From an uncultured Acidobacteriota bacterium (GTDB lineage: Bacteria; Acidobacteriota; UBA6911; RPQK01; JAPXNP01), in contig CAWGNQ010000005.1 of assembly GCA_963823995.1 (NCBI GenBank), positions 514,510 through 578,509 of the forward strand: 64,000 nucleotides of DNA. Reading direction: 5' to 3'. Positions 1 to 64,000 of the stretch are shown here, one piece after another (within the stretch, counting starts at the first letter, position 1; each line of letters starts with the position of its first letter). The position numbers and the translations under genes are program-made. Under the pieces are notes generated by a model. That model searched no databases and was not told the DNA's origin. It was given only the letters and a program-made list of their open reading frames with translations.

Positions 1-1949
1 AAGTACAGATAATCGAGACCGAGTCGGAGACTGAGCCTCCGATCGATCCTCCACTCATCGACCATACCGACCCGAAAGTGCTTTCTTCTCAAGTCCTGCC
101 GCGAGGATCCGATCGCCCGCAATGCGCGGTCGGCCCGACCCAGCAGAAAGTCCGCAAAAGCGTCTCCTGTGTAAGTCCCGCTGAAGCCAAACGAACCCCG
201 TTCCAGGCTGGAGGAACGGCTGTCATTGATCTGTCGCAGCCCTGCCTCGGCGTCGAAATGCAGAACGTGATCGCCACGTACGACCGTCAGATTCGACTCC
301 ACGGAACCCCGGTTGCGCACTTCGTTCTGTGGCAACTCGGCATCCCCAAACTCCGGATAGCCGGCCAGATCGAAGACCGGATACCCCTCGTCTTCCGGTG
401 TGGTGACACCTACCCCTGCAATCCCAAGTGATTCGACCAGCCCCGCCGCGCGGTCCTGCCGGGGAACGATGCTATCCAGATTGCGTCGGTATCGAAACCG
501 CCACTGAGCGGTCGTGGTCTCACTGAAGACCCGCGTGTAGGCGGCCGAAGCGTCGTAGTCGTCTTCCGTCGCTCGGGAGCCGAACGAGGGCAGCGCATGG
601 ACCGCCGTCTCCTCTCCCAGGTCCATCGCGTACTGGGCGGTCAACTGGCTGATGTCGTTCAACGCGAGGTCCGCACGCAGGTTGATCGCATCGTGATTGA
701 CCAGCACGGGTTGGCCGTTGACGAAATTGCGCACCTCCTCCGCGCGGTTCGGATCGGGAAGCAGGGGAAGCAGCCGGGCCGCTACCGGGTCGATCCGATC
801 GGCCGGGATCCGGTTTTCCGGAAAGGGAACTCCCGTGTCGGGATCTCGGATGACGACCGGTACAGCGAGATCGAGGAGTCGGCCGAAATCGCCTCGCTTC
901 ATCGCCTCGCTCGGAACGTGAGACACGAGGGTCGACCCCTGATTGATCCGCAGACCGTCATACGACCCAAACAGGCTGAAATTCGGTCCGAGGTTCAGAT
1001 TCATGCTCAACCCGAACTGATTTCGCTTGTACTCGGGCAACGGCTTCCCAACCGGATCGAAGAAATTCCGGGCATCGAAATTGTCGTTCCGGTGGAACTC
1101 GTAGAGCGAGCCATGGAAGATCCTGGTCGTCGACTGCTGAGGAAACTGGTTCGTCAGAGCCGCCAGTCGGCTCGATTCGAGATCAAGGGAGCCGGCATTC
1201 CCACCCGCTCTGACCCGGAATTCGGAGATCTTGCCTCCGCCCTTAGAGGTCGACGAGGCCGCCGGGCGGTTCCCTGCCAGAATCTCGGGCGTGACCGGAA
1301 ACGTGACCCTCAGATCAGGTCCACGCGTCGGCAGATTGAACTCGAAGGTAAAGCTGTCGTCCGCCTCGGAGATCACCTCGACGCCATCGATAAACCGGGG
1401 AAAGATGAACTCGGCGCCGACGGCGGGCTCGATTGGCGGAAAGTAGGCGACGGGCCGAAGCTGAGGGAAGGCCGACGTGGACAGGTAGGCCCTGTTGCGC
1501 AGCGTATCAAGAGTCTGGGAGCGCATCGTCCTGTCGACATTTCGCTGCATCTCCGGCTCATTCGAGCGGAAGGCCACGGCGATGACGATGAAGCCGGGGT
1601 CGATGCTGCTCCAGACCCTCCGGGCCGCCTGCGTTTGGCCTTCCGAGGCCGTGGACTCCTGCCGCATGAGGCTCCACATTCGTTCGAATGCCTGCCTCAC
1701 CGGCGCTGCGGAGAGGATGCGAACGTAGTAGCGACTGAAGATCTCCTTTTCACCGTACTCACCGCTGCCGACTCCCTCAATGAGCCGCGTGGAGGTCTGC
1801 TGACGGGCCCAGGGAGAATCGTTCAGAATGGTCAGGGCCCTCGCCTCGCTCATCGGCTTCGGCTTCGACTCGGACGCATCCTGCGCCCGTGTCGAAACAA
1901 CGCAGGTGCAGGCCACAATGACTCCCCAGAAAAGCAGGACTCGAAGCAT
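1..1949 (-). CDS. TonB-dependent receptor (Acidobacteria-type, carboxypeptidase-regulatory-like family), C-terminal part runs off window
   Basis: Hand translation of the minus frame with no stop from 1949 to position 1. ATG at 1949 is followed by a signal peptide (MLRVLLFWGVIVACTCVVSTRAQD). Conserved plug motifs FHGSLYEFHRNDNFDARNFF, RNQFG, VPSEAMKRGDF, IPADRIDPVAARLLPLLP. GC3-rich, unlike the antisense + ORF 597..1985. Not in the ORF track because no stop lies inside the window. Confidence 0.8.
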   Translation of the reverse strand, partial: MLRVLLFWGVIVACTCVVSTRAQDASESKPKPMSEARALTILNDSPWARQQTSTRLIEGVGSGEYGEKEIFSRYYVRILSAAPVRQAFERMWSLMRQESTASEGQTQAARRVWSSIDPGFIVIAVAFRSNEPEMQRNVDRTMRSQTLDTLRNRAYLSTSAFPQLRPVAYFPPIEPAVGAEFIFPRFIDGVEVISEADDSFTFEFNLPTRGPDLRVTFPVTPEILAGNRPAASSTSKGGGKISEFRVRAGGNAGSLDLESSRLAALTNQFPQQSTTRIFHGSLYEFHRNDNFDARNFFDPVGKPLPEYKRNQFGLSMNLNLGPNFSLFGSYDGLRINQGSTLVSHVPSEAMKRGDFGRLLDLAVPVVIRDPDTGVPFPENRIPADRIDPVAARLLPLLPDPNRAEEVRNFVNGQPVLVNHDAINLRADLALNDISQLTAQYAMDLGEETAVHALPSFGSRATEDDYDASAAYTRVFSETTTAQWRFRYRRNLDSIVPRQDRAAGLVESLGIAGVGVTTPEDEGYPVFDLAGYPEFGDAELPQNEVRNRGSVESNLTVVRGDHVLHFDAEAGLRQINDSRSSSLERGSFGFSGTYTGDAFADFLLGRADRALRAIGSSRQDLRRKHFRVGMVDEWRIDRRLSLRLGLDYLY

Positions 1950-2368
1950 CGTCTGTTCGTTTCCGAACGCCCGTATTCCCGATAGGTTACACGGACGTAA
2001 AGCGGCGCACATCCTCCGATCCGAAGACCACATTTTGCTGCCATGCCGCAGTAAGCAATTGGATGTCGAGGCGGCCGTGAAGCCACGACCGGCGGGACTC
2101 ACAAACCAGCGCTCCCGCTGCACACCCGAAGCGGCTCCCAACGTTGGCAGGTTATGACCTGTCAACGTCCAGAGACCTGGACCTGTTACAGGAGAGCCGT
2201 CCGTCGTCCGTCCCTATGAGATTCGCCCGAGACAGCCGACGCGCTCATTCTCTCACATCGCCGCAAAACCTGCCTCCATCGGAGAGGAGACCCCAAGCAA
2301 ATGTTAGGATTGTCAGCAGGAGCATCCCTATGTTCAGCGATGACGCGGTTTTCCCCTGTGAGGTTTCT

Positions 2369-4454
2369 ATGTGTATTGACAGTCTGCGAAATCGACCCGG
2401 GCGGCGGCTCGGTCTCTGGTCAGCCATATTGCTGCCGACCGTATTCATTTCAGTGATGCTTTCGGCGGCCTTGGGCGCCGACTCGGATATTCGCTTCAAT
2501 TCTCTCGGGTTCCTCCCTGATATGCCGAAAAAGGCTTCCATTGCCGCCCAAGCCTCTGGCTTCACGCTGCGGAAGGTTTCCGATGACTCGACGGTCTTCG
2601 CAGGTGCCGCGACGGGACCGACGCATAGCTCCGACACGAACGAGGATCTGTGGACGGCCGACTTTTCTTCGGTCACCGAGCCGGGACAGTACTATCTTTC
2701 GGTGGAGGGCGTCGGTCGGACACCCACGTTCCCGATCGGCGAAGATGCCTATGACTTCGCCTTCTACACGGTGATGCGCGGCTTTTACCTCTGGCGCTGC
2801 GGCACGGCGGTCAGCGGCTGGTTTGGGCCGGACCACTATGAGACGCAGGCTTGCCATCTCAACGACGGGTGGCAGGACTACACGACGGGCGAGCACACCC
2901 GGCGCGACGGCACGCAGGGATGGCACGACGCCGGCGACTACGGGAAATACGTGGTCAATGCGGGCGTGACGATGGGCCTGCTGTTCAAGGCCTGGGAGCA
3001 CTACCAGAGCAGAATCGAAGCAGTCCGACTGGATCTGCCGGAAACGGCCCCGGGCCTTCCCGACTTTCTCGAGGAACTCGAGTGGGAACTGGACTGGCTG
3101 CTGAAGATGCAACTCGCGGACGGCAGCGGCAAGGTCTCGCACAAGCTGACGGCCCACGGTTTCTCGGCTTTCATCATGCCTCAGAACGATCACTCGGAGC
3201 GATTCTTCACCGACTGGAGCTCGGCCGCCACGGCGGACTTCGTGGCCATCATGTCCACCGCCGCCCGCTTGTTCCGTCCCTACGACCCGGCCTATGCCGA
3301 TCGCTGCCTGGCCGCGGCCCGGACGAGTTACGACTTCCTCAAGGAGCATCCCGCCAACAAGGATCCGGACCTTTCGGATTTCAGCACGGGCGGCTATACG
3401 ACGGGTGATTCGGACGACCGCCTCTGGGCGGCTGCCGAGCTTTGGGAGACGACCGGAGACGCCGAGGTGCTGGCCGATTTCGAAAGCCGCACGGCCGCCG
3501 GTCGCAACTTCAACGTCGACTTCGACTGGGGAAACGTCCGAAACCTGGGATTCCTGACCTATCTGGAATCGAGCCGCCCCGGCCGCAACCAAACGATCGT
3601 CAGCACCCTCAGGGCCACCCTCACGTCGGCCGCCGACCAGATCGTCCAGACCGCCCAGTCCAATGCCTATGCCCGCCCTCTCGGCAGCTCGTACTATTGG
3701 GGCTGCAACGGCGGCGTGGCGCGTCAGACACTGCTGTTGCAAAGCGCCTACCGGATCGATCCCAAGCCGGAGTACCGAACCACGGCCCTGGACGCTATCG
3801 CGCATCTGTTCGGACGTAACTACTATCGAAGGTCCTTCGTGACCGGCCTCGGCGTCGAACCTCCGCTTCATCCCCATGACCGGCGCTCGGGAGCGGACGG
3901 GATTGACAATCCCTGGCCCGGGTATCTAGTGGGGGGTGCTCAACAAAATGCGCTCGATTGGCACGACGTCGAGGCGAGCTATCAGACCAACGAGATCGCC
4001 ATCAACTGGCAGGCGGCCCTGGTCTACGCGCTGGCCGGGTTCCTGTCCGGCAATGCGGAGCCTGCCGTTTTTTCCCCAGCTCGCTCTGGGAGGAGGCTAC
4101 CGATGCATCATGCTGGTCAGCAACAAGGCCGATACGCCCTGGACCGGCAGCATGCGGACCTTCCAGCACAACCAGGAACCCTGGAACGTGACCGTCCTCG
4201 AAAGTGGAGACTCGAGGGGGCAGGATTCCAGGTTCGCGATTGAGCTGCCCGCGAATTCGACGCGCAAGTTCATTCTGACCAGCGAGGAACCCCTCGCCGC
4301 AGGCTATCTGGAATTGTCAGGCGCCGGCGAATCGGTGCCGGGAGACCTGGCCGTCTCATTCTTCTACAACTACGTGGTCAATGGTCGACTGGTGGACTCG
4401 GTAGGTGTCCCCGCGATCGAAGGCCGAACGAATTTCCAGTTGCCCATCAGGTGA
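2369..4454 (+). CDS. Glycoside hydrolase family 9 endoglucanase with N-terminal CelD-like Ig domain; reading frame broken by a +1 shift at a T6C4 run (~4070-4080)
   Basis: GH9 signatures DAGDYGKYVVNAGVTMG, HDRRS, DWHDVEASYQTNEIAINWQAALVYALAGF. CelD_N-like region upstream. After a T6 homopolymer (gccgttttttcccc) the protein continues in frame 0 (PQLALGGGYRCIMLVSNK... to the stop at 4454). Removing one T restores a single ORF. Start at 2369 (MCIDSLRNRPGRRLGLWSAILL, signal/TM, GAGG 5 nt upstream) is inferred. The ORF track begins at 2144. Confidence 0.75.
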
Positions 4455-4530
4455 AATTGGTGACACGCACGTATCTCGATCGTAAGGTACTGAGAAGACA
4501 GGATTCTGACCCGAGTCTGGGACCAATTCC
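4455..4530 (+). repeat. Copy A of a conserved ~75-bp 3'-flanking repeat element (core GGTGACACGCACGTA ... CGTAAGG ... CCGAGTCTGG)
   Basis: Begins immediately after the GH9 stop (TGA at 4452-4454). Aligns with copies at 43433, 43638(-), 43777(-) and 51410(-). Confidence 0.8.
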
Positions 4531-4890
4531 GGGAAGTCGCAGGTGGCCAGCTATTCGAGGGGAATGACCGGCAGGGTCGCGAACTGCCCAAGCCGGCTCT
4601 GAAGGACGGTGGCTGAGATCCTGCCGGACACCGTTACCTTCACGAGACCGGTCATATCGATGAGATTGACGGTGCCGTTCCATTGAACTTCGTCGGCGAA
4701 AAGATAACATGAGCGTTGAGCATTCTTTTCATCGTTCTGTCGCCTGAGTCGGCCATGTCCTCATCCCTTCGCTGGAGTATATTCGGCACGTCGTTCTTGA
4801 TCCCGGCGGGGCCTCCTTCTAGAATCTCCCGCAGTGACAGCCGTTCGTGCCACACGGTCCCCCAACCTCCGAATACCGAAGGAGCGTTCG

Positions 4891-6135
4891 ATGCGAGCCT
4901 TGATTCTAGCCGTTGCCACCCTCGTTGTGCAGTCCCCCGCCCTTCTCTCCCAGGGGCTTCCCAGGACCAGTCCGGAGATGGAGGGCCTCTCCACCCACCG
5001 CCTCGAGCGAATCGAACCGGTCATGGAGGACTATATCAAACGGGGCATCTTCCCCGGCATGACCGTCGCAGTCGCCAGGGGTGGCCAGCTCGTCTACTTC
5101 GAGTCTTTCGGGTATGCGGACATACAGACCCGAAAACCGGTCGCCCAGGATTCGATCTTCCGTATCTACTCGATGACGAAACCGGTCACGGCAACGGCTG
5201 TCATGATCCTCTTCGAAGAAGGGAAGTTCATGCTCGACGAGCCGGTGTCGAAGTACATTCCATCGTTCAAGAACGTCAAGGTCTACCGCCCCGAGGGTTC
5301 CGCCGAGTCGACCGAACCCTCCCGAGAGATCACCATCCGTGACCTTTTGCGACAGACCTCGGGTCTGGGCTACGGCTGGGAAGATGATCCTGTCAGTCAG
5401 GCTTACCGGGAAGCCAATCTCTTCGACCCGGACACGACGCTCGAGCAAATGGTCGACAAGTTGACCAGGCTTCCGCTTTACTTCGATCCGGGCGCTCAAT
5501 GGAAATACAGCGTGGCCATCGACGTTCTCGGCCGTCTGGTGGAGATCTGGTCCGGACAGACCCTGGCCGACTTCTTCCGGCAGCGGATCTTTGAACCGCT
5601 GGATATGCGGGACACTGCGTTTTCAGTTCCAGCCGACAAGGTGAATCGGTTCACCAACTGCTACCGCTTTACGGAGGAGGGCCGGCTGGAACCCCTTCCG
5701 AACGCCTTTTCGTCCTACTCACCCGAAAACAAGCACCTCTACTCGGGAGGAGGTGGTCTCGTCTCGACTGCCTCCGACTATCTCCGATTCGCCCAGATGC
5801 TGGCCAATGGTGGCGAACTTGAAGGAGTCCGGATCCTCGGCCCGAAGACGATCGAGCTGATGAGCATGAATCAGCTGCCGGACGGTGTGACGGCCCCCTG
5901 GGAGAAGCTCCAGGGCCACGGTTACGGCTTTGCCATGAGCGTGCTGACCGACATCGCGAAGAGTCTGACCGTCGGCTCGGTCGGAGACTTCGGCTGGGAC
6001 GGTGCCGCCTCGACTTACTTCCGGATTGATCCGAGTGAGAATCTCGTCATCCTCCTGATGACGCACCGCCAGCCCTGTGACACGGAGATTCAGGTCAAAC
6101 TCAAGACTCTGGTCTACCAGGCCCTGACCGACTAG
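4891..6135 (+). CDS. Serine hydrolase, beta-lactamase-related (class C / esterase family), secreted
   Basis: SMTK (SxxK) motif, overall length and composition typical of the AmpC/esterase fold. Signal peptide MRALILAVATLVVQSPALLS. GGAG RBS 6 nt upstream of the ATG at 4891. Confidence 0.85.
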   Translation: MRALILAVATLVVQSPALLSQGLPRTSPEMEGLSTHRLERIEPVMEDYIKRGIFPGMTVAVARGGQLVYFESFGYADIQTRKPVAQDSIFRIYSMTKPVTATAVMILFEEGKFMLDEPVSKYIPSFKNVKVYRPEGSAESTEPSREITIRDLLRQTSGLGYGWEDDPVSQAYREANLFDPDTTLEQMVDKLTRLPLYFDPGAQWKYSVAIDVLGRLVEIWSGQTLADFFRQRIFEPLDMRDTAFSVPADKVNRFTNCYRFTEEGRLEPLPNAFSSYSPENKHLYSGGGGLVSTASDYLRFAQMLANGGELEGVRILGPKTIELMSMNQLPDGVTAPWEKLQGHGYGFAMSVLTDIAKSLTVGSVGDFGWDGAASTYFRIDPSENLVILLMTHRQPCDTEIQVKLKTLVYQALTD

Positions 6136-6164
6136 GTCGCCCCCATTCGATTTCAGCAGGGGTA

Positions 6165-6237
6165 TAGCCCCAACGGGATTCGAACCCGTGTTACCGGCGT
6201 GAGAGGCCGGCGTCCTAGTCCTCTAGACGATGGGGCC
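6165..6237 (-). tRNA. tRNA-Glu (anticodon CUC)
   Basis: Minus-strand sequence GGCCCCATCGTCTAGAGGACTAGGACGCCGGCCTCTCACGCCGGTAACACGGGTTCGAATCCCGTTGGGGCTA folds as a cloverleaf nearly collinear with E. coli tRNA-Glu. Anticodon loop CUCUCAC (U33, CUC, A37). T-loop TTCGAAT. CCA not encoded. Confidence 0.85.
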
Positions 6238-6451
6238 TTGCGCGAAGTGAAGGCGCTATTCTCCGGTAGCCGAGCCATCGTTGTCAAATGTCCGAAGCAT
6301 GGCGGTGCTTCCTCCGACGTCGTGGCGGGTCCCCGGGCCGAGCGAGTTGACAAACCGGCGGCGAATGCCTGGAATGATAGGAGTTGCGCTTCGCTTTCCG
6401 GTTGTCTCCCTCGAGAGTGAGGCACCGACCAAATCAACTTGGAGGTTGCGT

Positions 6452-7150
6452 ATGATCGCCTTGACCTGGGTCCCATTGCTTCTCACCGCCCTGACGGCTC
6501 CTGCGGATACGGCCGGGGACATTGAAATCGTTCCGATCACCCATGCGTCCCTGATCCTCGAATGGGAGGGTCATGTCGTCTACGTGGATCCCTGGGGCCG
6601 CGGAGATTTCTCAGGTCAGCCCAAAGCCGACCTGATTCTGATCACTCACACACATGGTGATCATCTTGATTTAGGCCAAATCGCAGAATCGAGCAAGGAG
6701 AATACCATCCTCATCGGTCCAATGGCTGTCCAGGAACAGGTGACTCAGGCCCGGATTCTGCGAAATGGTGAAAAGACCGAGGTTCTAGGCATCGGGATCG
6801 AGGCCGTGCCGGCCTATAACATCCAGCGCGGGCCGTCTCCAGGCCGACTGTATCACCCCAAAGGGGAAGGCAACGGCTACGTGCTGACAATGGGCTCACA
6901 GCGAGTCTACATTTCCGGCGACACCGAATGCACCCCGGAGATGCAAGCCCTCCACGACATCGACGTCGCGTTCCTCTGCATGAACCTCCCCTACACGATG
7001 ACAGCCGATGAGGCAGCGGGATGCGTCAATGCGTTCCACCCCAAGGTGGTCTATCCGTATCACTACCGGGGAACCGACCTGCAGGCGTTCAAGGCGAAGG
7101 TGAGCCCGGATACCGAGGTACGGATCGCAAACTGGTATCCGGGGCAATGA
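6452..7150 (+). CDS. MBL-fold metallo-hydrolase, secreted
   Basis: HTHGDH zinc-binding motif. Signal peptide MIALTWVPLLLTALTAPADTAG. GGAGG RBS 6 nt upstream of the ATG at 6452. The ORF track starts earlier, at 6281. Confidence 0.85.
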   Translation: MIALTWVPLLLTALTAPADTAGDIEIVPITHASLILEWEGHVVYVDPWGRGDFSGQPKADLILITHTHGDHLDLGQIAESSKENTILIGPMAVQEQVTQARILRNGEKTEVLGIGIEAVPAYNIQRGPSPGRLYHPKGEGNGYVLTMGSQRVYISGDTECTPEMQALHDIDVAFLCMNLPYTMTADEAAGCVNAFHPKVVYPYHYRGTDLQAFKAKVSPDTEVRIANWYPGQ

Positions 7151-7257
7151 ATGGCAATCCAGGCAGCATTACCTGAACTGTCCGACTGGGAGCCGGGCCG
7201 GGCCCGGCGGCCCGGCCGAACCGGCAGGCCGACAGCCTGGATTGACTTGACCCTGCC

Positions 7258-7464
7258 TTACCTGGATTCGAAGCAGCTGCGGCCTGCTTTGCAACCTTGC
7301 TTGTCGGCGACTTTGCCGTCAGGTCCCAGGCAGTTCATGGTGTGTGTACACCAGTAGATACCGTCGCTCATGTTCGGGATGCGCGGATCCGGCTCGGCCT
7401 CGATGAACATTCCCTTGGATCGCAGGCGCCGGCAGATGTCCCGGCCGACTCTCTCCATGACCAT
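7258..7464 (-). CDS. Small cysteine-rich protein (68 aa, 5 Cys) translationally coupled to the 3' end of the molybdoenzyme operon; function unknown
   Basis: ATG at 7464 overlaps the TAA stop of the FAD subunit by 1 nt. GC3-rich codons. Cys pattern C11, C39, C45, C58, C64 (YWCTHTMNCLGPDGKVADKQGCKAGRSCF). No family recognised by eye. Confidence 0.45.
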   Translation of the reverse strand: MVMERVGRDICRRLRSKGMFIEAEPDPRIPNMSDGIYWCTHTMNCLGPDGKVADKQGCKAGRSCFESR

Positions 7465-8444
7465 TACGTTACCTCCATTCCTGCGGCCCTCAGGACGGCC
7501 CGCTTGACCGCCACCCTTGCGAGGGTCACTTTATAGCCGTTCTTGCTCAGCGGCTTCGCGCCCTGAACAGCCGCGGCGCCGGCCGCCTCGGCGGTCTGAA
7601 CGCTGACGGACTGGCCCGTCAGCGCCTGGCCCGCCGCCGGAACCGGCCACGGCTTGGGAGCCACCTGGCCGAGCACTACTTCGGCCGACTGGACGTTATT
7701 GCCGTTCATCTCCAGCACGGCCACTGCCACGACCAACGGCCAGTCCATGGCTTCCCGCTCGCGGACCTCGTAGACGGCCGCCTTTCGGTTGGCTGCTGGA
7801 GGGATCAGGATCCCGGTAACGATCTCATCGTCGGCCAGATCATATTCCTTCTGGCCTTCTGCTGTCGGGATCTTGAAGAAATCGGCGACAGCCACCTGGC
7901 GGCTGCCACCGGTTCCCTGGATACCGACCTTGGCCCCGTAGGCAATCAGAGCAGGCGCCAGGGTGGAAGGGTTCACAAAGTAGGCAGGACCGGAGTTGCC
8001 GAGGATGGCATGGTATCGGTTGTCCCCGTTCACCACCATCGACTTGCCATCCTGCATCGCCAGGAGTCCATAGCCGTGACGGTAGTACCAGCAGCGCGGA
8101 CGCTGGCACAGGTCACCGCCCACCGTTCCCATGCTCTCCAGCTGCGGGCTGCGTACTCCGTCGGCTGCCTGAACGAGCGCCGGATAGCGCTCGCCGATGA
8201 GGGAGTTGCTCATCAGCTCATCCAGCGTTACCAGCGCGCCGATCCGGACTCCCTGGTCGCCATTGTCCTGGATCCCCTCGAGATCCGCGATCGACTTGAT
8301 ATTGACGAGGCGCTTCGGAGCGGCAACCCCCTGCTTCATGAGGCTGAGCAGATCCGTGCCACCGGCCAGGACCGCGGCATCCAACCCAAGTAGCTTGACC
8401 GCAGTTTCGACCGTGTTCGGGCTCGCATATTCGAATGTGTTCAT
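7464..8444 (-). CDS. Xanthine dehydrogenase family, FAD-binding medium subunit (CoxM/PaoB-like)
   Basis: FAD-binding PCMH motif LAGGTDLLSLMKQG. ATGA overlap with the large-subunit stop at 8444. Confidence 0.9.
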   Translation of the reverse strand: MNTFEYASPNTVETAVKLLGLDAAVLAGGTDLLSLMKQGVAAPKRLVNIKSIADLEGIQDNGDQGVRIGALVTLDELMSNSLIGERYPALVQAADGVRSPQLESMGTVGGDLCQRPRCWYYRHGYGLLAMQDGKSMVVNGDNRYHAILGNSGPAYFVNPSTLAPALIAYGAKVGIQGTGGSRQVAVADFFKIPTAEGQKEYDLADDEIVTGILIPPAANRKAAVYEVREREAMDWPLVVAVAVLEMNGNNVQSAEVVLGQVAPKPWPVPAAGQALTGQSVSVQTAEAAGAAAVQGAKPLSKNGYKVTLARVAVKRAVLRAAGMEVT

Positions 8445-10573
8445 CAGGCTGCTCCTCCTTTCTCGAGCGCCTGCAGGACCCGGTCCGGGGTCAATGGCAG
8501 GTGGGGAACACGAACGCCGACGGCATTCGCCACGGCGTTGGAGATCGCCGCACCGGGCGAAATGACGGGCGGCTCTCCCAGGCCGATGACACCGCGTTCG
8601 TCGTAGCCCGGACCCGTCATCATGTGGACGACGAGATCGCCGATGTCCCCGATGCCGGCGAGCTTGTAGAACTCCATGTCGTCATTGAGAAGACGTCCGG
8701 TAATGGGATCCATAACCCGTTCTTCCATCAGCGAGTAGGTGATGCCCATTATCATGGCCCCGTAGACCTGGCTACGCGCCGTCAGGATATCGATGATCAG
8801 CCCGCAATCCTGGACGGCCACCATCTTGTTGATGCGGACTCGTCCGGTTTCGGTGTCGACGCTGACGTCGGCCATCTGGATCCCTCCGACACCGCTGTCG
8901 ATCAGGTTACCTGGGCCGGGGTTGCGGCCCACCACACTGATCGGAGTCGCACCCAGAAGGCCGGTGGCCGTCTTCCAGCTCATTGACCGGCTCGGGTCGC
9001 TCCTGACCTGGACCCGGTAATTGACGAGTTCGAGCTCCTCCGGCTTGGCATCCAGTTCCTCGCCGATTCTGAGCAGCAGAGCATCAAGCGCCATCAGGGC
9101 CGCGCGGCGTGAGGAAGAACTGACACCACCGACGGTTGTGCTTCCGCCGGAGGCCCCGGAAGCGGGGAACCGGCTGTCGCCGATGCGAACCGTAATATCC
9201 TTTGGCTGCAATCCAAATGCGTCTGCCACGACCGTGGCGATGACCGTTCTCGTTCCCGTCCCGAGATCCTGGCTGCCGAGCCGGATCTCGACCGACGAAT
9301 CAGGGTTGATCACGAGCTCACAGTTGCTCTGATGCCCACGACCGCCCCAGGTATGAAGCGACAGACCAAGCCCGCGTTTGACGGGGCCGTCTCCATTCTG
9401 GCCCCGGGGCTTCCAGGCATTCTTCCACCCGATCAGATCCGCACCCAGCTTCAACTCTTCCGCGTAGGAGTCTGCGAGCTGTCCCGTCATCTGGATGTTC
9501 TTGAGGAAGAAATCGAGCGGGTCCATGTCGATGGCCGCCGCGGCATCCTCGAGCGCAGCCATCGTGATGAGGCAGGCCTGAGGATGGTTGGGAGCTCTCC
9601 AGGCCCGCGAGGGTCCGGTATTGGTCGGAACCGAGGTGTGCTGGTGCCTGCGGTTCGGGACCTCGAAGACATACGGTAGTGGTGGACTGCCGGCACCGCC
9701 GGGTCCACCCGTCCCCCAGGACTCGGACGTCCAGGCTGCGATCTCGCCGGTCGATTTGACTCCGACCTTGACGTTCGCGTAGGCGGACGGACGTCCGCCC
9801 GCCACCTGCAACTCGGCATCCCGATCCAGCATCAGCTTGACCGGACGCTTGGTCAACTTGGCAAGTCGCGCACACTCGATGCCCCAGCGATCGGCGCTGA
9901 ACTTGCTGCCGAATCCACCCCCCATGTGGTGGCACAGGACACGGACATTGGCTGCCGGAATCTCCAGGGCTTCGGCGAACTGGCCGGGGATGACACTGAC
10001 GCCCTGAGTCGACTCATACACCACAAGGTGCTGGTCGTCTTCCCAGTAGGCAGTCGTGCCGTGGGCCTCCATGCAGCAGTGAGAGATCAATGCGAGGCCG
10101 TAGTCGCCGTCCGAGACTTTGTCGGCTCCGGTCATTCCGGCGTCCGGCTCGCCGACCGTCTCCGCCTGGGCTGCCTGGGCGTTCGGCGCAGCATCCTTCT
10201 TTTCGGCATCGAGAAAATGAGACAGTACTTCGTACTCCACCTTGATCGCCGCCAGGGCATCACGGGCAAGCTCTTCGGTGTCGGCAGCCACGGAGGCGAT
10301 CTCGTCGGCGGCCCACTGAATCTCCGTGCCCGCACCCTGGATCACGTGCACTGCCCTGACGCCGTCCATCTGCTCGGCCGCCGAGGTGTCGATGCTCACG
10401 ATCCGAGCGTGCGCGTGAGGGCAGGTCAGCATCTTGGCGTGCAGGAGCCCGTAGAGATTGACGTCGTACGTATATTGAGCCGCGCCCGTAGACTTGACCG
10501 GCCCATCGATACGTCGGGTTTCGCGCCCTATCCACCAGCGTTGGTCTTCTGAAGGCCAGCTGTACTCAGGCAT
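8444..10573 (-). CDS. Xanthine dehydrogenase family, molybdopterin-binding large subunit (CoxL/PaoC-like)
   Basis: About 709 aa with typical aldehyde-oxidase/XDH Mo-binding domain composition. Start is the ATG at 10573 (MPEYSWPSEDQ...), overlapping the small-subunit stop (ATGCCTGA), with GGAGGG RBS. The ORF track extends it spuriously to 10867. Confidence 0.9.
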   Translation of the reverse strand: MPEYSWPSEDQRWWIGRETRRIDGPVKSTGAAQYTYDVNLYGLLHAKMLTCPHAHARIVSIDTSAAEQMDGVRAVHVIQGAGTEIQWAADEIASVAADTEELARDALAAIKVEYEVLSHFLDAEKKDAAPNAQAAQAETVGEPDAGMTGADKVSDGDYGLALISHCCMEAHGTTAYWEDDQHLVVYESTQGVSVIPGQFAEALEIPAANVRVLCHHMGGGFGSKFSADRWGIECARLAKLTKRPVKLMLDRDAELQVAGGRPSAYANVKVGVKSTGEIAAWTSESWGTGGPGGAGSPPLPYVFEVPNRRHQHTSVPTNTGPSRAWRAPNHPQACLITMAALEDAAAAIDMDPLDFFLKNIQMTGQLADSYAEELKLGADLIGWKNAWKPRGQNGDGPVKRGLGLSLHTWGGRGHQSNCELVINPDSSVEIRLGSQDLGTGTRTVIATVVADAFGLQPKDITVRIGDSRFPASGASGGSTTVGGVSSSSRRAALMALDALLLRIGEELDAKPEELELVNYRVQVRSDPSRSMSWKTATGLLGATPISVVGRNPGPGNLIDSGVGGIQMADVSVDTETGRVRINKMVAVQDCGLIIDILTARSQVYGAMIMGITYSLMEERVMDPITGRLLNDDMEFYKLAGIGDIGDLVVHMMTGPGYDERGVIGLGEPPVISPGAAISNAVANAVGVRVPHLPLTPDRVLQALEKGGAA

Positions 10574-11195
10574 GGTGCCCTCCTTTCCCCGCCGCCTCCA
10601 GAATGGCATCCCGGATCCCCATATAGGTCCCGCAGCGGCAGAAGTTACCCCCCAGCCCCTTCTCGATCTCTTCGAGCGAGGGGTTGGGATTTCGATCGAG
10701 AAACGCTTTGGAGGCCACGACGAATCCTGGCGTGCAAAAACCGCACTGCTGGGCGTCGTTGTCGACGAACGCCCGCTGCATGGGATGCATGTCCTCCGGT
10801 GTTCCGAGCCCTTCGATCGTGACGATCTGATGTCCCATGGCTTCGATGGCCAGTACCGAGCAAGCATAGACCGGTTTATCGTCCATCAAAACCGTGCAGG
10901 CCCCACAGGTCCCACGGTCGCACACCTTTTTGGTTCCGGTCAGATCCAGAACGTCTCGAAGGGTGTCGAGCAACGTGACCCGAGGCTCCACTTCAAGCTG
11001 GTGGACCTTTCCGTTGATGCTGAGCTGGATCGGGACCTTGCCGGGTCCCAAAATCTGCGTTCCTGCCTCACTTTTCGCGAGTCCGGCTTGCTGCGAGATG
11101 AGTGCGGCAGAGACGGCACCGGCCGTGCCGCTCCTGAAAAAGTCTCGGCGAGACAGGCCGGAGCCATTCTGCTCAGGTTTCTTGTCCTTGGGCAT
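10566..11195 (-). CDS. Xanthine dehydrogenase family, [2Fe-2S] small subunit with TAT signal peptide (PaoA-like, periplasmic)
   Basis: Twin-arginine motif SRRDFFRSGTAGAVSAAL. Two 2Fe-2S cysteine clusters (CDRGTCGACTV and CGFCTPG...CRCGTY). Confidence 0.9.
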   Translation of the reverse strand: MPKDKKPEQNGSGLSRRDFFRSGTAGAVSAALISQQAGLAKSEAGTQILGPGKVPIQLSINGKVHQLEVEPRVTLLDTLRDVLDLTGTKKVCDRGTCGACTVLMDDKPVYACSVLAIEAMGHQIVTIEGLGTPEDMHPMQRAFVDNDAQQCGFCTPGFVVASKAFLDRNPNPSLEEIEKGLGGNFCRCGTYMGIRDAILEAAGKGGHHA

Positions 11196-11834
11196 TGGAC
11201 TCCTCCTTAGCTGGCTGAAATAAATGCGTTAGATCGGAGATTCTCTATGATATCGATCGAGAGATCCTGCGACAAGTCATTCCGTCGAGCACGCGACAAC
11301 ATTCAGGTTCCCTGGATCTCAGCGGGGTCCGATTCACATCAATGGTTACCTTTGTATTGACACAAATATTACGTATTACCGTTGGTGTCTATACCCCTTT
11401 CGGACCCGAGCGCCTATCACTCTCATTTCGTTTGCTTTACGGAGAGGATAGGACCAAGCCAACCGGCGGAAACGGGCGAATTCCGTCGCTTCACCGACTT
11501 CATAGAGATTACGATTCAAATTTCGACCGGTTTTCGAAGGGCCCTGGCAGATCCTATCTAACCAACTTGTTTTCAGATACTTTCATCTATTACATCAAGG
11601 CGGCTTCGGCGTGGCACCCATCGTGCTCTCGGGAATGGCGGGTGGGAACTTACAGTTTTTTGGATCGTTGGAGGAAAACTCGGTTCCTGATTAAGGGGAA
11701 TTGCAGGATCTTCCTTCGCGAGGGACCGGGCGAGCCATCCCTCACTACTTCCACTGCTTCAAACACCATCTGTTCTAGGGGACTCGACACGGTCCGTCAC
11801 AGTCGCCCCGACGACATTTGAGGAGGGTCAGTTC

Positions 11835-12422
11835 ATGAGTACTTTGGTAAGCGTACGAGACAACGTTCTGGGAGATTTCGAAGATTTGTCGAAGGCCGAG
11901 CGACAGGAATTGATGGCACTTGGACTGCTTTCAACAGCGGGCTCGGTCCGGCCGTTTCGCGAGGCGCCTCACGAACCCGGGTTTTCATCGGTCGAACGCC
12001 AGGCTGTCTGCGCCCCGTCGGTGCTCAACGAGGCCTCTGAATACGGGTCCGCCTTTTCGCGGGGGCTTCGTCTGGAGCTTGACTCCTATGCGCTGATCTT
12101 CATCTCGGGCACGGCCAGTGTCGATGAGGTCGGCAATACGGTGCACAAGGGAGATCTCCGAGCGCAGTGCTGGAGGACTTACCGGAACATTACGGAACTC
12201 CTGGCAGCCCAGGGGGCGACTTGGCGGGACGTGGTCAAGTGCACCTGCTACCTCCGCGACATCGAGCGTGATTACGACGAATTCAATCGAGTGCGCACCA
12301 CCTTCTTCGATTACCTCCAACTGAATCCCCTTCCCGCCAGCGTCGGCATCCAGGCGCGGCTCTGTCGGGAAGACCTGCTGGTGGAAATCGAAGCGATCGC
12401 CATTCTCAAGAAAGAAAAGTAG
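11835..12422 (+). CDS. RidA/YjgF/L-PSP family protein with N-terminal extension
   Basis: C-terminal 130 aa show the Rid fold pattern (ISGTASVD...CYLRDIERDYDEFNRVRTTFF). GAGGAGGG RBS before the ATG at 11835. Confidence 0.85.
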   Translation: MSTLVSVRDNVLGDFEDLSKAERQELMALGLLSTAGSVRPFREAPHEPGFSSVERQAVCAPSVLNEASEYGSAFSRGLRLELDSYALIFISGTASVDEVGNTVHKGDLRAQCWRTYRNITELLAAQGATWRDVVKCTCYLRDIERDYDEFNRVRTTFFDYLQLNPLPASVGIQARLCREDLLVEIEAIAILKKEK

Positions 12423-12591
12423 TCGGATTACCGGGAGTGAACTCGGGTCATCGATGTGCTCGACTTTGTCCCGCGGTTTTCTACAGTAAAAGATGTCGAT
12501 TTGGTGGCTGCATGACCTCGATTCTGCAGCGACCGTCGCTCGTTCCGATGGCTGCTGAGACTTCTCCCTCGTGCCTGAACGGAGTACCCGA

Positions 12592-14547
12592 ATGAAGCGT
12601 CACGATCGCCTGCTCTTCCGGTTCCTTCTGATCCTGGCGATCGGAGCCTGTCCGTCTGTGCTCGGCTCGGACAAGGGACGGCAAGATTCGCTGGTCTTCG
12701 TCGAAGTTTCCCCAACCTCGCTTTCGGGCCTCCGACCCGAGCGGACTGCGACCCTGCGGTCCGACGTGTGCTCGGGCGCCCATCTGGTCCGCTGGAACCC
12801 AACCGGAGAGAAGAAGGTCCTGAGCGCCGGCTTTGAGAGCGCCTGCGAACCGGATGTCTCATTCGACGCCCGCCATATTCTGTTCGCCGGCCGGCGTCAT
12901 GCCGGAGACGCCTGGAACATCTTCGAGATCGACGTCGATGGTCGGAATCTGCGGCAGATCACCCGCGAGGCCGGGAATTGCCGTCAGCCTCGATATCTAT
13001 CGAACTACTATGTCATTACGGCGGACGAGCCCTGGCTGCAGATCCTGTTTGTCAGCGATGCGGCGGGCGAGTTGAATGAGAAAGGAGACTGCCCCGCGAC
13101 CGACCTCTACTCCTGCCGGATCGACGGATCCGAGATCCGGCGTGTCACCTACAATCCGTCCGCGGACCTCGATCCTTTCCTGATGTGGGACGGACGGATC
13201 CTCTTTTCGAGCTGGCAAAGCTCCCTGCCCCGTTTCGGAAGCCGGGGGCGGATGCGGATCTTCGCCATGAACGTCGATGGGACCGACCTCACCGCCTTCA
13301 CCGCGGAACAGGGGCTTCGGGTGCAGCGGATGCCCGCGGTGACTTCAGAGGGGCTGGCAGTGTTCGTCGAGTCGAACGAGACGGTGCCGGATGGCGGGGG
13401 GCAACTAGGCCGCGTCGAACTGCGCAGGAACCTCCACAGCTACCGCTCGCTGACCGGACCCTCCGACGGCCTGTTCCACACTCCGTCGCCACTTCCCGAC
13501 GGCTCGCTACTGGTCTCCTGGCGCGCAAACAACGCCTCGCAGCCGTATGCCCTGTTCCGGTTCGACCCTGAAACCTCGAAGCTCGAGCCGCTCTACAGTG
13601 ACCCGTCACGACACCTCCTACAGGGTCATGTACTCCGCCCCCGACCGCGACCGGATGGCCGCTCGAGCGTGGTCAACGACGCTCACCCTTACGGTCAGTT
13701 CTATGCCCTCAATATCGGAATCAACGACTTGACCGACCCATCCTGGCTCGCACCGCCGACGGCCCGGCGGATTCGGGTCATCGAAGGGCTTCCCCGGCAT
13801 GTGTCCGATCCACCCCCGTCGGTGGGATCCCCCTACCTTCCCGGACGGATCCTGGGGGAAGCTCCGATCCACGAAGACGGATCGTTCTTCTTCGAGGTTC
13901 CGGCCAATCTGCCGATTCAGCTCCAACTGCTGGATCAGAGCGGAATGGCCCTGCGCAGCTGCGGCTGGATCTGGGTACGCAACAAGGAACCCCGCGGGTG
14001 TATCGGATGTCACGAGGACGGCGAGCGCACGCCTCCCAATCGTCTCGTCGAAGCCGTCGAGACGCCCCCGGTGCGACTCACGCTTCCCGCACCGCAGAGA
14101 CGTTTCGTGGATTTCGACCGGGACGTCCTTCCGGTCATCGCCTCCGGCTGTGCAACGGAAGCCTGTCACGGAAACGAATCGAACCGGCTCGACCTGAAGC
14201 CGACCGCCTCCGGTCCGCGCACGCCCGGATATTCGGCCCGGGTCTATACAAAGCTCGCCGAGGGTCTGGGTGCAGACGATGATCCGACGCGCGGTCGCTG
14301 GATCCATCCCGGCGAAGCGCGGACAAGTCCCCTGATCTGGCATCTGCTCGGTCGGAGCGTCTCGCGACCGTGGGATCCCGTTCCGGCCCATCCCGAGAGG
14401 ATTCCTGTCGGAGGGTCCCCCCTGTTGCAGCCCGCACAGCTTCGCGTGTTCGTCGAGTGGATCGACCTCGGAGCGCAGGGAAGTTCCCGCGTCGCAGATG
14501 CCGCCCGGCGTGCAGTTGCGCCCGCCCCTTCAGGAGCAAACGAATGA
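12592..14547 (+). CDS. Secreted PD40/TolB-like beta-propeller fused to a PSCyt1-type (Planctomycete cytochrome c) domain
   Basis: Signal peptide MKRHDRLLFRFLLILAIGACPSVLG. Propeller repeats. C-terminal CIGCH (CxxCH), then DVLPVIASGCATEACHGNESNRLDL, which matches the PSCyt1 consensus but with CX4CH. GGAG RBS before the ATG at 12592. The stop overlaps the next start (ATGA). Confidence 0.8.
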   Translation: MKRHDRLLFRFLLILAIGACPSVLGSDKGRQDSLVFVEVSPTSLSGLRPERTATLRSDVCSGAHLVRWNPTGEKKVLSAGFESACEPDVSFDARHILFAGRRHAGDAWNIFEIDVDGRNLRQITREAGNCRQPRYLSNYYVITADEPWLQILFVSDAAGELNEKGDCPATDLYSCRIDGSEIRRVTYNPSADLDPFLMWDGRILFSSWQSSLPRFGSRGRMRIFAMNVDGTDLTAFTAEQGLRVQRMPAVTSEGLAVFVESNETVPDGGGQLGRVELRRNLHSYRSLTGPSDGLFHTPSPLPDGSLLVSWRANNASQPYALFRFDPETSKLEPLYSDPSRHLLQGHVLRPRPRPDGRSSVVNDAHPYGQFYALNIGINDLTDPSWLAPPTARRIRVIEGLPRHVSDPPPSVGSPYLPGRILGEAPIHEDGSFFFEVPANLPIQLQLLDQSGMALRSCGWIWVRNKEPRGCIGCHEDGERTPPNRLVEAVETPPVRLTLPAPQRRFVDFDRDVLPVIASGCATEACHGNESNRLDLKPTASGPRTPGYSARVYTKLAEGLGADDDPTRGRWIHPGEARTSPLIWHLLGRSVSRPWDPVPAHPERIPVGGSPLLQPAQLRVFVEWIDLGAQGSSRVADAARRAVAPAPSGANE

Positions 14548-16187
14548 GCCTTCCATGCAACAGAGTCCTGCTCCCGGTGGTCCTGGTCCTGACCATGTCC
14601 GGACCGGCAACAGCAGCCGATCAGGCGGAACCACTCCCCGTATTCACCGACATCACGGAACCGTCCGGAATCCGCTTCAAACACAGCTATGGCGACTTCG
14701 ACCTCACGAACATTGTCGAGGGGACCGGGGCCGGCGCCTGTCTGTTCGACTATGACGCAGACGGCTGGCTGGACATCTACTTCCCCAACGGCGCCTGGGA
14801 GAAAGCCATCAACGACAACCGCGGTCGAAAGCTGCGAGGGAAGCTCTTCAATGCCCTCTACCGAAACAACCATGACGGGACCTTCTCGGACGTCACGGAT
14901 CGGGCCGGCGTTGGTGACCCGAGTCCGAGTTTCGGCTGCTCGACCGCGGACTTCGATGCGGACGGGGATCTGGATCTGTATGTCCTCAATTACGGACCGA
15001 ACGTCCTCTACCGCAATAACGGAGACGGCACCTTTGCCGACGTGTCCGCCGCCAGCGGTCTTGCAGATGCCCGCTGGAGCCTTTCCGCACCCTGGTTCGA
15101 CTATGACAACGACGGCCATCTGGACGTCTACGTAGCAAACTACCTTAAATACGATGACGGCAAGTTCCGTGCATACTATGCGGCGTCCGGTTATCCGGGT
15201 CCGCTCAGTTATAGTGCCGAACCGGACGCGCTTTACCGCAACAACGGGGACGGGACGTTCACGGACGTCACGAAAGAGGCCGGCCTCTACAAAGACAACG
15301 GTCGCGCCATGAGCGCTACCGTGGCCGATCTCAATGGCGACGGCTACCTCGACATCTACGTGGCCAACGACGCCACCGAGAACTACTACTTCGAAAACAC
15401 GGGCAAAGCCACATTCGTCGAAAAGGGACTCAACCTCGGACTCGCCTTCGGCGAACACGGGCAGGGCGTCTCCTCCATGGGCCCCTTCGCAGGAGACATC
15501 GATCGTAACAATCTTCTGGACATCTATATTCCGGACATGGGGTACAGCAGTCTCCTGATGAATCAGGGAGAGTTCTTCGAAGACTGGACCACTCACTCGA
15601 AGGTTGCCGTCTCCTGCGGGCAGTACACGGGCTGGGGTGGACTCCTGCTCGACTACGACAACGACGGCTATCTCGACCTGTTCGTGTCGAACGGCAACGC
15701 CCATCACGAGTACACCGAGGAGGACGTCCTCCTGCGCAATGAGGGGGCCGGAGTCTTTGCCGACGTCTCCGACCGCTCGGGTGACTATTTTCGTGTCAAG
15801 AAGGTGGGCCGGGGCTCGACGTTCGGGGATATCGACAATGACGGGGACCTGGACATCCTGGTCGTCAATCTGAACAATACGCCCAATCTCCTTCGCAATG
15901 ACGGAGGAAATCGCAACCACTGGCTCGCCGTGCTGCCCCGCCTGACCGGCCCGTCACGGGATGCAATCGGTGCCCGCGTCACTGTGACCGCCGGCTCGCT
16001 GACCATGATCGAAGACCTGATTCCGGTCCGCGGGTACCTGTCGCAGATGGACCCACGGCTCCATTTCGGCCTGGGCCAGGCCGAGCAGGCCGATTCGGTG
16101 GAGATCCGCTGGCCCGGTGGTGAGGTACAACGGCTCGAAAACGTGAAGGCGAATCAGTTCCTCGAGGTGGTTCGCGGCGCTCAGTGA
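14544..16187 (+). CDS. CRTAC1-family protein (FG-GAP/VCBS repeats plus ASPIC/UnbV C-terminal domain), secreted
   Basis: Repeated YRNNGDGTF-DVT and DYDNDGxLD motifs. C-terminal UnbV-like RWPGG...QRL. Signal peptide MSLPCNRVLLPVVLVLTMSGPATAA. AGGAG RBS. Confidence 0.85.
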   Translation: MSLPCNRVLLPVVLVLTMSGPATAADQAEPLPVFTDITEPSGIRFKHSYGDFDLTNIVEGTGAGACLFDYDADGWLDIYFPNGAWEKAINDNRGRKLRGKLFNALYRNNHDGTFSDVTDRAGVGDPSPSFGCSTADFDADGDLDLYVLNYGPNVLYRNNGDGTFADVSAASGLADARWSLSAPWFDYDNDGHLDVYVANYLKYDDGKFRAYYAASGYPGPLSYSAEPDALYRNNGDGTFTDVTKEAGLYKDNGRAMSATVADLNGDGYLDIYVANDATENYYFENTGKATFVEKGLNLGLAFGEHGQGVSSMGPFAGDIDRNNLLDIYIPDMGYSSLLMNQGEFFEDWTTHSKVAVSCGQYTGWGGLLLDYDNDGYLDLFVSNGNAHHEYTEEDVLLRNEGAGVFADVSDRSGDYFRVKKVGRGSTFGDIDNDGDLDILVVNLNNTPNLLRNDGGNRNHWLAVLPRLTGPSRDAIGARVTVTAGSLTMIEDLIPVRGYLSQMDPRLHFGLGQAEQADSVEIRWPGGEVQRLENVKANQFLEVVRGAQ

Positions 16188-16206
16188 GCCAGGGAGATCA
16201 AGACTC

Positions 16207-19062
16207 ATGCGACTCAGATTGCTGCAGTTGATGCTTGGCGGCGCACTTCTGTTGACCGGCTTGGCACTGGGCCAGAGCCAGAAGGAACCGATCTATGTAG
16301 GAGCTCGGGCCTGCGGTCAGTGTCACGACGGCCCGGGAATGGGGCATCAGTTCAGCCAGTGGATCGTCTCGAAGCACGCCCGCGCCTACGCCGTCCTGTC
16401 CAAGCCCGAAGCCAAAGAGATCGCCCGTCTGAGCGGAATTCCGCAGGAGCCGCAGGAGTCCGCGATGTGCCTCGGGTGTCACGCCACGGGAGCCGAGGTC
16501 GAGGATTGGGAACGCGAAGACGGGTTCCGGATCGAAGACGGTGTCCAATGCGAGAAATGTCACGGGGCCGGCAGCGAATATATGGACGCTGAGGTGATGA
16601 AGAATCCCGACGCGGCCATGCGTGCCGGTCTGCGCAAGATCCGGCTGTCCGATTGTCAGATGTGTCACAACGAGAAGGGTTCTCACGTAGCCGTGCACAA
16701 GCTCCCGAAGCTGGATATGGAGGAAGCCTGGAAACGCCTGGCCCATCCGATGCCGGAGAATCCCACCACGGCCACCGTCGAGATCCCGACGGGTCAGGCC
16801 AGTGAGGGGTCCGCCGGACACAAGTTCGTAGGAGCCCACGCCTGCGGGTCCTGCCACCGCTCCGCCTCGATGGGATTTCAATGGAGCCGTTGGCGCTTGT
16901 CTGCGCATTCTGGAGCCTTTGGGCGCCTTGCGACCGAACAGGCCTATGCTGTTGCCCGCGAAGCAGGAGTCGAGGGTAATCCCCAGGAGAGCCCACAGTG
17001 TCTCCGATGTCATACGACCGGAGGAGGCGATCTTTCCGGCGCGCTGCCCTCCTTCACGCTCGACGAGGGCGTCGGATGCGAGGCTTGTCACGGCCCTGGG
17101 AGCGACTATCAAGCAGAAGCCGTGATGCGGGACGGGACCGCCGCCACCCAGGCCGGTCTTCAGATTGCCGATCGGGAGAAATGCCTCACCTGCCACGACG
17201 AGGCCCACGGGAAGCCCTTCGATTACGCCGCAGCCTGGAAGAAGATCGCGCATCCCAACGCCCCGCCGGAAGTGGTCCGGGAGGTCCGCTACAAGAATCC
17301 GCTGAACCTGGCCCTGTCACCCGACGGGAAGGAGCTCTACGTGACCTGCGAGGCTTCCGATTCCGTCATCGTGATCGATGCCGTGGCACATCGCAAGGTG
17401 GCCGAAATCCCGGTAGGAGGACAGCCTCATGATGTCGCGTTCAGCCCCGACGGTCGGTTCGCGTATGTCACGAACCGGCTCGACGACAGCCTTTCGGAGA
17501 TCGACACCACGACTCGTACCGTGACACGGACGGCACCGGTCGGCGACGAACCTCATGCACTCCTCACCAATCGGGAGGGGAACCGGATCTACGTGCTCAA
17601 CTCGTCGGAAGACAGCATCTCCATTCTCGACTCTTCGACGCTTCAGGAAGTCAAACGGCTGACCGCCAGCCGTTATCCCTGGTCGATGGCGCTCTCGCCC
17701 GACGGAGAACAGCTCCTGGTCACCAATTCCCTCTCGCGGTTCGTCCCGTTCCGGACATCCTCAGTTTCGGAACTGACCGTGGTCGGTACAGAGCGGAACC
17801 TCGTCGATGATCGCTACGCCGTCGACGGCACCAACCTGCTGCAGGGCGTGACCTGGCACCCGAGTGGAGACTACGCCCTCTTTACGCTGCTTCGTACCAA
17901 GAACCTGGTACCCATGACCCGGTTGGCGCAGGGCTGGACGATCACGAACGGGCTGGGTATCGCCTGGAAGGACGGCCGGATCGACCAGGTTCTGCTCGAC
18001 GAGCCGGACATGTGCTTCCCGGATCCGGCCGGCGTCGCCATTTCTCCCGATGGCCGGTATGCTTTCGTGACCAGTGCGAGTCTCGACCGTGTCGCGGTCG
18101 TCGACCTCGCAAAGCTGGTCGGCATTCTGCAGTCCGTGTCGGATGCAGAGCGGAAACAAGTGATCCCCAACCACCTTGGATTTCCGACCGAGTTCATCGT
18201 CAAGAGGATACCGACCCGCCACAGCCCGCGGGGGGTGGTCTTCAGTGCGGACGGCCGGACCGCGTTCGTCGCCAACTGCCTTGACGATTCGATCACCACG
18301 ATCGACGTCGCGTCACTCGAAGCCACCGAGCGGATCGATCTGGGTGGACCGAAGAAGATCACGAAGGCCCGACTGGGTGAACAGCTTTTCCACAATGCCA
18401 AGATCACGTTCCACCGCGAGTTCTCTTGCCACTCCTGTCATCCCGACGGCCATGTGGACGGAATCACGTATGACATCGAACCGGACGGCGTCGGCGTCAG
18501 CCCGGTCGACAACCGGACGCTGCGGGGCATTCTCGATACGGCTCCCTTCAAATGGGAAGGTACCAACCCCAGCCTGCAACGCCAGTGCGGTCCGCGCCTC
18601 GCTGTCTTCTTCACCCGGATTCAGCCTTTTACACCGGAAGAACTGTCGGCACTCGATCTCTACATTTCCACCATCACCCGACCACCCAACCGATACCGGC
18701 CCCTGGGAGCCGAACTCACTCCCGCCCAGCGCCGCGGACGGGCGGTCTTCGAAAGAACCGTGACGAACGACGGTCGGCTTCTGCTTCCGGAGCAGCAGTG
18801 CGTTTTCTGTCATCCGCCACCGCTCTATACGAACCGACGGAAGTTCGACGTCGGAACGCGGATGCAGTACGACCGCGAGGTCCGGTTCGATGTTCCGCAC
18901 CTCAACAACATCTACGACTCCGCGCCCTATCTACACAACGGAATCGCTCCGACCCTCGAGGAAATCTGGACGGTACACAATCCGAACGACAGCCACGGTG
19001 TGACCAACGATCTGACCAAGGATCAGCTCAACGATTTGATCGAGTACATCAAGACGTTCTGA
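16207..19062 (+). CDS. Multi-domain c-type cytochrome: two tandem tetraheme modules (8 CxxCH), a YVTN-type beta-propeller, and a C-terminal di-heme cytochrome c peroxidase/MauG-like domain (2 CxxCH)
   Basis: N-terminal CxxCH motifs CGQCH, CLGCH, CEKCH, CQMCH, CGSCH, CLRCH, CEACH, CLTCH, arranged as an internal duplication of ~175 aa. Central repeats of the SPDG..YVTN type (ALSPDGKELYVT, AFSPDGRFAYVTN, ALSPDGEQLLVTN, AISPDGRYAFVTS, VFSADGRTAFVAN). C-terminal FSCHSCHPDG ... CVFCHPPPLYT resembles the CCP/MauG fold. Signal peptide present. Confidence 0.85.
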   Translation: MRLRLLQLMLGGALLLTGLALGQSQKEPIYVGARACGQCHDGPGMGHQFSQWIVSKHARAYAVLSKPEAKEIARLSGIPQEPQESAMCLGCHATGAEVEDWEREDGFRIEDGVQCEKCHGAGSEYMDAEVMKNPDAAMRAGLRKIRLSDCQMCHNEKGSHVAVHKLPKLDMEEAWKRLAHPMPENPTTATVEIPTGQASEGSAGHKFVGAHACGSCHRSASMGFQWSRWRLSAHSGAFGRLATEQAYAVAREAGVEGNPQESPQCLRCHTTGGGDLSGALPSFTLDEGVGCEACHGPGSDYQAEAVMRDGTAATQAGLQIADREKCLTCHDEAHGKPFDYAAAWKKIAHPNAPPEVVREVRYKNPLNLALSPDGKELYVTCEASDSVIVIDAVAHRKVAEIPVGGQPHDVAFSPDGRFAYVTNRLDDSLSEIDTTTRTVTRTAPVGDEPHALLTNREGNRIYVLNSSEDSISILDSSTLQEVKRLTASRYPWSMALSPDGEQLLVTNSLSRFVPFRTSSVSELTVVGTERNLVDDRYAVDGTNLLQGVTWHPSGDYALFTLLRTKNLVPMTRLAQGWTITNGLGIAWKDGRIDQVLLDEPDMCFPDPAGVAISPDGRYAFVTSASLDRVAVVDLAKLVGILQSVSDAERKQVIPNHLGFPTEFIVKRIPTRHSPRGVVFSADGRTAFVANCLDDSITTIDVASLEATERIDLGGPKKITKARLGEQLFHNAKITFHREFSCHSCHPDGHVDGITYDIEPDGVGVSPVDNRTLRGILDTAPFKWEGTNPSLQRQCGPRLAVFFTRIQPFTPEELSALDLYISTITRPPNRYRPLGAELTPAQRRGRAVFERTVTNDGRLLLPEQQCVFCHPPPLYTNRRKFDVGTRMQYDREVRFDVPHLNNIYDSAPYLHNGIAPTLEEIWTVHNPNDSHGVTNDLTKDQLNDLIEYIKTF

Positions 19063-19095
19063 AGCGTATGCAGCGGACAGGAAAGGACATCCAAC

Positions 19096-20334
19096 ATGCA
19101 ACCAACACTGAGGCAATCCACGCGGTGGTTCCTCGGCTTGATCTCCGCCGGCGCGCTTAGCTGTTCCGGTCTTTCGGCTGGAGTCGAGGATACCCCGGCA
19201 GTCGATGCACCTGAACTACCCTACGTCTATACCGATTGGGTTCAATACACGACGAAGGAGGGTCTTCCGAACGATCACATCTTCTCGGTGGCGGCGGCCT
19301 CGACGGAAATCTGGGTCGGCACCGAGGATGGCCTGGCGGTGATCGACAAACAGACCGGGAAGGTCAAGAAGACCTGGAAGATGGAAGACGGCCTGCCCTG
19401 GAAGGTCGTCGCGGGCATTGCCGTCAACGAAAAGACCGGTGAAGTCTGGCTGGCCCTTTTCGGCGGAGGTCTGGCCCGCTACTCGGCGGGACGATTCGAC
19501 CACTGGCATCAGTTGAACAGCGGACTCGTCAACGACGTCGTCTATGGGGTCGCGCTCGAAGGGGACAACGTCTGGTGCGCCACGACGGCCGGAGCCAGCC
19601 GCTATAACACCGTCTCCGGAGAATGGACCATCTTCAACGAGAAGAATGCTCCGATGGAGGAGATCTGGAACTACGGCGTCTCCTACAACGACGGCAAGGT
19701 CTACCTCGGCGTCTGGGGCAGCGGTGTGCTCGAATACGACGTCGCTCGCGGAACCTGGAAAGATTACCTCGACCCGGACGGCGAGATGGAAATCGATCTC
19801 TACCGCGACGACGGGATCGTCCACGTGATCACGACCGGAACCAGCTATATCGACGGAATCCTCTGGGTTTCCACTTACTTCGGAGGAAACCGCTACGACG
19901 GCCGCCACTGGCGGGGCTACTATTCGCAGGAGACCGGCCTGCCGAGTGACTTCATCAACGCCGTCAAAGGCCGTAGCGCCGACGAGGCCTGGTTCTGTAC
20001 GGACAAGGGGGTCGGGGTCGTCACCGATTTCACATCGGATACCTGGGTTACTTATACGATGGATCCCGAAACTCACGAAGGCATCGCCGTCGTCTCGCGG
20101 GGAACTGACGTGCTCAAGACGCTGAGGACACCCTCGGGCATTCCCCACAACTACACACTGTGTGCAGACGTCGATGGCAAGGACGTCTGGGTGGGGACGT
20201 CCAAAGGCCTGGCTCGAGGTGTCGGCCGCGATTACTTTGCCGGCCTGCGCGCCTTCCAGAGCCAGCCGGAGAGTCCGAACGGAACGCAAGCCGGTGACCC
20301 TGCGAAGAGCACTGCTCGTTCGAACAGAAAGTAG
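19096..20334 (+). CDS. Secreted two-component-regulator-propeller (Reg_prop) repeat protein with no kinase domain
   Basis: Repeats of the GT.DGLAVID, WVGTSKGLAR and VWCATTAGASRY type. Signal peptide MQPTLRQSTRWFLGLISAGALSCSG. ATG at 19096 with AGGAAAGG RBS. Confidence 0.75.
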   Translation: MQPTLRQSTRWFLGLISAGALSCSGLSAGVEDTPAVDAPELPYVYTDWVQYTTKEGLPNDHIFSVAAASTEIWVGTEDGLAVIDKQTGKVKKTWKMEDGLPWKVVAGIAVNEKTGEVWLALFGGGLARYSAGRFDHWHQLNSGLVNDVVYGVALEGDNVWCATTAGASRYNTVSGEWTIFNEKNAPMEEIWNYGVSYNDGKVYLGVWGSGVLEYDVARGTWKDYLDPDGEMEIDLYRDDGIVHVITTGTSYIDGILWVSTYFGGNRYDGRHWRGYYSQETGLPSDFINAVKGRSADEAWFCTDKGVGVVTDFTSDTWVTYTMDPETHEGIAVVSRGTDVLKTLRTPSGIPHNYTLCADVDGKDVWVGTSKGLARGVGRDYFAGLRAFQSQPESPNGTQAGDPAKSTARSNRK

Positions 20335-20340
20335 GTTGCC

Positions 20341-21930
20341 ATGAAAACGAAAGACCTGATAGACAGCCGGAAAATCGTAGCCCGGCCGCCGCAGGCTGCC
20401 GGACTCGACGGCGGCTCCGCCGCGCGCATCCTTTTCGGAGCTGCGCTCCTCCTGATGGTATTGGGCGCAGTAGATGTTGTCGGACTTGCACAGGTCGCGC
20501 CCGAGAGTGAGAAGATCGACATTCTTCCGCCCGAGGAACTGCTTCCCCCGCTCGGAGTTGACGATCCGGCGGTTGCCAAGGTACTCGAAAAGCTGAACGC
20601 CCTCACCCCTTACGAGGTGCCGGATCTCGGATTGAAGCAGGAGAGCAACTACGCCAACACGGCCGTGGACGTCGAGCCGTTTCGGGGAGTCAAACCATTC
20701 AAGGAACACTTCCTCCTTCAGATGGAGTACACCGGCCCCGGCCGTACGATCCCGGAGCCGGAAAATCTCGGCTCGGTCAAGCTCGGCTTTATCGGGCCGA
20801 TCATGTCCACCGTCAGCGTGGCGACCGGCGGCAAGAGCCACGAAGAACCGCTGGGGATCCAGATGCTGCGCGGCTGCCGACTGGCGATCGAACAGGCCAA
20901 TGCCCGCGGCGGCTACCTCAAGCGGCACCTTCCTTTCGAACTCGTGATCAGCAACGACAACGGTTTGTGGGGTGCCTCGGGGAACGAAATCATCAAGATG
21001 GCCTACGATCAACACGTCTGGGCCATCCTCGGGACGATCGACGGAGCCAACAGCCACATCGCAATCCGGGTCGCACTGAAGGCCGAGGTCGCGATGATGA
21101 ACTCGGGCGATACGGACCCAACGTTCATCGAAACGAATATCCCGTGGGTATTTCGCTGCATCAGTGACGACCGCCAGATGGGCTATCTCCTGGTCGACTT
21201 CCTGTACCGCAAGCTGGGGTTCGAACGGGTGGGGATCATTCGGGCCTCCAACCGATACGGCCGCTTTGGAGTGCGCGAGGTGCGTGACGGCAGTCGTCGC
21301 ATGGAGAAACCGATCACGCTGGAGATGGCCTACCGTCTCGGTGAAGATGACTTCTCGCTCCAGTTGGAACGTCTCAATGCCACGCACCCCGATGCGATCG
21401 TGCACTGGGGTGACGCAGCCGAAGGAGCACTGATCCTCAATCAGATGCGCAAGATGGGCATGAACCAGCCGTTCTTTGGCTGCGATCGGCATGTCTCCCC
21501 AGAGTTCGTCGAGAATGCCGGCAAGAATGCCGAGGGCGTCTGGGCAGTCTACCCCTGGAACCCTGAGCGACCGGATCCGAAACTGGCCGCCTTCCGGGAA
21601 ATCTTTCACAGGCGGTTCGGAGTCGATGCGGATACCTACGCCGCGCATGCCTATGACGGTATGAACATGCTCATCTGGGCCACCCAGGTTGCCGGTCTGA
21701 ATCGGGCGCGCGTCCGCGATGTCCTGGCCTACCGTGCCAAACCCTGGCCGGGTGTCACCGGAAACATCGCCATGAGCGCCGCGCTCGACGACGTGGGCGA
21801 GGTCTCTCTGGCCCACTTCGAAGACGGGCACTGGAAGTACTACACACGCGAGGAGCTCGAAATCCCTCGTGGCCATATTCCAGCCCGGGATCGGGTCAGT
21901 CGTGAAACCTCCGATACGGAAAACCGCTAA
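20341..21930 (+). CDS. Periplasmic binding protein, LivK/branched-chain amino acid ABC-type family (Peripla_BP_6)
   Basis: Type I periplasmic binding protein fold features along the length. N-terminal hydrophobic anchor or signal. Starts 6 nt after the preceding stop. Confidence 0.85.
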   Translation: MKTKDLIDSRKIVARPPQAAGLDGGSAARILFGAALLLMVLGAVDVVGLAQVAPESEKIDILPPEELLPPLGVDDPAVAKVLEKLNALTPYEVPDLGLKQESNYANTAVDVEPFRGVKPFKEHFLLQMEYTGPGRTIPEPENLGSVKLGFIGPIMSTVSVATGGKSHEEPLGIQMLRGCRLAIEQANARGGYLKRHLPFELVISNDNGLWGASGNEIIKMAYDQHVWAILGTIDGANSHIAIRVALKAEVAMMNSGDTDPTFIETNIPWVFRCISDDRQMGYLLVDFLYRKLGFERVGIIRASNRYGRFGVREVRDGSRRMEKPITLEMAYRLGEDDFSLQLERLNATHPDAIVHWGDAAEGALILNQMRKMGMNQPFFGCDRHVSPEFVENAGKNAEGVWAVYPWNPERPDPKLAAFREIFHRRFGVDADTYAAHAYDGMNMLIWATQVAGLNRARVRDVLAYRAKPWPGVTGNIAMSAALDDVGEVSLAHFEDGHWKYYTREELEIPRGHIPARDRVSRETSDTENR

Positions 21931-23143
21931 CGTTCCCGCTTGGGCAACCTGTCTTGCGGCGGCCCTGGTAGTCATGGCCGGTCCGGCCGGTCGGTCCGGT
22001 CCGCTCTGGGGACAGGATGACCCGGCCCCGTTTTTCGACGGGCGAAAGGCCGTACACGACTATGCGGGACCGGGCCGGGACGATCCGATCCCGGACGACC
22101 TGAGTGAGATCCGCATCGGCTACTTCGGACCGGACGACCCGGACGATCCCAACCACGGCGATCTGTGGTTGGCGGCCTGCATGGCGGTCGACGAGATCAA
22201 CGCCGCCGGGGGATATCACGGCATGCCCTTTCGACTGTTGCCGGCCTGGTCGGAAAATCCCTGGGGCAGCGGAGTCAGCAGGATGGCGCGCATGGTCTTC
22301 GGTGAGCGGATCCTGGCCGTGATCGGAGGAGCCGACGGGGCCACCGCCCATCTGGCCGAACAGATCGTCGCCAAAGCTCTCCTGCCGCTCCTGAATCCGG
22401 GGTCGACCGATCGCACGGCGAACCTCGCACATGTGCCCTGGATCTTCTCCTGCCTTCCCGGGGGCCGGGCGGAAGCTGTCGTCGTCGCCGACAGTCTGCT
22501 CGACGACGTCGGCGCCAAGCCCTTCCTGCTGATCTCCGCGACGGACCACGATTCCCGGGCCCTGACGGAAGAAGTGCGCGATGAACTCGCCGGGCGGGGC
22601 ATGGCACCGGCACGTCATCTCGAGGTTGACTCCGCTGAAGGGCGCGATCTGACGATTCTCTCGTCCGGACTTCTTTCGGAGATCGGTCCGGCGGCTGTCG
22701 TATTGATCGCCGGACCTGCGGTCTCGGCCCGCGTTCTGGCGCGAATCCGACCCTACTTCGACGGCCCGGTCTACGGCTCCTCATCCCTGGCACGGACTGC
22801 TTTTCGACGGCTGGTCGGAGACGACCACGGGATACTTCGCTTTGCTTTCCCCGCCGATTTCGCAGGCGTCGAGACGTTCTCCCGACATTTCCATGACGTC
22901 TACGGGCGCGACGCCGATTTTGCAGCGGCCCAGACCTACGATGCCCTTCATCTGTTCGCGGCGGCTCTCGAACGGTCGGGGCCGAATCGTGCGCGTCTGG
23001 GAGACGCACTGCGGAGCCTCTCGCCCTGGCATGGTGCAGCCGGGCCGATCGAGTGGGACAAGACCGGACAAAACACACGCCCTATGACGATGGCAACGCT
23101 CGAGAATGGCCGGATTCGACCATTGAACGGAACGGGCAGGTGA
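21869..23143 (+). CDS. Second LivK-type periplasmic binding protein (Peripla_BP_6)
   Basis: Paralogous to the previous gene. Signal peptide NVPAWATCLAAALVVMAGPAG. Start is either the ATG at 21869 or the GTG at 21902, both overlapping the upstream gene. No ABC permease or ATPase anywhere in the window. Confidence 0.8.
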   Translation: MAIFQPGIGSVVKPPIRKTANVPAWATCLAAALVVMAGPAGRSGPLWGQDDPAPFFDGRKAVHDYAGPGRDDPIPDDLSEIRIGYFGPDDPDDPNHGDLWLAACMAVDEINAAGGYHGMPFRLLPAWSENPWGSGVSRMARMVFGERILAVIGGADGATAHLAEQIVAKALLPLLNPGSTDRTANLAHVPWIFSCLPGGRAEAVVVADSLLDDVGAKPFLLISATDHDSRALTEEVRDELAGRGMAPARHLEVDSAEGRDLTILSSGLLSEIGPAAVVLIAGPAVSARVLARIRPYFDGPVYGSSSLARTAFRRLVGDDHGILRFAFPADFAGVETFSRHFHDVYGRDADFAAAQTYDALHLFAAALERSGPNRARLGDALRSLSPWHGAAGPIEWDKTGQNTRPMTMATLENGRIRPLNGTGR

Positions 23144-23229
23144 GGGGCTAGTGTCGTTTCCTCACTTCATTCGGGCTCTGATTCTCGCTTCGTGCGTAAC
23201 GCGTAACACGGACGCCAGGATCAGCATTT

Positions 23230-24897
23230 TCACCGCTTCGGCGTTGGATCCTCTTCAGTCAACACCCGTTTCAGCACTTTTCCCAGAGCACTCTTGGGCA
23301 GCTCATCCACGAATTCGACCTGCCGCGGTATCTTGAACTTCGAGAGCTTGTCCCGACAGAAGTCGACAACCTCCGACTTGGTCAAATCCTGTCCCTTTTC
23401 CAAAACGACATAGGCTTTGACGACTTCCTCCCGAACCCTGCTCGGTTTTCCGACGACGGCCACCTCCACGATCTTTGGGTGCTGATGCAAAACCTCCTCG
23501 ACTTCCCTAGGGTAGACATTCATCCCGGCGCTGATGATCACATCCTTCTTCCGGTCGACGACGCGGAAGTAGCCATCCTCGTCCATGACCGCCATGTCGC
23601 CGGTGTACAGCCAGCCTTCGCGCAGCGCGCCGGCTGTCTCATCGGGGCGCTGCCAGTAACCCTTCATGACCTGCGGTCCCTTGAGTGCCAACTCCCCCAC
23701 CTCCCCCGGAGGAACCGTCGCCCCACTGTCGAGATCCACGATCCGGGCATCTGTGTCGGAAATCGGAATACCGATCGTGCCGTTCTTGCGATGGCCCATC
23801 AGCGGATTGACGATGACGACCGGCGACGTCTCCGTCAGTCCGTACCCTTCGACCAGGCGACCGCCGGTCCTCTCTTCGAAGCGAGCTTGCACGTCCGCCG
23901 GAAGCGCCGCGCCACCACTGACGCACAGTTTGATCGAGGACACATCCTCGGCCGTCAGGCCCGGATACCGGTTCAGTGCGTTGTACATGGACGGAACGGC
24001 GCAGAAGATCGTGGGCCGGTGTTTCTTGACGGCTTTGGCAACATCGGCCAGATCGAACCGGGGCAGCAGGACCATTGCAGATTGAGCGATCACAGACAGG
24101 TGCATTCCCGTCGTCATTCCGTAGCTGTGGAAGAACGGCAGGACGCACAACAGGACTTCCCGCTTGTCCTCCATGCTCCAGAGCCAGTTTCGGGTCTGTT
24201 GAACATTGGTGATAACGTTGCGGTGTGTGAGCTCGGCCCCTTTTGAAAGGCCGGTCGTCCCACCTGTGTAGAGCAGCATGGCCGTGTCGGCGGTCGCCAC
24301 GTGCGTACCCGGGTGACGTGGCCAGCCTCTTTTGATCAGGTTGCGGTAGAGATAGATCCCGGATTCCGGCGCTCCTTGCACAGCCGGCTTGTTCTTCAGC
24401 CCATAGAGAAACCCGAGCAGAAAGGGGAGGAAATCACGGACCGACATCACCACGACAGTCCGGACGCCGGTCCGCGAGACGACTTTCCGTAGCGTGGGAA
24501 AGAGCTTGTCGAGGACGACGACCGTCTCGGCTCCAGAATCGTTCAGCTGATGTGCGAGCTCGCGCTCGACATACAGAGGATTCGTCGGCACCAGAATCCC
24601 GCCCAGTTTGGCTACAGCGAAATGAGCAATCGGATAACCGGGAAAATTGGGAAGGATCAGGGCAACCCGATCGCCTTTGTGGACACCCAGCCCCGCCAAT
24701 GCATCCGCCAGCGCGTCGACCCGTCGGTTCAGTTCGAGGTAGGTGAGCCTGGCGCCCACGAAGTGGGTCGCCACGCCTTGAGGGTTCTCCTCGGACGCCA
24801 TTTGAAGCATCTGATAGAGGTTCAGATCCGAGTACTCTCCAGAGACGGGAACCTCCGGCTCATAGAATCGGTGCCAAGGTCGGGACTCCAATACCAC
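23230..24897 (-). CDS. fadD: Long-chain fatty-acid--CoA ligase (AMP-binding, FadD-like)
   Basis: AMP-binding signature LLYTGGTTGLSKGAELTHRN. GYGLTET. C-terminal PKSALGKVLKR. Confidence 0.9.
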   Translation of the reverse strand: MVLESRPWHRFYEPEVPVSGEYSDLNLYQMLQMASEENPQGVATHFVGARLTYLELNRRVDALADALAGLGVHKGDRVALILPNFPGYPIAHFAVAKLGGILVPTNPLYVERELAHQLNDSGAETVVVLDKLFPTLRKVVSRTGVRTVVVMSVRDFLPFLLGFLYGLKNKPAVQGAPESGIYLYRNLIKRGWPRHPGTHVATADTAMLLYTGGTTGLSKGAELTHRNVITNVQQTRNWLWSMEDKREVLLCVLPFFHSYGMTTGMHLSVIAQSAMVLLPRFDLADVAKAVKKHRPTIFCAVPSMYNALNRYPGLTAEDVSSIKLCVSGGAALPADVQARFEERTGGRLVEGYGLTETSPVVIVNPLMGHRKNGTIGIPISDTDARIVDLDSGATVPPGEVGELALKGPQVMKGYWQRPDETAGALREGWLYTGDMAVMDEDGYFRVVDRKKDVIISAGMNVYPREVEEVLHQHPKIVEVAVVGKPSRVREEVVKAYVVLEKGQDLTKSEVVDFCRDKLSKFKIPRQVEFVDELPKSALGKVLKRVLTEEDPTPKR

Positions 24898-25043
24898 TCC
24901 CCTCCTTCGGACAATCGGCGCCAGAAGCGCTCTTGGACTGAATTTCGACTGGTCCGAGCGACCGCGCGGGCATCGTGGTGCGGGAAAGCTCCGGCGGCCG
25001 ACTCCAAACCGTTGATTCAGGATACTCTATACTGAATCATCGC

Positions 25044-26117
25044 ATGACCATTCTAGTCATTTCCGCGCTCCTGGGCCTGGTGATCGCACTCGTCAGCGGA
25101 TTGGTGTGGCTCCTCAGCCGCCTGATCGCCGGAAAAGCGATCCGGGGCAGCCGGATTCTCAAATGGGATGGGCTCTGCTTCGTGGTCGGCTTGCCCGTCA
25201 TTCTTTTCCTGGTGCTGCCGATCCTGATGTCCTATCTGATCGCACACGCGTCGACGCGTCCCATGGATCAGAAACTCACCGAGAATCCCGCGACCTTCGG
25301 ACGTACTTATCGAGACGTGGAGTTCCAGGCCGATGACGGGGTGCACTTGAAGGGGTGGTTCCTGGCGGGCGACGGAGCCCGAACGCCGATCGTCCTTGCT
25401 CACGGGCTGTTTCGTGACCGTCACGAAGTACTGGCCCGGGCCTGTGAACTCAATTTCATCGGCTTCCCGACTCTACTTTTCGATTTTCGGAGTCACGGGC
25501 TCAGTCAGAAGGCACCGATTACGCTCGGGTACGCCGAACGGCTCGACGTGCTGGCCGCCGCCGAGTTCACAATGGACGAGACCGGCATGCGACATGTCGC
25601 TTTGCTCGGCGTGTCGATGGGCGCGACGGCCTGTGCGCTAGCGGCCGCTGAGCGGCCCTCGACGGTGACGGCCCTGGTGGCCGACAGCGCCTTCGCGACA
25701 CTCGAGACAACCGTGCGTCGTCATGTACATCTCCTCCTCGGACTCCCAAGCTTCCCCTTCTCGGATATCTTCATCTGGAATCTTTGCCGCATCGGCCACT
25801 TCAAACCTCGCGAACTGGATGTGCCGGCCGCGATGAAGAAAATTCCCTCGGTTCCGGTCCTGCTTATCTACGGCAGGGAGGACCACCGCATGACTCCAGA
25901 GGTAGCCGAAACGATTTTTGCAGCGGTCCCGAATCCGGACCGGGAACTCTGGTTCGTCGACGGTGCCGGACATGGGGCGGCCTATCGCGTCGCGCCTCGG
26001 AAGTATCTCAAACACGTCGTCGATTTTCTGAGCATCGCTACCGGAGAGAAGCCACCCATAGACAACGGCTCTACACCAGCCCCGGGTCTCCCCACACGAC
26101 CTCGAGCCCACCCGTAA
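25044..26117 (+). CDS. Alpha/beta hydrolase with N-terminal transmembrane anchor
   Basis: Nucleophile elbow GVSMG. HG oxyanion motif (LAHGLF). Two N-terminal TM helices. ATG at 25044. The ORF track starts at 24975. Confidence 0.8.
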   Translation: MTILVISALLGLVIALVSGLVWLLSRLIAGKAIRGSRILKWDGLCFVVGLPVILFLVLPILMSYLIAHASTRPMDQKLTENPATFGRTYRDVEFQADDGVHLKGWFLAGDGARTPIVLAHGLFRDRHEVLARACELNFIGFPTLLFDFRSHGLSQKAPITLGYAERLDVLAAAEFTMDETGMRHVALLGVSMGATACALAAAERPSTVTALVADSAFATLETTVRRHVHLLLGLPSFPFSDIFIWNLCRIGHFKPRELDVPAAMKKIPSVPVLLIYGREDHRMTPEVAETIFAAVPNPDRELWFVDGAGHGAAYRVAPRKYLKHVVDFLSIATGEKPPIDNGSTPAPGLPTRPRAHP

Positions 26118-27939
26118 GCACGACCGCGGAACGCCGGTGCTCCGGCGGACAAAGGAGATGGACGAACAGGAAGATGGGCGTATTCAGCCCTTGGCGGACG
26201 AGTTCGGTCGGATCGCCCTCTTCGTCACCAGCCCAGGCCGAGAAGAGCCTCAGGAACCGGCGGCGACGGCGGTACTCACCCAGCACGTGGAGGCGTTGGG
26301 CATCGCTGCGGCCCCCCACAGGATAGAGTGACTGGAGATGGCTCTGGACCGGATCTCGATCGAAAAGGTTCCGAAGCTCTTCGCTGTCGATCCAGTCCCT
26401 CCAGAACGAACCGGGACGATAGCGTTGCGGTTCCGCAAGTTCCATCGATCGCACCAGAGCGCCCCATCGCTCCTCCTGGGTGCTCGCACGCAGGGTCTCG
26501 ATCCCCTTCCGATCGATTTCCGTCACCCATGTCATCTTCAGCGTCAGAGGAAAGGCCGACGAATTCGGAATCGATGCCGTCGGAATCGCACCGACGTGCA
26601 GAGCGGGCTTCAAAAGCCGCAGGAATTCGCTGTGGGATACGCGCCCCTCCTCTTGCCGGAACCAGTTCAAACCGGAAGCCGCGCCCTGCCTTCTTTCGGC
26701 GAGAAGTCTGAAGAACTGCCGTTCATCCCACCGGTAGCGCGTCTCCTCGACCTGCCATCCTTCCTCGACGAGCAGGTGTCCGAGCGGATCGACCCGACAG
26801 CTGGTCCGATGTTCCTCGGTCCGCTCGGTGCCGAGGGTGAACCAGTTCAGGAAATTCACCTTGAGAGTCGTTCGGCGGCCGCGCAGCGCTTCCATCCGAG
26901 AAGAGATCTTGCAGCCCGGCACCGCCGAAGGAAGGTTTCCCGACAAGATATTCTGGTAGGTTCGCGAAAATTCCCGCTGCTTGGGATTCGACCATTCCAC
27001 CTCGATCAACGACTTGCGGCGCGTCCACCGTGCGAAGTCAACCGACATCAGGAGTTCGAGGCGCCTCTTCAGAGCATCATCGAGCCGGTCCCGGACGGGC
27101 TCGAGAACCGGGTCGACGAGCTTTGGCGCAAGACGCAGCCCAGCCCGCGAGGTGCCGAAAGCGCTGACCTCGATCCCGACCATCCGATCCCGAGAGTCTT
27201 GTCGACGAAGAGTCAAGAGAATCCGTTCCCCTTTTCTCTGTACGCGGAGGGCATACGTCCCTTCCCTCTCCAGGCGCGCCTGAACCGCAAGGTCCAGCCC
27301 CGCCCGAAGACGAGCTTCGAGTTCGAGAGGGCCGAACTGCGTGCCGACCTGCCATCCACGCACGAGGTCCAGATCGAGACGGACACCCAGACGGAAACGA
27401 CCTGACCAGGTCAGCTGACAGATCTGGCGGGAACCGGCCAGAAGAATCTCCTCCGGATCGAAGAGGTCCCGAAATCCGGCCCAGGTCGACAACAGGGCCT
27501 CCCGCGGTGAAAAGTCCCCGGTTGCCATGTCCACCCAGGTGTAGTTGATCCAGCTGCCGGCCCTGGCTTGGAGGATCGCCGGCCCAATTTCGCGATTCGA
27601 GGCTGAGGACACCCGTCCGACGACCGTCCACTGGACACCATAGTGTGCCTTGGGAACACGAAAATTGCCCAGAAAGGCGGATCCGGCACACAGGAGTCTG
27701 GCCTCCACTCTTCCTTCAGGACTCAGCTCCCATTTCAGTCCTTCCGGTCCCTTGGCACGCCAGGTTCTGGCGACTCGAAATGTGAAGTCGACCGTGCCGC
27801 GCCCCTTCAACAGTTCCATGGGGACAGTCTCGAGCGTGCTGCGGGTGTGCCGAGAATCGAGCAGAAGCTCGACGTGGGAGCCCTCGAGCAGCTGCGAGAA
27901 TCCTCCCTGCAAGCGCCAACGCATTTCGGCTTCGAGCAT
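26071..27939 (-). CDS. Large hypothetical protein (about 620 aa, Trp-rich), no recognisable domain
   Basis: Long ORF with a protein-like, W-rich composition. The opposing + ORF 26338..27405 is Arg-rich, i.e. antisense-like. No motif recognised. Start uncertain (27939 or 27924). Confidence 0.5.
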   Translation of the reverse strand: MLEAEMRWRLQGGFSQLLEGSHVELLLDSRHTRSTLETVPMELLKGRGTVDFTFRVARTWRAKGPEGLKWELSPEGRVEARLLCAGSAFLGNFRVPKAHYGVQWTVVGRVSSASNREIGPAILQARAGSWINYTWVDMATGDFSPREALLSTWAGFRDLFDPEEILLAGSRQICQLTWSGRFRLGVRLDLDLVRGWQVGTQFGPLELEARLRAGLDLAVQARLEREGTYALRVQRKGERILLTLRRQDSRDRMVGIEVSAFGTSRAGLRLAPKLVDPVLEPVRDRLDDALKRRLELLMSVDFARWTRRKSLIEVEWSNPKQREFSRTYQNILSGNLPSAVPGCKISSRMEALRGRRTTLKVNFLNWFTLGTERTEEHRTSCRVDPLGHLLVEEGWQVEETRYRWDERQFFRLLAERRQGAASGLNWFRQEEGRVSHSEFLRLLKPALHVGAIPTASIPNSSAFPLTLKMTWVTEIDRKGIETLRASTQEERWGALVRSMELAEPQRYRPGSFWRDWIDSEELRNLFDRDPVQSHLQSLYPVGGRSDAQRLHVLGEYRRRRRFLRLFSAWAGDEEGDPTELVRQGLNTPIFLFVHLLCPPEHRRSAVVLTGGLEVVWGDPGLV

Positions 27940-28020
27940 GGGACGGAATTATCGCAGGCAGGGCTGGCGATCCCATCGAGATGGGGCGAACAGTCTCAAA
28001 TACGATTCAAAGAGAAACAC

Positions 28021-28572
28021 CTAGCTCCAACCAACGAAGTCACGGATCATCCGAGCGGTCAGCCCCCAGATCGTCTCTCCCCGGTAGTCGTAGTAGTAGA
28101 CTTCCGCCCGCTCACCTCGAACGATCCGCTCGCGCACCAGGGGCGAGGTCTCGCGGAAAAAGGCGAGCGGAACCTGCAGGACATAGGCCACTTCGGGCTC
28201 GAACGGGAGGAAGCGCGGCTGCCCGCGGATCACTCCGACGACGGGGCGCACGACGAAACCCGTAATCGCCTGGTATTCATGGAACTCACCGAGCACGTCG
28301 ACGGCATCGACGGGAATCCCGATCTCTTCTTCGGTTTCCCGTAGAGCCGTCTCGACCAGGTTCTGGTCCTGCGCTTCCCGTACGCCCCCGGGAAACGAGA
28401 TCTGCCCCTTGTGCGTCGCCACGGTTTCCGTTCGGCGGGTCAGGACGAATTGGGGTTCTCCGTCGGCCATTTGGATTGCCATCAGCACGGCGGCCTCTCC
28501 GCCGGTGCGGTCATGGAAGCGTCGTGCCTCCAGCGTGCCCAGCCGGTCGCGGATCTCGGACGAAAACGACAT
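28021..28572 (-). CDS. NUDIX hydrolase, CoA pyrophosphatase-like (NudL family)
   Basis: Nudix box GGVREAQDQNLVETALRETEEEIGI. Size about 183 aa. Confidence 0.85.
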   Translation of the reverse strand: MSFSSEIRDRLGTLEARRFHDRTGGEAAVLMAIQMADGEPQFVLTRRTETVATHKGQISFPGGVREAQDQNLVETALRETEEEIGIPVDAVDVLGEFHEYQAITGFVVRPVVGVIRGQPRFLPFEPEVAYVLQVPLAFFRETSPLVRERIVRGERAEVYYYDYRGETIWGLTARMIRDFVGWS

Positions 28573-28574
28573 AA

Positions 28575-31070
28575 TCAGATGGGTCCAGGATCTTCTTTCG
28601 GAATCTCGACCGGGTCGACGTGCCAGATTCGTTCGTTGTACTCGCGGATGGTCCGGTCACTCGAGAACCGCCCGATCCGAGCAACGGTCCGAATCGACCT
28701 CCGGGTCCACTCCTCGGGATCCCGATACAGTCGAGCGACTTCATCCTGCTTCGCGATGTAGTCCTCATAGTCGGCCAGGACGCAGTAGAAATCCCGGTTG
28801 AGCAGTTCGTCGATCAGGCCCTCGAAAATGCCGGGCTCCTCCGGACAAAAGTAGCTGCTGCGGACCATGTCGACGACCTCTTGCAGATCCCCGTTCCGCT
28901 CGTAGTAGTCGCGCGGACGCAACCCGTGCTCGTGGGCCGACTCCACTTCGTCGGCGTTCATTCCGAAGATGAACATGTTCTCGCGGCCGACTTCCTCGAG
29001 AATCTCGACATTCGCTCCGTCGAGGGTTCCAATGGTCAGCGCGCCGTTTAGGGCGAACTTCATATTCCCCGTGCCCGATGCTTCGTACCCGGCCGTCGAG
29101 ATCTGTTCCGAGAGCTCCGTGGCCGGGATGATCTTCTCCGCCAGTGAGACCGAGTAGTTGGCCAGGAAAACGACGCGAAGCAGGCGATGAACCTCCGGCT
29201 CGACGTTGATCCGCTCGGCGACACTGTTGATCAGTTTGATCACCATTTTGGCGTCGTGATAGGCGGGCGCGGCCTTCCCAGCAAAGATCACGGTGCGGGG
29301 AAGGTGGTCACCGTCCGGATTTCGCCGGATCCGGTTGTAGAGGGTAATGACGTGAAGGATATTGAGCAGCTGGCGTTTGTACTGATGGAAGCGCTTGACC
29401 TGCGCGTCGAACAGTGAGTCCAGCCGGACCGAGATCCCGGCGGCCCGTTCGATATAGCGCTGAAGAAGCAGTTTCTGTGTCTGCTTCACGTTCCTCCAGC
29501 TTGCTCGGAATTCCTGATCCTCGACCTTCTCCTCGAGTCCGCGGAGTCGATCGAGATCGGTGACCCAGCTGCCGCCGATCGTCTCCGTAATGAAGCCTGC
29601 CAGCAGAGGATTGGCCACTTTGAGCCATCGACGAGGCGTGATTCCGTTGGTGACGGCCTGGATCTTGCCGGGGAAGATCTGGTCGAAGTGGAAGAAGAGG
29701 CGGCGGCGCAGGATCCGGGCGTGCAGTTTGGCGACGCCGTTCACGACAGCACTGGCGACGACGGCCAGGTTCGCCATACGCACCGATTTCACCGGTGACT
29801 CGCGAATGATCGAGACCTCGGCGACAACAGCGGGATCCTCGCTGTATTCGCGACGCACCTGTTCCAGGAATCGGTGGTTGATCTCATAGATGATCTCAAG
29901 ATGCCGGGGGAGCAGTTCTTCGAGCATGGCCACGGGCCACTCTTCGAGTGCTTCGGGAACCACGGTATGGTTGGTGTATCCGAAACAGCGGTGCGTGATC
30001 GACCAGGCGTCATCCCAGGCCAGTCGAAATTCGTCCATCAGCAGGCGCATCAACTCAGGGATGGCAATACTCGGATGCGTGTCGTTGAGCTGGATGAAGA
30101 CCCGGTCGGCGAATGCCTCGAAATCGTCGTGCTTCTCCAGGTAGCTGACGATAATATCCTGCAGCGATGCCGAGACGAAGAAATACTCCTGCCTGAGCCG
30201 GAGGATCTTTCCCTGCATCGACGAATCGTTCGGGTAGAGGACCTTGGAGATGTTCTCCGAGGCATTCTTGTCCTCGACAGCGGCGGGGTAGTTGCCTCGA
30301 TCGAACTCCCGGAAGCTGAACTCGTTGTCCGATTTGGCCTGCCAAAGCCGCAGATTGTTGACCGTGTTCGACTTGTATCCGGGAACCGGAACGTCCCAGG
30401 CGACAGCCTGGACATCCTCCGTGTCCTGCCAGAGGTAGTAGGTGTGTCCGTCGGAGGTGGTCTGGGTCTCCACGCGGCCGTTGAAGCGGATCCGGTAGCT
30501 CAGGTCGCGGCGCAGGGTCTCCCACGAATTGCCGTAGCTCAGCCAGTGATCGGGCTGCTCCACCTGGTAGCCGTCGCGGATCTCCTGTCGGAAGATGCCG
30601 TACTCATATCGGATTCCATAGCCGCAGGAAGGGATCCGCAGAGTCGCCAGCGAATCGAGAAAACAGGCCGCCAGCCGTCCCAGCCCCCCGTTGCCCAGAC
30701 CCATGTCGAACTCGAGCTCCATGATCTCCTCCAGGATCAGATCGTCCTGGCGGATGATGTCCCGGCACTGATCATAGAAATCCATATTGATCAGCGTGTT
30801 GGCCAGCAACCGGCCCATCAGGAATTCGAGAGAAAGATAATAGACGCGGCGCGCATCCCGCTCCCGATAAACGGCCTGGGTCCTCAGCCATCTTCGGACG
30901 AGGCGGTCTCGAACGGCCAGCGACAGGGCCTCGTAGAAGTCGTATTCCGTCGCCGTTTCCTTGGTCTTCGCGAGGCTGAACTCCATGTGCTCGGCAAACT
31001 GGTTGGTGAGCGAGAAGCCCGACTGACGCACGGAATCGGTGAAGAAGATGGAGGAATTGGCTTTCTGCAT
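28575..31070 (-). CDS. glgP: Glycogen/alpha-glucan phosphorylase (GT35)
   Basis: PLP-site signature EASGTGNMKFALNGALTIGTLDGANVEI. Full-length 831 aa with N-terminal allosteric region. Confidence 0.95.
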   Translation of the reverse strand: MQKANSSIFFTDSVRQSGFSLTNQFAEHMEFSLAKTKETATEYDFYEALSLAVRDRLVRRWLRTQAVYRERDARRVYYLSLEFLMGRLLANTLINMDFYDQCRDIIRQDDLILEEIMELEFDMGLGNGGLGRLAACFLDSLATLRIPSCGYGIRYEYGIFRQEIRDGYQVEQPDHWLSYGNSWETLRRDLSYRIRFNGRVETQTTSDGHTYYLWQDTEDVQAVAWDVPVPGYKSNTVNNLRLWQAKSDNEFSFREFDRGNYPAAVEDKNASENISKVLYPNDSSMQGKILRLRQEYFFVSASLQDIIVSYLEKHDDFEAFADRVFIQLNDTHPSIAIPELMRLLMDEFRLAWDDAWSITHRCFGYTNHTVVPEALEEWPVAMLEELLPRHLEIIYEINHRFLEQVRREYSEDPAVVAEVSIIRESPVKSVRMANLAVVASAVVNGVAKLHARILRRRLFFHFDQIFPGKIQAVTNGITPRRWLKVANPLLAGFITETIGGSWVTDLDRLRGLEEKVEDQEFRASWRNVKQTQKLLLQRYIERAAGISVRLDSLFDAQVKRFHQYKRQLLNILHVITLYNRIRRNPDGDHLPRTVIFAGKAAPAYHDAKMVIKLINSVAERINVEPEVHRLLRVVFLANYSVSLAEKIIPATELSEQISTAGYEASGTGNMKFALNGALTIGTLDGANVEILEEVGRENMFIFGMNADEVESAHEHGLRPRDYYERNGDLQEVVDMVRSSYFCPEEPGIFEGLIDELLNRDFYCVLADYEDYIAKQDEVARLYRDPEEWTRRSIRTVARIGRFSSDRTIREYNERIWHVDPVEIPKEDPGPI

Positions 31071-31099
31071 AGACCTACTAAGTGTATGCGAAGGCCCGC

Positions 31100-31171
31100 G
31101 AATTTTCGATTTCCGATTGTCGATTTGGCGGCGACGGAGCCCTTAATCGAAAATCGGCAATCAAAATCGAA
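31100..31171. promoter_or_regulatory. AT-rich imperfect inverted repeat (TCGA/TCGG-rich arms) in the glgP promoter region; candidate operator
   Basis: AATTTTCGATTTCCGATTGTCGATTT (31100-31125) and TAATCGAAAATCGGCAATCAAAATCGAAAG (31143-31171) are imperfect reverse complements. Followed by direct CTCGAAAC / CTCGAGA / CTCGACA repeats to 31210. Lies 30-100 bp upstream of the glgP start at 31070. Confidence 0.3.
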
Positions 31172-31222
31172 AGTCTACTCGAAACTCGAGACTCGAAACA
31201 CGTAACTCGACAAGCCAAAACC

Positions 31223-31690
31223 TCACTCCCCCAGCAGAGGATCGACGGCGTCGTTGAGCTGTTGCCGCGTGATCTCGCCGAACTGCCGGAACCTCAGTTT
31301 CCCCGACCGGTCGAAGACGAAGGTTGCCGGCAGCGTGCCCATCCAGGTCGGATCGATGGAGTTGACGAACTTCTCGAAGTCGTCGAAGCCCCGGATATAG
31401 GAGGGGAACTCCGCACCCTGCTTTTCGAGAAAGGCCTCCGCCTTGGCTGCATCTTCCGGCTCGTCCATGGAAATCGACAAGACGATGAGACCCTCATCGC
31501 GCTTCGCCCGATCGAGAGCGACGAGGTAGGGGAATTCTTCGCGGCACGGGCCGCACCAGGTTGCCCAGAAGTTCAGAACCACCACCTGACCCTCGTGGTC
31601 CTGGATCAGCCGGGGCAGACCGCTCTCGTTCACCGACGGCAGAGCGACTGCCGGCGTCAACATCAGCCAGGCAAGCGCCAGAATACTCAT
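31223..31690 (-). CDS. TlpA/ResA-like thiol-disulfide oxidoreductase (thioredoxin fold), secreted
   Basis: WCGPC active site. Signal peptide MSILALAWLMLTPAVALP. Alternative start at 31705. Confidence 0.8.
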   Translation of the reverse strand: MSILALAWLMLTPAVALPSVNESGLPRLIQDHEGQVVVLNFWATWCGPCREEFPYLVALDRAKRDEGLIVLSISMDEPEDAAKAEAFLEKQGAEFPSYIRGFDDFEKFVNSIDPTWMGTLPATFVFDRSGKLRFRQFGEITRQQLNDAVDPLLGE

Positions 31691-32283
31691 CGTTTGATCG
31701 TACATCCGAACATCTTGGTAATGGGGGTCTCGACAGCTTGTCCGGTGAGAAAGGCATCCAGGGCTGCGCTCAGTTCCTTGCCATTGGTCTTGGACGTGTT
31801 CGTGGTGGGCTGATGACTGTTTCCGAGAGCCCCGTGGTAGACAACGTTCCAGGATGAGGAAGGATCGAGGAGAAAGACCTCCGGCGTGACCATGGCGCCG
31901 AAGCGATCGGCCACCGTGCTGCCGTCGTCCTTCAGAACCGTGAAATCCAGACCATGCTGCTCGGCATGAGTTCGAACCTGTTCGAGCGGTTCGGTCTTGT
32001 TGGCATTGATCCCGAGAAAGACGACACCCTTAGATCCGTATTTCCGGGCCAGATCCGCCATGACGTGGTTGAACGCGTTCGAATAGGGACACTGCGTTGC
32101 GATGAAAATGACCGCCACGGCCCGGGCGTCACGGTAGTCGGACAAGGACACGGACTGCCCGGTGTGCACGTTCTTCAAGGTGAACTCCTGGGCCCGGTCG
32201 CCGACCGTGATTCCGTCCGGCGAGGCGGAACAAGCCAGCCCCAGGGTGCTGAAAATCGCAATAAAGAGAACAAACTTCCGCAT
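31687..32283 (-). CDS. Redoxin/AhpC-TSA family thioredoxin-like protein, secreted
   Basis: Redoxin-type CPYS motif in FIATQCPYSNAF. Signal peptide MRKFVLFIAIFSTLGLACSA. ATG at 32283 with GGAGG RBS. The ORF track extends it spuriously to 32883. Confidence 0.8.
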   Translation of the reverse strand: MRKFVLFIAIFSTLGLACSASPDGITVGDRAQEFTLKNVHTGQSVSLSDYRDARAVAVIFIATQCPYSNAFNHVMADLARKYGSKGVVFLGINANKTEPLEQVRTHAEQHGLDFTVLKDDGSTVADRFGAMVTPEVFLLDPSSSWNVVYHGALGNSHQPTTNTSKTNGKELSAALDAFLTGQAVETPITKMFGCTIKR

Positions 32284-32381
32284 AGAGAAACCTCCTCCCC
32301 GCCTAGATGAAGAACTCGCCGGAAGAGTTTCCACGATGTCTCGGCGAAGTTTGGTGTCCAACCGGGTGCCGGTGACAGACT

Positions 32382-32500
32382 GTCCCATCCCACTTGACCC
32401 CGTCCCATCCCACTTGGCCCCGTCCCATGCCACTTGGCCCCGTCCCATGCCACTTGGCCCCGTCCCACACGTCCCATACGTCCCATCCGTCTCAGGCTGT
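32382..32500. repeat. Tandem direct repeats: four copies of a 20-bp unit (GTCCCATSCCACTTGRCCCC) followed by three 9-bp GTCCCAYNC units
   Basis: Read directly. Units start at 32382, 32402, 32422 and 32442, then GTCCCACAC, GTCCCATAC, GTCCCATCC. The heptamer GTCCCAT occurs 9 times between 32380 and 32507. Lies 100-220 bp upstream of the redoxin start at 32283. Confidence 0.85.
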
Positions 32501-32642
32501 CCCATTGATTGGCAGGGCGAGTCTTCTTCTCCTTCTCCTTCACAGATCCCAGGTGCGGAACGCGAATAAGAGTCAGAGGTGCGGGAATCGTCCTGAGACC
32601 TGGGTATGGGACAGACTTGATCATGGTGGAGGCGCTGCGACT

Positions 32643-34046
32643 TCAACGCTGAGAAAGATGCTCCACCTTCTTCACGTAGGCCTGGATATCGCACTTGCGC
32701 TCGAGTCCACGGGCGTTCATGTACCGTACCTTCCCGAAAACCGGTCGTTCTTTCCAGGGGCGATCGTGCAGCCCGAAAATCCACGCTACGTTGGCATAGG
32801 AACTGGCGTCTCGCCCGTCCAGAAAATAGCGGTTGTTGAGAGAGAGCGTCGTGGAAAAGGCCTCGTCCGGCGATGCCGACCATTCCAGGATCTTCTTGCC
32901 CCAGTACATGCGCATGTAATTGTGCATGTAGCCGGTTGTCCGCATCTCCCGCATGGCGGCGTTCCAGTAGGGGTCATGCGTTTCCGCCGCTGCGAGCTGC
33001 TCCCGGTTGTAGACGTGGTTACGGCGATCTTCGCGGTGATCGCCCAGAGTCCGAGCCGCCCAGTCCGGCAGGCAGGAGTAATCGTCATATGCCGGTTGAT
33101 GTTCGACGAAATTCACGGCCAGCTCACGACGTACGATCACCTCTTCGAGGAAGACTTCGACATCATGCGGGGCTGCCGCCATCCGGCGTCGTGCTTCCAG
33201 CGCCAGATAGAGGGGCGAAATCTGACCAAAATGAAGGTAGGGGCTCATGGCGGAGACATGGTCCGTCTGTGGCTGGTTTCGGTTGGCAGCGTACCGGATC
33301 AACGAATCCGCCAAGAACCGGTCGAACCGCTGCTCGGCAGCCGTCGTCCCACCTGTCCAGGAATCTGAAACCGGCTCGACCGAGCGGTCGAGTTTCAGCT
33401 GAGACAGTATGGCATCGAGATTCGAGAGGTCTTCCCCTCGGATGCCCGGATCCACCGTTTGCCCAGCCCTTCGGCTGGAAGTGGAACCAGATAGTCTCCA
33501 ATACGCCGGTGAATCTTCGGCCGAATCGTGCGGGCGGCGTACTCGGATTTGTCGGAGACCACGTCCACCGGAACCACGACGTCGCTCTCGACCTGCACGA
33601 CCCGACAGCGGGCCTTCTCTGCGACGGTCCTCCGCCACGCAGTCTGAGGGCGCAGGTATCCTCGATCGCAGACCACCAGAGCGGCCTTCTGCGCCAGTTC
33701 GAGAGCCACGCGACTGGGATCACCGAAACGCAGCACCAGGGGGATTCCCCGACGGGCCAGGCGATCTTCCGTGTCCCGCAAACCCTCGAGCATGAATCGG
33801 TAGTGCCGGAGATTCGCCTCGGGATAGGACCCGGTCAGTCCGAATCCGACCAGCACGGGCAAGCGTCGAGAAATTGGCCTCGACAATGGCATACTCGAGA
33901 GCATGGTTGAAGACGGCCCGCTGCGATTGCTGCATCCAATACAGAACGTAGCGCCCGGACCTCTCGGGCGGATCGTTGAGCCGACGGATGCGTGCGGGTT
34001 GGATCGGGGCGCTCATCTTCGTGTCTCTCAGGTGCCGAGGTTTCAC
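32643..34046 (-). pseudogene. phr: Class II CPD photolyase (deoxyribodipyrimidine photolyase) disrupted by two frameshifts
   Basis: Three consecutive minus-strand ORFs in frames 2, 1, 2 (33720..34046, 33395..33904, 32643..33638) are collinear with class II photolyase. N-terminal [46 protein letters not shown] domain HVSAMSPYLHFGQISP ... HNYMRMYWGKKILEW. Frame switches near 33835-33850 and 33640-33690. Confidence 0.7.
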
Positions 34047-34131
34047 ATCCCAGGTTCCGGGGTCTCCGAACGTGAAACGTGAAACGTGGAACGTGGAACG
34101 CGGAACGTGGAACCTGAAACGTGGAACCCTT

Positions 34132-35565
34132 CTAAACCCCCACTCGAAATGTGCTCAGCGACTTCGCCGGGAGGTCGACCGTGAACGAGCCGGAGCCCGT
34201 CTCGAACCGGCGCCGGACGGGCTCGTCCGCCTCGTTGTAGTAGATCACGACCAGTTGCCCATCGGGATTCAGGAAGGACAGACAGTTCTCGTCGGTCTCC
34301 GACTGCAAGTAGCGGGCACCCGGCCTGACGAAGGCACTGAAGTGCTTCATGAGGTAGAACTCGGGATTATAGGAGACCTCTCCGTCCTCGCCGATCGTGA
34401 TCATGGAGTTCTGCTTCCAGCCCCACTGGCTCTTGCCGGTCTGGTCGAGCACCATGTTCCAGTACATATACGACTCGACACCGTTGTTGAAGTAGTGCTT
34501 CATCAGCGAGAAGGTGTGTTCCATCGCCTTCCAGTCGTTGGTTCCTCTTCCGCACTCGGTCTCGGTCTGCATGAGCTTCAACTGCGGATAGGTCTCGTGC
34601 ACATGGCCGATGACGCCTTTGCCTGCCCACTGGAACCCAACGCCGGTCACATACTCCGCGGCATCCTCGTCCCGCAGGACGGCATCGACGCGTTCCGGCT
34701 GCGGCCGTTCGATCGTTCCCAACCAGATTTCGGTGTTCAGCTGATCCTTTTCGAACCGGGGACCCAGGTACTGCCCGATGAAACGAGCCAGGCTTTCAGG
34801 GGTCCAGATGCAGGACGGAAAGTTCTGGCAGGAATTCGGCTCGTTCTGGACGTGGACCGCATAGATGTCGATCCCCTCGCCCCGGTAGGCTTGGACGAAC
34901 CGGGAAAAGTAGAGGGCATACGCCGACAGGGTCCGGTCGTCCATGACGAACTGATCCTGCATTTCCTTTCCCTGCTTGTCAGGAGAAAGATCATTGACCT
35001 TGTCATCCGCCCGGCAGGCATAGTGCTCGTTGACCTTCATCCAGGTGGGCGGACTCCAGGGAGACGCCCAGATCTCGAGGTCGGGATCGATCGCCAGTGC
35101 GGCCTTGATGTAGGGAATGAGCCGTTGCCGGTCGCGGTCGATGGAGAAATGCTCCATCGCGTAATCACCGGGCGTTTCGTCCAGGCTGTACCAGTCGACG
35201 GAATAGTCGTTGGCCCCCAACGGCATCCGGCAGATGTTGAACCTGCAACCGGTGTCGGGATTGAAGAGATTCCCCAGGATCTCCTCTCGCTTTTCCGCTG
35301 ACACCCGTTGCAGCGCCTCCCATCCCAGTTCGTTGAAGCAGCCGCCGAACCCGTCGACGGTCTGCAGAGTCCGGGTGGGATCGACGACGATAGCCCTTGC
35401 CGCTTCGGCGTCCGGCCGGACGCCGACCTCCGCGGTCCGGTCCTTCCAAAGCTCGGCATCCCGACTGATGATCCACTCTTCGACCACTGGACCGCTGGAC
35501 CGCGAACACGCAGCCAGCCCGACCACAGCCAGACTGATGAGAACTCCTGCCAATCGTTTCTTCAT
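34132..35565 (-). CDS. Glycoside hydrolase family 30 (glucosylceramidase/xylanase-like) lipoprotein
   Basis: [13 protein letters not shown] motif typical of GH30. Lipobox LAAC in [24 protein letters not shown] at 35565 with GGAG RBS. The upstream part of the ORF-track ORF (to 36189) is Arg-rich antisense. Confidence 0.85.
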
Positions 35566-35720
35566 GTACTTGACTCCGCCCTTCGAACCGATGATGTGTC
35601 GGGTTAAAGCTCTGGGATGTCCGCGCTGAGAGGGATGGGTCTCTTCATGATTCATCTCCCCCGTGTTGCTGATTCTACCGACCAGTGAAGAGATGCGAAA
35701 GGCCGAGTGAAGGGGCTCGC

Positions 35721-36956
35721 CTACCCGACGGCATTCAGTCCCAGGGCCCGGATGTAGTCCCGATTGACCGTACCGTTTTCCAGCAGGATGTTCTTCAGCA
35801 GCCCGTCGAACGCCCGAGCGGCCAGATCGAGCGGTGGACGGGCTTCCTGGAGGGCCTTGTAACCCCGGGCCTCCCGGTTGGCGAAGCTGACGATCTGATC
35901 CCAGCCCTCGGGCGGTGCGAAGGAGACGACGCCCCGGGTCGAATCCATCTTCTTGTAGGGCCAGAACGACCAGCCGATGTCCTCTTTCTCCAGCAACTCG
36001 CGGAACCAGCGGATCCAGTCGTTGTCGTTCTCTCCCGACTCCGACATGTAGATCGGAACGTCGTATCGCTTTCTGAAGTCGAGATAGCTCTGGATGACGG
36101 CCGGGTCCTGCTCGGTCCAGTAGCGGTGGAAGGCGTAGACGAGTTTGTCGTCGAAGGGCCGGCCGAAGACGCTGAAGTCGGTATTCCACTGGGCGCCGCC
36201 CAGGATGATAATGTGGTTCGGATCGACTTCCCGGATGGCGGCCGTCATCCGCTTGTACAGCGGCTCCAGCTTCGAATCGAGCTCACGGTAGGCGTCGAAG
36301 TTCGGAATCGGCTCGTTTAGCAGTTCATAGCCGAGGACCGCCGGCTCGTCTCGGTAACGCTCCGCCAGCTTCCTCCAGACCTCAATGGCCCGCTTTTGGC
36401 TACGCTCGCTGGTGAAGAGAAACGGGTAGCCCCAGCCGTTGTCGATGTTCTCTCCGGTCTGCCCACCCGGAGCGCCGTGCATGTCGAGGACGACCCAGAG
36501 GCCAGCCTCCCGGCACCAGTCGACGAGCCGATCGATCCGCTTGAAGCCCTCCTCCAGCCAGATCTCGAGATGCGCCTCCGGGGAAAGGATCCGGTAGTCG
36601 ATCGCCGGACGTACGGAGTTGAAGCCGACGCTTTTCAAAAGACGGATGTCGACCTGGGTGACATACTCATCCCGGAAACGGCGCCAGAACTCGACGGCGT
36701 CTTCGGGACCGATGAGCTCATTGACGACGGCTTCGATCATTCGCGGAGAAGCGGCCCGGTTGAATTTCCACATGTACCCCTCGGGCAGCAGCCAGTCGCC
36801 GAGACCGATCCCCTTCAGGATCAGCTCCTTCCCGTCAGGGGTGACGATCCGTGAGCCGCGGACCGAAACAAACCCTTCGGGCGCCGCTGTCACCCTGGAG
36901 ACCGCAGCACCGGCAGACACAGCAACAGTAGAGGCAAGAAAGCGACGTCTGTTCAT
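35721..36956 (-). CDS. Glycoside hydrolase family 5 (cellulase-like) with TAT signal peptide
   Basis: Catalytic LNEP motif. TAT motif MNRRRFLASTVAVSAGAAV. ATG at 36956. The upstream ORF-track extension (to 37172) is translation of the 8-bp repeat array (PVLPSS repeats). Confidence 0.85.
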   Translation of the reverse strand: MNRRRFLASTVAVSAGAAVSRVTAAPEGFVSVRGSRIVTPDGKELILKGIGLGDWLLPEGYMWKFNRAASPRMIEAVVNELIGPEDAVEFWRRFRDEYVTQVDIRLLKSVGFNSVRPAIDYRILSPEAHLEIWLEEGFKRIDRLVDWCREAGLWVVLDMHGAPGGQTGENIDNGWGYPFLFTSERSQKRAIEVWRKLAERYRDEPAVLGYELLNEPIPNFDAYRELDSKLEPLYKRMTAAIREVDPNHIIILGGAQWNTDFSVFGRPFDDKLVYAFHRYWTEQDPAVIQSYLDFRKRYDVPIYMSESGENDNDWIRWFRELLEKEDIGWSFWPYKKMDSTRGVVSFAPPEGWDQIVSFANREARGYKALQEARPPLDLAARAFDGLLKNILLENGTVNRDYIRALGLNAVG

Positions 36957-37046
36957 GGGGGCAATTCTGGCGGACCCGAGCCTCGGGGGCAAGCGGCTTT
37001 CCTCGTAAGCGGCGACAGCGGGGGCCACCTCGCTGCTACTGCGCGG

Positions 37047-37170
37047 GTGAGAGGACGGGAGTACCGGAGAACGGGAGAACGGGAGTACGAGAGAACCGGA
37101 GAGCGGGAGAACCGGAGGACGGGAGGACCGGAGGACGGGGAGGACCGGAGAACGGGAGGACGGGTGGGAC
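37047..37170. repeat. 8-bp tandem repeat array, (CGGGAGAA)n, about 15 degenerate copies
   Basis: Read directly: cgggagta ccggagaa cgggagaa cgggagta cgagagaa ccggagag cgggagaa ccggagga cgggagga ... 90-210 bp upstream of the GH5 start (minus strand). Confidence 0.85.
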
Positions 37171-37559
37171 ATCTTGGCTATTTGGTGTCCCGACGGAAGT
37201 CGGGCAAGTTCGGCGATTCGGGTGCCCCGGCAGGGGCACGATTCTTCCAGCCGGGGGTCAAGCGCAGCGCGACCCCTGGGTTGAGGCCCGAGAAGAAATC
37301 AGGGCGTCCCGGAAGGGACGCGATCGGCGGCCGGGGGCGTCATTCGTGCCCTTGCCCCTCGCACTCGGCACCTTCGTGTTCAAAGGTGAGAGAGAACCCG
37401 ATGATCCGCGGTAGCGCGATTCGGCCCGCTGCAGCGGCGGAGAACCTAACCTCCAGAAAGTCCCTTCGGCCTGCAGGCCGCCTGAATTGGGCGAGCGCAG
37501 CATCCGTAATCGGAACCAAGCTTGCTTGCCGACGTATCTCAAGGTATTTTATGTGTCTA

Positions 37560-38460
37560 GCCGATACTTGTGGGACGACTCATTCCCTTGAGGAGGTTTG
37601 ATGATGACTTTCCTTCCGCTGCTTGCCCGACCTTCGTGAAGCCGTAGGTCCCGAGGATTCTCCCCCCGGTGGGACAGCAGTCAGCATCCCCTCGCTCGCC
37701 TACCAGGAAGATGAAACTCGCTTTGTCCTCTTCGAAGGTGTAGGTGAGATCGACGGCCGCCGAGTATCGGTACCTGTCCGTGGCTGGAAGATCGGACGTG
37801 ATCTTTTCTCTGGAATAGACGGATCCCACAACGAACTTCGTGCTCGCTGTCGTTTCAGCGGCCTCTGCCGATCGGGAAACTTCGCGGACGCTCGGGACGC
37901 CTTCATTCCGGCCCGGATGGGAGCGATGAACTTCCACCTTGGCGATTCTTTTACTATCTGGGGCTGATCACGGTCGTATGGTCTCTGTTGACGTGGATCT
38001 CCTACCTTGCAGTGCGATGGGTCATTCGGGGATTTCAGCAGTGGTATCGGTTCGGCTTTTCGGGCTATCCGCCCTGTATCGCCGTAGGGGAGGTAGGGGT
38101 AGGTTTCCATGAGTCGTCCGCTCACGTTCAACCGCGCCGTGATCGTGCCGAAGTGGTTCGTCGCAAAGAGCCTGGTCATGCCGCCGCCGTATTCGACGAG
38201 CTTAGCCCCCGAGATCCTCTGCGCGTACAAATGCAGGGTCCGAGACGCCAAGGGCGTCGCCTCATCCGAGAGCTTTGGGCAACGCCCAAAGCAAGGCTTT
38301 CTTTACCGTGCCGTTCCGCAGGCTCCGGGTGTCGATCATGGAAAAGTGGTATCAACACACGACAGTCGGGAAAGCCGACGATGAATCTACTCTTTTCGCG
38401 ACTGACACCAACCTGACTCATGTCTTGTCTACGGCCCAGCCTGGGACTACCATAACCTCC
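37560..38460 (-). other. Lower-GC region with fragmented minus-strand ORFs resembling a degraded beta-barrel outer-membrane protein gene
   Basis: Two minus frames carry beta-strand-like segments (YAQRISGAKLVEYGGGMTRLFATNHFGTITARLNVSG and TDRYRYSAAVDLTYTFEEDKASFIFLVGERGD). They are not joined in one frame. No confident family. Also contains a strong RBS plus ATGATG 12-codon mini-ORF at 37601 on the + strand. Confidence 0.25.
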
Positions 38461-38672
38461 TGACGGGCAAGGAGTTCATGAACTCCGCGGCTACCAGGAT
38501 CAATCGCAAAAAGGAAGCAAGCAACAAAAGGAGCGGGTCGTCATCCTGCGCCTGACCGAGACGTTTCCCGATTTTCTGGAGGTGCTTCCCCGGGCTCTGA
38601 GGGAGGATCTCAGGAGAGTCTAAGGCTCGCAAAGTCACATTGAGTTGTTCCTGTCGCCGTTGGGAGAGAGCG

Positions 38673-39629
38673 ATGAAGAAATTCGATGATCTTACGGAGC
38701 AGGAGATCCTGGCACTTGCCATTTCTCTGGAGGAAGAGGACGAGCGGGTCTACGCGGACTATGCGGAGGGGCTTCGCTCGCAGTTTCCCGCCTCGGCCGC
38801 GGTCTTCGACGGCATGCGGAAAGAAGAGTCCGTTCATCGTCGACGGCTGACCGAGCTTTACATGCAGAAGTTCGGAGCGCACATTCCGTTGATTCGCCGC
38901 CAAGACGTCCGAGGGTTCGTTCAGCGTACGCCTTCCTGGCTGATCCGACCGCTGGGTCTGGACACGGTACGCAAGCAGGCCAGTGCCATCGAGGCCGAGA
39001 CTCGCCGTTTCTATGAGAAGGCCGCACGCCGGACCGAAGACGCGAGCCTTCGCCAACTCCTCGACGACCTGGCTGTCGAAGAACGGGCACACGAGAGACA
39101 TGCCCATGAATTGGAGAAGAAGGCTCTGCCCGAGGACGTGAGGGAGTCCGAGGACCAGGCCAACCGTCGGCTCTTCGTCCTTCAGGTAGTTCAGCCGGGT
39201 CTGGCCGGGCTGATGGATGGCTCCGTCTCGACGCTGGCCCCGGTCTTCGCGGCGGCGATGGCTACCCGCGACAGCTGGGACGTCTTCGTCATCGGTCTGG
39301 CCGCCTCGGTGGGAGCCGGAATCAGCATGGGTTTCGCCGAAGCCCTTTCGGATGACGGCAGCCTGACGGGCCGCGGGCACCCCTGGGTCCGCGGTCTGAT
39401 CTGCGGCGGCATGACGACGCTCGGCGGAATCGGCCACACCCTTCCCTTCCTCACCCCCGCGTTCCAGCTGGCGATGACGATCGCTTTCCTGGTCGTCCTC
39501 GTCGAACTCGGCGTCATCACCTGGATCCGCCATCGCTACATGGACTCTCCGACCCTGACGGCGGCACTACAAGTCGGTCTGGGCGGCGCGCTGGTCTTCA
39601 TCAGCGGACTCCTGATCGGGAGCTCGTGA
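38673..39629 (+). CDS. Membrane-bound ferritin-like protein: rubrerythrin/ferritin-like di-iron domain fused to a VIT1/CCC1 iron-transporter domain (MbfA-like, Er-VIT1)
   Basis: Two ExxH motifs (EESVHRRRL, EERAHERHAHE) in the N-terminal domain. VIT1 signatures GLMDGSVSTLAPVFAA, GFAEALSDDGS, GGMTTLGGIGHTLPFL. GGGAGAGAG RBS before the ATG at 38673. Confidence 0.85.
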   Translation: MKKFDDLTEQEILALAISLEEEDERVYADYAEGLRSQFPASAAVFDGMRKEESVHRRRLTELYMQKFGAHIPLIRRQDVRGFVQRTPSWLIRPLGLDTVRKQASAIEAETRRFYEKAARRTEDASLRQLLDDLAVEERAHERHAHELEKKALPEDVRESEDQANRRLFVLQVVQPGLAGLMDGSVSTLAPVFAAAMATRDSWDVFVIGLAASVGAGISMGFAEALSDDGSLTGRGHPWVRGLICGGMTTLGGIGHTLPFLTPAFQLAMTIAFLVVLVELGVITWIRHRYMDSPTLTAALQVGLGGALVFISGLLIGSS

Positions 39630-39633
39630 TACA

Positions 39634-40028
39634 GGGGAGTCGGGAGAACCGGAGGACGGGAGAACGGGAGAATGGGAGAACGGGAGGACCGAGGGCGGGA
39701 TGGGGGATTTGAGTGGGTCCTGCGGTCGCGGGGCTCCTTCGGACTCATCGAGAGAGGAGACTTTGGAGGTTGTGAGACTGCGCCGTAGCCGCCTTGGAAG
39801 TGCGGCAGCCTGATGCCGCTTTTCACGGGGCGGGCCCGGATTCGCCAGAAAACCGACGCTGAGCAAGCAGCGGCGGATCCTCGAGTCTTTCGTCGGCCGG
39901 CGAAGGGGCGACAAGATTGGGAATCCGCGTTGAGCCGATAGCGGAAGCGAACTTCCGCACTTCCAAAGAGGCTTCGCCGCAGCTCCGGTTTCCCATTCTC
40001 CCTTTCTCCGGTTCTCCCGTCCTCCCGC
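39634..40028. repeat. MITE-like structure in a convergent intergenic region: (CGGGAGAA)n array at 39634-39705, its inverted copy at 39987-40028, flanking a ~36-bp imperfect inverted repeat pair and hairpins
   Basis: Left array cgggagaacc ggaggacggg agaacgggag aatgggagaa cgggaggacc. Right array is its reverse complement (ggtttcccattctccctttctccggttctcccgtcctcccg). Inner IR gagaCTGCGccGtAGCCgcctTGGAAGTGCGG (39774-39805) pairs with 39941-39986. Local hairpins GCGGAAGcgaaCTTCCGC (39941-39958) and GCGGCAgcctgaTGCCGC (39802-39819). Confidence 0.7.
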
Positions 40029-40029
40029 T

Positions 40030-40866
40030 TCACCGTGCGGGTGCAGCGTCAGGCCTGTGCTCGACCACGTAATTCGCCACGGTTCCGACCGGTGCGATCC
40101 AGATGCCGTTGGCGGGATCGTTGGCGTATCGGCAGAGGGCATCGAGCGTGGATGAGTAGGTCGTCTGCGCATCCGAATCGCCGATTTCGTGGCCGGCGAG
40201 GATTAGCCATCGGCCGTGTGTCACCGCATCCTCGATCAGCGGCCGGATCCGGTCGAAGTCCTTATTGTCGCTCTCCATGGCCAGCAGCTGGGCCATGTCG
40301 CAAAACCACGGGTCGTTCGAGTTTTCGTCCAGCCAGCCCCGGCCCGACGAAAACAGCTCCGCAACCAAAGGCACATAGCTCTGGACATGCTTTCCCCGAC
40401 CGACGAACTTCTGACCACAGGGGTAGGCGAAGGATGTCGGCGTGACACCCAGCTTTTCATGGATGAGCCGGTCGGCCTCCTCGAGTTGGGTGCGCATCTT
40501 CCCCAGCGAGTAGCCCTCGAGGGCGTTCCGACGCGACCAGACGAAATTGCCGGTGCAGGGATGGCTGACCGAGTGATTGCCGATCTCTTGGCCGTCGGCC
40601 ACGGCCTTCTTCCAGGCTTCCAACCTCTGATCCAGGGGCCCCGGCTGGACATAAAAGGTGGCCTTGACCCCGTACCGGTCGAGCAGCGGGATTCCCTCAT
40701 CCGGCTGGCTGAGTCGGGCGTCGTCGAAGCTCAGGCTCAGCGCCGCTCTCTTCCCATCGGGCCATGGAAAAGGCTCGGAGGAGGTCTCGGAGCCTTCATA
40801 TTGCGCAAAGGCCAGAGTCGAGACGGCCAGGACAAGAAAGATGCTTCCCGTGGATTTCGACAACAT
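40030..40866 (-). CDS. Polysaccharide deacetylase (carbohydrate esterase family 4), secreted
   Basis: NodB-type motifs FDDA, HSVSHP. Signal peptide MLSKSTGSIFLVLAVSTLAFA. Confidence 0.85.
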   Translation of the reverse strand: MLSKSTGSIFLVLAVSTLAFAQYEGSETSSEPFPWPDGKRAALSLSFDDARLSQPDEGIPLLDRYGVKATFYVQPGPLDQRLEAWKKAVADGQEIGNHSVSHPCTGNFVWSRRNALEGYSLGKMRTQLEEADRLIHEKLGVTPTSFAYPCGQKFVGRGKHVQSYVPLVAELFSSGRGWLDENSNDPWFCDMAQLLAMESDNKDFDRIRPLIEDAVTHGRWLILAGHEIGDSDAQTTYSSTLDALCRYANDPANGIWIAPVGTVANYVVEHRPDAAPAR

Positions 40867-41085
40867 CAGCAGTCTCCTTCGTCGATCGTTGCCCTTCGGT
40901 CGTCACCAACGATAACGCTGCGACCACAATCTGACCAGCAGCTGGTCTTCCGGGCGGGTTCGGGCCAGAATGAAGACCTCGGCGAGGCGGTGTCGACAGT
41001 CTCCCGGAGCACGTCTGCTCCACCTGCGGCATCTTGCGGATGCCGGGCCAAGGCGATCCATGACGAAGAAAGAAGGCGAACGAAG

Positions 41086-43441
41086 TTGAGAAAGTCCGTG
41101 GTTCTGACTCTGGCAACCCTCTTCATCGTTTCCACTCGGTTCGAATTCTCCCAAACCGGCGGTGATCGTCCCCTCTATCGGGATCCGAACCAGCCGATCG
41201 CGCGCAGAGTCGAGGACCTCCTGAACCGCATGACGCTCGAAGAGAAGATCGGCCAGATGAATATGCCGTGCGTTTATGAAGACGGGCTGGGACGCAGCAT
41301 CGAGGCCAAGACCTCGAGTGTGAAAGCGTGGGCCGCCGGAACCTTGATCGAAAACTTGGGCCCGAGCGGCGGGTACTTCACCCTGCCCAACACGATCCTG
41401 CGCGAGGGGACCCGGCAACAGGTTCTGTTCCTGAACGAACTGCAACGAATCGCCGCCGGGACCCGACTCGGGATTCCGCTGCTCGAAACCGAAGAAGGCA
41501 CCCACGGTCTGATGTGTTCCGGAACGACGATCTTCCCGGAAGGGCCGGCCCTGGGCAGCACCTGGGACCTGGACCTCATTTCGCGCATCTACGCCGCCGT
41601 CGCCCGGGAGGCCCGCTCGATCGGCATCCACCAGATTTTCACACTCGTCGTCGAGCCGATCCGGGATCCGAGGCTGGGCCGGAACCAGGAAGCGTACAGT
41701 GAAGATCCGTACCTGTGTTCACGCTTGGCCGAAACGATCGTGCGAGCCGCCCAAGGGAACGATGTCTCGTCTCCCGATCACGTCGTGGCCGGCCTGTGCC
41801 ACTATCCGGGACAGAGCCAGCCGGTCAGCGGACTCGAACGGGGTGCCATGGAGATCTCGGAGCGGACCCTCCGGGAGACCTTTCTTCCCTCCTGGGAAGC
41901 CGGAATCAAAAAGGCGGGGGGCCTCGGCGTCATGGCGACCTATCCGGCCGTCAACGGGGTACCCACGCACGCGTCCGAATGGCTTCTAACACAGATCCTG
42001 CGGAAAGAGTTGGGCTTTCGCGGGCTCGTCTTGAGCGAAGGCGGGGGCATCGGCACGCTGGTCTATGAAGGTTTGGCTCCGAACCAGAAGATCGCCGGTC
42101 GGCTGGCGCTCCGGGCCGGGGTGGATGTGGGCATCTCCTTTGAATCGGGCTATATGCAGGACCTGGTCCACTCCGTTGAGGAGGGCGCAGTGCCCATGGA
42201 ACTGATTGATCGGGCTGTCGGACGCATCCTGGAGCAGAAGTTCCGCCTCGGACTGTTCGAGAATGCGCAGTCAGACCTGGACAGGGCCGTCGAGGTCGTC
42301 CACAGCGGAAATCATCAGGATCTTGCCCTCGAGGCGGCTCGTGAGGGTGTCGTCCTCTTGAAGAACCAGGATGAGCTGCTGCCTCTGAGCGACAACATCC
42401 GCTCCCTCGCGGTCATCGGGCCCAACGCGGACAACGAGCGGAACCAGCTGGGAGACTACGTCGCCCACACCGTTCTTCAGGACGTGGTCACCGTGCTCGA
42501 CGGCATCCGACAGGCCGTCTCTCCAACGACCGGCGTGACCTACGTCAAGGGATGTGACGTCACCCTGACGCCGTACGACGAGATTGCCAGGGCCAGGGTC
42601 GGCCGCAGCCGGAGCCGACTGCGCCGTCGTCGTCCTCGGTGAGAACGAATGGCAGGCCCGGGACGAGGACGGCAAGCGGGTCGGGACCGACGGAGAGGGC
42701 TTCGATTCCGCCACTCTCGAGTTGACCGGAAGGCAGCGGGAGCTGGTCCAGGCAGTCGTCGACACCGGAACGCCCACCGTCGTCGTTCTGATCAACGGGC
42801 GTCCGCTGGCGACGCGTTGGATCGACGCCCACGTTCCGGCCGTCGTCGAGGCCTGGATCCCCGGCGAGAAGGGGGGCCAGGCCGTCGCGGAAGTCCTCCT
42901 CGGAAAGGTCGATCCGAGCGGAAAGTTGAGCGTGACCGTACCCCGGCACGTCGGCCAGTTGCCTGTCTACTACGACCACAAGAAGTCGAAGCGCTACTGG
43001 ATCCGGCATGGCTGGGGCAGGCCCTACGTGGACATGGATCCCGCACCCCTCTATCCGTTCGGTCACGGCCTGAGCTATACGTCCTTCGAATACGAGAATC
43101 TCAGGATCACGCCGGAACAAATCGGACCAGGTGGAACGGTGACGGTTCAGATGGATTTGCGCAACAGGGGATCACGCTACGGGAAAGAGGTCGTTCAGCT
43201 CTACATCGAAGACCTCGTGGCGACGGTGGCGACGCCGGTCAAGGAACTGCGCGGCTTCGAGAAGATCGGTCTGCGGCCCGGAGAGACGAAAACGGTGACC
43301 TTCGAGCTGACACCGGACCTCCTGGCCCTCTACGACCGCCACATGCAGAGGGTCGTCGAGCCCGGCCGCTTCAAGGTCAAGCTCGGCAGTTCCTCCCAGG
43401 ACATCCGCCTCACCGGCACCTTCACGGTCCAAAATCGGTGA
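41086..43441 (+). CDS. Glycoside hydrolase family 3 (beta-glucosidase/beta-xylosidase-like) with C-terminal Fn3-like domain; reading frame broken near 42593-42612
   Basis: GH3 N-domain (KIGQMN..., HYPGQS, GLVLSEGGGIG) in frame 1 up to 42642. GH3 C-domain and Fn3-like domain (CAVVVLGENEW ... PLYPFGHGLSY) in frame 2 from about 42590. The switch lies in the direct repeat CCAGGGCCAGGG. Start inferred as TTG at 41086 (MRKSVVLTLATLFIVST signal), low certainty. The ORF-track N-terminal extension to 40216 is antisense of the CE4 gene. Confidence 0.75.
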
Positions 43442-43505
43442 CACGCACGTAACGGCGTCGTAAGGTCCTGCCAACAAAGACTTTTGGTGCCGGTCTGGTA
43501 CTTCT
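43433..43505 (+). repeat. Copy B of the 3'-flanking repeat element
   Basis: aatcGGTGACACGCACGTAacggcgtCGTAAGGtcctgccaacaaagacttttggtgCCGGTCTGGtac. The GH3 stop TGA (43439-43441) lies inside the GGTGAC core. Confidence 0.8.
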
Positions 43506-43637
43506 TTGGAAACCAGCTGCGCATACGATGGTGAGGATGCGTGGCCGGAACCGCCTCCGATGGGAGCTGGTGAGGCACTTCGAGCAGGGCATCATCCAGC
43601 CGATTCGGAGCAAGGCGCGCCCGCGTCGAAATTGGAG

Positions 43638-43709
43638 AAAAGTACCAGACTCGGACCAGAAGCCTTTATTAGTAACCACTTACGAGGCAATTACGTGCGT
43701 GTCACCAAT
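43638..43709 (-). repeat. Copy C of the 3'-flanking repeat element (inverted orientation)
   Basis: The reverse complement reads gattGGTGACACGCACGTAattgcctCGTAAGtggttactaataaaggcttctggtCCGAGTCTGGtac. Forms an inverted pair with copy B about 130 bp away. Confidence 0.8.
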
Positions 43710-43776
43710 CTCCCTGGAATCGCCGTCGCTCGTGGGCGTCCGGGGGCGCTGTTTTCCACCGCAAAACTGGGGAAAG

Positions 43777-43853
43777 GTGCCAGACGTAGCACGAAAGTCT
43801 TTGTTGATGATGGTTTACAAGTCTAATCCGTGCGTGTCACCAATTTCGTCCAG
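43777..43853 (-). repeat. Copy D of the 3'-flanking repeat element (inverted orientation)
   Basis: The reverse complement reads aattGGTGACACGCACGgattagactTGTAAaccatcatcaacaaagactttcgtgctaCGTCTGGcac. Starts 9 nt after the GH51 stop (TGA at 43854-43856, minus strand). Confidence 0.75.
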
Positions 43854-45449
43854 TCACACATCGAGACGGAGGATGTTCACCGAATGCGGACCGAGCGCGA
43901 TCGTTCCGTCGAAACCGTCCAGCCGGCGGGTCTCGGGCTTCACTCTCTCCGGGTGATTCACGTCGTTGTACGCGTCGGGGGAGGGTCCTGCCAGGATCGT
44001 GACCGTGGGGCGGGAGTTCCCGGACGCATTCGCGAGCATCGGCCGGCAGACCACGGTCGCGTCGGGGTGCCGATTCACGATGGCCATCGAAACGGCTCGA
44101 CGATCGTCGCTGCAGGTGACGACGGCGTCCAGGACGGGCACGCTCTCGCCGCTGTGCGCGAAGGCGTCACACCGAACCGAGGACGCGACCATGTTCGGCT
44201 GCAGGAACTCGCCGTACATCTTCAGGACATGGAAAGTCGTGCGCTTGACGATGCCTTTCGGGTGGACGAACAGAGGCCCCCGGGTGTTGACGACAGGCGC
44301 CATGTTGGCCATGTAGATATGCTTCGCCTGCCGGATGCACGCGTTCAGGAAGCACCCCGAAAAACAGGCATCGGCCATCGTGTACGTGTCGTTCAAATCG
44401 TTCTTGTCCCGCTCCTTCAGGAGTTCCTCGCTCTTCCTGATCGGATAATTGCCGGGATGATGCCAACCCCTCAGATTCCATTCATCGAAGGCGATCCGGA
44501 CTCGGTCGGAGAGTTCCGCCTCTTCGAGAATCGCAATCGTGTCGAAAATCTGTGCTTCGGGCTTGACGGATCGCATCATGCAGTCCGCATAGCCGCTGAC
44601 ATTGTTGACCTGCCAGAGCGGATCCCAGTAACCGTGGATCGAGATGTAGTCCAGATAGTCTCCGGCACGCTCGAGCAGGGGCATCGTCCACTCACGATTG
44701 GACTGGGCGGCGGCGAACAGTTTGATCGAGGGATCGACCATCCGCATCATCTTGGCCGATTCGCGAACGAAATAGCCCCACTCTTCGTCGGTCTTCGCTC
44801 CGATTTCCCAGCCGCCGTAGTTCTCGTTCCCAATGCTCCAGTAACGGACATTGTGGGGTTCCGCGAAGCCGTTTCCCTGTCGCATCTTCGCGTACTGTCC
44901 TTCGTGTTCCAGATTGCAGTACTCGACCCAGTCGCTCATTTCCTCAGGCGTGCCGGAACCCGCATTCGTGCAGATATAGGGTTCGGCCCCGATCTCCCGG
45001 CACCAGGTCACGAACTCGTCGGTGCCGAAGGTATTCGGATCCTCGACCTTCCAGGCTTTGTCATAGGCGGCGACGCGCGGCGTGGCGACACCGTTCTTCC
45101 AGTGGTATCCGGAGACGAAGCAGCCACCGGGCCAACGGACGACCGGCACCTTCAGCTCGCGCAACGCCGCGATGACGTCCTTGCGAAAGCCCCGCCTGTC
45201 CGAAAGCGGAGATCCGGGCGCGAAGATTCCTCCGTACACCTGACGGTGGAAGTGCTCGATGAACTGGCCGAAGATCATCCGGCTGACGGGCGTCAAATCG
45301 GACTGCAGGTCGACTTCGATCTCTGCAGATGTAGACTGAGCGAACATTCCACGCAGCGAGTGGGAAAAAGCGGCGGCACCAAGCGTCGTCTTTGTCGTCA
45401 CGCCGAAGAAATTGCGTCGATTCATCTCATTCATCGCTTTGATACTCAT
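43854..45449 (-). CDS. Glycoside hydrolase family 51 alpha-L-arabinofuranosidase with TAT signal peptide
   Basis: IGNENYGGWE catalytic-region motif. TAT motif NRRNFFGVTTKTTLGAAAF. ATG at 45449 (MSIKAMNEMNRRNFF) with GGAGG RBS 5 nt upstream. Confidence 0.85.
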   Translation of the reverse strand: MSIKAMNEMNRRNFFGVTTKTTLGAAAFSHSLRGMFAQSTSAEIEVDLQSDLTPVSRMIFGQFIEHFHRQVYGGIFAPGSPLSDRRGFRKDVIAALRELKVPVVRWPGGCFVSGYHWKNGVATPRVAAYDKAWKVEDPNTFGTDEFVTWCREIGAEPYICTNAGSGTPEEMSDWVEYCNLEHEGQYAKMRQGNGFAEPHNVRYWSIGNENYGGWEIGAKTDEEWGYFVRESAKMMRMVDPSIKLFAAAQSNREWTMPLLERAGDYLDYISIHGYWDPLWQVNNVSGYADCMMRSVKPEAQIFDTIAILEEAELSDRVRIAFDEWNLRGWHHPGNYPIRKSEELLKERDKNDLNDTYTMADACFSGCFLNACIRQAKHIYMANMAPVVNTRGPLFVHPKGIVKRTTFHVLKMYGEFLQPNMVASSVRCDAFAHSGESVPVLDAVVTCSDDRRAVSMAIVNRHPDATVVCRPMLANASGNSRPTVTILAGPSPDAYNDVNHPERVKPETRRLDGFDGTIALGPHSVNILRLDV

Positions 45450-45650
45450 CAAAACCTCCCCGCCTGCGAAGAAATCTCCCACCTATTACACGCTTCGGAC
45501 TCATCATTAGCTATGGCTTTGAATCGGAGAAATGTCAAGGATTGATTGGCTCGAGGGATTCGCGGACCCTTCTCCCGTGTACCGCCGCGAGTGTCCGTAT
45601 CTGTCGCCGATGCCGTATTGTCGGCTCACGGAGGAGGCCGATTGAGGGTC

Positions 45651-45899
45651 TCAGCTCCGCAATTGAGGACCGGGCGGCTGGCCGGCTGCGGTGGCGGATA
45701 GACCCTTGCGATTCTGTTCCCGCACGGTACTCGCAAGGTAGGACACTTTGACGAAGATCAGCGACAAAAGCATGATCACCATGCCGAAGAACGGGTCCGT
45801 CTCGAAGAAGCCGGACATGGCACCCATCAGGATCACCAAAACGACTCCGACCAGGATTCCGGTGAGATCGACCTTCAGGTTCTCTTTGTTGATAGACAT
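45651..45899 (-). CDS. Small membrane protein (83 aa, two predicted TM helices)
   Basis: MSINKENLKVDLTGILVGVVLVILMGAMSGFFETDPFFGMVIMLLSLIFV. AAGGAG RBS before the ATG at 45899. Lies directly downstream of the anti-sigma factor gene. Confidence 0.5.
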   Translation of the reverse strand: MSINKENLKVDLTGILVGVVLVILMGAMSGFFETDPFFGMVIMLLSLIFVKVSYLASTVREQNRKGLSATAAGQPPGPQLRS

Positions 45900-45901
45900 G
45901 A

Positions 45902-46420
45902 TCAGAATTCTCCTTTCGCCGCCCGGCTCCAGAACGATCCAAGCCGGCTTGCGCCGAGAACGAGGAGAGTCGCCGACGTGGAGACGAACACGATCACCGT
46001 CATCTGAACTGCTCCCCAACTGTTCGCGACGGCATTTGCCAGTCGCAACTTGTCGGTCCGAGTGTCCCAGTCCATCAGGACCATGACGCCCACCGCCACC
46101 ACACTGGCGACCAGAGGGACGACGACGTTGAACGCCGCTGCCCAAGTGCCACGCGTAGACGGGGCGGAACTCGTCGCTTCGATCGCTGCAATCGCCCCGA
46201 ACGTCTCCGACTCCAAAGCTTCCAGTTTCGCCTCCGCAAGATCGGGAGATGCCAGCGCCGTAACAAGATCCTCACGCTCCCGCTGGAGCCGTTCGAGGGT
46301 GGAGGTGCAGTGTGGGCACGCGGCCAGGTGAGTCCGAAGCGCGTGTTCGGCCCGCGAGGAGAGCTCCCCCTCAACCAGCAGCTCCAGTTGTGAAAACATC
46401 TCTTCACAGCTCACTTGCAT
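45902..46420 (-). CDS. Anti-sigma factor with zinc-finger (ZAS-type HxxxCxxC) and one transmembrane segment
   Basis: HLAACPHC motif near the N-terminus. Central TM helix (VVVPLVASVVAVGVMVLM). Start overlaps the stop of the upstream ECF sigma gene. Confidence 0.7.
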   Translation of the reverse strand: MQVSCEEMFSQLELLVEGELSSRAEHALRTHLAACPHCTSTLERLQREREDLVTALASPDLAEAKLEALESETFGAIAAIEATSSAPSTRGTWAAAFNVVVPLVASVVAVGVMVLMDWDTRTDKLRLANAVANSWGAVQMTVIVFVSTSATLLVLGASRLGSFWSRAAKGEF

Positions 46421-46965
46421 TCCTCCTTCGCCACCATCCTTCGCCGCAGCAGCTCTTTGCCTCTCTTCAGACGCAGACCGACGGCGGAGACCGTCAACTG
46501 CAGGGCTGCTGCGATCTCCGCATAAGACATGTCGTGGGCGTACTTCAACGTCAGTACCGCCCGATATCCGGCTGGAAGCGTGCGTAGCGTCTGTCTCAGA
46601 CGTTCGTGTCGATCCACTTCTTTCGACCGTTGGTCCACCCAGGTGTCAGCCCGATATTCCGGGTCCTCGGGATCCTCCTCCATGGGTGCCTCCCTGTCCC
46701 GATGACGAGCCCGCAAAGCATCGATGGAGCAGTTGGCTGCGACGCGGAGTATCAGAGGTTGAAAGGGCCTGGCAGCATCGATCCGGCTGCGCATCCTGTA
46801 GACCCTCAAGAAAGTCTCCTGAACCACATCATCGGCCGCAGCTTCATTCTCCAGGATTCTCACCGCCAGCCAGTAGACCTCACGACAGGCGGCACGAAAG
46901 ATTTCGCGAAAGGCCCCGTCATCTCCCGCCACCCATCGCTCGATCGTGGTTCGACTCAACTCCAT
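46411..46965 (-). CDS. ECF (sigma-70 family group IV) RNA polymerase sigma factor
   Basis: Region 2 (VQETFLRVYR) and region 4 HTH (MSYAEIAAALQLTVSAVGLRLKRGK). Start at 46965 (MELSRTT...) or 46986. Confidence 0.85.
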   Translation of the reverse strand: MELSRTTIERWVAGDDGAFREIFRAACREVYWLAVRILENEAAADDVVQETFLRVYRMRSRIDAARPFQPLILRVAANCSIDALRARHRDREAPMEEDPEDPEYRADTWVDQRSKEVDRHERLRQTLRTLPAGYRAVLTLKYAHDMSYAEIAAALQLTVSAVGLRLKRGKELLRRRMVAKEECK

Positions 46966-47170
46966 CGCGCTCCCACCCCGTCTCATATTACGAATGAAGG
47001 ACCGGGAAAACTTACATCAATTACCTGAGCTGCGGGCAGCCAGTGAGTCGATTCGCGACATCAGTGCAGTTCGCCGGCTCTCTGATTCGCACTGCGCAAG
47101 TCCACGATAAGTCCGCCTTCTTTACGCTCTGGCCCGTCTGGGTTAAGCTCGGCCGAAAAGGAGAGTTTCG

Positions 47171-49270
47171 ATGAAAGCCAAGGACCGCGTTCGAATCCTG
47201 GCATGGCTCGCCCTGCTGTTCCTCATCGCATCCGGAAGCGCACTCTTTGCCCAGGATCAGCCTTGGACCGCCCCGGTACGAGGCTCTTGGGTCCAGACCG
47301 GACCTGCCGGCGCCGGAGACATCGTACTGGCCGACCAGGGTGACGGCTGTGAAATCGTTCTCGGCGGCGGCGAGAACTCGATCGTCCGACAGGCCGCGGA
47401 ATTCCTGGCAGGCGACATCGAAAGGATCAGCGGATACCGTCCACGGATCGTCGGCCAAGCCGGCGGGGATCGCGTCGCCATCCGGCTCGTCACACTGGGA
47501 CAGGGGCCGACACCTGAAGGAATCGACGCCGATTCAATGCAGGGGCAGTGGGAGGCCTACCGGGTCCTGACCGACGGCAAAACGGTCTGGCTCGTCGGAT
47601 CGGATTCCCGCGGTACCGCCTATGCTGCGTATACGCTCGCCGAGCGGCTGGGCATCGACCCGCTCTATCACTGGACCGGGTATACACCGGAGCACCATGA
47701 CCCTCTCGTGCTCAAGGCGACGCAACTCTCTCAGGGCCCGCCGACCTTCCGTTTCCGCGGGTTCTTCCATGACGACGAGGACATTCTGCCGCGGCCTTTC
47801 GATGAAAACGACTACCCACTGCAGACCGGCGATGTGGCGCTCGACTGGTACAAGCGGTTCTTTGAGACGGCGTTGCGGCTTCGCATGAACATGGTCGCCC
47901 CCTACACGCGAGTGCACCGGCGTTTCGAGATCCAGAAACTGGGAAGCGACTGGGGCCTTTACTATACGTCGCACCACTACGACATCCTGGTCTCCAACCC
48001 CTGGGGCCTGGAGCGCTTCGACCTGGCTGCGGAGCGGGGCGTCCGCCCGGAGTGGAATTGGTTCACCAATAGGGACGGCATGCTCAGGTTCTGGCGCGGA
48101 GGAGTCGAGGAGAACCGCAGCATCGACGTGATCTGGCCCGTGGGTATGCGGGGCACAGCCGACCGCCCCTACATCTTTCCTCCGGGCATCACGGACGCCG
48201 ACAAGGCCCGGGTCTTCCGCCAGGCCATCCAGGATCAGGTCAACATGGTCAAGGAGCTGCTGCCCGAGGGAAAGACCCCTTTGTTCCATTTCACGATGTA
48301 TACCGAGATGCTCGATCAGTACCTGCGCAATCCGGATGCCTTTGACCTTCCCGACGACGTGATCATCGTCTGGCCGGACGACAACAACGGGCACATGCGG
48401 GCGCTGCCGAAGACGCTCGGCAGGTGGAAGCACGGAGTCTACTACCACCTCGCTTACCTCGGCGGAAACCTGAGCAAGCAGAACACGCACATCGTCGCCC
48501 CGGCGACGATCGCCGACGAGTTCGACAAGATCGTCCAGGCCGGCGCGACCGAGTTCATGCTGGTCAACGTCTCGGAGCTGCGCGAATACGTCATGGGTGC
48601 GCGTATGCTCTCCGACATCACCTGGAACGCCTCCACGGCACTTGCAGCGACCCATCCGCCCGACCGATTCGTCGGCTGGTGGAGCCGGGAGTATTTCGGC
48701 GCCCCGGCCGCCGATGCGACGAAGGCCGTCTACCAGCAGTACTACACGCTTCTCGACACTCCGGACAAACTGTGGCTGGCCTCGGATGCGATTCAGGAAT
48801 CGCTGGATCAGCTCTACGGCAGGGTCGCAGGGCAGACATACGGTCCGCTCAACGCGGAACTCCTCGATCTCCTGCAATCGAGAGGCCCCAAGCTGGCGGA
48901 ATCCCTGGCCGCAGCCGAGCAGGCAAAACGGCAGATGTCTCCCGAACAGCAGCAGTACTTCACGGAAAACGCCGAGCTTGGCCTGCGTCTGGCCGAGCGA
49001 CAGAACCGGGCGGCGCGCAAGCTGGCTGAAGCCCTTCAGGCTCGCGACGATGCCGAGATGTGGCGGCTGGTCGAAGAAGCCCGCACACCTCTCGAACAGC
49101 TCGAAATGGAATTGCACTGGGCCGAACATCCCCCATTCGACACCTGGTACCGCGAAAGCTGGATCCGCTCGGAATTCTCGCGCAACAATCCGCACCGGTC
49201 CTACAACGAACTGCGAGCTTTCCTGACCAGTCAAGGCCGCAGCCGTCCGGTCCGGCCTGCGCGACGGTGA
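47171..49270 (+). CDS. Glycoside hydrolase family 115 (xylan alpha-1,2-glucuronidase-like), secreted
   Basis: WPDDNNG motif and domain order typical of GH115. Signal peptide MKAKDRVRILAWLALLFLIASGSALFA. AAGGAGAG RBS. Confidence 0.85.
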   Translation: MKAKDRVRILAWLALLFLIASGSALFAQDQPWTAPVRGSWVQTGPAGAGDIVLADQGDGCEIVLGGGENSIVRQAAEFLAGDIERISGYRPRIVGQAGGDRVAIRLVTLGQGPTPEGIDADSMQGQWEAYRVLTDGKTVWLVGSDSRGTAYAAYTLAERLGIDPLYHWTGYTPEHHDPLVLKATQLSQGPPTFRFRGFFHDDEDILPRPFDENDYPLQTGDVALDWYKRFFETALRLRMNMVAPYTRVHRRFEIQKLGSDWGLYYTSHHYDILVSNPWGLERFDLAAERGVRPEWNWFTNRDGMLRFWRGGVEENRSIDVIWPVGMRGTADRPYIFPPGITDADKARVFRQAIQDQVNMVKELLPEGKTPLFHFTMYTEMLDQYLRNPDAFDLPDDVIIVWPDDNNGHMRALPKTLGRWKHGVYYHLAYLGGNLSKQNTHIVAPATIADEFDKIVQAGATEFMLVNVSELREYVMGARMLSDITWNASTALAATHPPDRFVGWWSREYFGAPAADATKAVYQQYYTLLDTPDKLWLASDAIQESLDQLYGRVAGQTYGPLNAELLDLLQSRGPKLAESLAAAEQAKRQMSPEQQQYFTENAELGLRLAERQNRAARKLAEALQARDDAEMWRLVEEARTPLEQLEMELHWAEHPPFDTWYRESWIRSEFSRNNPHRSYNELRAFLTSQGRSRPVRPARR

Positions 49271-49299
49271 TACCGTGCAGTCTCGAATTGTGTGTGTCG

Positions 49300-51180
49300 T
49301 TAATCTCTCAGAGGCCTCACTGGCATGCTGGCCAGTTGACTGGGACGGGTCTGGAGAACCGTCGCCGCCGTTCGTCCGGTGGCCGTGACCTTCAGGATGC
49401 CCTGGAACTTCGTGAAGTCGACCTCGGTGTCCCATTCGAACTGGTCGACGTAGATCGCCTTCTGACCGAGGGGCGCCAGATCGACCGGGGCGGCGGTCGA
49501 GACCAACTCGCCGGTTGTGGAGTAGAGCTCGGCGGTCAGGGTCGTTCCGGATTGTGCGAGATTCTGGACCGCGACCCCCGTGTTCAGTCCGCGGGACCGG
49601 TCGGTCTGCATCGGCGCCGTGAAGCCTTCGGAGAGCGCGACACTGTTGCCCACGCCGGCCAGTCCGAAGGCCCCTCCGAAAGCGATGACTGCGGAGATAT
49701 TCGACGACGCCTCGATTCGGGCAGAACCGACCACGACCTCGCCGGCCCCGTCGGTTCGGAGAGTTCGAACGCCGTAGGGCGGGATCGTGATTTCATAACG
49801 TCCCGTGTGAGCCGTGCCGGGGATGGTGATTTCATCGCCGGTCACATCGAAGGTGAGGTCGACTCCCTCGGTATCTCTGAGCAGCAAGCCGACGGTCTCT
49901 TCTTCAGCGCCCGTGTTCGTCGCCGTGACCTCGCTCGACAGTCCCTGCCCGTCGGCGAACTGGGCAAAATTGAGGTAGCTGCCGAGGGTGATCAGCTCGA
50001 CGGTCAGAGTGGCACCGCCTCCGACCTGATTGCTTCCTGCCAGACGACGCTGCGAGCCCATGGCGTCTGTCGGGAGCGACACGGCCACCAGGTACTGGCT
50101 GGGATTCACGATCGCCATGCCGGTCCAGGGTGTCTGATCCCACTGCTGACGAATCCTGGAAGTCGAAGCGTTTCCGTCCGGGGACACCCGGGTCAACGTG
50201 AAGCGGTTGTCCTGGGTCGGGAGGATGACGTTGTTGACGGCTCCCCAACGGCTCTCGGTGGCAAACAGATTGAGGGAAGGAACGGCGGAAAAGGACCCAC
50301 TGAACTGCTGGATGAGCTTCTTGTAGTTCAGCGTGGCGTCCGTTCCATTGACGCTGTATGCCGTGGCGCCCGGACCGATCTGTCCGGGCGGGATGAAGAA
50401 AGCACCGATTACGTCATCGCCCGATTCCTCGATCTTGCTTCGGAAGTAGCCGTTGAACCCGCTCGGAACCGCGCCGCTGTAGAGGTTCACGCTCGCCTTC
50501 AGACTCCCGGAAAAGTCGAACTGGTGCAGGTTGTAGTCCAGCCGATTCGTGAAGACTTCATCGGCCGCCAGCCAAAGATCGTCGTCACTCGCACAGAGGG
50601 CGGCCTCGATCGACCCGAACTGGGCGTCCCAGTGCGTTCCCGTCCCGGAATAGTTGAACTCCAGATTCCAGTTCAGCGAATCTCGCTTCCAGATGTCGTA
50701 GTTGCCTGCGGTCGGATCATAGAGGGCACCCCAGATGGCGTTCGTGTTCGCCGCGAAGGTCGCGTTGGCGTAACCGTCGGAGGGCACTTCGCTCGTCGTC
50801 CACTGACTGTTCAGGTAGCATGCAAGGTTCGCCCTGGAGCCCTTCATGAAGCTGAAACAGGGGGCATTCATGACCGTGTGGAGCCCATAGCAGGATCCTT
50901 CGCACAGGGTCTGGCTCTGGGGATTGCTCAGGAGTCCGTCGTCGCTGTCGCTCCAGAAGACCTTCAGTCGGTTCTGTCCGGTGCCTCCGGCGATGTTGGC
51001 CAGGGCCCGAAGGACTCCCATCGATATGATTTCGGTTTCGTAGGGAGATGGATCATCCAGCGTCAGATAGCCTCTCTGGACCGACTCGATTCCCTCGGGA
51101 TCATCGCAGGGACAATGACTGTAGCCGCCGAGACAAATCAAGGAAAGCACACCTACCAATGAGAAACCGCGCCGTGACAT
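49300..51180 (-). CDS. Hypothetical secreted protein (about 626 aa) with C-terminal beta-sandwich-like repeats
   Basis: Signal peptide MSRRGFSLVGVLSLICLGGYS. GGAGG RBS before the ATG at 51180. No family recognised. The opposing 700-aa + ORF is Arg-rich antisense. Confidence 0.6.
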   Translation of the reverse strand: MSRRGFSLVGVLSLICLGGYSHCPCDDPEGIESVQRGYLTLDDPSPYETEIISMGVLRALANIAGGTGQNRLKVFWSDSDDGLLSNPQSQTLCEGSCYGLHTVMNAPCFSFMKGSRANLACYLNSQWTTSEVPSDGYANATFAANTNAIWGALYDPTAGNYDIWKRDSLNWNLEFNYSGTGTHWDAQFGSIEAALCASDDDLWLAADEVFTNRLDYNLHQFDFSGSLKASVNLYSGAVPSGFNGYFRSKIEESGDDVIGAFFIPPGQIGPGATAYSVNGTDATLNYKKLIQQFSGSFSAVPSLNLFATESRWGAVNNVILPTQDNRFTLTRVSPDGNASTSRIRQQWDQTPWTGMAIVNPSQYLVAVSLPTDAMGSQRRLAGSNQVGGGATLTVELITLGSYLNFAQFADGQGLSSEVTATNTGAEEETVGLLLRDTEGVDLTFDVTGDEITIPGTAHTGRYEITIPPYGVRTLRTDGAGEVVVGSARIEASSNISAVIAFGGAFGLAGVGNSVALSEGFTAPMQTDRSRGLNTGVAVQNLAQSGTTLTAELYSTTGELVSTAAPVDLAPLGQKAIYVDQFEWDTEVDFTKFQGILKVTATGRTAATVLQTRPSQLASMPVRPLRD

Positions 51181-51409
51181 CGAACCCTCCCCTCTTAAGG
51201 ACGAATGCAGGCGCATCCGTCGAAGAAACCGGTAAGAAATTGGGGTGATTCTACTCCTCTCGAATGCAATGTCAATATGTTCCCCATATTTCCATTTCAA
51301 AGAACCAGCAGGACACAGCGAAGGCGCGGGTTGGAGGACTCTTTGGGTTCTGAGGAGTGCTCTTTGTCCGTAGAAACGACGGGGAATCCTCTTGCAGCTT
51401 GCCCAATAC

Positions 51410-51476
51410 GTGCCAGACATGACCAAAAATCGCGTGTTGGCAACACGTTACGATCGACTTACGTGCGTGTCACCGA
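51410..51476 (-). repeat. Copy E of the 3'-flanking repeat element (inverted orientation)
   Basis: The reverse complement reads aatcGGTGACACGCACGTAagtcgatCGTAACGtgttgccaacacgcgatttttggtcaTGTCTGGcac. Starts about 45 nt after the stop of the small membrane-protein gene at 51520. Contains the perfect palindrome CGTGTTGGCAACACG. Confidence 0.75.
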
Positions 51477-51519
51477 TTTCCTCACCGATTTCCGAGTCGC
51501 CGGAGGCGTCGCTTCGCGG

Positions 51520-51786
51520 TCAGTCAGCTCTTCTCTTGGTAGCGTTGTGTCGAACCCAGGACGCGATTAGATGACCGAGCAGAGCCATGAATGCAGCATA
51601 AACGAAAGTAGGGAGTAGCCAGCTCGTCAGGGTTTCGAGGAGGAACCACCAGTGGGTTCCCTCAGGACCGTGGAAGACGCCACTTGGGTTCTCAAGCCAA
51701 TTCCACAGGGTCATGCCGATCGAGATCAGAGCGGATACCGACACTCCAACCTTGAGACCAAATCGGACGGACTTCATCGGGTTCAT
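51520..51786 (-). CDS. Small membrane protein (about 88 aa)
   Basis: MNPMKSVRFGLKVGVSVSALISIGMTLW ... FVYAAFMALLGHLIASW. Two TM segments. Weak RBS. Start at 51786 or 51777. Confidence 0.45.
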   Translation of the reverse strand: MNPMKSVRFGLKVGVSVSALISIGMTLWNWLENPSGVFHGPEGTHWWFLLETLTSWLLPTFVYAAFMALLGHLIASWVRHNATKRRAD

Positions 51787-52073
51787 GGGCAGACTATGAT
51801 CGCACCCTTGTTCCGGAGATGAGAAGAGCTCGAGTGACGCCGAACGCTGGACGGCTTTCGCCGAGGTGTTCGATTCGGCGCGGCTCGGGCCCGGATGGCT
51901 TGGCGATTCGCGGAAAAGCGGGATCGGACTCTGCCCCACGACTGCCTGCACGCCCTGCCCGGCTCCGCCGGCTACGAGATGGACGCCGGCATCTTCAAGA
52001 AATGACAGTACCGTCCGCCCCCCGCTCCGTGTCCGCCGTGGGGCGGGAAGCCCGAATGAGTCGATTGGACTTG

Positions 52074-52099
52074 AAATTAGGAATAATCCTAATTAGGAT
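52074..52099. promoter_or_regulatory. Candidate operator for the ArsR-family regulator: three alternating AATTAGGA half-sites including a perfect 14-bp palindrome ATCCTAATTAGGAT
   Basis: aAATTAGGAataaTCCTAATTAGGAtag lies 8-33 bp upstream of the regulator ATG at 52107. The perfect palindrome spans 52086-52099. Confidence 0.45.
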
Positions 52100-52106
52100 A
52101 GTTCCT

Positions 52107-52427
52107 ATGAACTTGATCTTCAAAGCCCTCAGCCATCCGGCGCGGCGGCGGATCATCGCCATGCTGCAGAAGGGCCCACTCACTTCCGGTGAGATCGCGG
52201 CCGAGTTCGACATGGCGTGGCCTTCCGTCACCGGCCACCTGGCGGCGCTCAAAGAGGCGGACCTGGTCGAGACGGAGCGTCGCGGCAACACCGTACGCTA
52301 TCGTCTCAACATCTCGGCCGCCGAGGAAGCAGTCGGCTTCCTGCTCGGCCTGATGCAGGCGGCAAGACCGGCGCGGCGGCCCGGCGAAACGCCTTCGCAC
52401 GAACCTTTGAGGACTAAACCGGCATGA
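52107..52427 (+). CDS. ArsR/SmtB-family HTH transcriptional regulator (SdpR-like)
   Basis: LSHPARRRIIAMLQKGPLTSGEIAAEFDMAWPSVTGHLAALKEADLV winged-HTH. Stop overlaps the next start (ATGA). Confidence 0.85.
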   Translation: MNLIFKALSHPARRRIIAMLQKGPLTSGEIAAEFDMAWPSVTGHLAALKEADLVETERRGNTVRYRLNISAAEEAVGFLLGLMQAARPARRPGETPSHEPLRTKPA

Positions 52428-53068
52428 CCGACAACGAAAAGGGCGACTTCGATTTCCTGGAGAGAGCCGGCTTTGTACTGATGGCGCTCCAAATCGCCAT
52501 TTTCGGCTACATGTGGGTGGCGGAAGGTCTCGAGCGAGCCTCGGACGGTTTTCCCATCTTCGTCGTGTGCACCGGAGTCTTCCTCGCGGGCCAGCGAAGG
52601 CTGGTCGTCAGGCCTCCCAATCGCGGTGCGGCGCGGTGGATCCTCGCCTCGCGCGCGACGGTGCTGGCGTTCCTCACGCTCGGCACCCTGGCAGTCGGTT
52701 TCCATCGCATCGTGCCCAGCACAGCCCCCGCGCCACAGTTTATACTCCGCGTCCTGTTCGCCCTGCTCTGGGTTGTCATCGCGCTCAAAGGGGCGGCCGT
52801 GGGCAAGCTGAAGCCGGGCAGCGCCATGGGCCTGTGCGTCTCCTGGACAAGACACAGCCGACTCGCCTGGGACCGGGCACATCGCACATTGGGGCGCATC
52901 TTGTTCTGGGGCGGGCTCATTGGATTGGCGACGAGTCTCATCGTCGCCCCGCTCACCTCGATGGCGATGTGGGCCGCCACGGTCGCCGTCGCCGTCGCGG
53001 CGGCGCTGATCGAAAGCTGGCGCACCTGGCGCCTCGATCCCGACCGTTCCAGCGGGCGCCCCGCTTGA
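52424..53068 (+). CDS. Polytopic membrane protein, putative SdpI/YhfL-family partner of the ArsR-type regulator
   Basis: About 214 aa with 5-6 hydrophobic helices. Translationally coupled to the ArsR gene, as in sdpR-sdpI pairs. Family assignment is inferred from context. Confidence 0.55.
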   Translation: MTDNEKGDFDFLERAGFVLMALQIAIFGYMWVAEGLERASDGFPIFVVCTGVFLAGQRRLVVRPPNRGAARWILASRATVLAFLTLGTLAVGFHRIVPSTAPAPQFILRVLFALLWVVIALKGAAVGKLKPGSAMGLCVSWTRHSRLAWDRAHRTLGRILFWGGLIGLATSLIVAPLTSMAMWAATVAVAVAAALIESWRTWRLDPDRSSGRPA

Positions 53069-53145
53069 GCTCCACCGGCGGGGCCGGTCCCTGCGAGGCT
53101 GTAAGTAATCGAAAGGGGACGGAATGGAAGTCCAGGGCCACCGTT

Positions 53146-53195
53146 CAAAAACCAGGAAGGCCTGGCAGCTGCCAGGCCTTCCTGGTTTCAAACGT
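53146..53195. terminator. Bidirectional rho-independent terminator (17-18 bp GC-rich stem with T/A runs on both sides)
   Basis: aaaaaCCAGGAAGGCCCTGGCAG|CTGCCAGGCCTTCCTGGtttcaaacgttt. Lies 13 nt downstream of the tRNA-Leu 3' end (minus strand) and about 80 nt downstream of the SdpI-like gene (plus strand). Confidence 0.7.
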
Positions 53196-53196
53196 T

Positions 53197-53284
53197 TGGT
53201 GCCGGAGGCGGGATTTGAACCCGCACACCCTTTCGGGCGCCACCCCCTCAAGATGGTGTGTCTGCCAAGTTCCACCACTCCGGC
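53197..53284 (-). tRNA. tRNA-Leu (anticodon GAG) with long variable arm and encoded CCA
   Basis: Minus-strand GCCGGAGTGGTGGAACTTGGCAGACACACCATCTTGAGGGGGTGGCGCCCGAAAGGGTGTGCGGGTTCAAATCCCGCCTCCGGCACCA. Acceptor GCCGGAG/CTCCGGC. Anticodon stem CCATC/GGTGG with loop TTGAGGG (U33, GAG). T-loop TTCAAAT. Confidence 0.9.
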
Positions 53285-53296
53285 ACACAAGGCCAG

Positions 53297-53755
53297 TTAC
53301 TGCCCGGAACCGCCCTCTTGTGGAGGATTCGCTTGCTGGGAACCGCCTCCGGTAGAAGGGCTCGACTGCTGGGTACCGCCGCTGGCGGGGGGATTCGCCT
53401 GCTGCGAGCCGCCGCCTTCGGAAGCAGGCGGCTGAGCGGGCTGTGCAGGCGTCGTCGACGGCTGCTCGGCCGGCGTTTGGGGCTGCGTCGCTGCCGGTGA
53501 CTGCTCCATGATGCTCGTTTCAGTCGCCCGCGAATAGAAGATCGCCAGGCCCAGCGAGGTCAACATGAAGACGATCGCTGCCGTCGCCGTCGCTTTCGTC
53601 AGCACCGTGGCCGCACTCCGGACGCCGAAAGCCGTCTGGCTCGACGTTCCGCCAAAGGCGGAAGCCAGGTCGCCGGCCTTGCCGGACTGCAGCAGGACTA
53701 CCATGATCAGCACCAACGCTGAAATAACATGCAGGATCGTCAACACAATGAACAT
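53297..53755 (-). CDS. secG: Preprotein translocase subunit SecG with a low-complexity Q/P/S/G-rich C-terminal tail
   Basis: Canonical SecG N-terminus MFIVLTILHVISALVLIMVVLLQSGKAGDLASAFGG. Tail repeats GGSQQANPP. Confidence 0.9.
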   Translation of the reverse strand: MFIVLTILHVISALVLIMVVLLQSGKAGDLASAFGGTSSQTAFGVRSAATVLTKATATAAIVFMLTSLGLAIFYSRATETSIMEQSPAATQPQTPAEQPSTTPAQPAQPPASEGGGSQQANPPASGGTQQSSPSTGGGSQQANPPQEGGSGQ

Positions 53756-53759
53756 TGCT

Positions 53760-54512
53760 TCAGTACTTCACAATTTGTGCAAAGGACTCGGCTTTAAGAC
53801 TTGCTCCGCCGACCAATGCACCGTCAATATCGGGTTGAGCCATCAGTTCCGCGATGTTGCCGGGCTTGACGCTTCCTCCGTACAGGATGCGCACCCCTTC
53901 AGAGAGTTTCTCCGAATAGGTATCCCGAAGCCAGCCTCGAATCATGGCGTGAACTTCTTCAGCGATCTCGGGGGTCGCCGTACGGCCGGTGCCGATTGCC
54001 CACACCGGTTCGTAAGCGACGATGATACGGGATACCTCATCTTCTGTCAACGCGTCAAGACCCCGCCGCATCTGGCCCAGGACCACATCCTCCACGCGGT
54101 CGGCTTCCCTCTCATCCAGTGTTTCACCGACGCAGAGAATCGGCGTCAAGGGAGTCCCGAGAGCCGCAGTCAGCTTGCGCGCAATCGTCTCGTCCGCTTC
54201 GTTGAAAATATGCCGGCGTTCCGAATGGCCCAGGATGACGAACCGACAACCACAATCCTGCAGCATGCCCAGGGAGATCTCTCCCGTAAAGGCCCCTTCG
54301 GCCTCCCAGTGCACATTCTGCGCGCCCAATTGGATCGTCGAGCCCTCCAGCGCCTTCGCCGCCGCGGCCAGGCTGGTGAAGGCAGGGCAAACCACCACCT
54401 CCACCGCCTGATAACCGTCCACTTTCTGGCGAAGCCCCTGAATGGTGCTGACCACCTCGGACTGCGTCTTATACATCTTCCAGTTACCGGCAATCACAGG
54501 CTTTCGCGCCAT
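53760..54512 (-). CDS. tpiA: Triosephosphate isomerase
   Basis: AGNWKM, active-site AYEPVWAIGTG, YGGS. Confidence 0.95.
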   Translation of the reverse strand: MARKPVIAGNWKMYKTQSEVVSTIQGLRQKVDGYQAVEVVVCPAFTSLAAAAKALEGSTIQLGAQNVHWEAEGAFTGEISLGMLQDCGCRFVILGHSERRHIFNEADETIARKLTAALGTPLTPILCVGETLDEREADRVEDVVLGQMRRGLDALTEDEVSRIIVAYEPVWAIGTGRTATPEIAEEVHAMIRGWLRDTYSEKLSEGVRILYGGSVKPGNIAELMAQPDIDGALVGGASLKAESFAQIVKY

Positions 54513-54522
54513 CAGTCCACCT

Positions 54523-55722
54523 TTACTTGTCCGTTAGGATCGCGATTCCGGGAAGCTGCTTGCCCGAGAGGAACTCGAGCGAAGCACCACCACCCGTCGA
54601 GATATGTGAGATCTTGTCCGTGACACCGGCCTTCTTCACGGCGGACACCGAATCGCCGCCACCGATCAGGCTGAAGGCCCCACTGGCGGCGACCGCCTCG
54701 GCGATCGCGAGCGTCCCCTTGGCAAACTGCTCGATTTCGAACACGCCGAGAGGCCCGTTCCAGATGACCGTCCCCGCTCCTGTGAGCTTCGATTTGAAGT
54801 CGGCGATGGTCTTGGGGCCGATGTCCAGTCCCATCCAGTCGGAAGGGATACCGCCAGCAGCCACGACGCGGGATTCGACACCGACCTCGAGGCGAGGCGC
54901 AGCCACCACATCGACCGGGAGCGCAAAGTCGGTCCCTTTCTTTCCGGCTTCGGCCAGGAAGCTGCGGGCCACGTCCAGCTTGTCCTCCTCGAGCAGCGAC
55001 TTGCCGATCTCCTTCCCCTGTGCTTTGAAGAAGGTGAATGCCATGCCACCACCGAGCAGAATGCGATCAGCCAGGCCGAGAAAGTTCTCGATCACCTCGA
55101 TCTTGTCCGAGACCTTGGCTCCACCAAAGATGGCCACGACGGGCTTTTCCGCATGGTAGAGGACCCGCGAAAGCGCTTCCAGCTCTTTGTCGATCAACAG
55201 CCCGGCAGCACCCTTCCCGAGTGCTCGAGGCACGCCGACCGTGGACGCGTGAGCCCGATGGGCGGTGCCGAAAGCGTCGTTGACGTACTCGTCGGCCAGA
55301 CTCGCAAGGCTCTTCGCGAAATCGGGGTCATTTTTGGTCTCACCGTTGTAGAACCGGACATTTTCGAGCACAAGAACCTTTCCGCGCTCCAGTTTGTCCA
55401 CCGCCGCCGTGACCTTGTCTCCGATACAGTCGTCAACGAAGGACACGTCTTCACCGAGCAGTTCCCCGAGGCGACGGGCGACCGGTTCCAGTGAGAACTC
55501 AGGCTTCCGCTCGCCCTTGGGACGGCCCAGGTGGGAGGCCAGGATCACCCGGCCGCCCTTCTCCTTGACCAATCGAATCGTGGGCAGAGCGGCCCGGATC
55601 CGCGTGTCGTCGCCGACCTCGCCGTCGCTGACGGGTACATTGAAGTCAACACGGATGAAGACTCTCTTTCCTTCGAGATCGAGGTCACGAACCGACTTTT
55701 TGGGCTTCGTCTGTTCAGCCAT
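54523..55722 (-). CDS. pgk: Phosphoglycerate kinase
   Basis: N-terminal RVDFNVP, substrate-binding ASHLGRP, overall 399 aa. Confidence 0.95.
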   Translation of the reverse strand: MAEQTKPKKSVRDLDLEGKRVFIRVDFNVPVSDGEVGDDTRIRAALPTIRLVKEKGGRVILASHLGRPKGERKPEFSLEPVARRLGELLGEDVSFVDDCIGDKVTAAVDKLERGKVLVLENVRFYNGETKNDPDFAKSLASLADEYVNDAFGTAHRAHASTVGVPRALGKGAAGLLIDKELEALSRVLYHAEKPVVAIFGGAKVSDKIEVIENFLGLADRILLGGGMAFTFFKAQGKEIGKSLLEEDKLDVARSFLAEAGKKGTDFALPVDVVAAPRLEVGVESRVVAAGGIPSDWMGLDIGPKTIADFKSKLTGAGTVIWNGPLGVFEIEQFAKGTLAIAEAVAASGAFSLIGGGDSVSAVKKAGVTDKISHISTGGGASLEFLSGKQLPGIAILTDK

Positions 55723-55726
55723 GGAA

Positions 55727-56734
55727 TTACAGCCTCGCTCCCACGAACTTCACGAGGTCGACAATGCGCGAGGAATAGCCCCACTCGTTGTCGTACCAGG
55801 AGAGGATTTTGACCAGATTCGGTTCGGCCACCTTCGTAAACAGCGCGTCGAAGATCGACGAATGCGGATTCTTGACGAAATCGACCGAAACCAGATCCTC
55901 GTCGGAATACTGCAGGATGCCCTTCAGCGGTCCCTCGGCAGCCTTCTTCATCGCCGCATTCACCGCCTCGACCGAAGCCGGCTTCTCCACGATCACCGAA
56001 AGGTCGACCACCGAGACGGTCGGCGTCGGGACGCGGATCGCAAATCCGTCCAGCCGGCCGTTCAGCTCGGGCAGTACGAGGCCGACGGCCGCCGCAGCGC
56101 CGGTCGTCGTCGGAATCATCGAGAGCGCCGCCGCCCGCGCCCGCCGCAGATCCTTGTGCGGCAGATCCAGGATCTTCTGATCGTTGGTATAGCTGTGAAT
56201 GGTCGTCATCAGCCCCTTCTGGATTCCAAAGGTCTCGTGGAGCACCTTGGCCACCGGCGCGAGACAGTTCGTCGTACAACTGGCATTCGAAATGACGACA
56301 TGCTTGGCCGGATCGTACTCTCCTTCATTGACACCCATGCAGACCGTCACGTCCGGGCCTTTGGCCGGCGCAGTGATGATGACCTTCTTGACCGATCCCC
56401 TCACGTGCTTCTGAGCGTCATCCTTCTTACGGAACAGGCCGGTTCCTTCGATGACGATGTCCGCACCTACCTCGGGCCAGGGAATCTGCCCGGGATCGCG
56501 CTCCGCAAATACCCGAATCCTGTCACCGTTGACGGTAATCGAATTCCCTTCGACCACCACTTCTCCGGCAAAATGCCCGTATAGGGAATCATGCCTGAAC
56601 AGATGCGCCAGAGTCTTGGCGTCCGTAATATCGTTGATCGCGACGAAATCCAGGTCTGCTTTGGACTCCACCGCGGCCCGGAGGACATTTCGTCCGATTC
56701 TCCCAAATCCGTTGATCGCGACTTTTGTTGCCAT
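55727..56734 (-). CDS. gap: Glyceraldehyde-3-phosphate dehydrogenase, type I
   Basis: INGFGRIGR NAD-binding motif. Active-site SNASCTTNCLAP. GGAGG RBS before the ATG at 56734. The ORF track begins at 56809. Confidence 0.95.
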   Translation of the reverse strand: MATKVAINGFGRIGRNVLRAAVESKADLDFVAINDITDAKTLAHLFRHDSLYGHFAGEVVVEGNSITVNGDRIRVFAERDPGQIPWPEVGADIVIEGTGLFRKKDDAQKHVRGSVKKVIITAPAKGPDVTVCMGVNEGEYDPAKHVVISNASCTTNCLAPVAKVLHETFGIQKGLMTTIHSYTNDQKILDLPHKDLRRARAAALSMIPTTTGAAAAVGLVLPELNGRLDGFAIRVPTPTVSVVDLSVIVEKPASVEAVNAAMKKAAEGPLKGILQYSDEDLVSVDFVKNPHSSIFDALFTKVAEPNLVKILSWYDNEWGYSSRIVDLVKFVGARL

Positions 56735-56916
56735 TTCAGTTCTCCTCCTGATTCGGCTTACCTTATCGTTTGTGTACAGCGCTCGAGCAGCCGATCCTTC
56801 TTCGAGCACACGCGTGTTCTCTCGCTAAAGCAGGTGCAATTCTATCGGGAAGCCTCTTTGTGAACAACATTTTCGGGAAGTGGCCGGATATGAGGTATGG
56901 AAGATCTGTGATTTTC

Positions 56917-57849
56917 CTAAATCCCATACGGGTCGTGTCCGTCGGGTTGGGTTCGGAAGCGTCGGTGACCCCAGAGCCAGCAGTGTGGAAATTCCCGGAT
57001 GACTTCTTCGATGCACGCATTGAAACGGGCCGTGTTGTGGACCACATCGTCGGCTCGGGATCCGATCGACTCGGCGTGCAACGGAGGATAAAACCGGATT
57101 CGGTGCCGGCCACGGCGGCCGGCAGGTACGATGAAACCGGCTACGACGGGGACTCCTGTCTTCATGGCCAGCAGCGCAGCTGAAGCCGTCGTACAGGCGG
57201 GTCGACCAAAGAAGGAGGCGTAGACGCCATCTTTCTCCTGAACATTCTGGTCGATCAGCAGACCCACATCACCCTGCTGTCGCAATGCGCGCAGTGTCTC
57301 CCGAAGAGAGCCCTGCTTGGGTACCGCACGATTGCCGAAGCGAGTCCGGATACCTGCCAACCATCGGTCCAAAAGAGGGTTTTCGAGAGGACGGACCACG
57401 AAGCTCAGGGGATGCTCGAGGACCGCGTGCGCCAGGGGCAGCAACTCCCAACTGCCGACATGGGCCGTCAGGAAAAGAACACCGGTTCCCTCCTGTCGGG
57501 CTCGTCGATAGTGCTCGACTCCCATGCCTTCCTGATAGGTGACCCGCCGGCGAATTCCAGTTTCGCTCACACGGTGAAGCCGGCTCAGCTCGGCGACATG
57601 GGCGCCGATCTGGGCATAGCTGCGCTCGAGGATCCGTGCTCGCCACTGCTCCGACTTGTCCGGAAAGGCCATCTGAAGGTTGATCATCCCGATGCGGCGG
57701 TGCCTTGCGTCGAATCGATAGAAGATCCGGCCCAGACCCTCGCAAAGTCGAATGGCTGCGGGCAGGGGAAGCAGCGACAGCGGTCCGAGCGTTCCTCGGG
57801 CGAAGAGGTACCAGAGAAGGTCCGCAGGATCCGACCTCGGCTCAGTCAC
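56917..57849 (-). CDS. Lysophospholipid/lipid A biosynthesis acyltransferase (LpxL/HtrB-like LPLAT)
   Basis: HVGSWE (HxxxxD/E-type) acyltransferase motif. About 310 aa. Confidence 0.8.
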   Translation of the reverse strand: MTEPRSDPADLLWYLFARGTLGPLSLLPLPAAIRLCEGLGRIFYRFDARHRRIGMINLQMAFPDKSEQWRARILERSYAQIGAHVAELSRLHRVSETGIRRRVTYQEGMGVEHYRRARQEGTGVLFLTAHVGSWELLPLAHAVLEHPLSFVVRPLENPLLDRWLAGIRTRFGNRAVPKQGSLRETLRALRQQGDVGLLIDQNVQEKDGVYASFFGRPACTTASAALLAMKTGVPVVAGFIVPAGRRGRHRIRFYPPLHAESIGSRADDVVHNTARFNACIEEVIREFPHCWLWGHRRFRTQPDGHDPYGI

Positions 57850-57873
57850 CGGACGTCCAACCCATCGATGCGT

Positions 57874-58899
57874 TCATATCCGACGAAAGAGTAACAGAGA
57901 AAACGCTCGTTCCGGGTCTGTGTACTCGGTCACCAACTCGACCCCAAAGGCGGCAATCTGCTCGGCAAGACGCCCCGCTTCGAATTTCCGACTCACCTCG
58001 ACGAGGATTCTGTCTCCTTTGTCCCAGACCAGTTTCCGGCCGATGGATCGGAACCTTGCACGACCCGGTCGGAGTGCACGTACCCACATCTCCATCTGCT
58101 GCCACGCTTCGTTGAAGACCGGCTCATATGCGAAATCGGAGGGATCGAAATCACTCTCCACGATTCCGTTGAGGGCATGAAAGACATTCAGGATGAACGA
58201 ACGAGTCACACCCGCCGAGTCATTGTAGGCCCGTTCGATCAACTCCCGCTCCTTCAGACCGTCGACACCCAGCAGAAACAGATCATCCGGACCCAGAGCG
58301 GCAGTTACCGACGAGAGAAATTGAACCAGCTCGGTCCGGGGGAAGTTTCCAATGCTGCTGCCCAGGAAGATGACCAGCTTGGGCAGGCTCGGATCCAGAT
58401 CGGGCAGCGCCTGCTCCAGAGCGGCATGCAGTCCCAGGACTCGCAGTTCGGTGAAGTCCCGCTGCAGAGCGTCCCGGGCTTCCCGCAGGGCGCTCCGACT
58501 CACGTCGATAGGCACGAAGGTCCCCCGCCCCCTGCCGTCCATCATGCTTCGAATGAGGTGACGCGTTTTGACGGAGGCTCCCGCGCCAATCTCCACCAGA
58601 TGATCGGTCCGTGCCTGCTTCATAATGGTGCGGGCATTCGCTTCGAGAAGAGCGTTCTCCGTGCGCGTCAGGTAGTACTCCGGAAGGCTGCAGATCGCCT
58701 CGAACAGTTCGGAACCCCGCTTGTCATAGAGGAAGCGAGCCTCCAGCCAACGCGGCTGGTCGGTCAGAGTTCGATAGATCCGCAGTGCCAGAATCTCCTC
58801 CCGGGCCGGCGGCTGGTGCCAAAGGCCATCTTCCACGAAATTCCAGCGATGACAGGCATCGGCTCTCAGAATGCTGCAGACACGGCGAGCGTCATCCAC
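57874..58899 (-). CDS. EgtD-like SAM-dependent histidine N-alpha-methyltransferase (Methyltransf_33)
   Basis: EYYLTRTE, VEIGAGASVKT and IGNF motifs characteristic of EgtD/OvoA-type methyltransferases. No egtB seen in the window. Confidence 0.75.
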   Translation of the reverse strand: MDDARRVCSILRADACHRWNFVEDGLWHQPPAREEILALRIYRTLTDQPRWLEARFLYDKRGSELFEAICSLPEYYLTRTENALLEANARTIMKQARTDHLVEIGAGASVKTRHLIRSMMDGRGRGTFVPIDVSRSALREARDALQRDFTELRVLGLHAALEQALPDLDPSLPKLVIFLGSSIGNFPRTELVQFLSSVTAALGPDDLFLLGVDGLKERELIERAYNDSAGVTRSFILNVFHALNGIVESDFDPSDFAYEPVFNEAWQQMEMWVRALRPGRARFRSIGRKLVWDKGDRILVEVSRKFEAGRLAEQIAAFGVELVTEYTDPERAFSLLLFRRI

Positions 58900-61226
58900 G
58901 CCACACCCCCGTCGGATTGGATCTCCGGCCGGATCTCATCCCCGGTTCGGATGCCAGAAACCCACGATAGGCTTCGGGGAATACCTTGGGGCGGCCGTCC
59001 TCTCCGGTGAAGAGATGGCGGGTGAAACCCGCGGCGACGAGTCGACCCTCCGTGTCGATCACCTGATAATCGAAAGTCATTGCACGGCTCCGGAATTCCG
59101 TGACACGGGTCCGCACCACGAGGTGAGTCGCCCGGGGGAGTCTCACCCCCAGGCGCTCGCAGAACCGTACTTGAACCTCTCAGCTCATACGGCTCCCATC
59201 ATCCAGTCGCAGGCCGCAGCCCCAACAGGTACCAATGGGCAAACAGTCTGGGCTCACGACGGGCAAGGCCGCCCAGCCAATGCTCGGCCCGGCGCCGATG
59301 TCCGCGCAGCCTTTTGTACTTCCGCATGGCCCACCGGACCAGCAGACCATTAAAGTGCCGGAAGACCGCATACAGGGCGGACGGGTAGAATCGGCCGTAG
59401 TACTGAATCCAGCCCCGAAGAACCGGGTTCCACATGCGCGCAAGATCGTCGATGTCCTTGTTGCTCCGCAGGTGAATTCGCCAGCTCCGCATGGCCTGAC
59501 GCATCTTCTTCGCCGCTTCGTTGCTGACTGCCGGTGAGAAGTTGATGAAGCATTTGCCCGATCGGTTCTTCGACCGTCGCGGCTGAAACGTGTACCCCAG
59601 GAAGCTGAACTTCTCTTCAGGATACCGCCCACGACGGTCTTCATCCTTGCAATAGACGATCTTCGTCTTGCTGGGATGCACCTCCAGTTTGCACCTCCGA
59701 AGCCGTTCGACGATACGGCTCAGCATTTGCCTCGCGTGCTCCTCCGTCTTGCAGTGCGCCACGATATCATCCGCGTACCTCGCAAACGGCACCTCCGGAT
59801 GCTCACAAGCCATCCAGGTATCGAACGCGAGATGCAGGAAGATGTTGGCTATCAAAGGACTAATCACCCCACCCTGTGGGGTTCGCCGATCTCGTTTGAC
59901 CAGCGTTCCATCATCGAGCTGTAATGGGGCTTTGAGCCACCGCCCGATGTACAGCAGGATCCACCGGCAATCGGTGTACTTCCGCACGGCCCGAAGTACG
60001 AGCTCATGATCGAGGTTGTCGAAGAAGCCGCGGATGTCGAGATCGATCACCCAGTCGTTTTGCCAGCACCGCTTGCGCGTCGTTGCCAACGCCTGATGGG
60101 CCGACTTGCCCGCACGATACCCATAGGAGTCCGGATGGAACTGCGGTTCCACCTTGGGCTCCAGATACATCCGGGCCACCGCCTGCGCGATTCGATCCCC
60201 GACCGTGGGGATCCCCAACCTCCTCTCGCCGCCATCCTTCTTTGGTATCGCTACCGATCGAACGGGCGGCGGGAAGTACGTTCCCGACGACATGCGATTC
60301 CAGATCTTGTAGAGGTTGTTCTTGAGATCCCTCTCGAACTCCTCCAAGGATTCGGAATCCACTCCAGCCGCTCCTTGGTTCGCCTTGACGCGTTGGTACG
60401 CCTCCCAGACGACCTTCTTGGAAATATCAAACGACTTCGCTTGGCTGATGAGCTCCTCCCACTGCGTGGTTGGCCCATGATCTCCGCTGGATAACACGAC
60501 CCCTTCGCTCCATCCCGTTTCCGGGACTTCTCCGCTACTACGGGCCATTCCGCCCCTTCGCCTCGCCTCGGTACTCTCATCCTTGTGGGACCTCCACTTG
60601 GATTTCTCCCTTCGCATCGAGGCGGAAGGTTCCCACGTTCCGCACAACCGCCTGATCCAGGCTCACGCCACCTCTATGCCGGGCGCCGCACGGGCAGTAA
60701 CAGGTCTCTCCCGTACTGGTCCCAGAGTAACGACTCGCTCTGGTTTTGACGCCGTCCCTACGCTTTCGACACGTTTCCGGTGGTTCATTCGCTTCGTCTT
60801 CCTGGACCTCACCTGACACAGTCATGCTGCGCCTTTTCCGTCACGCTCACCACCATGGCTTTTGTCCACAGCAGCTGACGGCGGTTTGAAGCCTGCTCCT
60901 GCAAGCCGGCTCCAAGAGCCTCCCTCATCAGTTGTGCAGCAAAGCTGCATTCAGTTGGCTGTTACAGCCTCCTTCCTGCGCCATCGTGGCGCACAGTCGT
61001 CGTCATAACTGAGCGACCGATGGTAGCGGCAAACCGTTTCGATCACGGGCAGGAAAGTCTTCGTCTCCCGTTCCAGATCGGCATAGCTGAAGCCGTGCGC
61101 GCGGCAGAAGTCCGTGCGCGCCACTTCGAACCAGACGAAGTAGTTCGCGTAGTAGGCTCGACCCATCTGATCCGTTTCCGCGTACCGGACGCGCAACCTA
61201 ACGTCCACAAAGTCACAGGAGTCCAT
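58892..61226 (-). CDS. Hotdog-fold (4HBT/YbgC-family) acyl-CoA thioesterase interrupted by a group II intron; exon 1 is 61226 down to about 60995, exon 2 is 59122 down to 58892
   Basis: Exon 1 encodes MDSCDFVDVRLRVRYAETDQMGRAYYANYFVWFEVARTDF...LPVIETVCRYHRSLSYDDD. Exon 2 encodes LVVRTRVTEFRSRAMTFDYQVIDTEGRLVAAGFTRHLF... Joined, they give a contiguous thioesterase of about 150 aa (motif TRVTEFRSR). Both exons are 231 nt. Confidence 0.75.
59123..60994 (-). mobile_element. Group II intron (about 1.87 kb) with intron-encoded reverse transcriptase/maturase, inserted in the sense orientation in the thioesterase ORF
   Basis: 5' end GTGCGCC immediately after exon codons gac gac gac (minus strand, at about 60994). 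Domain V GAGCCGTATGAGCTGAGAGGTTCAAGTACGGTTC (59195 down to 59162). Domain VI with a bulged A 6 nt before the 3' end, which terminates in ...CAC (59123). IEP ORF lies in between. Confidence 0.85.
59199..60548 (-). CDS. Group II intron-encoded protein (reverse transcriptase/maturase)
   Basis: RT motifs GAAGVD, GIPTVGDRIAQ, GGVISPLIANIFL, YADD. Maturase/X domain WIQYYGRFYP. Start uncertain: ATG at 60548, or the upstream 60617 or 60647. Confidence 0.85.
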   Translation of the reverse strand: MARSSGEVPETGWSEGVVLSSGDHGPTTQWEELISQAKSFDISKKVVWEAYQRVKANQGAAGVDSESLEEFERDLKNNLYKIWNRMSSGTYFPPPVRSVAIPKKDGGERRLGIPTVGDRIAQAVARMYLEPKVEPQFHPDSYGYRAGKSAHQALATTRKRCWQNDWVIDLDIRGFFDNLDHELVLRAVRKYTDCRWILLYIGRWLKAPLQLDDGTLVKRDRRTPQGGVISPLIANIFLHLAFDTWMACEHPEVPFARYADDIVAHCKTEEHARQMLSRIVERLRRCKLEVHPSKTKIVYCKDEDRRGRYPEEKFSFLGYTFQPRRSKNRSGKCFINFSPAVSNEAAKKMRQAMRSWRIHLRSNKDIDDLARMWNPVLRGWIQYYGRFYPSALYAVFRHFNGLLVRWAMRKYKRLRGHRRRAEHWLGGLARREPRLFAHWYLLGLRPATG

Positions 61227-61416
61227 GAATGCCGATGGTATCGAATCAGACCCCGATTCGAACAGGGTCCAGACGAACTCCGATCCCCGGATTCGGGAGA
61301 CGATCCGGGTCTGTGGTACAAAGCGGACTGAGCTTGAGAGAATCACTCCAGCCCTCTCCTCGCCGGGAGCATATCCCATTCGGAACTGCTATCGTGTCAC
61401 GAGGACACCACGCGTC

Positions 61417-62772
61417 ATGAAGATTCTCCTGGTCAACCCTCCCATCTATGACTTTTCCGCCTACGACTTCTGGCTGAAACCGTACGGATTGCTCCGCGTT
61501 GGTGGGGCTCTTCGCAGGCAGGCCGACCTGCGATTGTTCGATTTCCTCGACCGGCTCCACCCGGAGGCACAAAAACGACCGCACGATGGATGGGGACGAG
61601 GCAAGTTCATGAGTCAGGTTATCGACAAGCCGCATGTGCTTCGTGACATTCCCCGCCACTATCGCCGCTACGGGTTGCGGAACGACGCTTTCCGGGAGTA
61701 TCTGGCCGAACAGGGCCCATTCGACGTGGCTCTCATCCAGACATCGATGACGTACTGGTACCCGGGAGTCGCCGAGGTCCTCAAGACGCTCAGAGCCGAG
61801 TCTCCCCGCACACGCACCGTGCTCGGGGGAGTCTATGCATCGATCTGTCCGGATCATGCCCGCACGGTCGGTGCCGATCTCGTGATCGAGGGCACCCGAC
61901 TGGAGCCGCTGTGGGACCTGCTCGGGGTCACGGGAGACGTTCGTGAACTCCCTCTCTGGGAGCAGTATCCCGCTCTCGAGACCGGAGTCATGAAGTTGGC
62001 CGAGGGCTGCCCTTTCCGTTGCACCTACTGCTCAGTTCCGCGTCTGCAGCCGAGGTTCCGGCCCGGTTCGGTCGACGATGCCCTCCAGGGAACCAAGTTT
62101 CTGGCCCGGCTCGGGGCCCGCCAGATCGTCTTTTACGATGATGCCCTGCTGTTCAAGCCCGAACGCCTCTTGCTCCCTTTTCTCGAAGGGGTGACGAAGC
62201 AGGGCTTGGACGTCTACTTCCATACGCCCAACGCCGTGAATGCCCGTTTCGTCACTGATCCGATCGCGGAGCGGATGCGTGAGGCTCGGTTCCGTTTCCT
62301 TTATCTGGGCTTCGAAAGCGACTCGCGGGTCTGGCAGAAGAAGACAGGCGGCAAAGTCTATCCGAACGAACTGGAGCGGGCCGTCAACTGTCTGGCTCGT
62401 ACCGGATTCGACCTGGATCGGGTCACCTGCTATCTGATCGTCGGCCACCCTCGCGCAGCAGACCAGGAGGTCGAGCGCTCACTACGGTTTGCCCACGCTC
62501 TTGGCCTGCGGACCATGCTTTCCGAATTCTCACCCATTCCCGGAACGCCGGACGGAGAACTCTGCCGGGGAATCGTCGATCTCGGCGAACCGCTGAACCA
62601 TAACAAGACGGCCTTTACCCACCGTTTCTTGGGTCGAGGACGGCTGCAGGACCTGAAAGACCTCGCAGTGCAACTGAACGCCGGCCGAGATCTGGCGGGG
62701 CAACGACTGGACACCGAATCGTCGCTCACGCAGGCACTGGCGCGGGACGCGATTGCAAATCACCCATCATAG
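61417..62772 (+). CDS. B12-binding-domain radical SAM protein
   Basis: CPFRCTYC (CxxxCxxC) radical-SAM cluster motif. N-terminal cobalamin-binding-like domain (MKILLVNPPIYDF...). Divergently transcribed from the thioesterase/EgtD-like/LPLAT genes. Confidence 0.85.
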   Translation: MKILLVNPPIYDFSAYDFWLKPYGLLRVGGALRRQADLRLFDFLDRLHPEAQKRPHDGWGRGKFMSQVIDKPHVLRDIPRHYRRYGLRNDAFREYLAEQGPFDVALIQTSMTYWYPGVAEVLKTLRAESPRTRTVLGGVYASICPDHARTVGADLVIEGTRLEPLWDLLGVTGDVRELPLWEQYPALETGVMKLAEGCPFRCTYCSVPRLQPRFRPGSVDDALQGTKFLARLGARQIVFYDDALLFKPERLLLPFLEGVTKQGLDVYFHTPNAVNARFVTDPIAERMREARFRFLYLGFESDSRVWQKKTGGKVYPNELERAVNCLARTGFDLDRVTCYLIVGHPRAADQEVERSLRFAHALGLRTMLSEFSPIPGTPDGELCRGIVDLGEPLNHNKTAFTHRFLGRGRLQDLKDLAVQLNAGRDLAGQRLDTESSLTQALARDAIANHPS

Positions 62773-62781
62773 AGCTCAGGT

Positions 62782-64000
62782 CTAGAAGTTCTCGTCCAGC
62801 CGGAGGACGGACTTCTTCTCCCCACCGAAGGAAATGGCCGGCCTCTTCGATCCCCAACTCGGCTTTGGGTTTGCAGCCGGCTGCGGCTTTCCCGCTCTGG
62901 GGGCCAGCCGGTTTCGGGGGGACGCCGCCTGGGTGATCCTCTTCTGGAGTTGGAACTGCGAGGCGAGGCTCGCCATGTGTGCGGCCTGACCGCTCAGTTC
63001 CTCGGCTGCACTGGCGGACTCCTCCGCGTTGGCAGCAGCCTGCTGGGTCACCTGACTGATCTGATCGACCGCCACATTGAGCTGAGCGATCCCGTCGCTC
63101 TGCTGTTGCGACGCCGTTGCGATCTCAAGCACACCCTCGCGGACCTTCTCGACCTGCCGATTGATCTCCTCGAGGTTGCTGAGAACCTCCCCATTGATCT
63201 CGACACCCTCATCGGCATTCTTCACCGAGCCCTCGATCAAGTCGGCCGTACTCTTCGCGGCTTCGGCACTGCGCATCGCCAGATTCCGTACCTCTTCGGC
63301 TACGACGGCAAACCCCTTCCCGGCTTCACCGGCCCGAGCCGCCTCGACAGCTGCGTTCAGTGCCAGGAGATTCGTCTGGAAGGCAATCTCATCGATGGTC
63401 TTCACGATCTTTGCGGTTTCGTCGGAGGACGTCTTGATGCGAGAGATGGCTTCCGAAAGCCGGCGCATACTGTCGACTCCTTCTCGAGCGACCCTTTCGG
63501 CAGAGTCGGCCAGAGTGCGGGCCTCCTGGGCGTTGGCTACGTTCTGGCCCGCCATGGAGGCGACCTCCTGGAGGCTCAGCGAAACTTCCTGGAGGCCGCT
63601 GGCCTGTTCGGAGGCACCCTGGGCCATGGCCTGGCTTCCGGTTCCAATCTGATCGGCGGCGGCAGCCACCTGCTCGGCTCCGGCTGAAACCTGCGTCAGG
63701 CTCTGGCCGAGGTTGTCCAGTGCCCGGTTGAGAACCTCCTTGATGCGACCGAAGTCTCCCCGATACTCTCCGTTGACCCGTTCCGTCAGATCCTGGGCTG
63801 CCAGCTTCTCGAGCACGACTGCGGCCTCATGAACCGGGGTCAGGATCAGATCCAAGAGCCCGTTGACCGTCTCGAACAGATCCCGAAAGTCCCCGGTTAC
63901 GCGGGATGTATTCAGGCGGACATCGGTTCTCCCGTCGCGGGCGGCCGTCGCCAGCTTGCGGATCTCTTCGACGGCCAGCGTCTGCTGTCCGCGTTCCGAA
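62782..64000 (-). CDS. Methyl-accepting chemotaxis protein, N-terminus beyond window
   Basis: MCP signalling domain [40 protein letters not shown]. The frame stays open upstream of the ORF-track TTG start at 63855 (hand translation gives ...[11 protein letters not shown]...[22 protein letters not shown]), so the gene continues past 64000. Confidence 0.85.

What the first reader, a model, noticed from the sequence alone, without database searches (positions are those of the whole stretch)
37047..40028. (CGGGAGAA)n 8-bp microsatellite arrays at three sites, including an inverted pair framing a hairpin-rich MITE-like intergenic element
Arrays of the same degenerate octamer occur at 37047-37170 (about 15 copies, upstream of GH5), 39634-39705 (about 9 copies, just after the MbfA-like gene stop) and, in inverted orientation, 39987-40028 (5 copies, just after the CE4 stop). 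The last two are terminal inverted repeats around a 280-bp segment that itself carries a ~36-bp imperfect inverted repeat pair and two perfect small hairpins, giving an overall foldback, MITE-like architecture between convergent genes. The two same-orientation arrays also bracket a 2.5-kb segment holding the low-GC degraded region and the MbfA-like gene, suggesting recombination or insertion history. The minus-strand sense reads (GTTCTCCC)n and creates fake PVLPSS-repeat peptides in the ORF track.
Basis: seen in the sequence. Interest (0 to 1): 0.55.

Follow-up and report, generated by a model that had tools for sequence, protein, structure and literature searches.

The report
G-rich 8-bp repeat arrays at gene ends
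The three (CGGGAGAA)n arrays are real and belong to a known but functionally unexplained kind of bacterial repeat, G-rich short tandem arrays that sit directly against gene ends all over a genome; the "transposon-like" inverted pair arises mainly because two converging genes each carry their own array after the stop codon.

Summary
Degenerate 8-bp arrays (unit CSGGAGRA) lie at 37047-37170, 39634-39705 and, inverted, at 39985-40028. There are none elsewhere in the 64 kb and none in shuffled sequence.

They are not random low complexity. The same octamer occurs at 22 fetched places in one Acidobacteriota genome assembled from a metagenome (a MAG) and in many Gemmatimonadales MAGs, almost always between genes. 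Read on the G-rich strand, an array hugs the gene on its 5' side: median 40 nt against 178 nt to the 3' gene. When that gene is on the same strand, the array starts a median of 10 nt after its stop codon. Arrays 2 and 3 both follow this rule, each G-rich in the sense of its own gene. Pairs within 600 nt are 15:1 "G-rich first".

A relative with 90% identical MbfA keeps array 1 (10 units against 15) and a post-stop array of 7-mers, so unit numbers change, as slippage would cause.

The inner inverted repeat is a doublet resembling REP (repetitive extragenic palindrome) elements, with copies in other genomes. The 2.5-kb "bracketed insertion" idea fails: only 37337-38660, an orphan RHS toxin-tip fragment, is extra.

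This matches the G-rich 7-mer repeats described in Xanthomonas and Nostoc (PMC4692102). It is a new member of a known kind, and its function is still inferred.

The parts
37047..37170 (+). Array 1: 15 degenerate octamers (TGAGAGGA CGGGAGTA CCGGAGAA ... CGGGTGGG), G-rich on the plus strand. It lies 90 nt upstream of the GH5 start, on GH5's non-coding strand.
   Evidence: An orthologous array with 10 units and the same edge units is present in L117 and L118.
37220..37336 (+). Hairpin-rich ~115-nt module that follows array 1 (gtgccccggcaggggcac.. ccagggtc..gaccctgg.. gcgtcccggaagggacgc).
   Evidence: Conserved after array 1 in L117 and L118. It recurs at L117 10808-10923, again just after an octamer-like array. 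No Rfam match.
39634..39705 (+). Array 2: about 9 units, G-rich in the sense of the MbfA-like gene, starting 4-11 nt after its stop. It contains a canonical G-quadruplex motif at 39658-39684.
   Evidence: A post-stop array is also present in the 96% and 90% MbfA relatives (L121, L117, L118), with different units and numbers.
39985..40028 (-). Array 3: 5-6 units, G-rich when read on the minus strand, which is the sense of CE4. It starts 2 nt after the CE4 stop.
   Evidence: No array in the 36 nt visible after the stop of the 82%-identical CE4 in L120.
39778..39820 (.). Left arm of the inner inverted repeat: one copy of a REP-like ~45-nt element. It includes the hairpin GCGGCA-gcctga-TGCCGC (39802-39819), followed by TTTTCAC.
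   Evidence: Homologous copies in L072 1-530 and L117 3860-3985.
39940..39982 (.). Right arm of the inner inverted repeat: the inverted copy of the same REP-like element. It includes the hairpin GCGGAAG-cgaa-CTTCCGC (39941-39958).
39857..39872 (-). Terminator-like hairpin CGCTGCTTGCTCAGCG plus TCGGTTTTCT on the CE4 strand.
   Evidence: The number of such sites in the region is not above shuffles, so this is only a lead.
35721..36956 (-). GH5 glycoside hydrolase gene, downstream of array 1.
   Evidence: Pfam Cellulase, E = 2.5e-31. Database gene call.
38673..39629 (+). MbfA-like gene (rubrerythrin + VIT1) whose stop precedes array 2.
40030..40866 (-). CE4 polysaccharide deacetylase gene whose stop precedes array 3.

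Best explanation
The three arrays belong to a dispersed family of G-rich simple-sequence repeats with long (8-nt) units that occupy gene boundaries.

Shown:
- The family is multi-copy and intergenic in related genomes.
- Read on its G-rich strand, an array abuts the gene on its 5' side. It sits either right after that gene's stop codon, in the gene's sense (arrays 2 and 3), or upstream of its start on the non-coding strand (array 1).
- Unit number and even unit length change between orthologous arrays, as expected for replication slippage.

Consequence: two converging genes that each carry a post-stop array automatically form a "G-rich first, C-rich second" inverted pair. Here that pair encloses a separate doublet of REP-like elements, which produces the large foldback.

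Inferred, not shown: the arrays act as structured 3'-UTR or extragenic elements. The single-stranded G-rich RNA or DNA could form a G-quadruplex (clearest for array 2). Any transcript that reads through to the partner array could form a long purine-pyrimidine stem. Together with the REP-like hairpins, this would stabilise 3' ends or block transcription running into the converging gene.
For: The arrays are specific to these three sites.

Family and genome-wide spread:
- A genome scan for CSGGAGRA x3 returned more than 114 places. 22 of the fetched loci come from one Acidobacteriota MAG (Spart_036) and 38 from Gemmatimonadales MAGs.
- 37 of 39 arrays in Spart_036 plus the window, and 56 of 64 in Gemmatimonadales, are intergenic.

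Position rule:
- For 90 intergenic arrays, the median distance is 40 nt to the 5' gene against 178 nt to the 3' gene (73:16, p = 7e-10).
- With a same-strand 5' gene, the median is 10 nt after the stop, and 36 of 49 lie within 30 nt.
- Only 3 arrays lie within 30 nt of a stop in the C-rich orientation.
- In 8 Gemmatimonadales cases the stop codon overlaps the start of the array as called, for example cgg[TAG]AACGGGAGAA.
- Opposite-strand array pairs within 600 nt are 15 inward and 1 outward.

Pairing: arrays pair better with downstream than with upstream sequence (-49.8 vs -34.1 kcal/mol for post-stop arrays; a 14/16 complement is found downstream in 15 of 36 and upstream in 1).

Orthology and slippage:
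- Array 1 has 15 units in the window and 10 in L117/L118, with identical edge units.
- The post-MbfA array is (ACGGGAG)x4 in L117 and x5 in L118. Those two share an identical MbfA protein. The window has 8-mers at that site.
- L121 (MbfA 96% identical) also has a post-stop array.
- About a dozen of 77 more distant MbfA orthologues carry unrelated 7-mer arrays starting right after the stop, several followed by an inverted complement.

G-quadruplex motif in array 2.

Precedent: Rehm et al. 2015 (PMC4692102) describe the same rules for GGGAATC and GGGGAYT repeats. Those repeats are closest to the 5' ORF whatever its orientation. [quoted passage not shown] They vary in length between related species and are transcribed, and their function is unresolved.
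Against: - No expression or 3'-end data exist, so the functional half is inference.
- Arrays 1 and 3 lack a canonical G-quadruplex motif (G4Hunter 0.94-0.95), so a quadruplex cannot be the common denominator.
- If the internal U-tract hairpins (39802-39826 plus strand, 39872-39857 minus strand) terminate transcription, neither transcript reaches the partner array. The array-array stem would then not form in RNA.
- About half of post-stop arrays elsewhere have no complementary partner within 300 nt.
- A purely RNA-level role does not explain arrays like array 1, which lie upstream of a gene on its non-coding strand.
- The CE4 array is absent in the 82% relative as far as 36 nt show.
Confidence: 0.55

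Rival explanations
1. MITE or foldback transposon: 39634-40028 is one mobile non-autonomous element. Its terminal inverted repeats are built from octamer arrays, and it inserted between the two converging genes.
For: - The arms are 50 nt and 80% complementary, and the region is a strong foldback.
- At the orthologous site after MbfA, L118 carries a ~230-nt segment absent from L117. It is bounded by 29-nt inverted arms made of tandem 14-mers (GTTCCGAGTTCCTG) and by an imperfect 8-9-nt direct repeat (gtcgtttcg / gtctttcg). Elements of this build therefore do come and go in this lineage.
- Inverted array pairs recur.
Against: - No direct repeat flanks 39634-40028 (gtgataca | ... | ttcaccgt).
- The inner 279 nt has no other copy in the window or in the other loci held at that point (all but the 80 fetched later). 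The only matches are the ~45-nt REP-like arms.
- Each array obeys the single-array rule of abutting its own gene's stop in sense. This rule also holds for many unpaired arrays.
- The MbfA post-stop array exists in relatives where the downstream gene is co-directional and no inverted partner is present (L117).
Confidence: 0.12
2. Neutral or selfish by-product. Slippage-prone arrays arise and persist wherever selection allows, meaning non-coding DNA up to the gene edge, and have no function for the cell.
For: - Units and lengths turn over quickly.
- Unrelated 7-mers arise after the same gene in other lineages.
- The arrays are degenerate, 76-84% matches.
- The CE4 array is not seen in the 82% relative.
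- No function was found for the Xanthomonas and Nostoc repeats either.
Against: - A neutral process does not predict the strong strand rule relative to the neighbouring gene (36 sense against 3 antisense within 30 nt of a stop) or the 15:1 inward polarity of pairs.
- It does not predict one unit family dominating many loci in a genome.
- It does not predict retention of an array at the same two positions between genomes whose DNA is about 82% identical there.
Confidence: 0.22
3. Binding platform for a trans-acting factor. The units carry GGAG/GGAGG (Shine-Dalgarno-like) and GGA (CsrA-like) motifs and almost no U, so they hold no start or stop codons. An array in a 3' UTR could hold 30S subunits or an RNA-binding protein. 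The C-rich complement upstream of GH5 could mimic the anti-Shine-Dalgarno sequence.
For: - Unit sequences.
- 3-22 units per array, a range I recall as similar to the GGA-site counts of CsrB/RsmZ-type sponge RNAs (my own knowledge, not checked here).
- The same octamer is used in two phyla.
Against: - The scan was designed to find this octamer, so sharing across phyla is partly an artefact of how the loci were found.
- Other lineages and other loci use units without these motifs: CGGTAGAA, CGGGCGGA, GATTGCA, GGTCGTC.
- The Xanthomonas and Nostoc units are not Shine-Dalgarno-like.
- No Rfam family matches.
- No protein partner was looked for.
Confidence: 0.07
4. Phase-variable switch. Changes in the unit number of array 1 alter promoter geometry and switch GH5 expression, as in contingency loci.
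For: Array 1 is upstream of GH5 and differs by 5 units (about 40 bp) between the window and L117/L118.
Against: - The array is degenerate, 78% matches.
- It is identical in an independent ENA assembly (L001) of what looks like the same population.
- L117 and L118 have the same unit number.
- Most family members lie after stop codons of ordinary metabolic genes.
- Rehm et al. reached the same negative conclusion for their repeats.
Confidence: 0.04

Closest known systems
G-rich heptameric simple-sequence repeats of Xanthomonas (GGGAATC) and Nostoc (GGGGAYT), Rehm et al. 2015, PLoS One (PMC4692102)
   Same: - Head-to-tail G-tract-containing units of 6-9 nt, from 2 to more than 20 units.
- Dispersed over the genome and strongly intergenic.
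[quoted passage not shown]
- Inverted copies can form stem-loops.
- The same loci carry different lengths in related species.
- Not tied to surface or virulence genes.
- Function unknown (searches compared).
   Different: - The unit is 8 nt and purine-rich (CSGGAGRA), often alternating a GGG unit with a GG unit, so G-quadruplex potential is weaker and uneven.
- The hosts are Acidobacteriota and Gemmatimonadota.
- No preference for four units was tested here.
- No biophysical or transcript data.
Cyanobacterial STRR (short tandemly repeated repetitive) heptamer sequences
   Same: Tandem 7-bp units in intergenic DNA that can form hairpins. Their function is unknown. Proposed roles are transcript stability or translational coupling (PMC2670836).
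   Different: Different units and hosts. The position rule was not examined in that source. Comparison rests on a brief description only.
REP / REPIN elements (repetitive extragenic palindromes and their inverted doublets)
   Same: The inner arms 39778-39820 / 39940-39982 are ~45-nt hairpin-bearing elements in an inverted doublet between converging genes. Homologous doublets occur in other genomes (L072 two tandem doublets, L117). REPs are reported to sit in extragenic space and are hypothesised to act in termination or mRNA stabilisation (PMC3733652 abstract).
   Different: The octamer arrays themselves are tandem, not palindromic. No RAYT transposase (the enzyme that moves REPs) was sought. 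Only 8 copies were seen in the DNA held.
MITEs and foldback elements whose inverted arms are made of tandem repeats
   Same: Inverted arms built of short tandem units around a non-coding centre. A clear presence/absence case with flanking direct repeats exists in L118 against L117.
   Different: For the window element there is no target-site duplication, no second copy and no empty site. The arms are explained by the gene-end rule.

Membership tests
Dispersed G-rich long-unit simple-sequence repeats (Rehm et al. 2015 type) | Head-to-tail repeats of a 6-9-nt unit containing a G-tract | tested here: met
   Period 8, 5.8-14.1 copies, units CGGGAGAA / CCGGAGGA.
Dispersed G-rich long-unit simple-sequence repeats (Rehm et al. 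2015 type) | Many copies spread over a genome, over-represented in non-coding DNA | tested here: met
   Three arrays in the 64-kb window, all intergenic. 22 fetched loci from the Spart_036 MAG, whose arrays are almost all intergenic. 56 of 64 arrays intergenic in Gemmatimonadales. The complete source genome was not available.
Dispersed G-rich long-unit simple-sequence repeats (Rehm et al. 2015 type) | [quoted passage not shown] | tested here: met
   73:16 closer to the 5' gene. Median 10 nt after the stop when on the same strand. [quoted passage not shown]
Dispersed G-rich long-unit simple-sequence repeats (Rehm et al. 2015 type) | Unit number differs between related genomes at the same locus | tested here: met
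   Array 1 has 15 units against 10. The post-MbfA array has 4 against 5 heptamers in L117/L118 and octamers in the window.
Dispersed G-rich long-unit simple-sequence repeats (Rehm et al. 2015 type) | Forms G-quadruplexes | tested here: inconclusive
   In silico only. Array 2 has a canonical motif (39658-39684, G4Hunter 1.39). Arrays 1 and 3 do not (0.94-0.95). Spectroscopy cannot be done here.
MITE / foldback transposon | Terminal inverted repeats | tested here: met
   50 nt, 80% complementary. The arms are tandem arrays that also occur singly.
MITE / foldback transposon | Target-site duplication at the ends | tested here: not met
   The flanks gtgataca and ttcaccgt share no direct repeat.
MITE / foldback transposon | Several copies of the whole element in the genome | tested here: not met
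   The inner 279 nt matches nothing else in the window or in the other loci held at that point, apart from the REP-like arms. The whole genome was not searched.
MITE / foldback transposon | Empty site in a close relative | not testable with these tools
   In L117 and L118 the gene downstream of MbfA is different (VWA, co-directional), so no orthologous empty site exists. An exact search for the array-1 junction in metagenomes found nothing.
REP / REPIN (inner inverted repeat only) | Short extragenic palindrome-bearing unit, in inverted doublets, multi-copy | tested here: met
   Window doublet, four copies in L072, a doublet in L117 between converging genes.
REP / REPIN (inner inverted repeat only) | Associated RAYT transposase in the genome | not tested
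   No search was made.
Intrinsic (hairpin plus U-tract) terminator | GC-rich stem-loop followed by a U run, downstream of the stop | tested here: inconclusive
   The minus-strand site 39872-39857 passes the scan. The plus-strand hairpin 39802-39819 has only TTTT. Two sites in the region against 3.2 expected in shuffles.
Contingency locus (phase-variable repeat) | Near-perfect repeats in a promoter or coding region, varying within populations | tested here: not met
   76-84% matches. Identical in an independent ENA assembly (L001), and a Logan contig (L002) matches up to its end at array 2. Two of the three arrays lie after stop codons.
Known structured RNA families (Rfam 15) | Match to a covariance model | tested here: not met
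   No hit at E <= 1 in 30000-44000, apart from one chance snoRNA-like match at 43253.

The most novel reading that the evidence does not exclude
Purine-first tandem-repeat arrays placed directly after stop codons might be a general 3'-end device of Acidobacteriota and Gemmatimonadota, and by analogy of Xanthomonas and Nostoc, that works without a U-tract. The G/A-rich arm is made first. The C/U-rich partner arm gives a weak RNA:DNA hybrid just as a very stable purine-pyrimidine RNA stem, or a G-quadruplex, forms, and this releases or protects the transcript. Because the stem is built from repeats, slippage would tune it gene by gene.
Probability: 0.12. Interest if true: 0.7.

Novelty: new member of a known kind. 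Interest (0 to 1): 0.35.

Why it matters
These repeats are numerous, follow a strict placement and strand rule, and have now been seen in at least four phyla, yet nobody knows what they do. The rule is that the G-rich strand runs away from the nearest gene, often starting at the stop codon itself. It was reproduced here with a different unit length in two more phyla, which makes a common cause (functional or mutational) more likely than a quirk of Xanthomonas or Nostoc.

On the practical side, the arrays create false open reading frames. Three short-read contigs fetched here end at or inside them. They can also be mistaken for transposon ends.

Tried and rejected
- Rfam search of 30000-44000: nothing relevant.
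- Sigma-70 promoter scan: 0 sites. Terminator scan: not above shuffles.
- Fraction of array bases paired in minimum-free-energy folds: too noisy in GC-rich sequence. Replaced by duplex energies and ungapped complement counts.
- First two versions of my gene caller mis-called the CE4/GH3 region. The dynamic-programming version reproduced the database calls.
- Streptomyces and other actinobacterial hits from the genome scan: half lie inside predicted genes, so they were treated as unrelated coding repeats and left out of the statistics.
- Exact search for the array-1 left junction in JGI metagenomes: 0 hits.
- Copy-number polymorphism within the source population: none between the window and ENA contig L001.
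- H-DNA or triplex reading: a pyrimidine interrupts the purine run every 8 nt and the arrays are direct, not mirror, repeats. Not pursued.
- CRISPR: excluded by the 8-nt period without spacers.
- Pfam and NCBIfam on ORFs overlapping the arrays and the 37.3-38.7 kb segment: no families.
Full report
**1. Observation**

The region was read directly. Tandem Repeats Finder reports three period-8 arrays:
- 37051-37164: 14.1 copies, 78% matches
- 39641-39686: 5.8 copies, 84% matches
- 39983-40027: 5.8 copies, 76% matches, reverse-complement units

Parsed into units:
- Array 1: TGAGAGGA CGGGAGTA CCGGAGAA CGGGAGAA CGGGAGTA CGAGAGAA CCGGAGAG CGGGAGAA CCGGAGGA CGGGAGGA CCGGAGGA (1-nt slip) GGGGAGGA CCGGAGAA CGGGAGGA CGGGTGGG
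- Array 2: AGGGGAGT CGGGAGAA CCGGAGGA CGGGAGAA CGGGAGAA TGGGAGAA CGGGAGGA CCGAGGGC...
- Array 3, read on the minus strand: CGGGAGGA CGGGAGAA CCGGAGAA AGGGAGAA TGGGAAAC

Three consecutive CSGGAGRA units with up to 2 mismatches occur 15 times in the window. All 15 lie inside these arrays, and none occur in 100 shuffles. Single exact octamers elsewhere are scattered singletons.

Genes around the arrays:
- GH5 is 35721-36956 on the minus strand (Pfam Cellulase), so array 1 is 90 nt upstream of its start.
- The rubrerythrin-VIT1 (MbfA-like) gene is 38673-39629 on the plus strand.
- CE4 is 40030-40866 on the minus strand.

- arrays 2 and 3 as 50-nt arms, 80% complementary
- inner arms 39778-39820 / 39940-39982, 43 nt at 77%

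The two small perfect hairpins are at 39802-39819 and 39941-39958. The 411-nt region folds with z = -6.4 (plus strand) and -8.6 (minus strand) against shuffles.

**2.

Array 3, read in the sense of CE4 (minus strand), is also G-rich and begins 2 nt after the CE4 stop. Array 2 begins 4-11 nt after the MbfA stop. So both converging genes carry the same kind of array, in sense, directly after the stop codon. Once that is true, an inverted pair follows automatically.

**3. The family elsewhere**

- 22 of the fetched loci come from one Acidobacteriota MAG (Spart_036, JARRKC01).
- 38 come from Gemmatimonadales or Gemmatimonadaceae MAGs.
- Others come from Vicinamibacterales, Verrucomicrobiota and Phycisphaerae.
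- Many come from Streptomyces.

I wrote a codon-likelihood gene caller with dynamic-programming selection of non-overlapping genes. It reproduces the database gene calls for this locus.

Coding or intergenic:
- Spart_036 plus the window: 37 of 39 arrays intergenic
- Gemmatimonadales: 56 of 64 intergenic
- Actinobacterial hits: half coding, so set aside as unrelated

Position and orientation for the 90 intergenic arrays with two neighbours, oriented G-rich 5'->3':
- The median distance to the 5' gene is 40 nt and to the 3' gene 178 nt (73 against 16, binomial p = 7e-10).
- If the 5' gene is on the same strand, the array starts a median of 10 nt after its stop, and 36 of 49 lie within 30 nt.
- Only 3 arrays lie within 30 nt of a stop in the C-rich orientation.

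In 8 Gemmatimonadales cases the stop codon overlaps the start of the array as called, for example cgg[TAG]AACGGGAGAA. Unit variants include CGGTAGAA, CGGGCGGA, CGGGGGAA, CGGGGAA, CGGGAGTA and CCGAAGGA.

Where two arrays of opposite orientation lie within 600 nt, 15 pairs are "G-rich then C-rich" and 1 is the reverse. Arrays are more complementary to downstream than to upstream sequence:
- Duplex energy for the 36 post-stop arrays is -49.8 downstream against -34.1 kcal/mol upstream.
- A 14-of-16 complement is found downstream in 15 of 36 and upstream in 1.
- About half have no partner.

**4. Orthologous loci**

Source of the window:
- It is 99.96% identical to a 337-kb ENA contig (L001) over 20.8 kb, with identical arrays.
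- A Logan short-read contig (L002) matches the window only as far as 39641, the first unit of array 2.

L117 and L118 are two NCBI Acidobacteriota MAGs that share one MbfA protein, 90% identical to the window's. They keep the order GH5 (minus), array 1, MbfA (plus).
- Array 1 is present with the same edge units but 10 units instead of 15.
- Right after the MbfA stop, L117 has (ACGGGAG)x4 and L118 x5, where the window has octamers.

Other relatives:
- L121 (MbfA 96% identical) also has a post-stop array, and its contig ends inside it.
- L119 (81%) has none.
- The only close CE4 relative (82%, L120) shows no array in the 36 nt available after its stop.
- Among 77 MbfA orthologues of 72-80% identity from JGI metagenomes, about a dozen carry unrelated 7-mer arrays (GATTGCA, GGTCGTC, GGTCTTA, GTTTCTC ...). 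These start immediately after the stop, and several are followed by the inverted complement.

Together these comparisons show three things. Arrays are kept at a given gene end over moderate divergence. They change unit number and unit type, as slippage would cause. They arise repeatedly at the same kind of site.

**5. The rest of the foldback**

The inner arms are not unique. They match a ~45-nt element made of a small hairpin followed by ..CTTCCAA(R)GGCGGCT.CGCCGCAG.
- It is present four times in L072 (another Acidobacteriota MAG), as two tandem 236-nt doublets.
- It is present as a doublet in L117 between two converging genes.

This is REP/REPIN-like. The remaining inner sequence has no other copy in the DNA held at that point.

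The plus strand has GCGGCA-gcctga-TGCCGC followed by TTTTCAC at 39802-39826. The minus strand has a hairpin plus TCGGTTTTCT at 39872-39857. If these act as terminators, each array lies in the 3' UTR between the stop and the terminator.

**6. The "bracketed 2.5-kb segment"**

Alignment with L117 and L118 shows conserved sequence from GH5 through array 1 and a hairpin-rich module to 37336, and again from 38661 through MbfA. Only 37337-38660 is extra in the window.

ORF 37700-38251 (minus strand) in that segment matches, over residues 6-59 at 55-70% identity, the end of the RHS/YD-shell core of polymorphic toxins. Pfam run on four of the hits found RHS_repeat, TEN_YD-shell and Ntox44. It is therefore an orphan RHS tip fragment. 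MbfA and both arrays are ancestral to the window and L117/L118, so recombination between the arrays is not indicated.

**7. Is anything here a MITE?**

For 39634-40028 there is no target-site duplication, no second copy and no empty site to compare.

L118, however, carries a ~230-nt segment just after its post-stop array that L117 lacks. It is bounded by 29-nt inverted arms made of tandem 14-mers and by an imperfect 8-9-nt direct repeat, and it folds into a long hairpin. Foldback elements with repeat-built arms therefore do exist in this lineage.

**8. Comparison with what is known**

Rehm et al. 2015 (PMC4692102) describe GGGAATC repeats in Xanthomonas and GGGGAYT repeats in Nostoc:
- genome-wide, intergenic, 2-26 units
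[quoted passage not shown] - length-variable between related species at the same loci
- transcribed, forming G-quadruplexes in vitro, not linked to phase variation
- function unresolved

Cyanobacterial STRR heptamers are described similarly. They can form hairpins, and their proposed roles are transcript stability or translational coupling (PMC2670836).

The window's arrays meet every sequence-level criterion of this kind. They differ in three ways:
- The unit is 8 nt.
- The hosts belong to different phyla.
- G-quadruplex potential is uneven. Array 2 has a canonical motif (G4Hunter 1.39), while arrays 1 and 3 score 0.94-0.95 with no canonical motif.

**9. Mechanism**

Shown:
- family membership
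- the placement and strand rule
- slippage-type length change
- emergence of the inverted pair from two gene-end arrays plus a REP-like doublet

Inferred:
- The arrays act as structured 3'-UTR or extragenic elements, through a G-quadruplex or a purine-pyrimidine stem with the partner arm.
- They may protect 3' ends or stop transcription running into the converging gene.
- The "purine first" polarity is the same as that of bidirectional terminators (A-tract, hairpin, U-tract). It would put the weak pyrimidine-RNA:purine-DNA hybrid at the 3' arm. This part is my own reasoning and untested.

Weak points:
- Arrays such as array 1, upstream of a gene on its non-coding strand, are not explained by a 3'-UTR role.
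- Half of the arrays have no partner.
- The loci were selected by motif.

**10. Verdict**

This is a real, non-random feature. It is a new member (octamer unit, Acidobacteriota and Gemmatimonadota) of a known but functionally unexplained kind. Interest is moderate to low for this locus. The unresolved placement rule across phyla is the part worth following.

Noticed in passing
window 37337-38660: This segment is absent from relatives L117 and L118. ORF 37700-38251 (minus strand) matches the end of RHS/YD-shell cores of polymorphic toxins over residues 6-59. Window 38242-38291 also matches L038 2142-2192 at 90%.
   Followed up: partly
L118 1779-2012 (absent between L117 6999 and 7000): A ~230-nt insertion/deletion polymorphism between two MAGs with identical MbfA. 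It is bounded by 29-nt inverted arms made of tandem 14-mers GTTCCGAGTTCCTG and by an imperfect direct repeat gtcgtttcg / gtctttcg. This is a foldback, MITE-like element. Similar GTTCCGAG-type flanks surround the array pair in L050.
   Followed up: partly
window 37220-37336; L117 5605-5718 and 10808-10923: A ~115-nt module of three hairpins follows array 1. It recurs in L117 after a second octamer-like array, so array plus module may be a composite repeat. No Rfam match.
   Followed up: partly
window 39778-39820 and 39940-39982; L072 1-530; L117 3860-3985: A REP-like ~45-nt element in inverted doublets, shared between different Acidobacteriota genomes. In L072 it forms two tandem 236-nt doublets.
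   Followed up: partly
window 34068-34127, 31177-31210, 31102-31126, 32382-32491: Other intergenic tandem arrays with different units. (GAACGTG)8.6 lies 4 nt after the GH30 stop. (ACTCGAA)4.9 lies 12 nt after a stop. The 20-mer and 9-mer arrays are G-rich on the minus strand and contain two canonical G-quadruplex motifs. The GAACGTG array is pyrimidine-rich in the sense of GH30, so the purine-in-sense rule does not hold for every repeat family.
   Followed up: partly
window 33365-34029 (photolyase gene): All 8 differences between the window and the ENA contig L001 over 20.8 kb cluster here, including three single-base indels. In the window the photolyase reading frame is split. This could be assembly error or a real variable patch.
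   Followed up: no
L002 end (window 39641); L121 end; L069 start: Short-read contigs end at or inside these arrays. Three such cases were seen among the contigs fetched here.
   Followed up: no
L063, L075, L086, L098, L105 (Gemmatimonadales): The hairpin repeat gtcatcccgagcgtagcgagggatccct follows the octamer arrays in several loci. It is another dispersed extragenic palindrome.
   Followed up: no
L016 1851-2117, L092 706-968, L018, L084, L106, L066, L082 (Spart_036): In Spart_036 many arrays sit inside a larger recurring unit. The left flank is ctgaggtcg..cacgagcgttg..ctccaaaggtcagacggcgagaa and the right flank is ccggagcgtgagtaggataagcttccagcttgtccc. In L016 two such units sit 123 nt apart, and in L092 111 nt apart.
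   Followed up: no

Follow-up and report, generated by a model that had tools for sequence, protein, structure and literature searches.

RmInt1 and the related bacterial introns of classes D, E and F constitute the closest described counterparts of the element analysed here. They measure about 1.9 kb, start with 5' GUGCG, carry a domain V of 34 nt and, within domain I, both EBS1 and EBS2, recognise their targets by base pairing and occur in multiple copies, and their intron-encoded protein (IEP) of approximately 420-450 aa comprises reverse-transcriptase and maturase domains and is devoid of D/En. Occasional ectopic insertions at sites resembling the homing site have been reported for RmInt1-type introns (PMC1802570, PMC5894124), and these endonuclease-less introns favour the lagging-strand template (PMC8914252, PMC6698660). 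It is also established that introns located in sense within host genes need to be spliced for normal expression (PMC4424553, PMC12584367). The window, as the whole 64,000-nt stretch of DNA analysed here is termed, harbors an intron that shares the organisation of the RmInt1 group and interrupts a thioesterase gene. The locus likely arose by a recent ectopic insertion of a IIB-like, endonuclease-less intron into a thioesterase sequence that looks like the YADD-coding target of the lineage. The elements of the locus are as follows:

60995..61226, minus strand: thioesterase exon 1, 232 nt: 77 complete codons and the initial T of Phe78 (from translation and L001, L094 and L095)
59122..60994, minus strand: the complete group II intron of 1,873 nt, 5' end GUGCG, 3' end ...CUCACC
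59199..60548, minus strand: IEP ORF, 449 aa, with reverse-transcriptase and maturase (X) domains and YADD, no endonuclease domain
58892..59121, minus strand: thioesterase exon 2, 230 nt: bases two and three of the Phe78 codon, then 75 codons and the stop
57874..58899, minus strand: Methyltransf_33 gene, downstream of the thioesterase (from the ORF list)

The GUGCG motif lies at 60994-60990, and Rfam RF00029 (DV/DVI) matched 59122-59197 on the minus strand with 56.4 bits (gathering score 40). The ribozyme parts were located as follows:

60811..60926, minus strand: domain I segment, Rfam RF01999 (group-II-D1D4-2), 103.5 bits, E 3e-20, gathering score 36
59162..59195, minus strand: domain V of 34 nt including the catalytic AGC triad, from the RF00029 alignment
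59125..59158, minus strand: domain VI, from the RF00029 alignment and reading of the sequence

A bulged branch-point A was recognised at 59128, which is the seventh nucleotide from the 3' end of the intron. For the 445 nt upstream of the intron ORF, an RNAalifold consensus of 16 family members contained 116 pairs, compensatory changes occurring at 54 of these, with the fold taken as one block over domains I-III; the foldable region 5' of the IEP ORF on which the sequence-only reading had made its proposal depend is thus present. Full-length alignment to annotated rhizobial group II introns revealed 68% nucleotide identity, and the element is, as far as its sequence can tell, a complete group II intron. 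The proposal that such an intron lies in sense orientation inside a hotdog thioesterase coding sequence was borne out by the Rfam matches to domain I and DV/DVI and by the RVT_1 and GIIM domains of the IEP. Rfam detected no second group II intron within the window. A DV-like match with three mismatches at 18510-18544 was discarded, as the search pattern had the wrong loop spacing, and the matches to CC3552 sRNA (E 0.69) and CRISPR-DR58 (E 0.42), both far under their gathering scores, were regarded as chance.

The intron limits were fixed by comparison with intron-less alleles, which disclosed that host bases were neither duplicated nor lost. In the intron-less loci L001, L094 and L095, the exon junction reads GACGACGACT followed directly by TCGTGGTG and is placed after T60995. 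The 5' exon at 60995-61226 hence stands as first described, and the 3' splice site shifts by one nucleotide downstream, giving exon 2 at 58892-59121. The junction had been read as GAC/CTC, with CTC as Leu, and the insertion as in frame; the actual junction is GACT/TC, so that the codon of Phe78 is split after its first base (phase 1) by an intron whose 1,873 nt are not a multiple of 3. Phe occupies this position in 13 of the 16 homologues compared, the closest ones all included.

The interrupted gene is assigned by its profile matches to the YbgC/FadM-type (4HBT hotdog) acyl-CoA thioesterases. The joined exons yield a contiguous 4HBT_2 match over profile positions 1-117, both 4HBT and 4HBT_2 score above their cut-offs, the spliced product reaches 85.5 bits against TIGR00051 YbgC/FadM (cut-off 68.7), and the conserved N-terminal Asp, D19 of the ETDQMG motif, is unchanged across 17 sequences. 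More than 4,000 contiguous homologues of the joined protein were found, the closest being a 153-aa protein with 95% identity from end to end, and precise removal of the intron restores the ORF as had been claimed, since the exact spliced 462-nt CDS is present whole in L094 and L095. That the two halves are unrelated partial ORFs beside an intergenic intron, a reading that would have refuted the earlier proposal, is therefore practically inconceivable, nothing having been found in its favour. An 8-nt overlap joins the thioesterase stop to the GTG start of the Methyltransf_33 gene and suggests that the two genes form an operon with possible translational coupling; their order is kept in L002-L005, L094 and L095.

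Relatives had been suggested as a place to look for the uninterrupted thioesterase, and it is indeed intact in L001-L005, L094 and L095. All of the sampled orthologous loci are uninterrupted, including the orthologue L001, which is about 96% identical over the coding sequence, and the MAG assemblies L002-L004, which are without the intron at this locus. L094 and L095, short-read contigs (Logan) from other samples, match the intron-less window with 100.000% identity along 5,995 and 5,190 nt, respectively, junction included. Because intron-less alleles are thus 100% identical across 5-6 kb of flank, the insertion is dated as very recent and polymorphic in the population. L094 and L095 could represent spliced transcripts if the Logan runs were RNA libraries; this reading is opposed by their extension across divergent genes and intergenic DNA, and by the likewise intron-less MAG assemblies. 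No exact match was returned for the 84-aa ORF of exon 2 or for the truncated 91-aa and 142-aa products of read-through from exon 1.

The IEP scored 135 bits with RVT_1, 60 bits with GIIM and 417.7 bits with TIGR04416 (cut-off 300), and contains RYADD. Pfam gave only RVT_1 and GIIM, with no D/En (HNH) domain, and the GIIM match stops 29 aa short of the C-terminus. The intron does not resemble those of class C (IIC), which insert after a terminator stem-loop or attC site and lack EBS2, as the site lies inside a coding sequence, an upstream hairpin is absent, and EBS2 is present and conserved; the intron is best classified as IIB-like and of the endonuclease-less kind, bacterial classes D, E and F being taken together. 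Relatives occur in Pelotomaculum, a genus with class F reference introns, and in Syntrophomonas, one with class E reference introns (PMC3753933). The IEP is identical to the database protein P0121, and the exact protein was found on one contig only; P0121 and its canonical sibling P0122 are listed with the same longest contig of 2,152,364 nt, on which basis the sibling may reside in the same genome.

The related loci collected number 79, are spread over at least six phyla and correspond to 48 unique insertion sites. [YF]ADD codons stand immediately 5' of the junction at 42 of the 48 sites, and YCDD or YGDD at two more, the usual insertion point being located after the first base that follows the Y/F-ADD codons of another group II reverse-transcriptase gene. 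Sibling copies, 99.6% identical to the window intron, split the ORFs of other introns between the RVT_1 half and the GIIM half. Relatives are also arranged as nested and head-to-tail copies: a member on Sinorhizobium meliloti pSymA is nested between RYADD and F, and in L021 a member was inserted between RYADD and IVAHC of a protein of the same family. The S. meliloti match was considered as RmInt1 and rejected, being another nested member of the lineage of the window intron. Overlong IEP matches in Vicinamibacterales loci, where insertions into the IEP gene were first suspected, come from introns of normal length; the best account of them is that tblastn fused the inner IEP with the homologous rest of the outer host IEP. 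Within the source community, L006 and L009 share a 5' flank and differ in the 3' flank, and L008 carries a poly-G artefact.

The thioesterase target is unique to the window copy among the 48 mapped sites. This bears on the idea of a long-standing domesticated intron in its cognate homing site, upon whose splicing the thioesterase would long have depended. Such a history would agree with the sense orientation and with the intactness of the exons and of the intron ORF, and yet it is very improbable given the perfectly identical empty alleles, the uninterrupted orthologous loci, the lack of any other thioesterase among the sites and the ongoing mobility implied by the near-identity of the siblings. 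A recent mobility event is strongly favoured on these sequence data over the rare splicing-dependent gene that had been offered beside it; the recent mobility of the sequence-only reading is retained, and retrohoming to a cognate site gives way to ectopic insertion at a look-alike.

The pairing that would guide this insertion involves the following elements:

60729..60735, minus strand: EBS1, 5'-AGUCGUU-3', at 260-266 of the intron, within the terminal loop that caps the hairpin CCAGAG/CUCUGG
60758..60763, minus strand: EBS2, 5'-GCGUAG-3', at 232-237 of the intron, placed by the consensus fold in an internal domain I loop
61001-60995, minus strand: IBS1, GACGACU, pairing with EBS1
61008-61003, minus strand: IBS2, UUAUGA, separated from IBS1 by one spacer base

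EBS1 and IBS1, whose identification had been proposed as a check, form seven of seven pairs in the window, one of them G-U, and EBS2 and IBS2 form five of six. In general, EBS1 pairs with GAYGAYN, the codons for Asp-Asp and one further base, and EBS2 with (C)UAYGC, which covers the Tyr codon and the beginning of the Ala codon; as G residues face the synonymous Y positions, GAC and GAU both pair. Both elements are almost unchanged across the family. The assignment is supported by L053, which occupies a different target (insertion directly after CTGGATGGACAACG) and in which both elements change in step with the exon: EBS2 becomes AUCCAG and EBS1 CGUUGUU, and the 5' exon provides CUGGAU for EBS2 and GACAACG at its end for EBS1. 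No consistent covariation between exon position -1 and the first EBS1 base was detected across the family.

The thioesterase site, TAT GAC GAC GAC T/TC GTG GTG, encodes YDDDFVV, and its 3' exon is identical to that of the common YADD-FVV targets. A position-weight matrix was built from the 48 insertion sites and applied to the 124,212 positions of the intron-less window, where the thioesterase site scored 20.9 bits and was the single best position, followed by a runner-up of 15.4 bits; the family median is 23.2 bits. The thioesterase stretch is therefore read as a mimic of the YADD-codon target. The intron itself contains a further such site:

59759..59780, minus strand: YADD-coding site of the intron itself, AGGTACGCGGATGATA followed by TCGTGG after the junction, matrix score 24.9 bits

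By this score the site is itself a strong target for the lineage, and L021 presents a member inserted at the equivalent position of a protein of the same family.

The mobility pathway and the splicing of the window copy, which we infer, would proceed as follows. The EBS of the lineage are tuned to the DNA by which other group II introns encode their reverse-transcriptase active site, and since the YDDDFVV codons pair with EBS1 and EBS2, the intron ribonucleoprotein would have reverse-spliced into the look-alike site in the thioesterase gene, an ectopic event. By analogy with RmInt1, reverse splicing probably took place on the single-stranded lagging-strand template with the nascent DNA strand as primer. 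Plus-strand GC skew, a weak indicator in a 64-kb window, is -0.029 overall and -0.07 locally, and its negative sign makes the intron sense strand the G-rich strand, presumed on this indicator to be the lagging-strand template, in agreement with the strand preference described for RmInt1 and other endonuclease-less introns. Gene-strand bias as a proxy of replication direction was dropped, the GC-rich sequence giving many spurious overlapping ORFs. The full 153-aa thioesterase from the occupied allele would now depend on precise splicing of the operon transcript, as possibly would efficient translation of the overlapping methyltransferase gene, and maturase may be supplied in trans by canonical sibling copies.

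Eight positions set the window copy apart from all other copies sampled, and these private changes are located as follows:

60917..60919, minus strand: 2-nt deletion in the NNGGC loop and C>U in the stem of a domain I hairpin
60701, minus strand: 1-nt deletion in the U-run of a 16-nt domain I terminal loop
60447, minus strand: M>I in the IEP
59885, minus strand: Gly>Arg in the GTPQGG reverse-transcriptase motif (Gly in 48/48 relatives)
59560, minus strand: W>S in the IEP
59462, minus strand: D>N in the X domain (Asp in 47/48 relatives)

The changes at 60917-60919 were compared with L006, L007, L009 and L010, the only copies that cover this region, and the NNGGC loop is kept in all family members but one. 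In the IEP, four private changes are non-synonymous and none is synonymous, and the covering sibling contigs, four to eight depending on the position, all have the canonical base. Eight such differences do not fit decay in situ, because the 6-kb flanks carry none; they may derive from an unsampled donor variant, or some of them from assembly errors.

As private changes hit invariant ribozyme and protein positions, the splicing competence of the window copy is uncertain; the copy may splice poorly, the gene then being simply inactivated. It is quite possible, though we do not prefer it, that a defective and inefficiently spliced intron has knocked out the thioesterase, which would be a newly formed pseudogene instead of a functional gene that depends on splicing, and that genes further downstream suffer polar effects. 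Besides the Gly>Arg and Asp>Asn replacements and the deletions in two conserved domain I loops, such an outcome would suit an occupied allele that is not fixed, the intron-less one being found in two other samples, and RmInt1 has been reported as a poor splicer in its natural host (PMC5894124). Against it, the exons are 100% intact, GUGCG, EBS1, EBS2, the DV AGC triad and the DVI branch A are all canonical, a change in a reverse-transcriptase motif need not harm maturase function, canonical siblings may work in trans, and part of the differences could be assembly errors.

The private variants also bear on the idea of an artefact in which assembly of the long-read metagenome-assembled genome misplaced a repeat into the thioesterase locus. 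The multi-copy nature of the intron, the chimeric flanks around L006 and L009, the poly-G in L008 and the restriction of the exact IEP to one contig would be compatible with such an artefact, which is nevertheless very improbable: a misplaced repeat is expected to resemble the consensus of the other copies, whereas this copy has private variants; it is inserted base-exactly at the best lineage target in 62 kb, both junctions are canonical, and host bases are neither duplicated nor lost.

With the recent ectopic insertion as the preferred reading, the locus has consequences for annotation, in which the thioesterase is liable to be called two fragments or a pseudogene even though splicing would restore the 153-aa protein. 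Occupied and empty alleles with identical flanks offer a natural experiment on whether the splicing of an endonuclease-less bacterial intron in a host operon suffices to maintain the function of the gene and of its translationally coupled neighbour. The insertion is otherwise an ordinary kind of event, and illustrates how retroelements guided by base pairing stray beyond their usual targets and enter host genes, in this case where codons for Tyr-Asp-Asp-Asp-Phe create a match of 7+5 bp. A more tentative and rather doubtful extension regards the lineage as cross-phylum hyper-parasites of retroelements, whose EBS would be fixed on Y/F-ADD codons, with G-U wobble absorbing synonymous variation and the victims unable to mutate the target without loss of activity; the thioesterase would then be collateral damage. 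No description of YADD-codon targeting was found in the literature searched, in which older group II papers are incompletely covered, so that a prior description is quite possible; if undescribed, it would be a clear case of a retroelement specialised on the immutable catalytic codons of its relatives.

Compared with RmInt1, whose cognate site lies in the ISRm2011-2 transposase gene, the window lineage differs in having the YADD codons of group II reverse-transcriptase genes as its cognate site. In their nested and head-to-tail arrangement, its members resemble twintrons and the intron-in-intron homing of Methanosarcina acetivorans and of TeI3/TeI4 in Thermosynechococcus elongatus; however, the inner introns of T. 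elongatus enter the outer ORF between its first and second ATG, whereas this lineage targets the catalytic YADD codons. The copy in the window is no twintron, since it resides in a host gene with thioesterase exons as flanks and only the siblings L006-L010 are nested. It is closer in this respect to the host-gene introns of Geobacillus kaustophilus recA and Oceanobacillus iheyensis radC, to the groEL stop-codon introns of Azotobacter and E. coli and to the gene introns of Trichodesmium, all of which lie in sense either inside a host ORF or at its end and must be spliced for normal expression. Those host-gene introns belong mostly to the CL or ML lineage, some in specialised cognate sites, whereas the window intron is endonuclease-less, occupies a non-cognate look-alike and is polymorphic in its population, its splicing being putative.

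Once joined, the two ORFs flanking the intron gave a contiguous match to 4HBT and 4HBT_2, exceeded the TIGR00051 (YbgC/FadM) cut-off (85.5 against 68.7 bits) and had more than 4,000 contiguous homologues, so the two flanking halves belong to one gene, as a sequence-only reading had proposed. The nearest homologue (P0001, 153 aa) shares 95% identity. The exact boundaries were provided by three intron-less thioesterase loci, among which L094 (ERR11594398) and L095 (ERR11523667) are short-read contigs from other samples that display 100.000% identity to the window minus 59122-60994 over 5,995 and 5,190 nt, respectively, and both contain the whole 462-nt spliced CDS. These boundaries are unambiguous because the two junctions share no repeated bases.

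Features of the interrupted thioesterase gene and its intron (window coordinates)
61226, minus strand: ATG start of the thioesterase-like ORF, read on the minus strand of 58500-61700
60995-61226, minus strand: exon 1, from intron-less loci L001, L094 and L095
60994, minus strand: intron 5' end GUGCG, into which the thioesterase ORF runs
59122-60994, minus strand: intron (1,873 nt), from intron-less loci L001, L094 and L095
60811-60926, minus strand: RF01999 (domain I segment), Rfam, 103.5 bits
60763-60758, minus strand: EBS2 GCGUAG, in an internal loop
60735-60729, minus strand: EBS1 AGUCGUU, in the terminal loop of a hairpin supported by covariation
59199-60548, minus strand: IEP (intron-encoded protein) ORF, with RVT_1, GIIM and NCBIfam TIGR04416
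59122-59197, minus strand: RF00029 (domains V and VI), Rfam, 56.4 bits
59122, minus strand: intron 3' end ...CUCACC, beyond which the thioesterase ORF resumes
58892-59121, minus strand: exon 2, from intron-less loci L001, L094 and L095
Junction codon, minus strand: T/TC = Phe78, split in phase 1, from the intron-less loci

The earlier observation of a group II intron in the thioesterase gene thus stands, but its junction was off by 1 nt, and the junction codon taken as CTC (Leu) is T/TC (Phe78) in intron-less DNA (a slash marks the junction throughout). Phe also occupies this position in 13 of 16 aligned homologues, including all of the closest ones (...YDDDF VVRTRV...). In L001 the junction joins TATGACGACGACT to TCGTGGTGCGG, and the predicted ligated-exon junction of the thioesterase transcript joins GACGACGACT to TCGTGGTG.

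The gene order, which is also found in uninterrupted loci, is MCP, radical SAM (divergent), thioesterase, Methyltransf_33, lipid A-type acyltransferase, GAPDH and PGK, and relatives also keep the thioesterase, methyltransferase and lipid A-type acyltransferase genes clustered beside a divergent B12-binding/radical-SAM gene. Gene callers place the thioesterase start differently (window 61227-61416), giving 193 aa in L094/L095 versus 151-153 aa in the closest homologues, while the radical-SAM ORF has 515 aa in the window (longest ORF) versus 451 aa as called elsewhere; the true divergent intergenic region is therefore probably about 190 nt. Two ordinary tRNA genes, tRNA-Glu(CTC) at 6165-6237 and tRNA-Leu(GAG) at 53197-53284, both on the minus strand of the window, have no bearing on the intron.

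Both Rfam scores lie well over their gathering scores, and no further intron signature was detected by Rfam in the whole 64 kb. The IEP ORF scored 417.7 bits against TIGR04416 (cut-off 300), and the profile search that returned this family, RVT_1 and GIIM found no endonuclease domain in it. The doubt whether domains I-IV could be folded is answered by the 445 nt upstream of the intron ORF, which, treated as a single stretch, gave a consensus of 116 pairs among 16 family members, and 54 of these pairs are preserved by two-sided changes.

The usual home of the lineage was revealed by its relatives. The IEP of the window copy (P0121) is 99% identical to a sibling IEP (P0122) found on eight contigs, and the sibling introns, with 99.6% DNA identity, have an RVT_1-containing ORF on one side and a GIIM-containing ORF on the other, which places them within another group II intron's reverse-transcriptase gene. 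Their junctions, ...TTT GCC GAT GAT A/ and ...TAC GCC GAC GAC G/, fall right behind FADD or YADD, the reverse-transcriptase active-site motif. The host intron ORFs of sibling loci L006 and L009 carry FADD in place of YADD, and FADD is reported to characterise the endonuclease-less introns that Toro placed in group 'g2' (PMC3552965). A scan with the IEP as query against one genome per species yielded 79 loci spanning Acidobacteriota, Myxococcota and other 'Deltaproteobacteria', Bacillota, Chloroflexota, Planctomycetota, Legionella and others. After boundary mapping, 48 unique insertion sites were obtained, 42 of which have [YF]ADD codons directly 5' of the junction and 2 more YCDD or YGDD; the Sinorhizobium meliloti pSymA member is nested too, at RYADD/FVMGF. 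The intron's own RYADD-coding sequence (window 59759-59780, minus strand; 24.9 bits) is among the top targets for its own EBSs, and in L021 a family member interrupts a same-family protein at RYADD/IVAHC, which shows that the lineage is able to invade its own members.

Several loci of this family show unusual arrangements. In L024, L038, L042, L043 and L051 (Vicinamibacterales MAGs), the intron 3' end ...CTCACC adjoins the 5' end of another copy (GTGCGCCACGAAGG...), so that a single YADD site holds copies in tandem, head to tail, or nested, and some mapped elements are about 2,575 nt. Among L006, L007, L009 and L010 (ENA ERZ25039500 and ERZ25039549 contigs), L006 and L009 have a common 5' flank (FADD host) and differing 3' flanks. 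One 3' flank is common to L006, L007, L010 and L012, whose 5' flanks differ. The pattern points either to chimeric assembly across the repeat or to recombination among copies of the intron. In the L008 sibling copy (~3350-3412), a low-complexity tract rich in G/GT stands in place of the first 456 nt, probably because the copy is 5'-truncated or through an artefact of long-read assembly.

Target recognition relies on EBS1 pairing with GAYGAYN and EBS2 with (C)UAYGC, where the synonymous third codon positions face G in the EBSs, so that GAC and GAU, as well as UAC and UAU, both pair. Both EBSs are almost invariant across the lineage. The exception is L053 (Anaerolineae MAG), inserted directly behind CTGGATGGACAACG, in which EBS2 (AUCCAG) and EBS1 (CGUUGUU) are altered and complementary to the exon; this site encodes GRWMDN/VFIERLW, which we take to be an IS3-type transposase motif. 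A few members (L053, L041/L046, L052 and L062) occupy sites without reverse-transcriptase coding, and those of L041/L046, L052 and L062 (SAGD, LAGD, YCDH) look like ectopic sites resembling the thioesterase case.

In the thioesterase, YDDDFVV is coded by TAT GAC GAC GAC T/TC GTG GTG, which forms 7/7 IBS1 pairs and 5/6 IBS2 pairs, the mismatch falling on the A in the initial Asp codon (C in Ala), and the 3' exon is the same as in, for example, L023 (TAC GCG GAC GAC T/TC GTG GTG). A position weight matrix made from the 48 unique sites was run along both strands of the window without the intron, and of the 124,212 positions scored the thioesterase site ranked first (20.9 bits; family median 23.2), ahead of a runner-up at 15.4 bits. 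Ectopic reverse splicing at a site that resembles the cognate one explains the insertion most economically; an intron of the YADD-targeting lineage would have entered thioesterase codons that mimic its target. The intron is in sense orientation on the strand of the window that is richer in G (plus-strand GC skew -0.029), which as weak evidence fits the known preference of endonuclease-less introns for the lagging-strand template (PMC8914252, PMC6698660).

The thioesterase gene may still be functional through splicing. In favour of this, its exons are unaltered, the core ribozyme elements of the window copy are canonical and its ORF is open, and a canonical sibling protein seemingly lies on the same 2.15-Mb contig, judged solely from the same longest contig being listed for both proteins. 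Against this, the window copy differs from other sampled copies at eight positions, each of which is canonical in all covering sibling contigs (4-8 per position). A domain I hairpin bears a 2-nt deletion and a C>U change, its NNGGC loop being otherwise conserved, and a conserved 16-nt loop has lost 1 nt. The IEP has four non-synonymous and zero synonymous changes, including Gly>Arg in GTPQGG, where 48/48 relatives have Gly, and an X-domain Asp>Asn, where 47/48 have Asp. Since the 6-kb flanks are without differences from the empty allele, these private changes are not ordinary post-insertion decay; they leave a choice between an unsampled donor variant, which may have been non-autonomous, and assembly errors at some of the positions. 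The thioesterase stop overlaps the GTG start of Methyltransf_33 by 8 nt (GTGGATGA, window 58892-58899, minus strand), and failed splicing might therefore lower methyltransferase translation as well.

The sequence-only interpretation is upheld overall, and the empty alleles with identical flanks strongly favour a recent insertion, one of its two alternatives. The element is very probably an intron of an endonuclease-less, YADD-targeting lineage that has recently inserted at an ectopic site, is polymorphic there, and found its target mimicked by thioesterase codons; the chief value of the case lies in its clean empty/occupied allele pair together with the target-mimicry explanation. No description of a lineage targeting YADD codons was found in the searched literature; such targeting may well have been described before and is not claimed as new. 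Bacterial group II introns mostly reside outside housekeeping genes, with a minority inside recA, radC, groEL and others (PMC4424553, PMC12584367). The endonuclease-less RmInt1 is known to insert ectopically at homing-site-like sequences (PMC1802570, PMC5894124), and M. acetivorans and T. elongatus harbour introns that home to a conserved site within another intron (PMC4424553, PMC2882425). The thioesterase insertion joins these known behaviours, namely host-gene interruption, ectopic insertion and homing into other introns.
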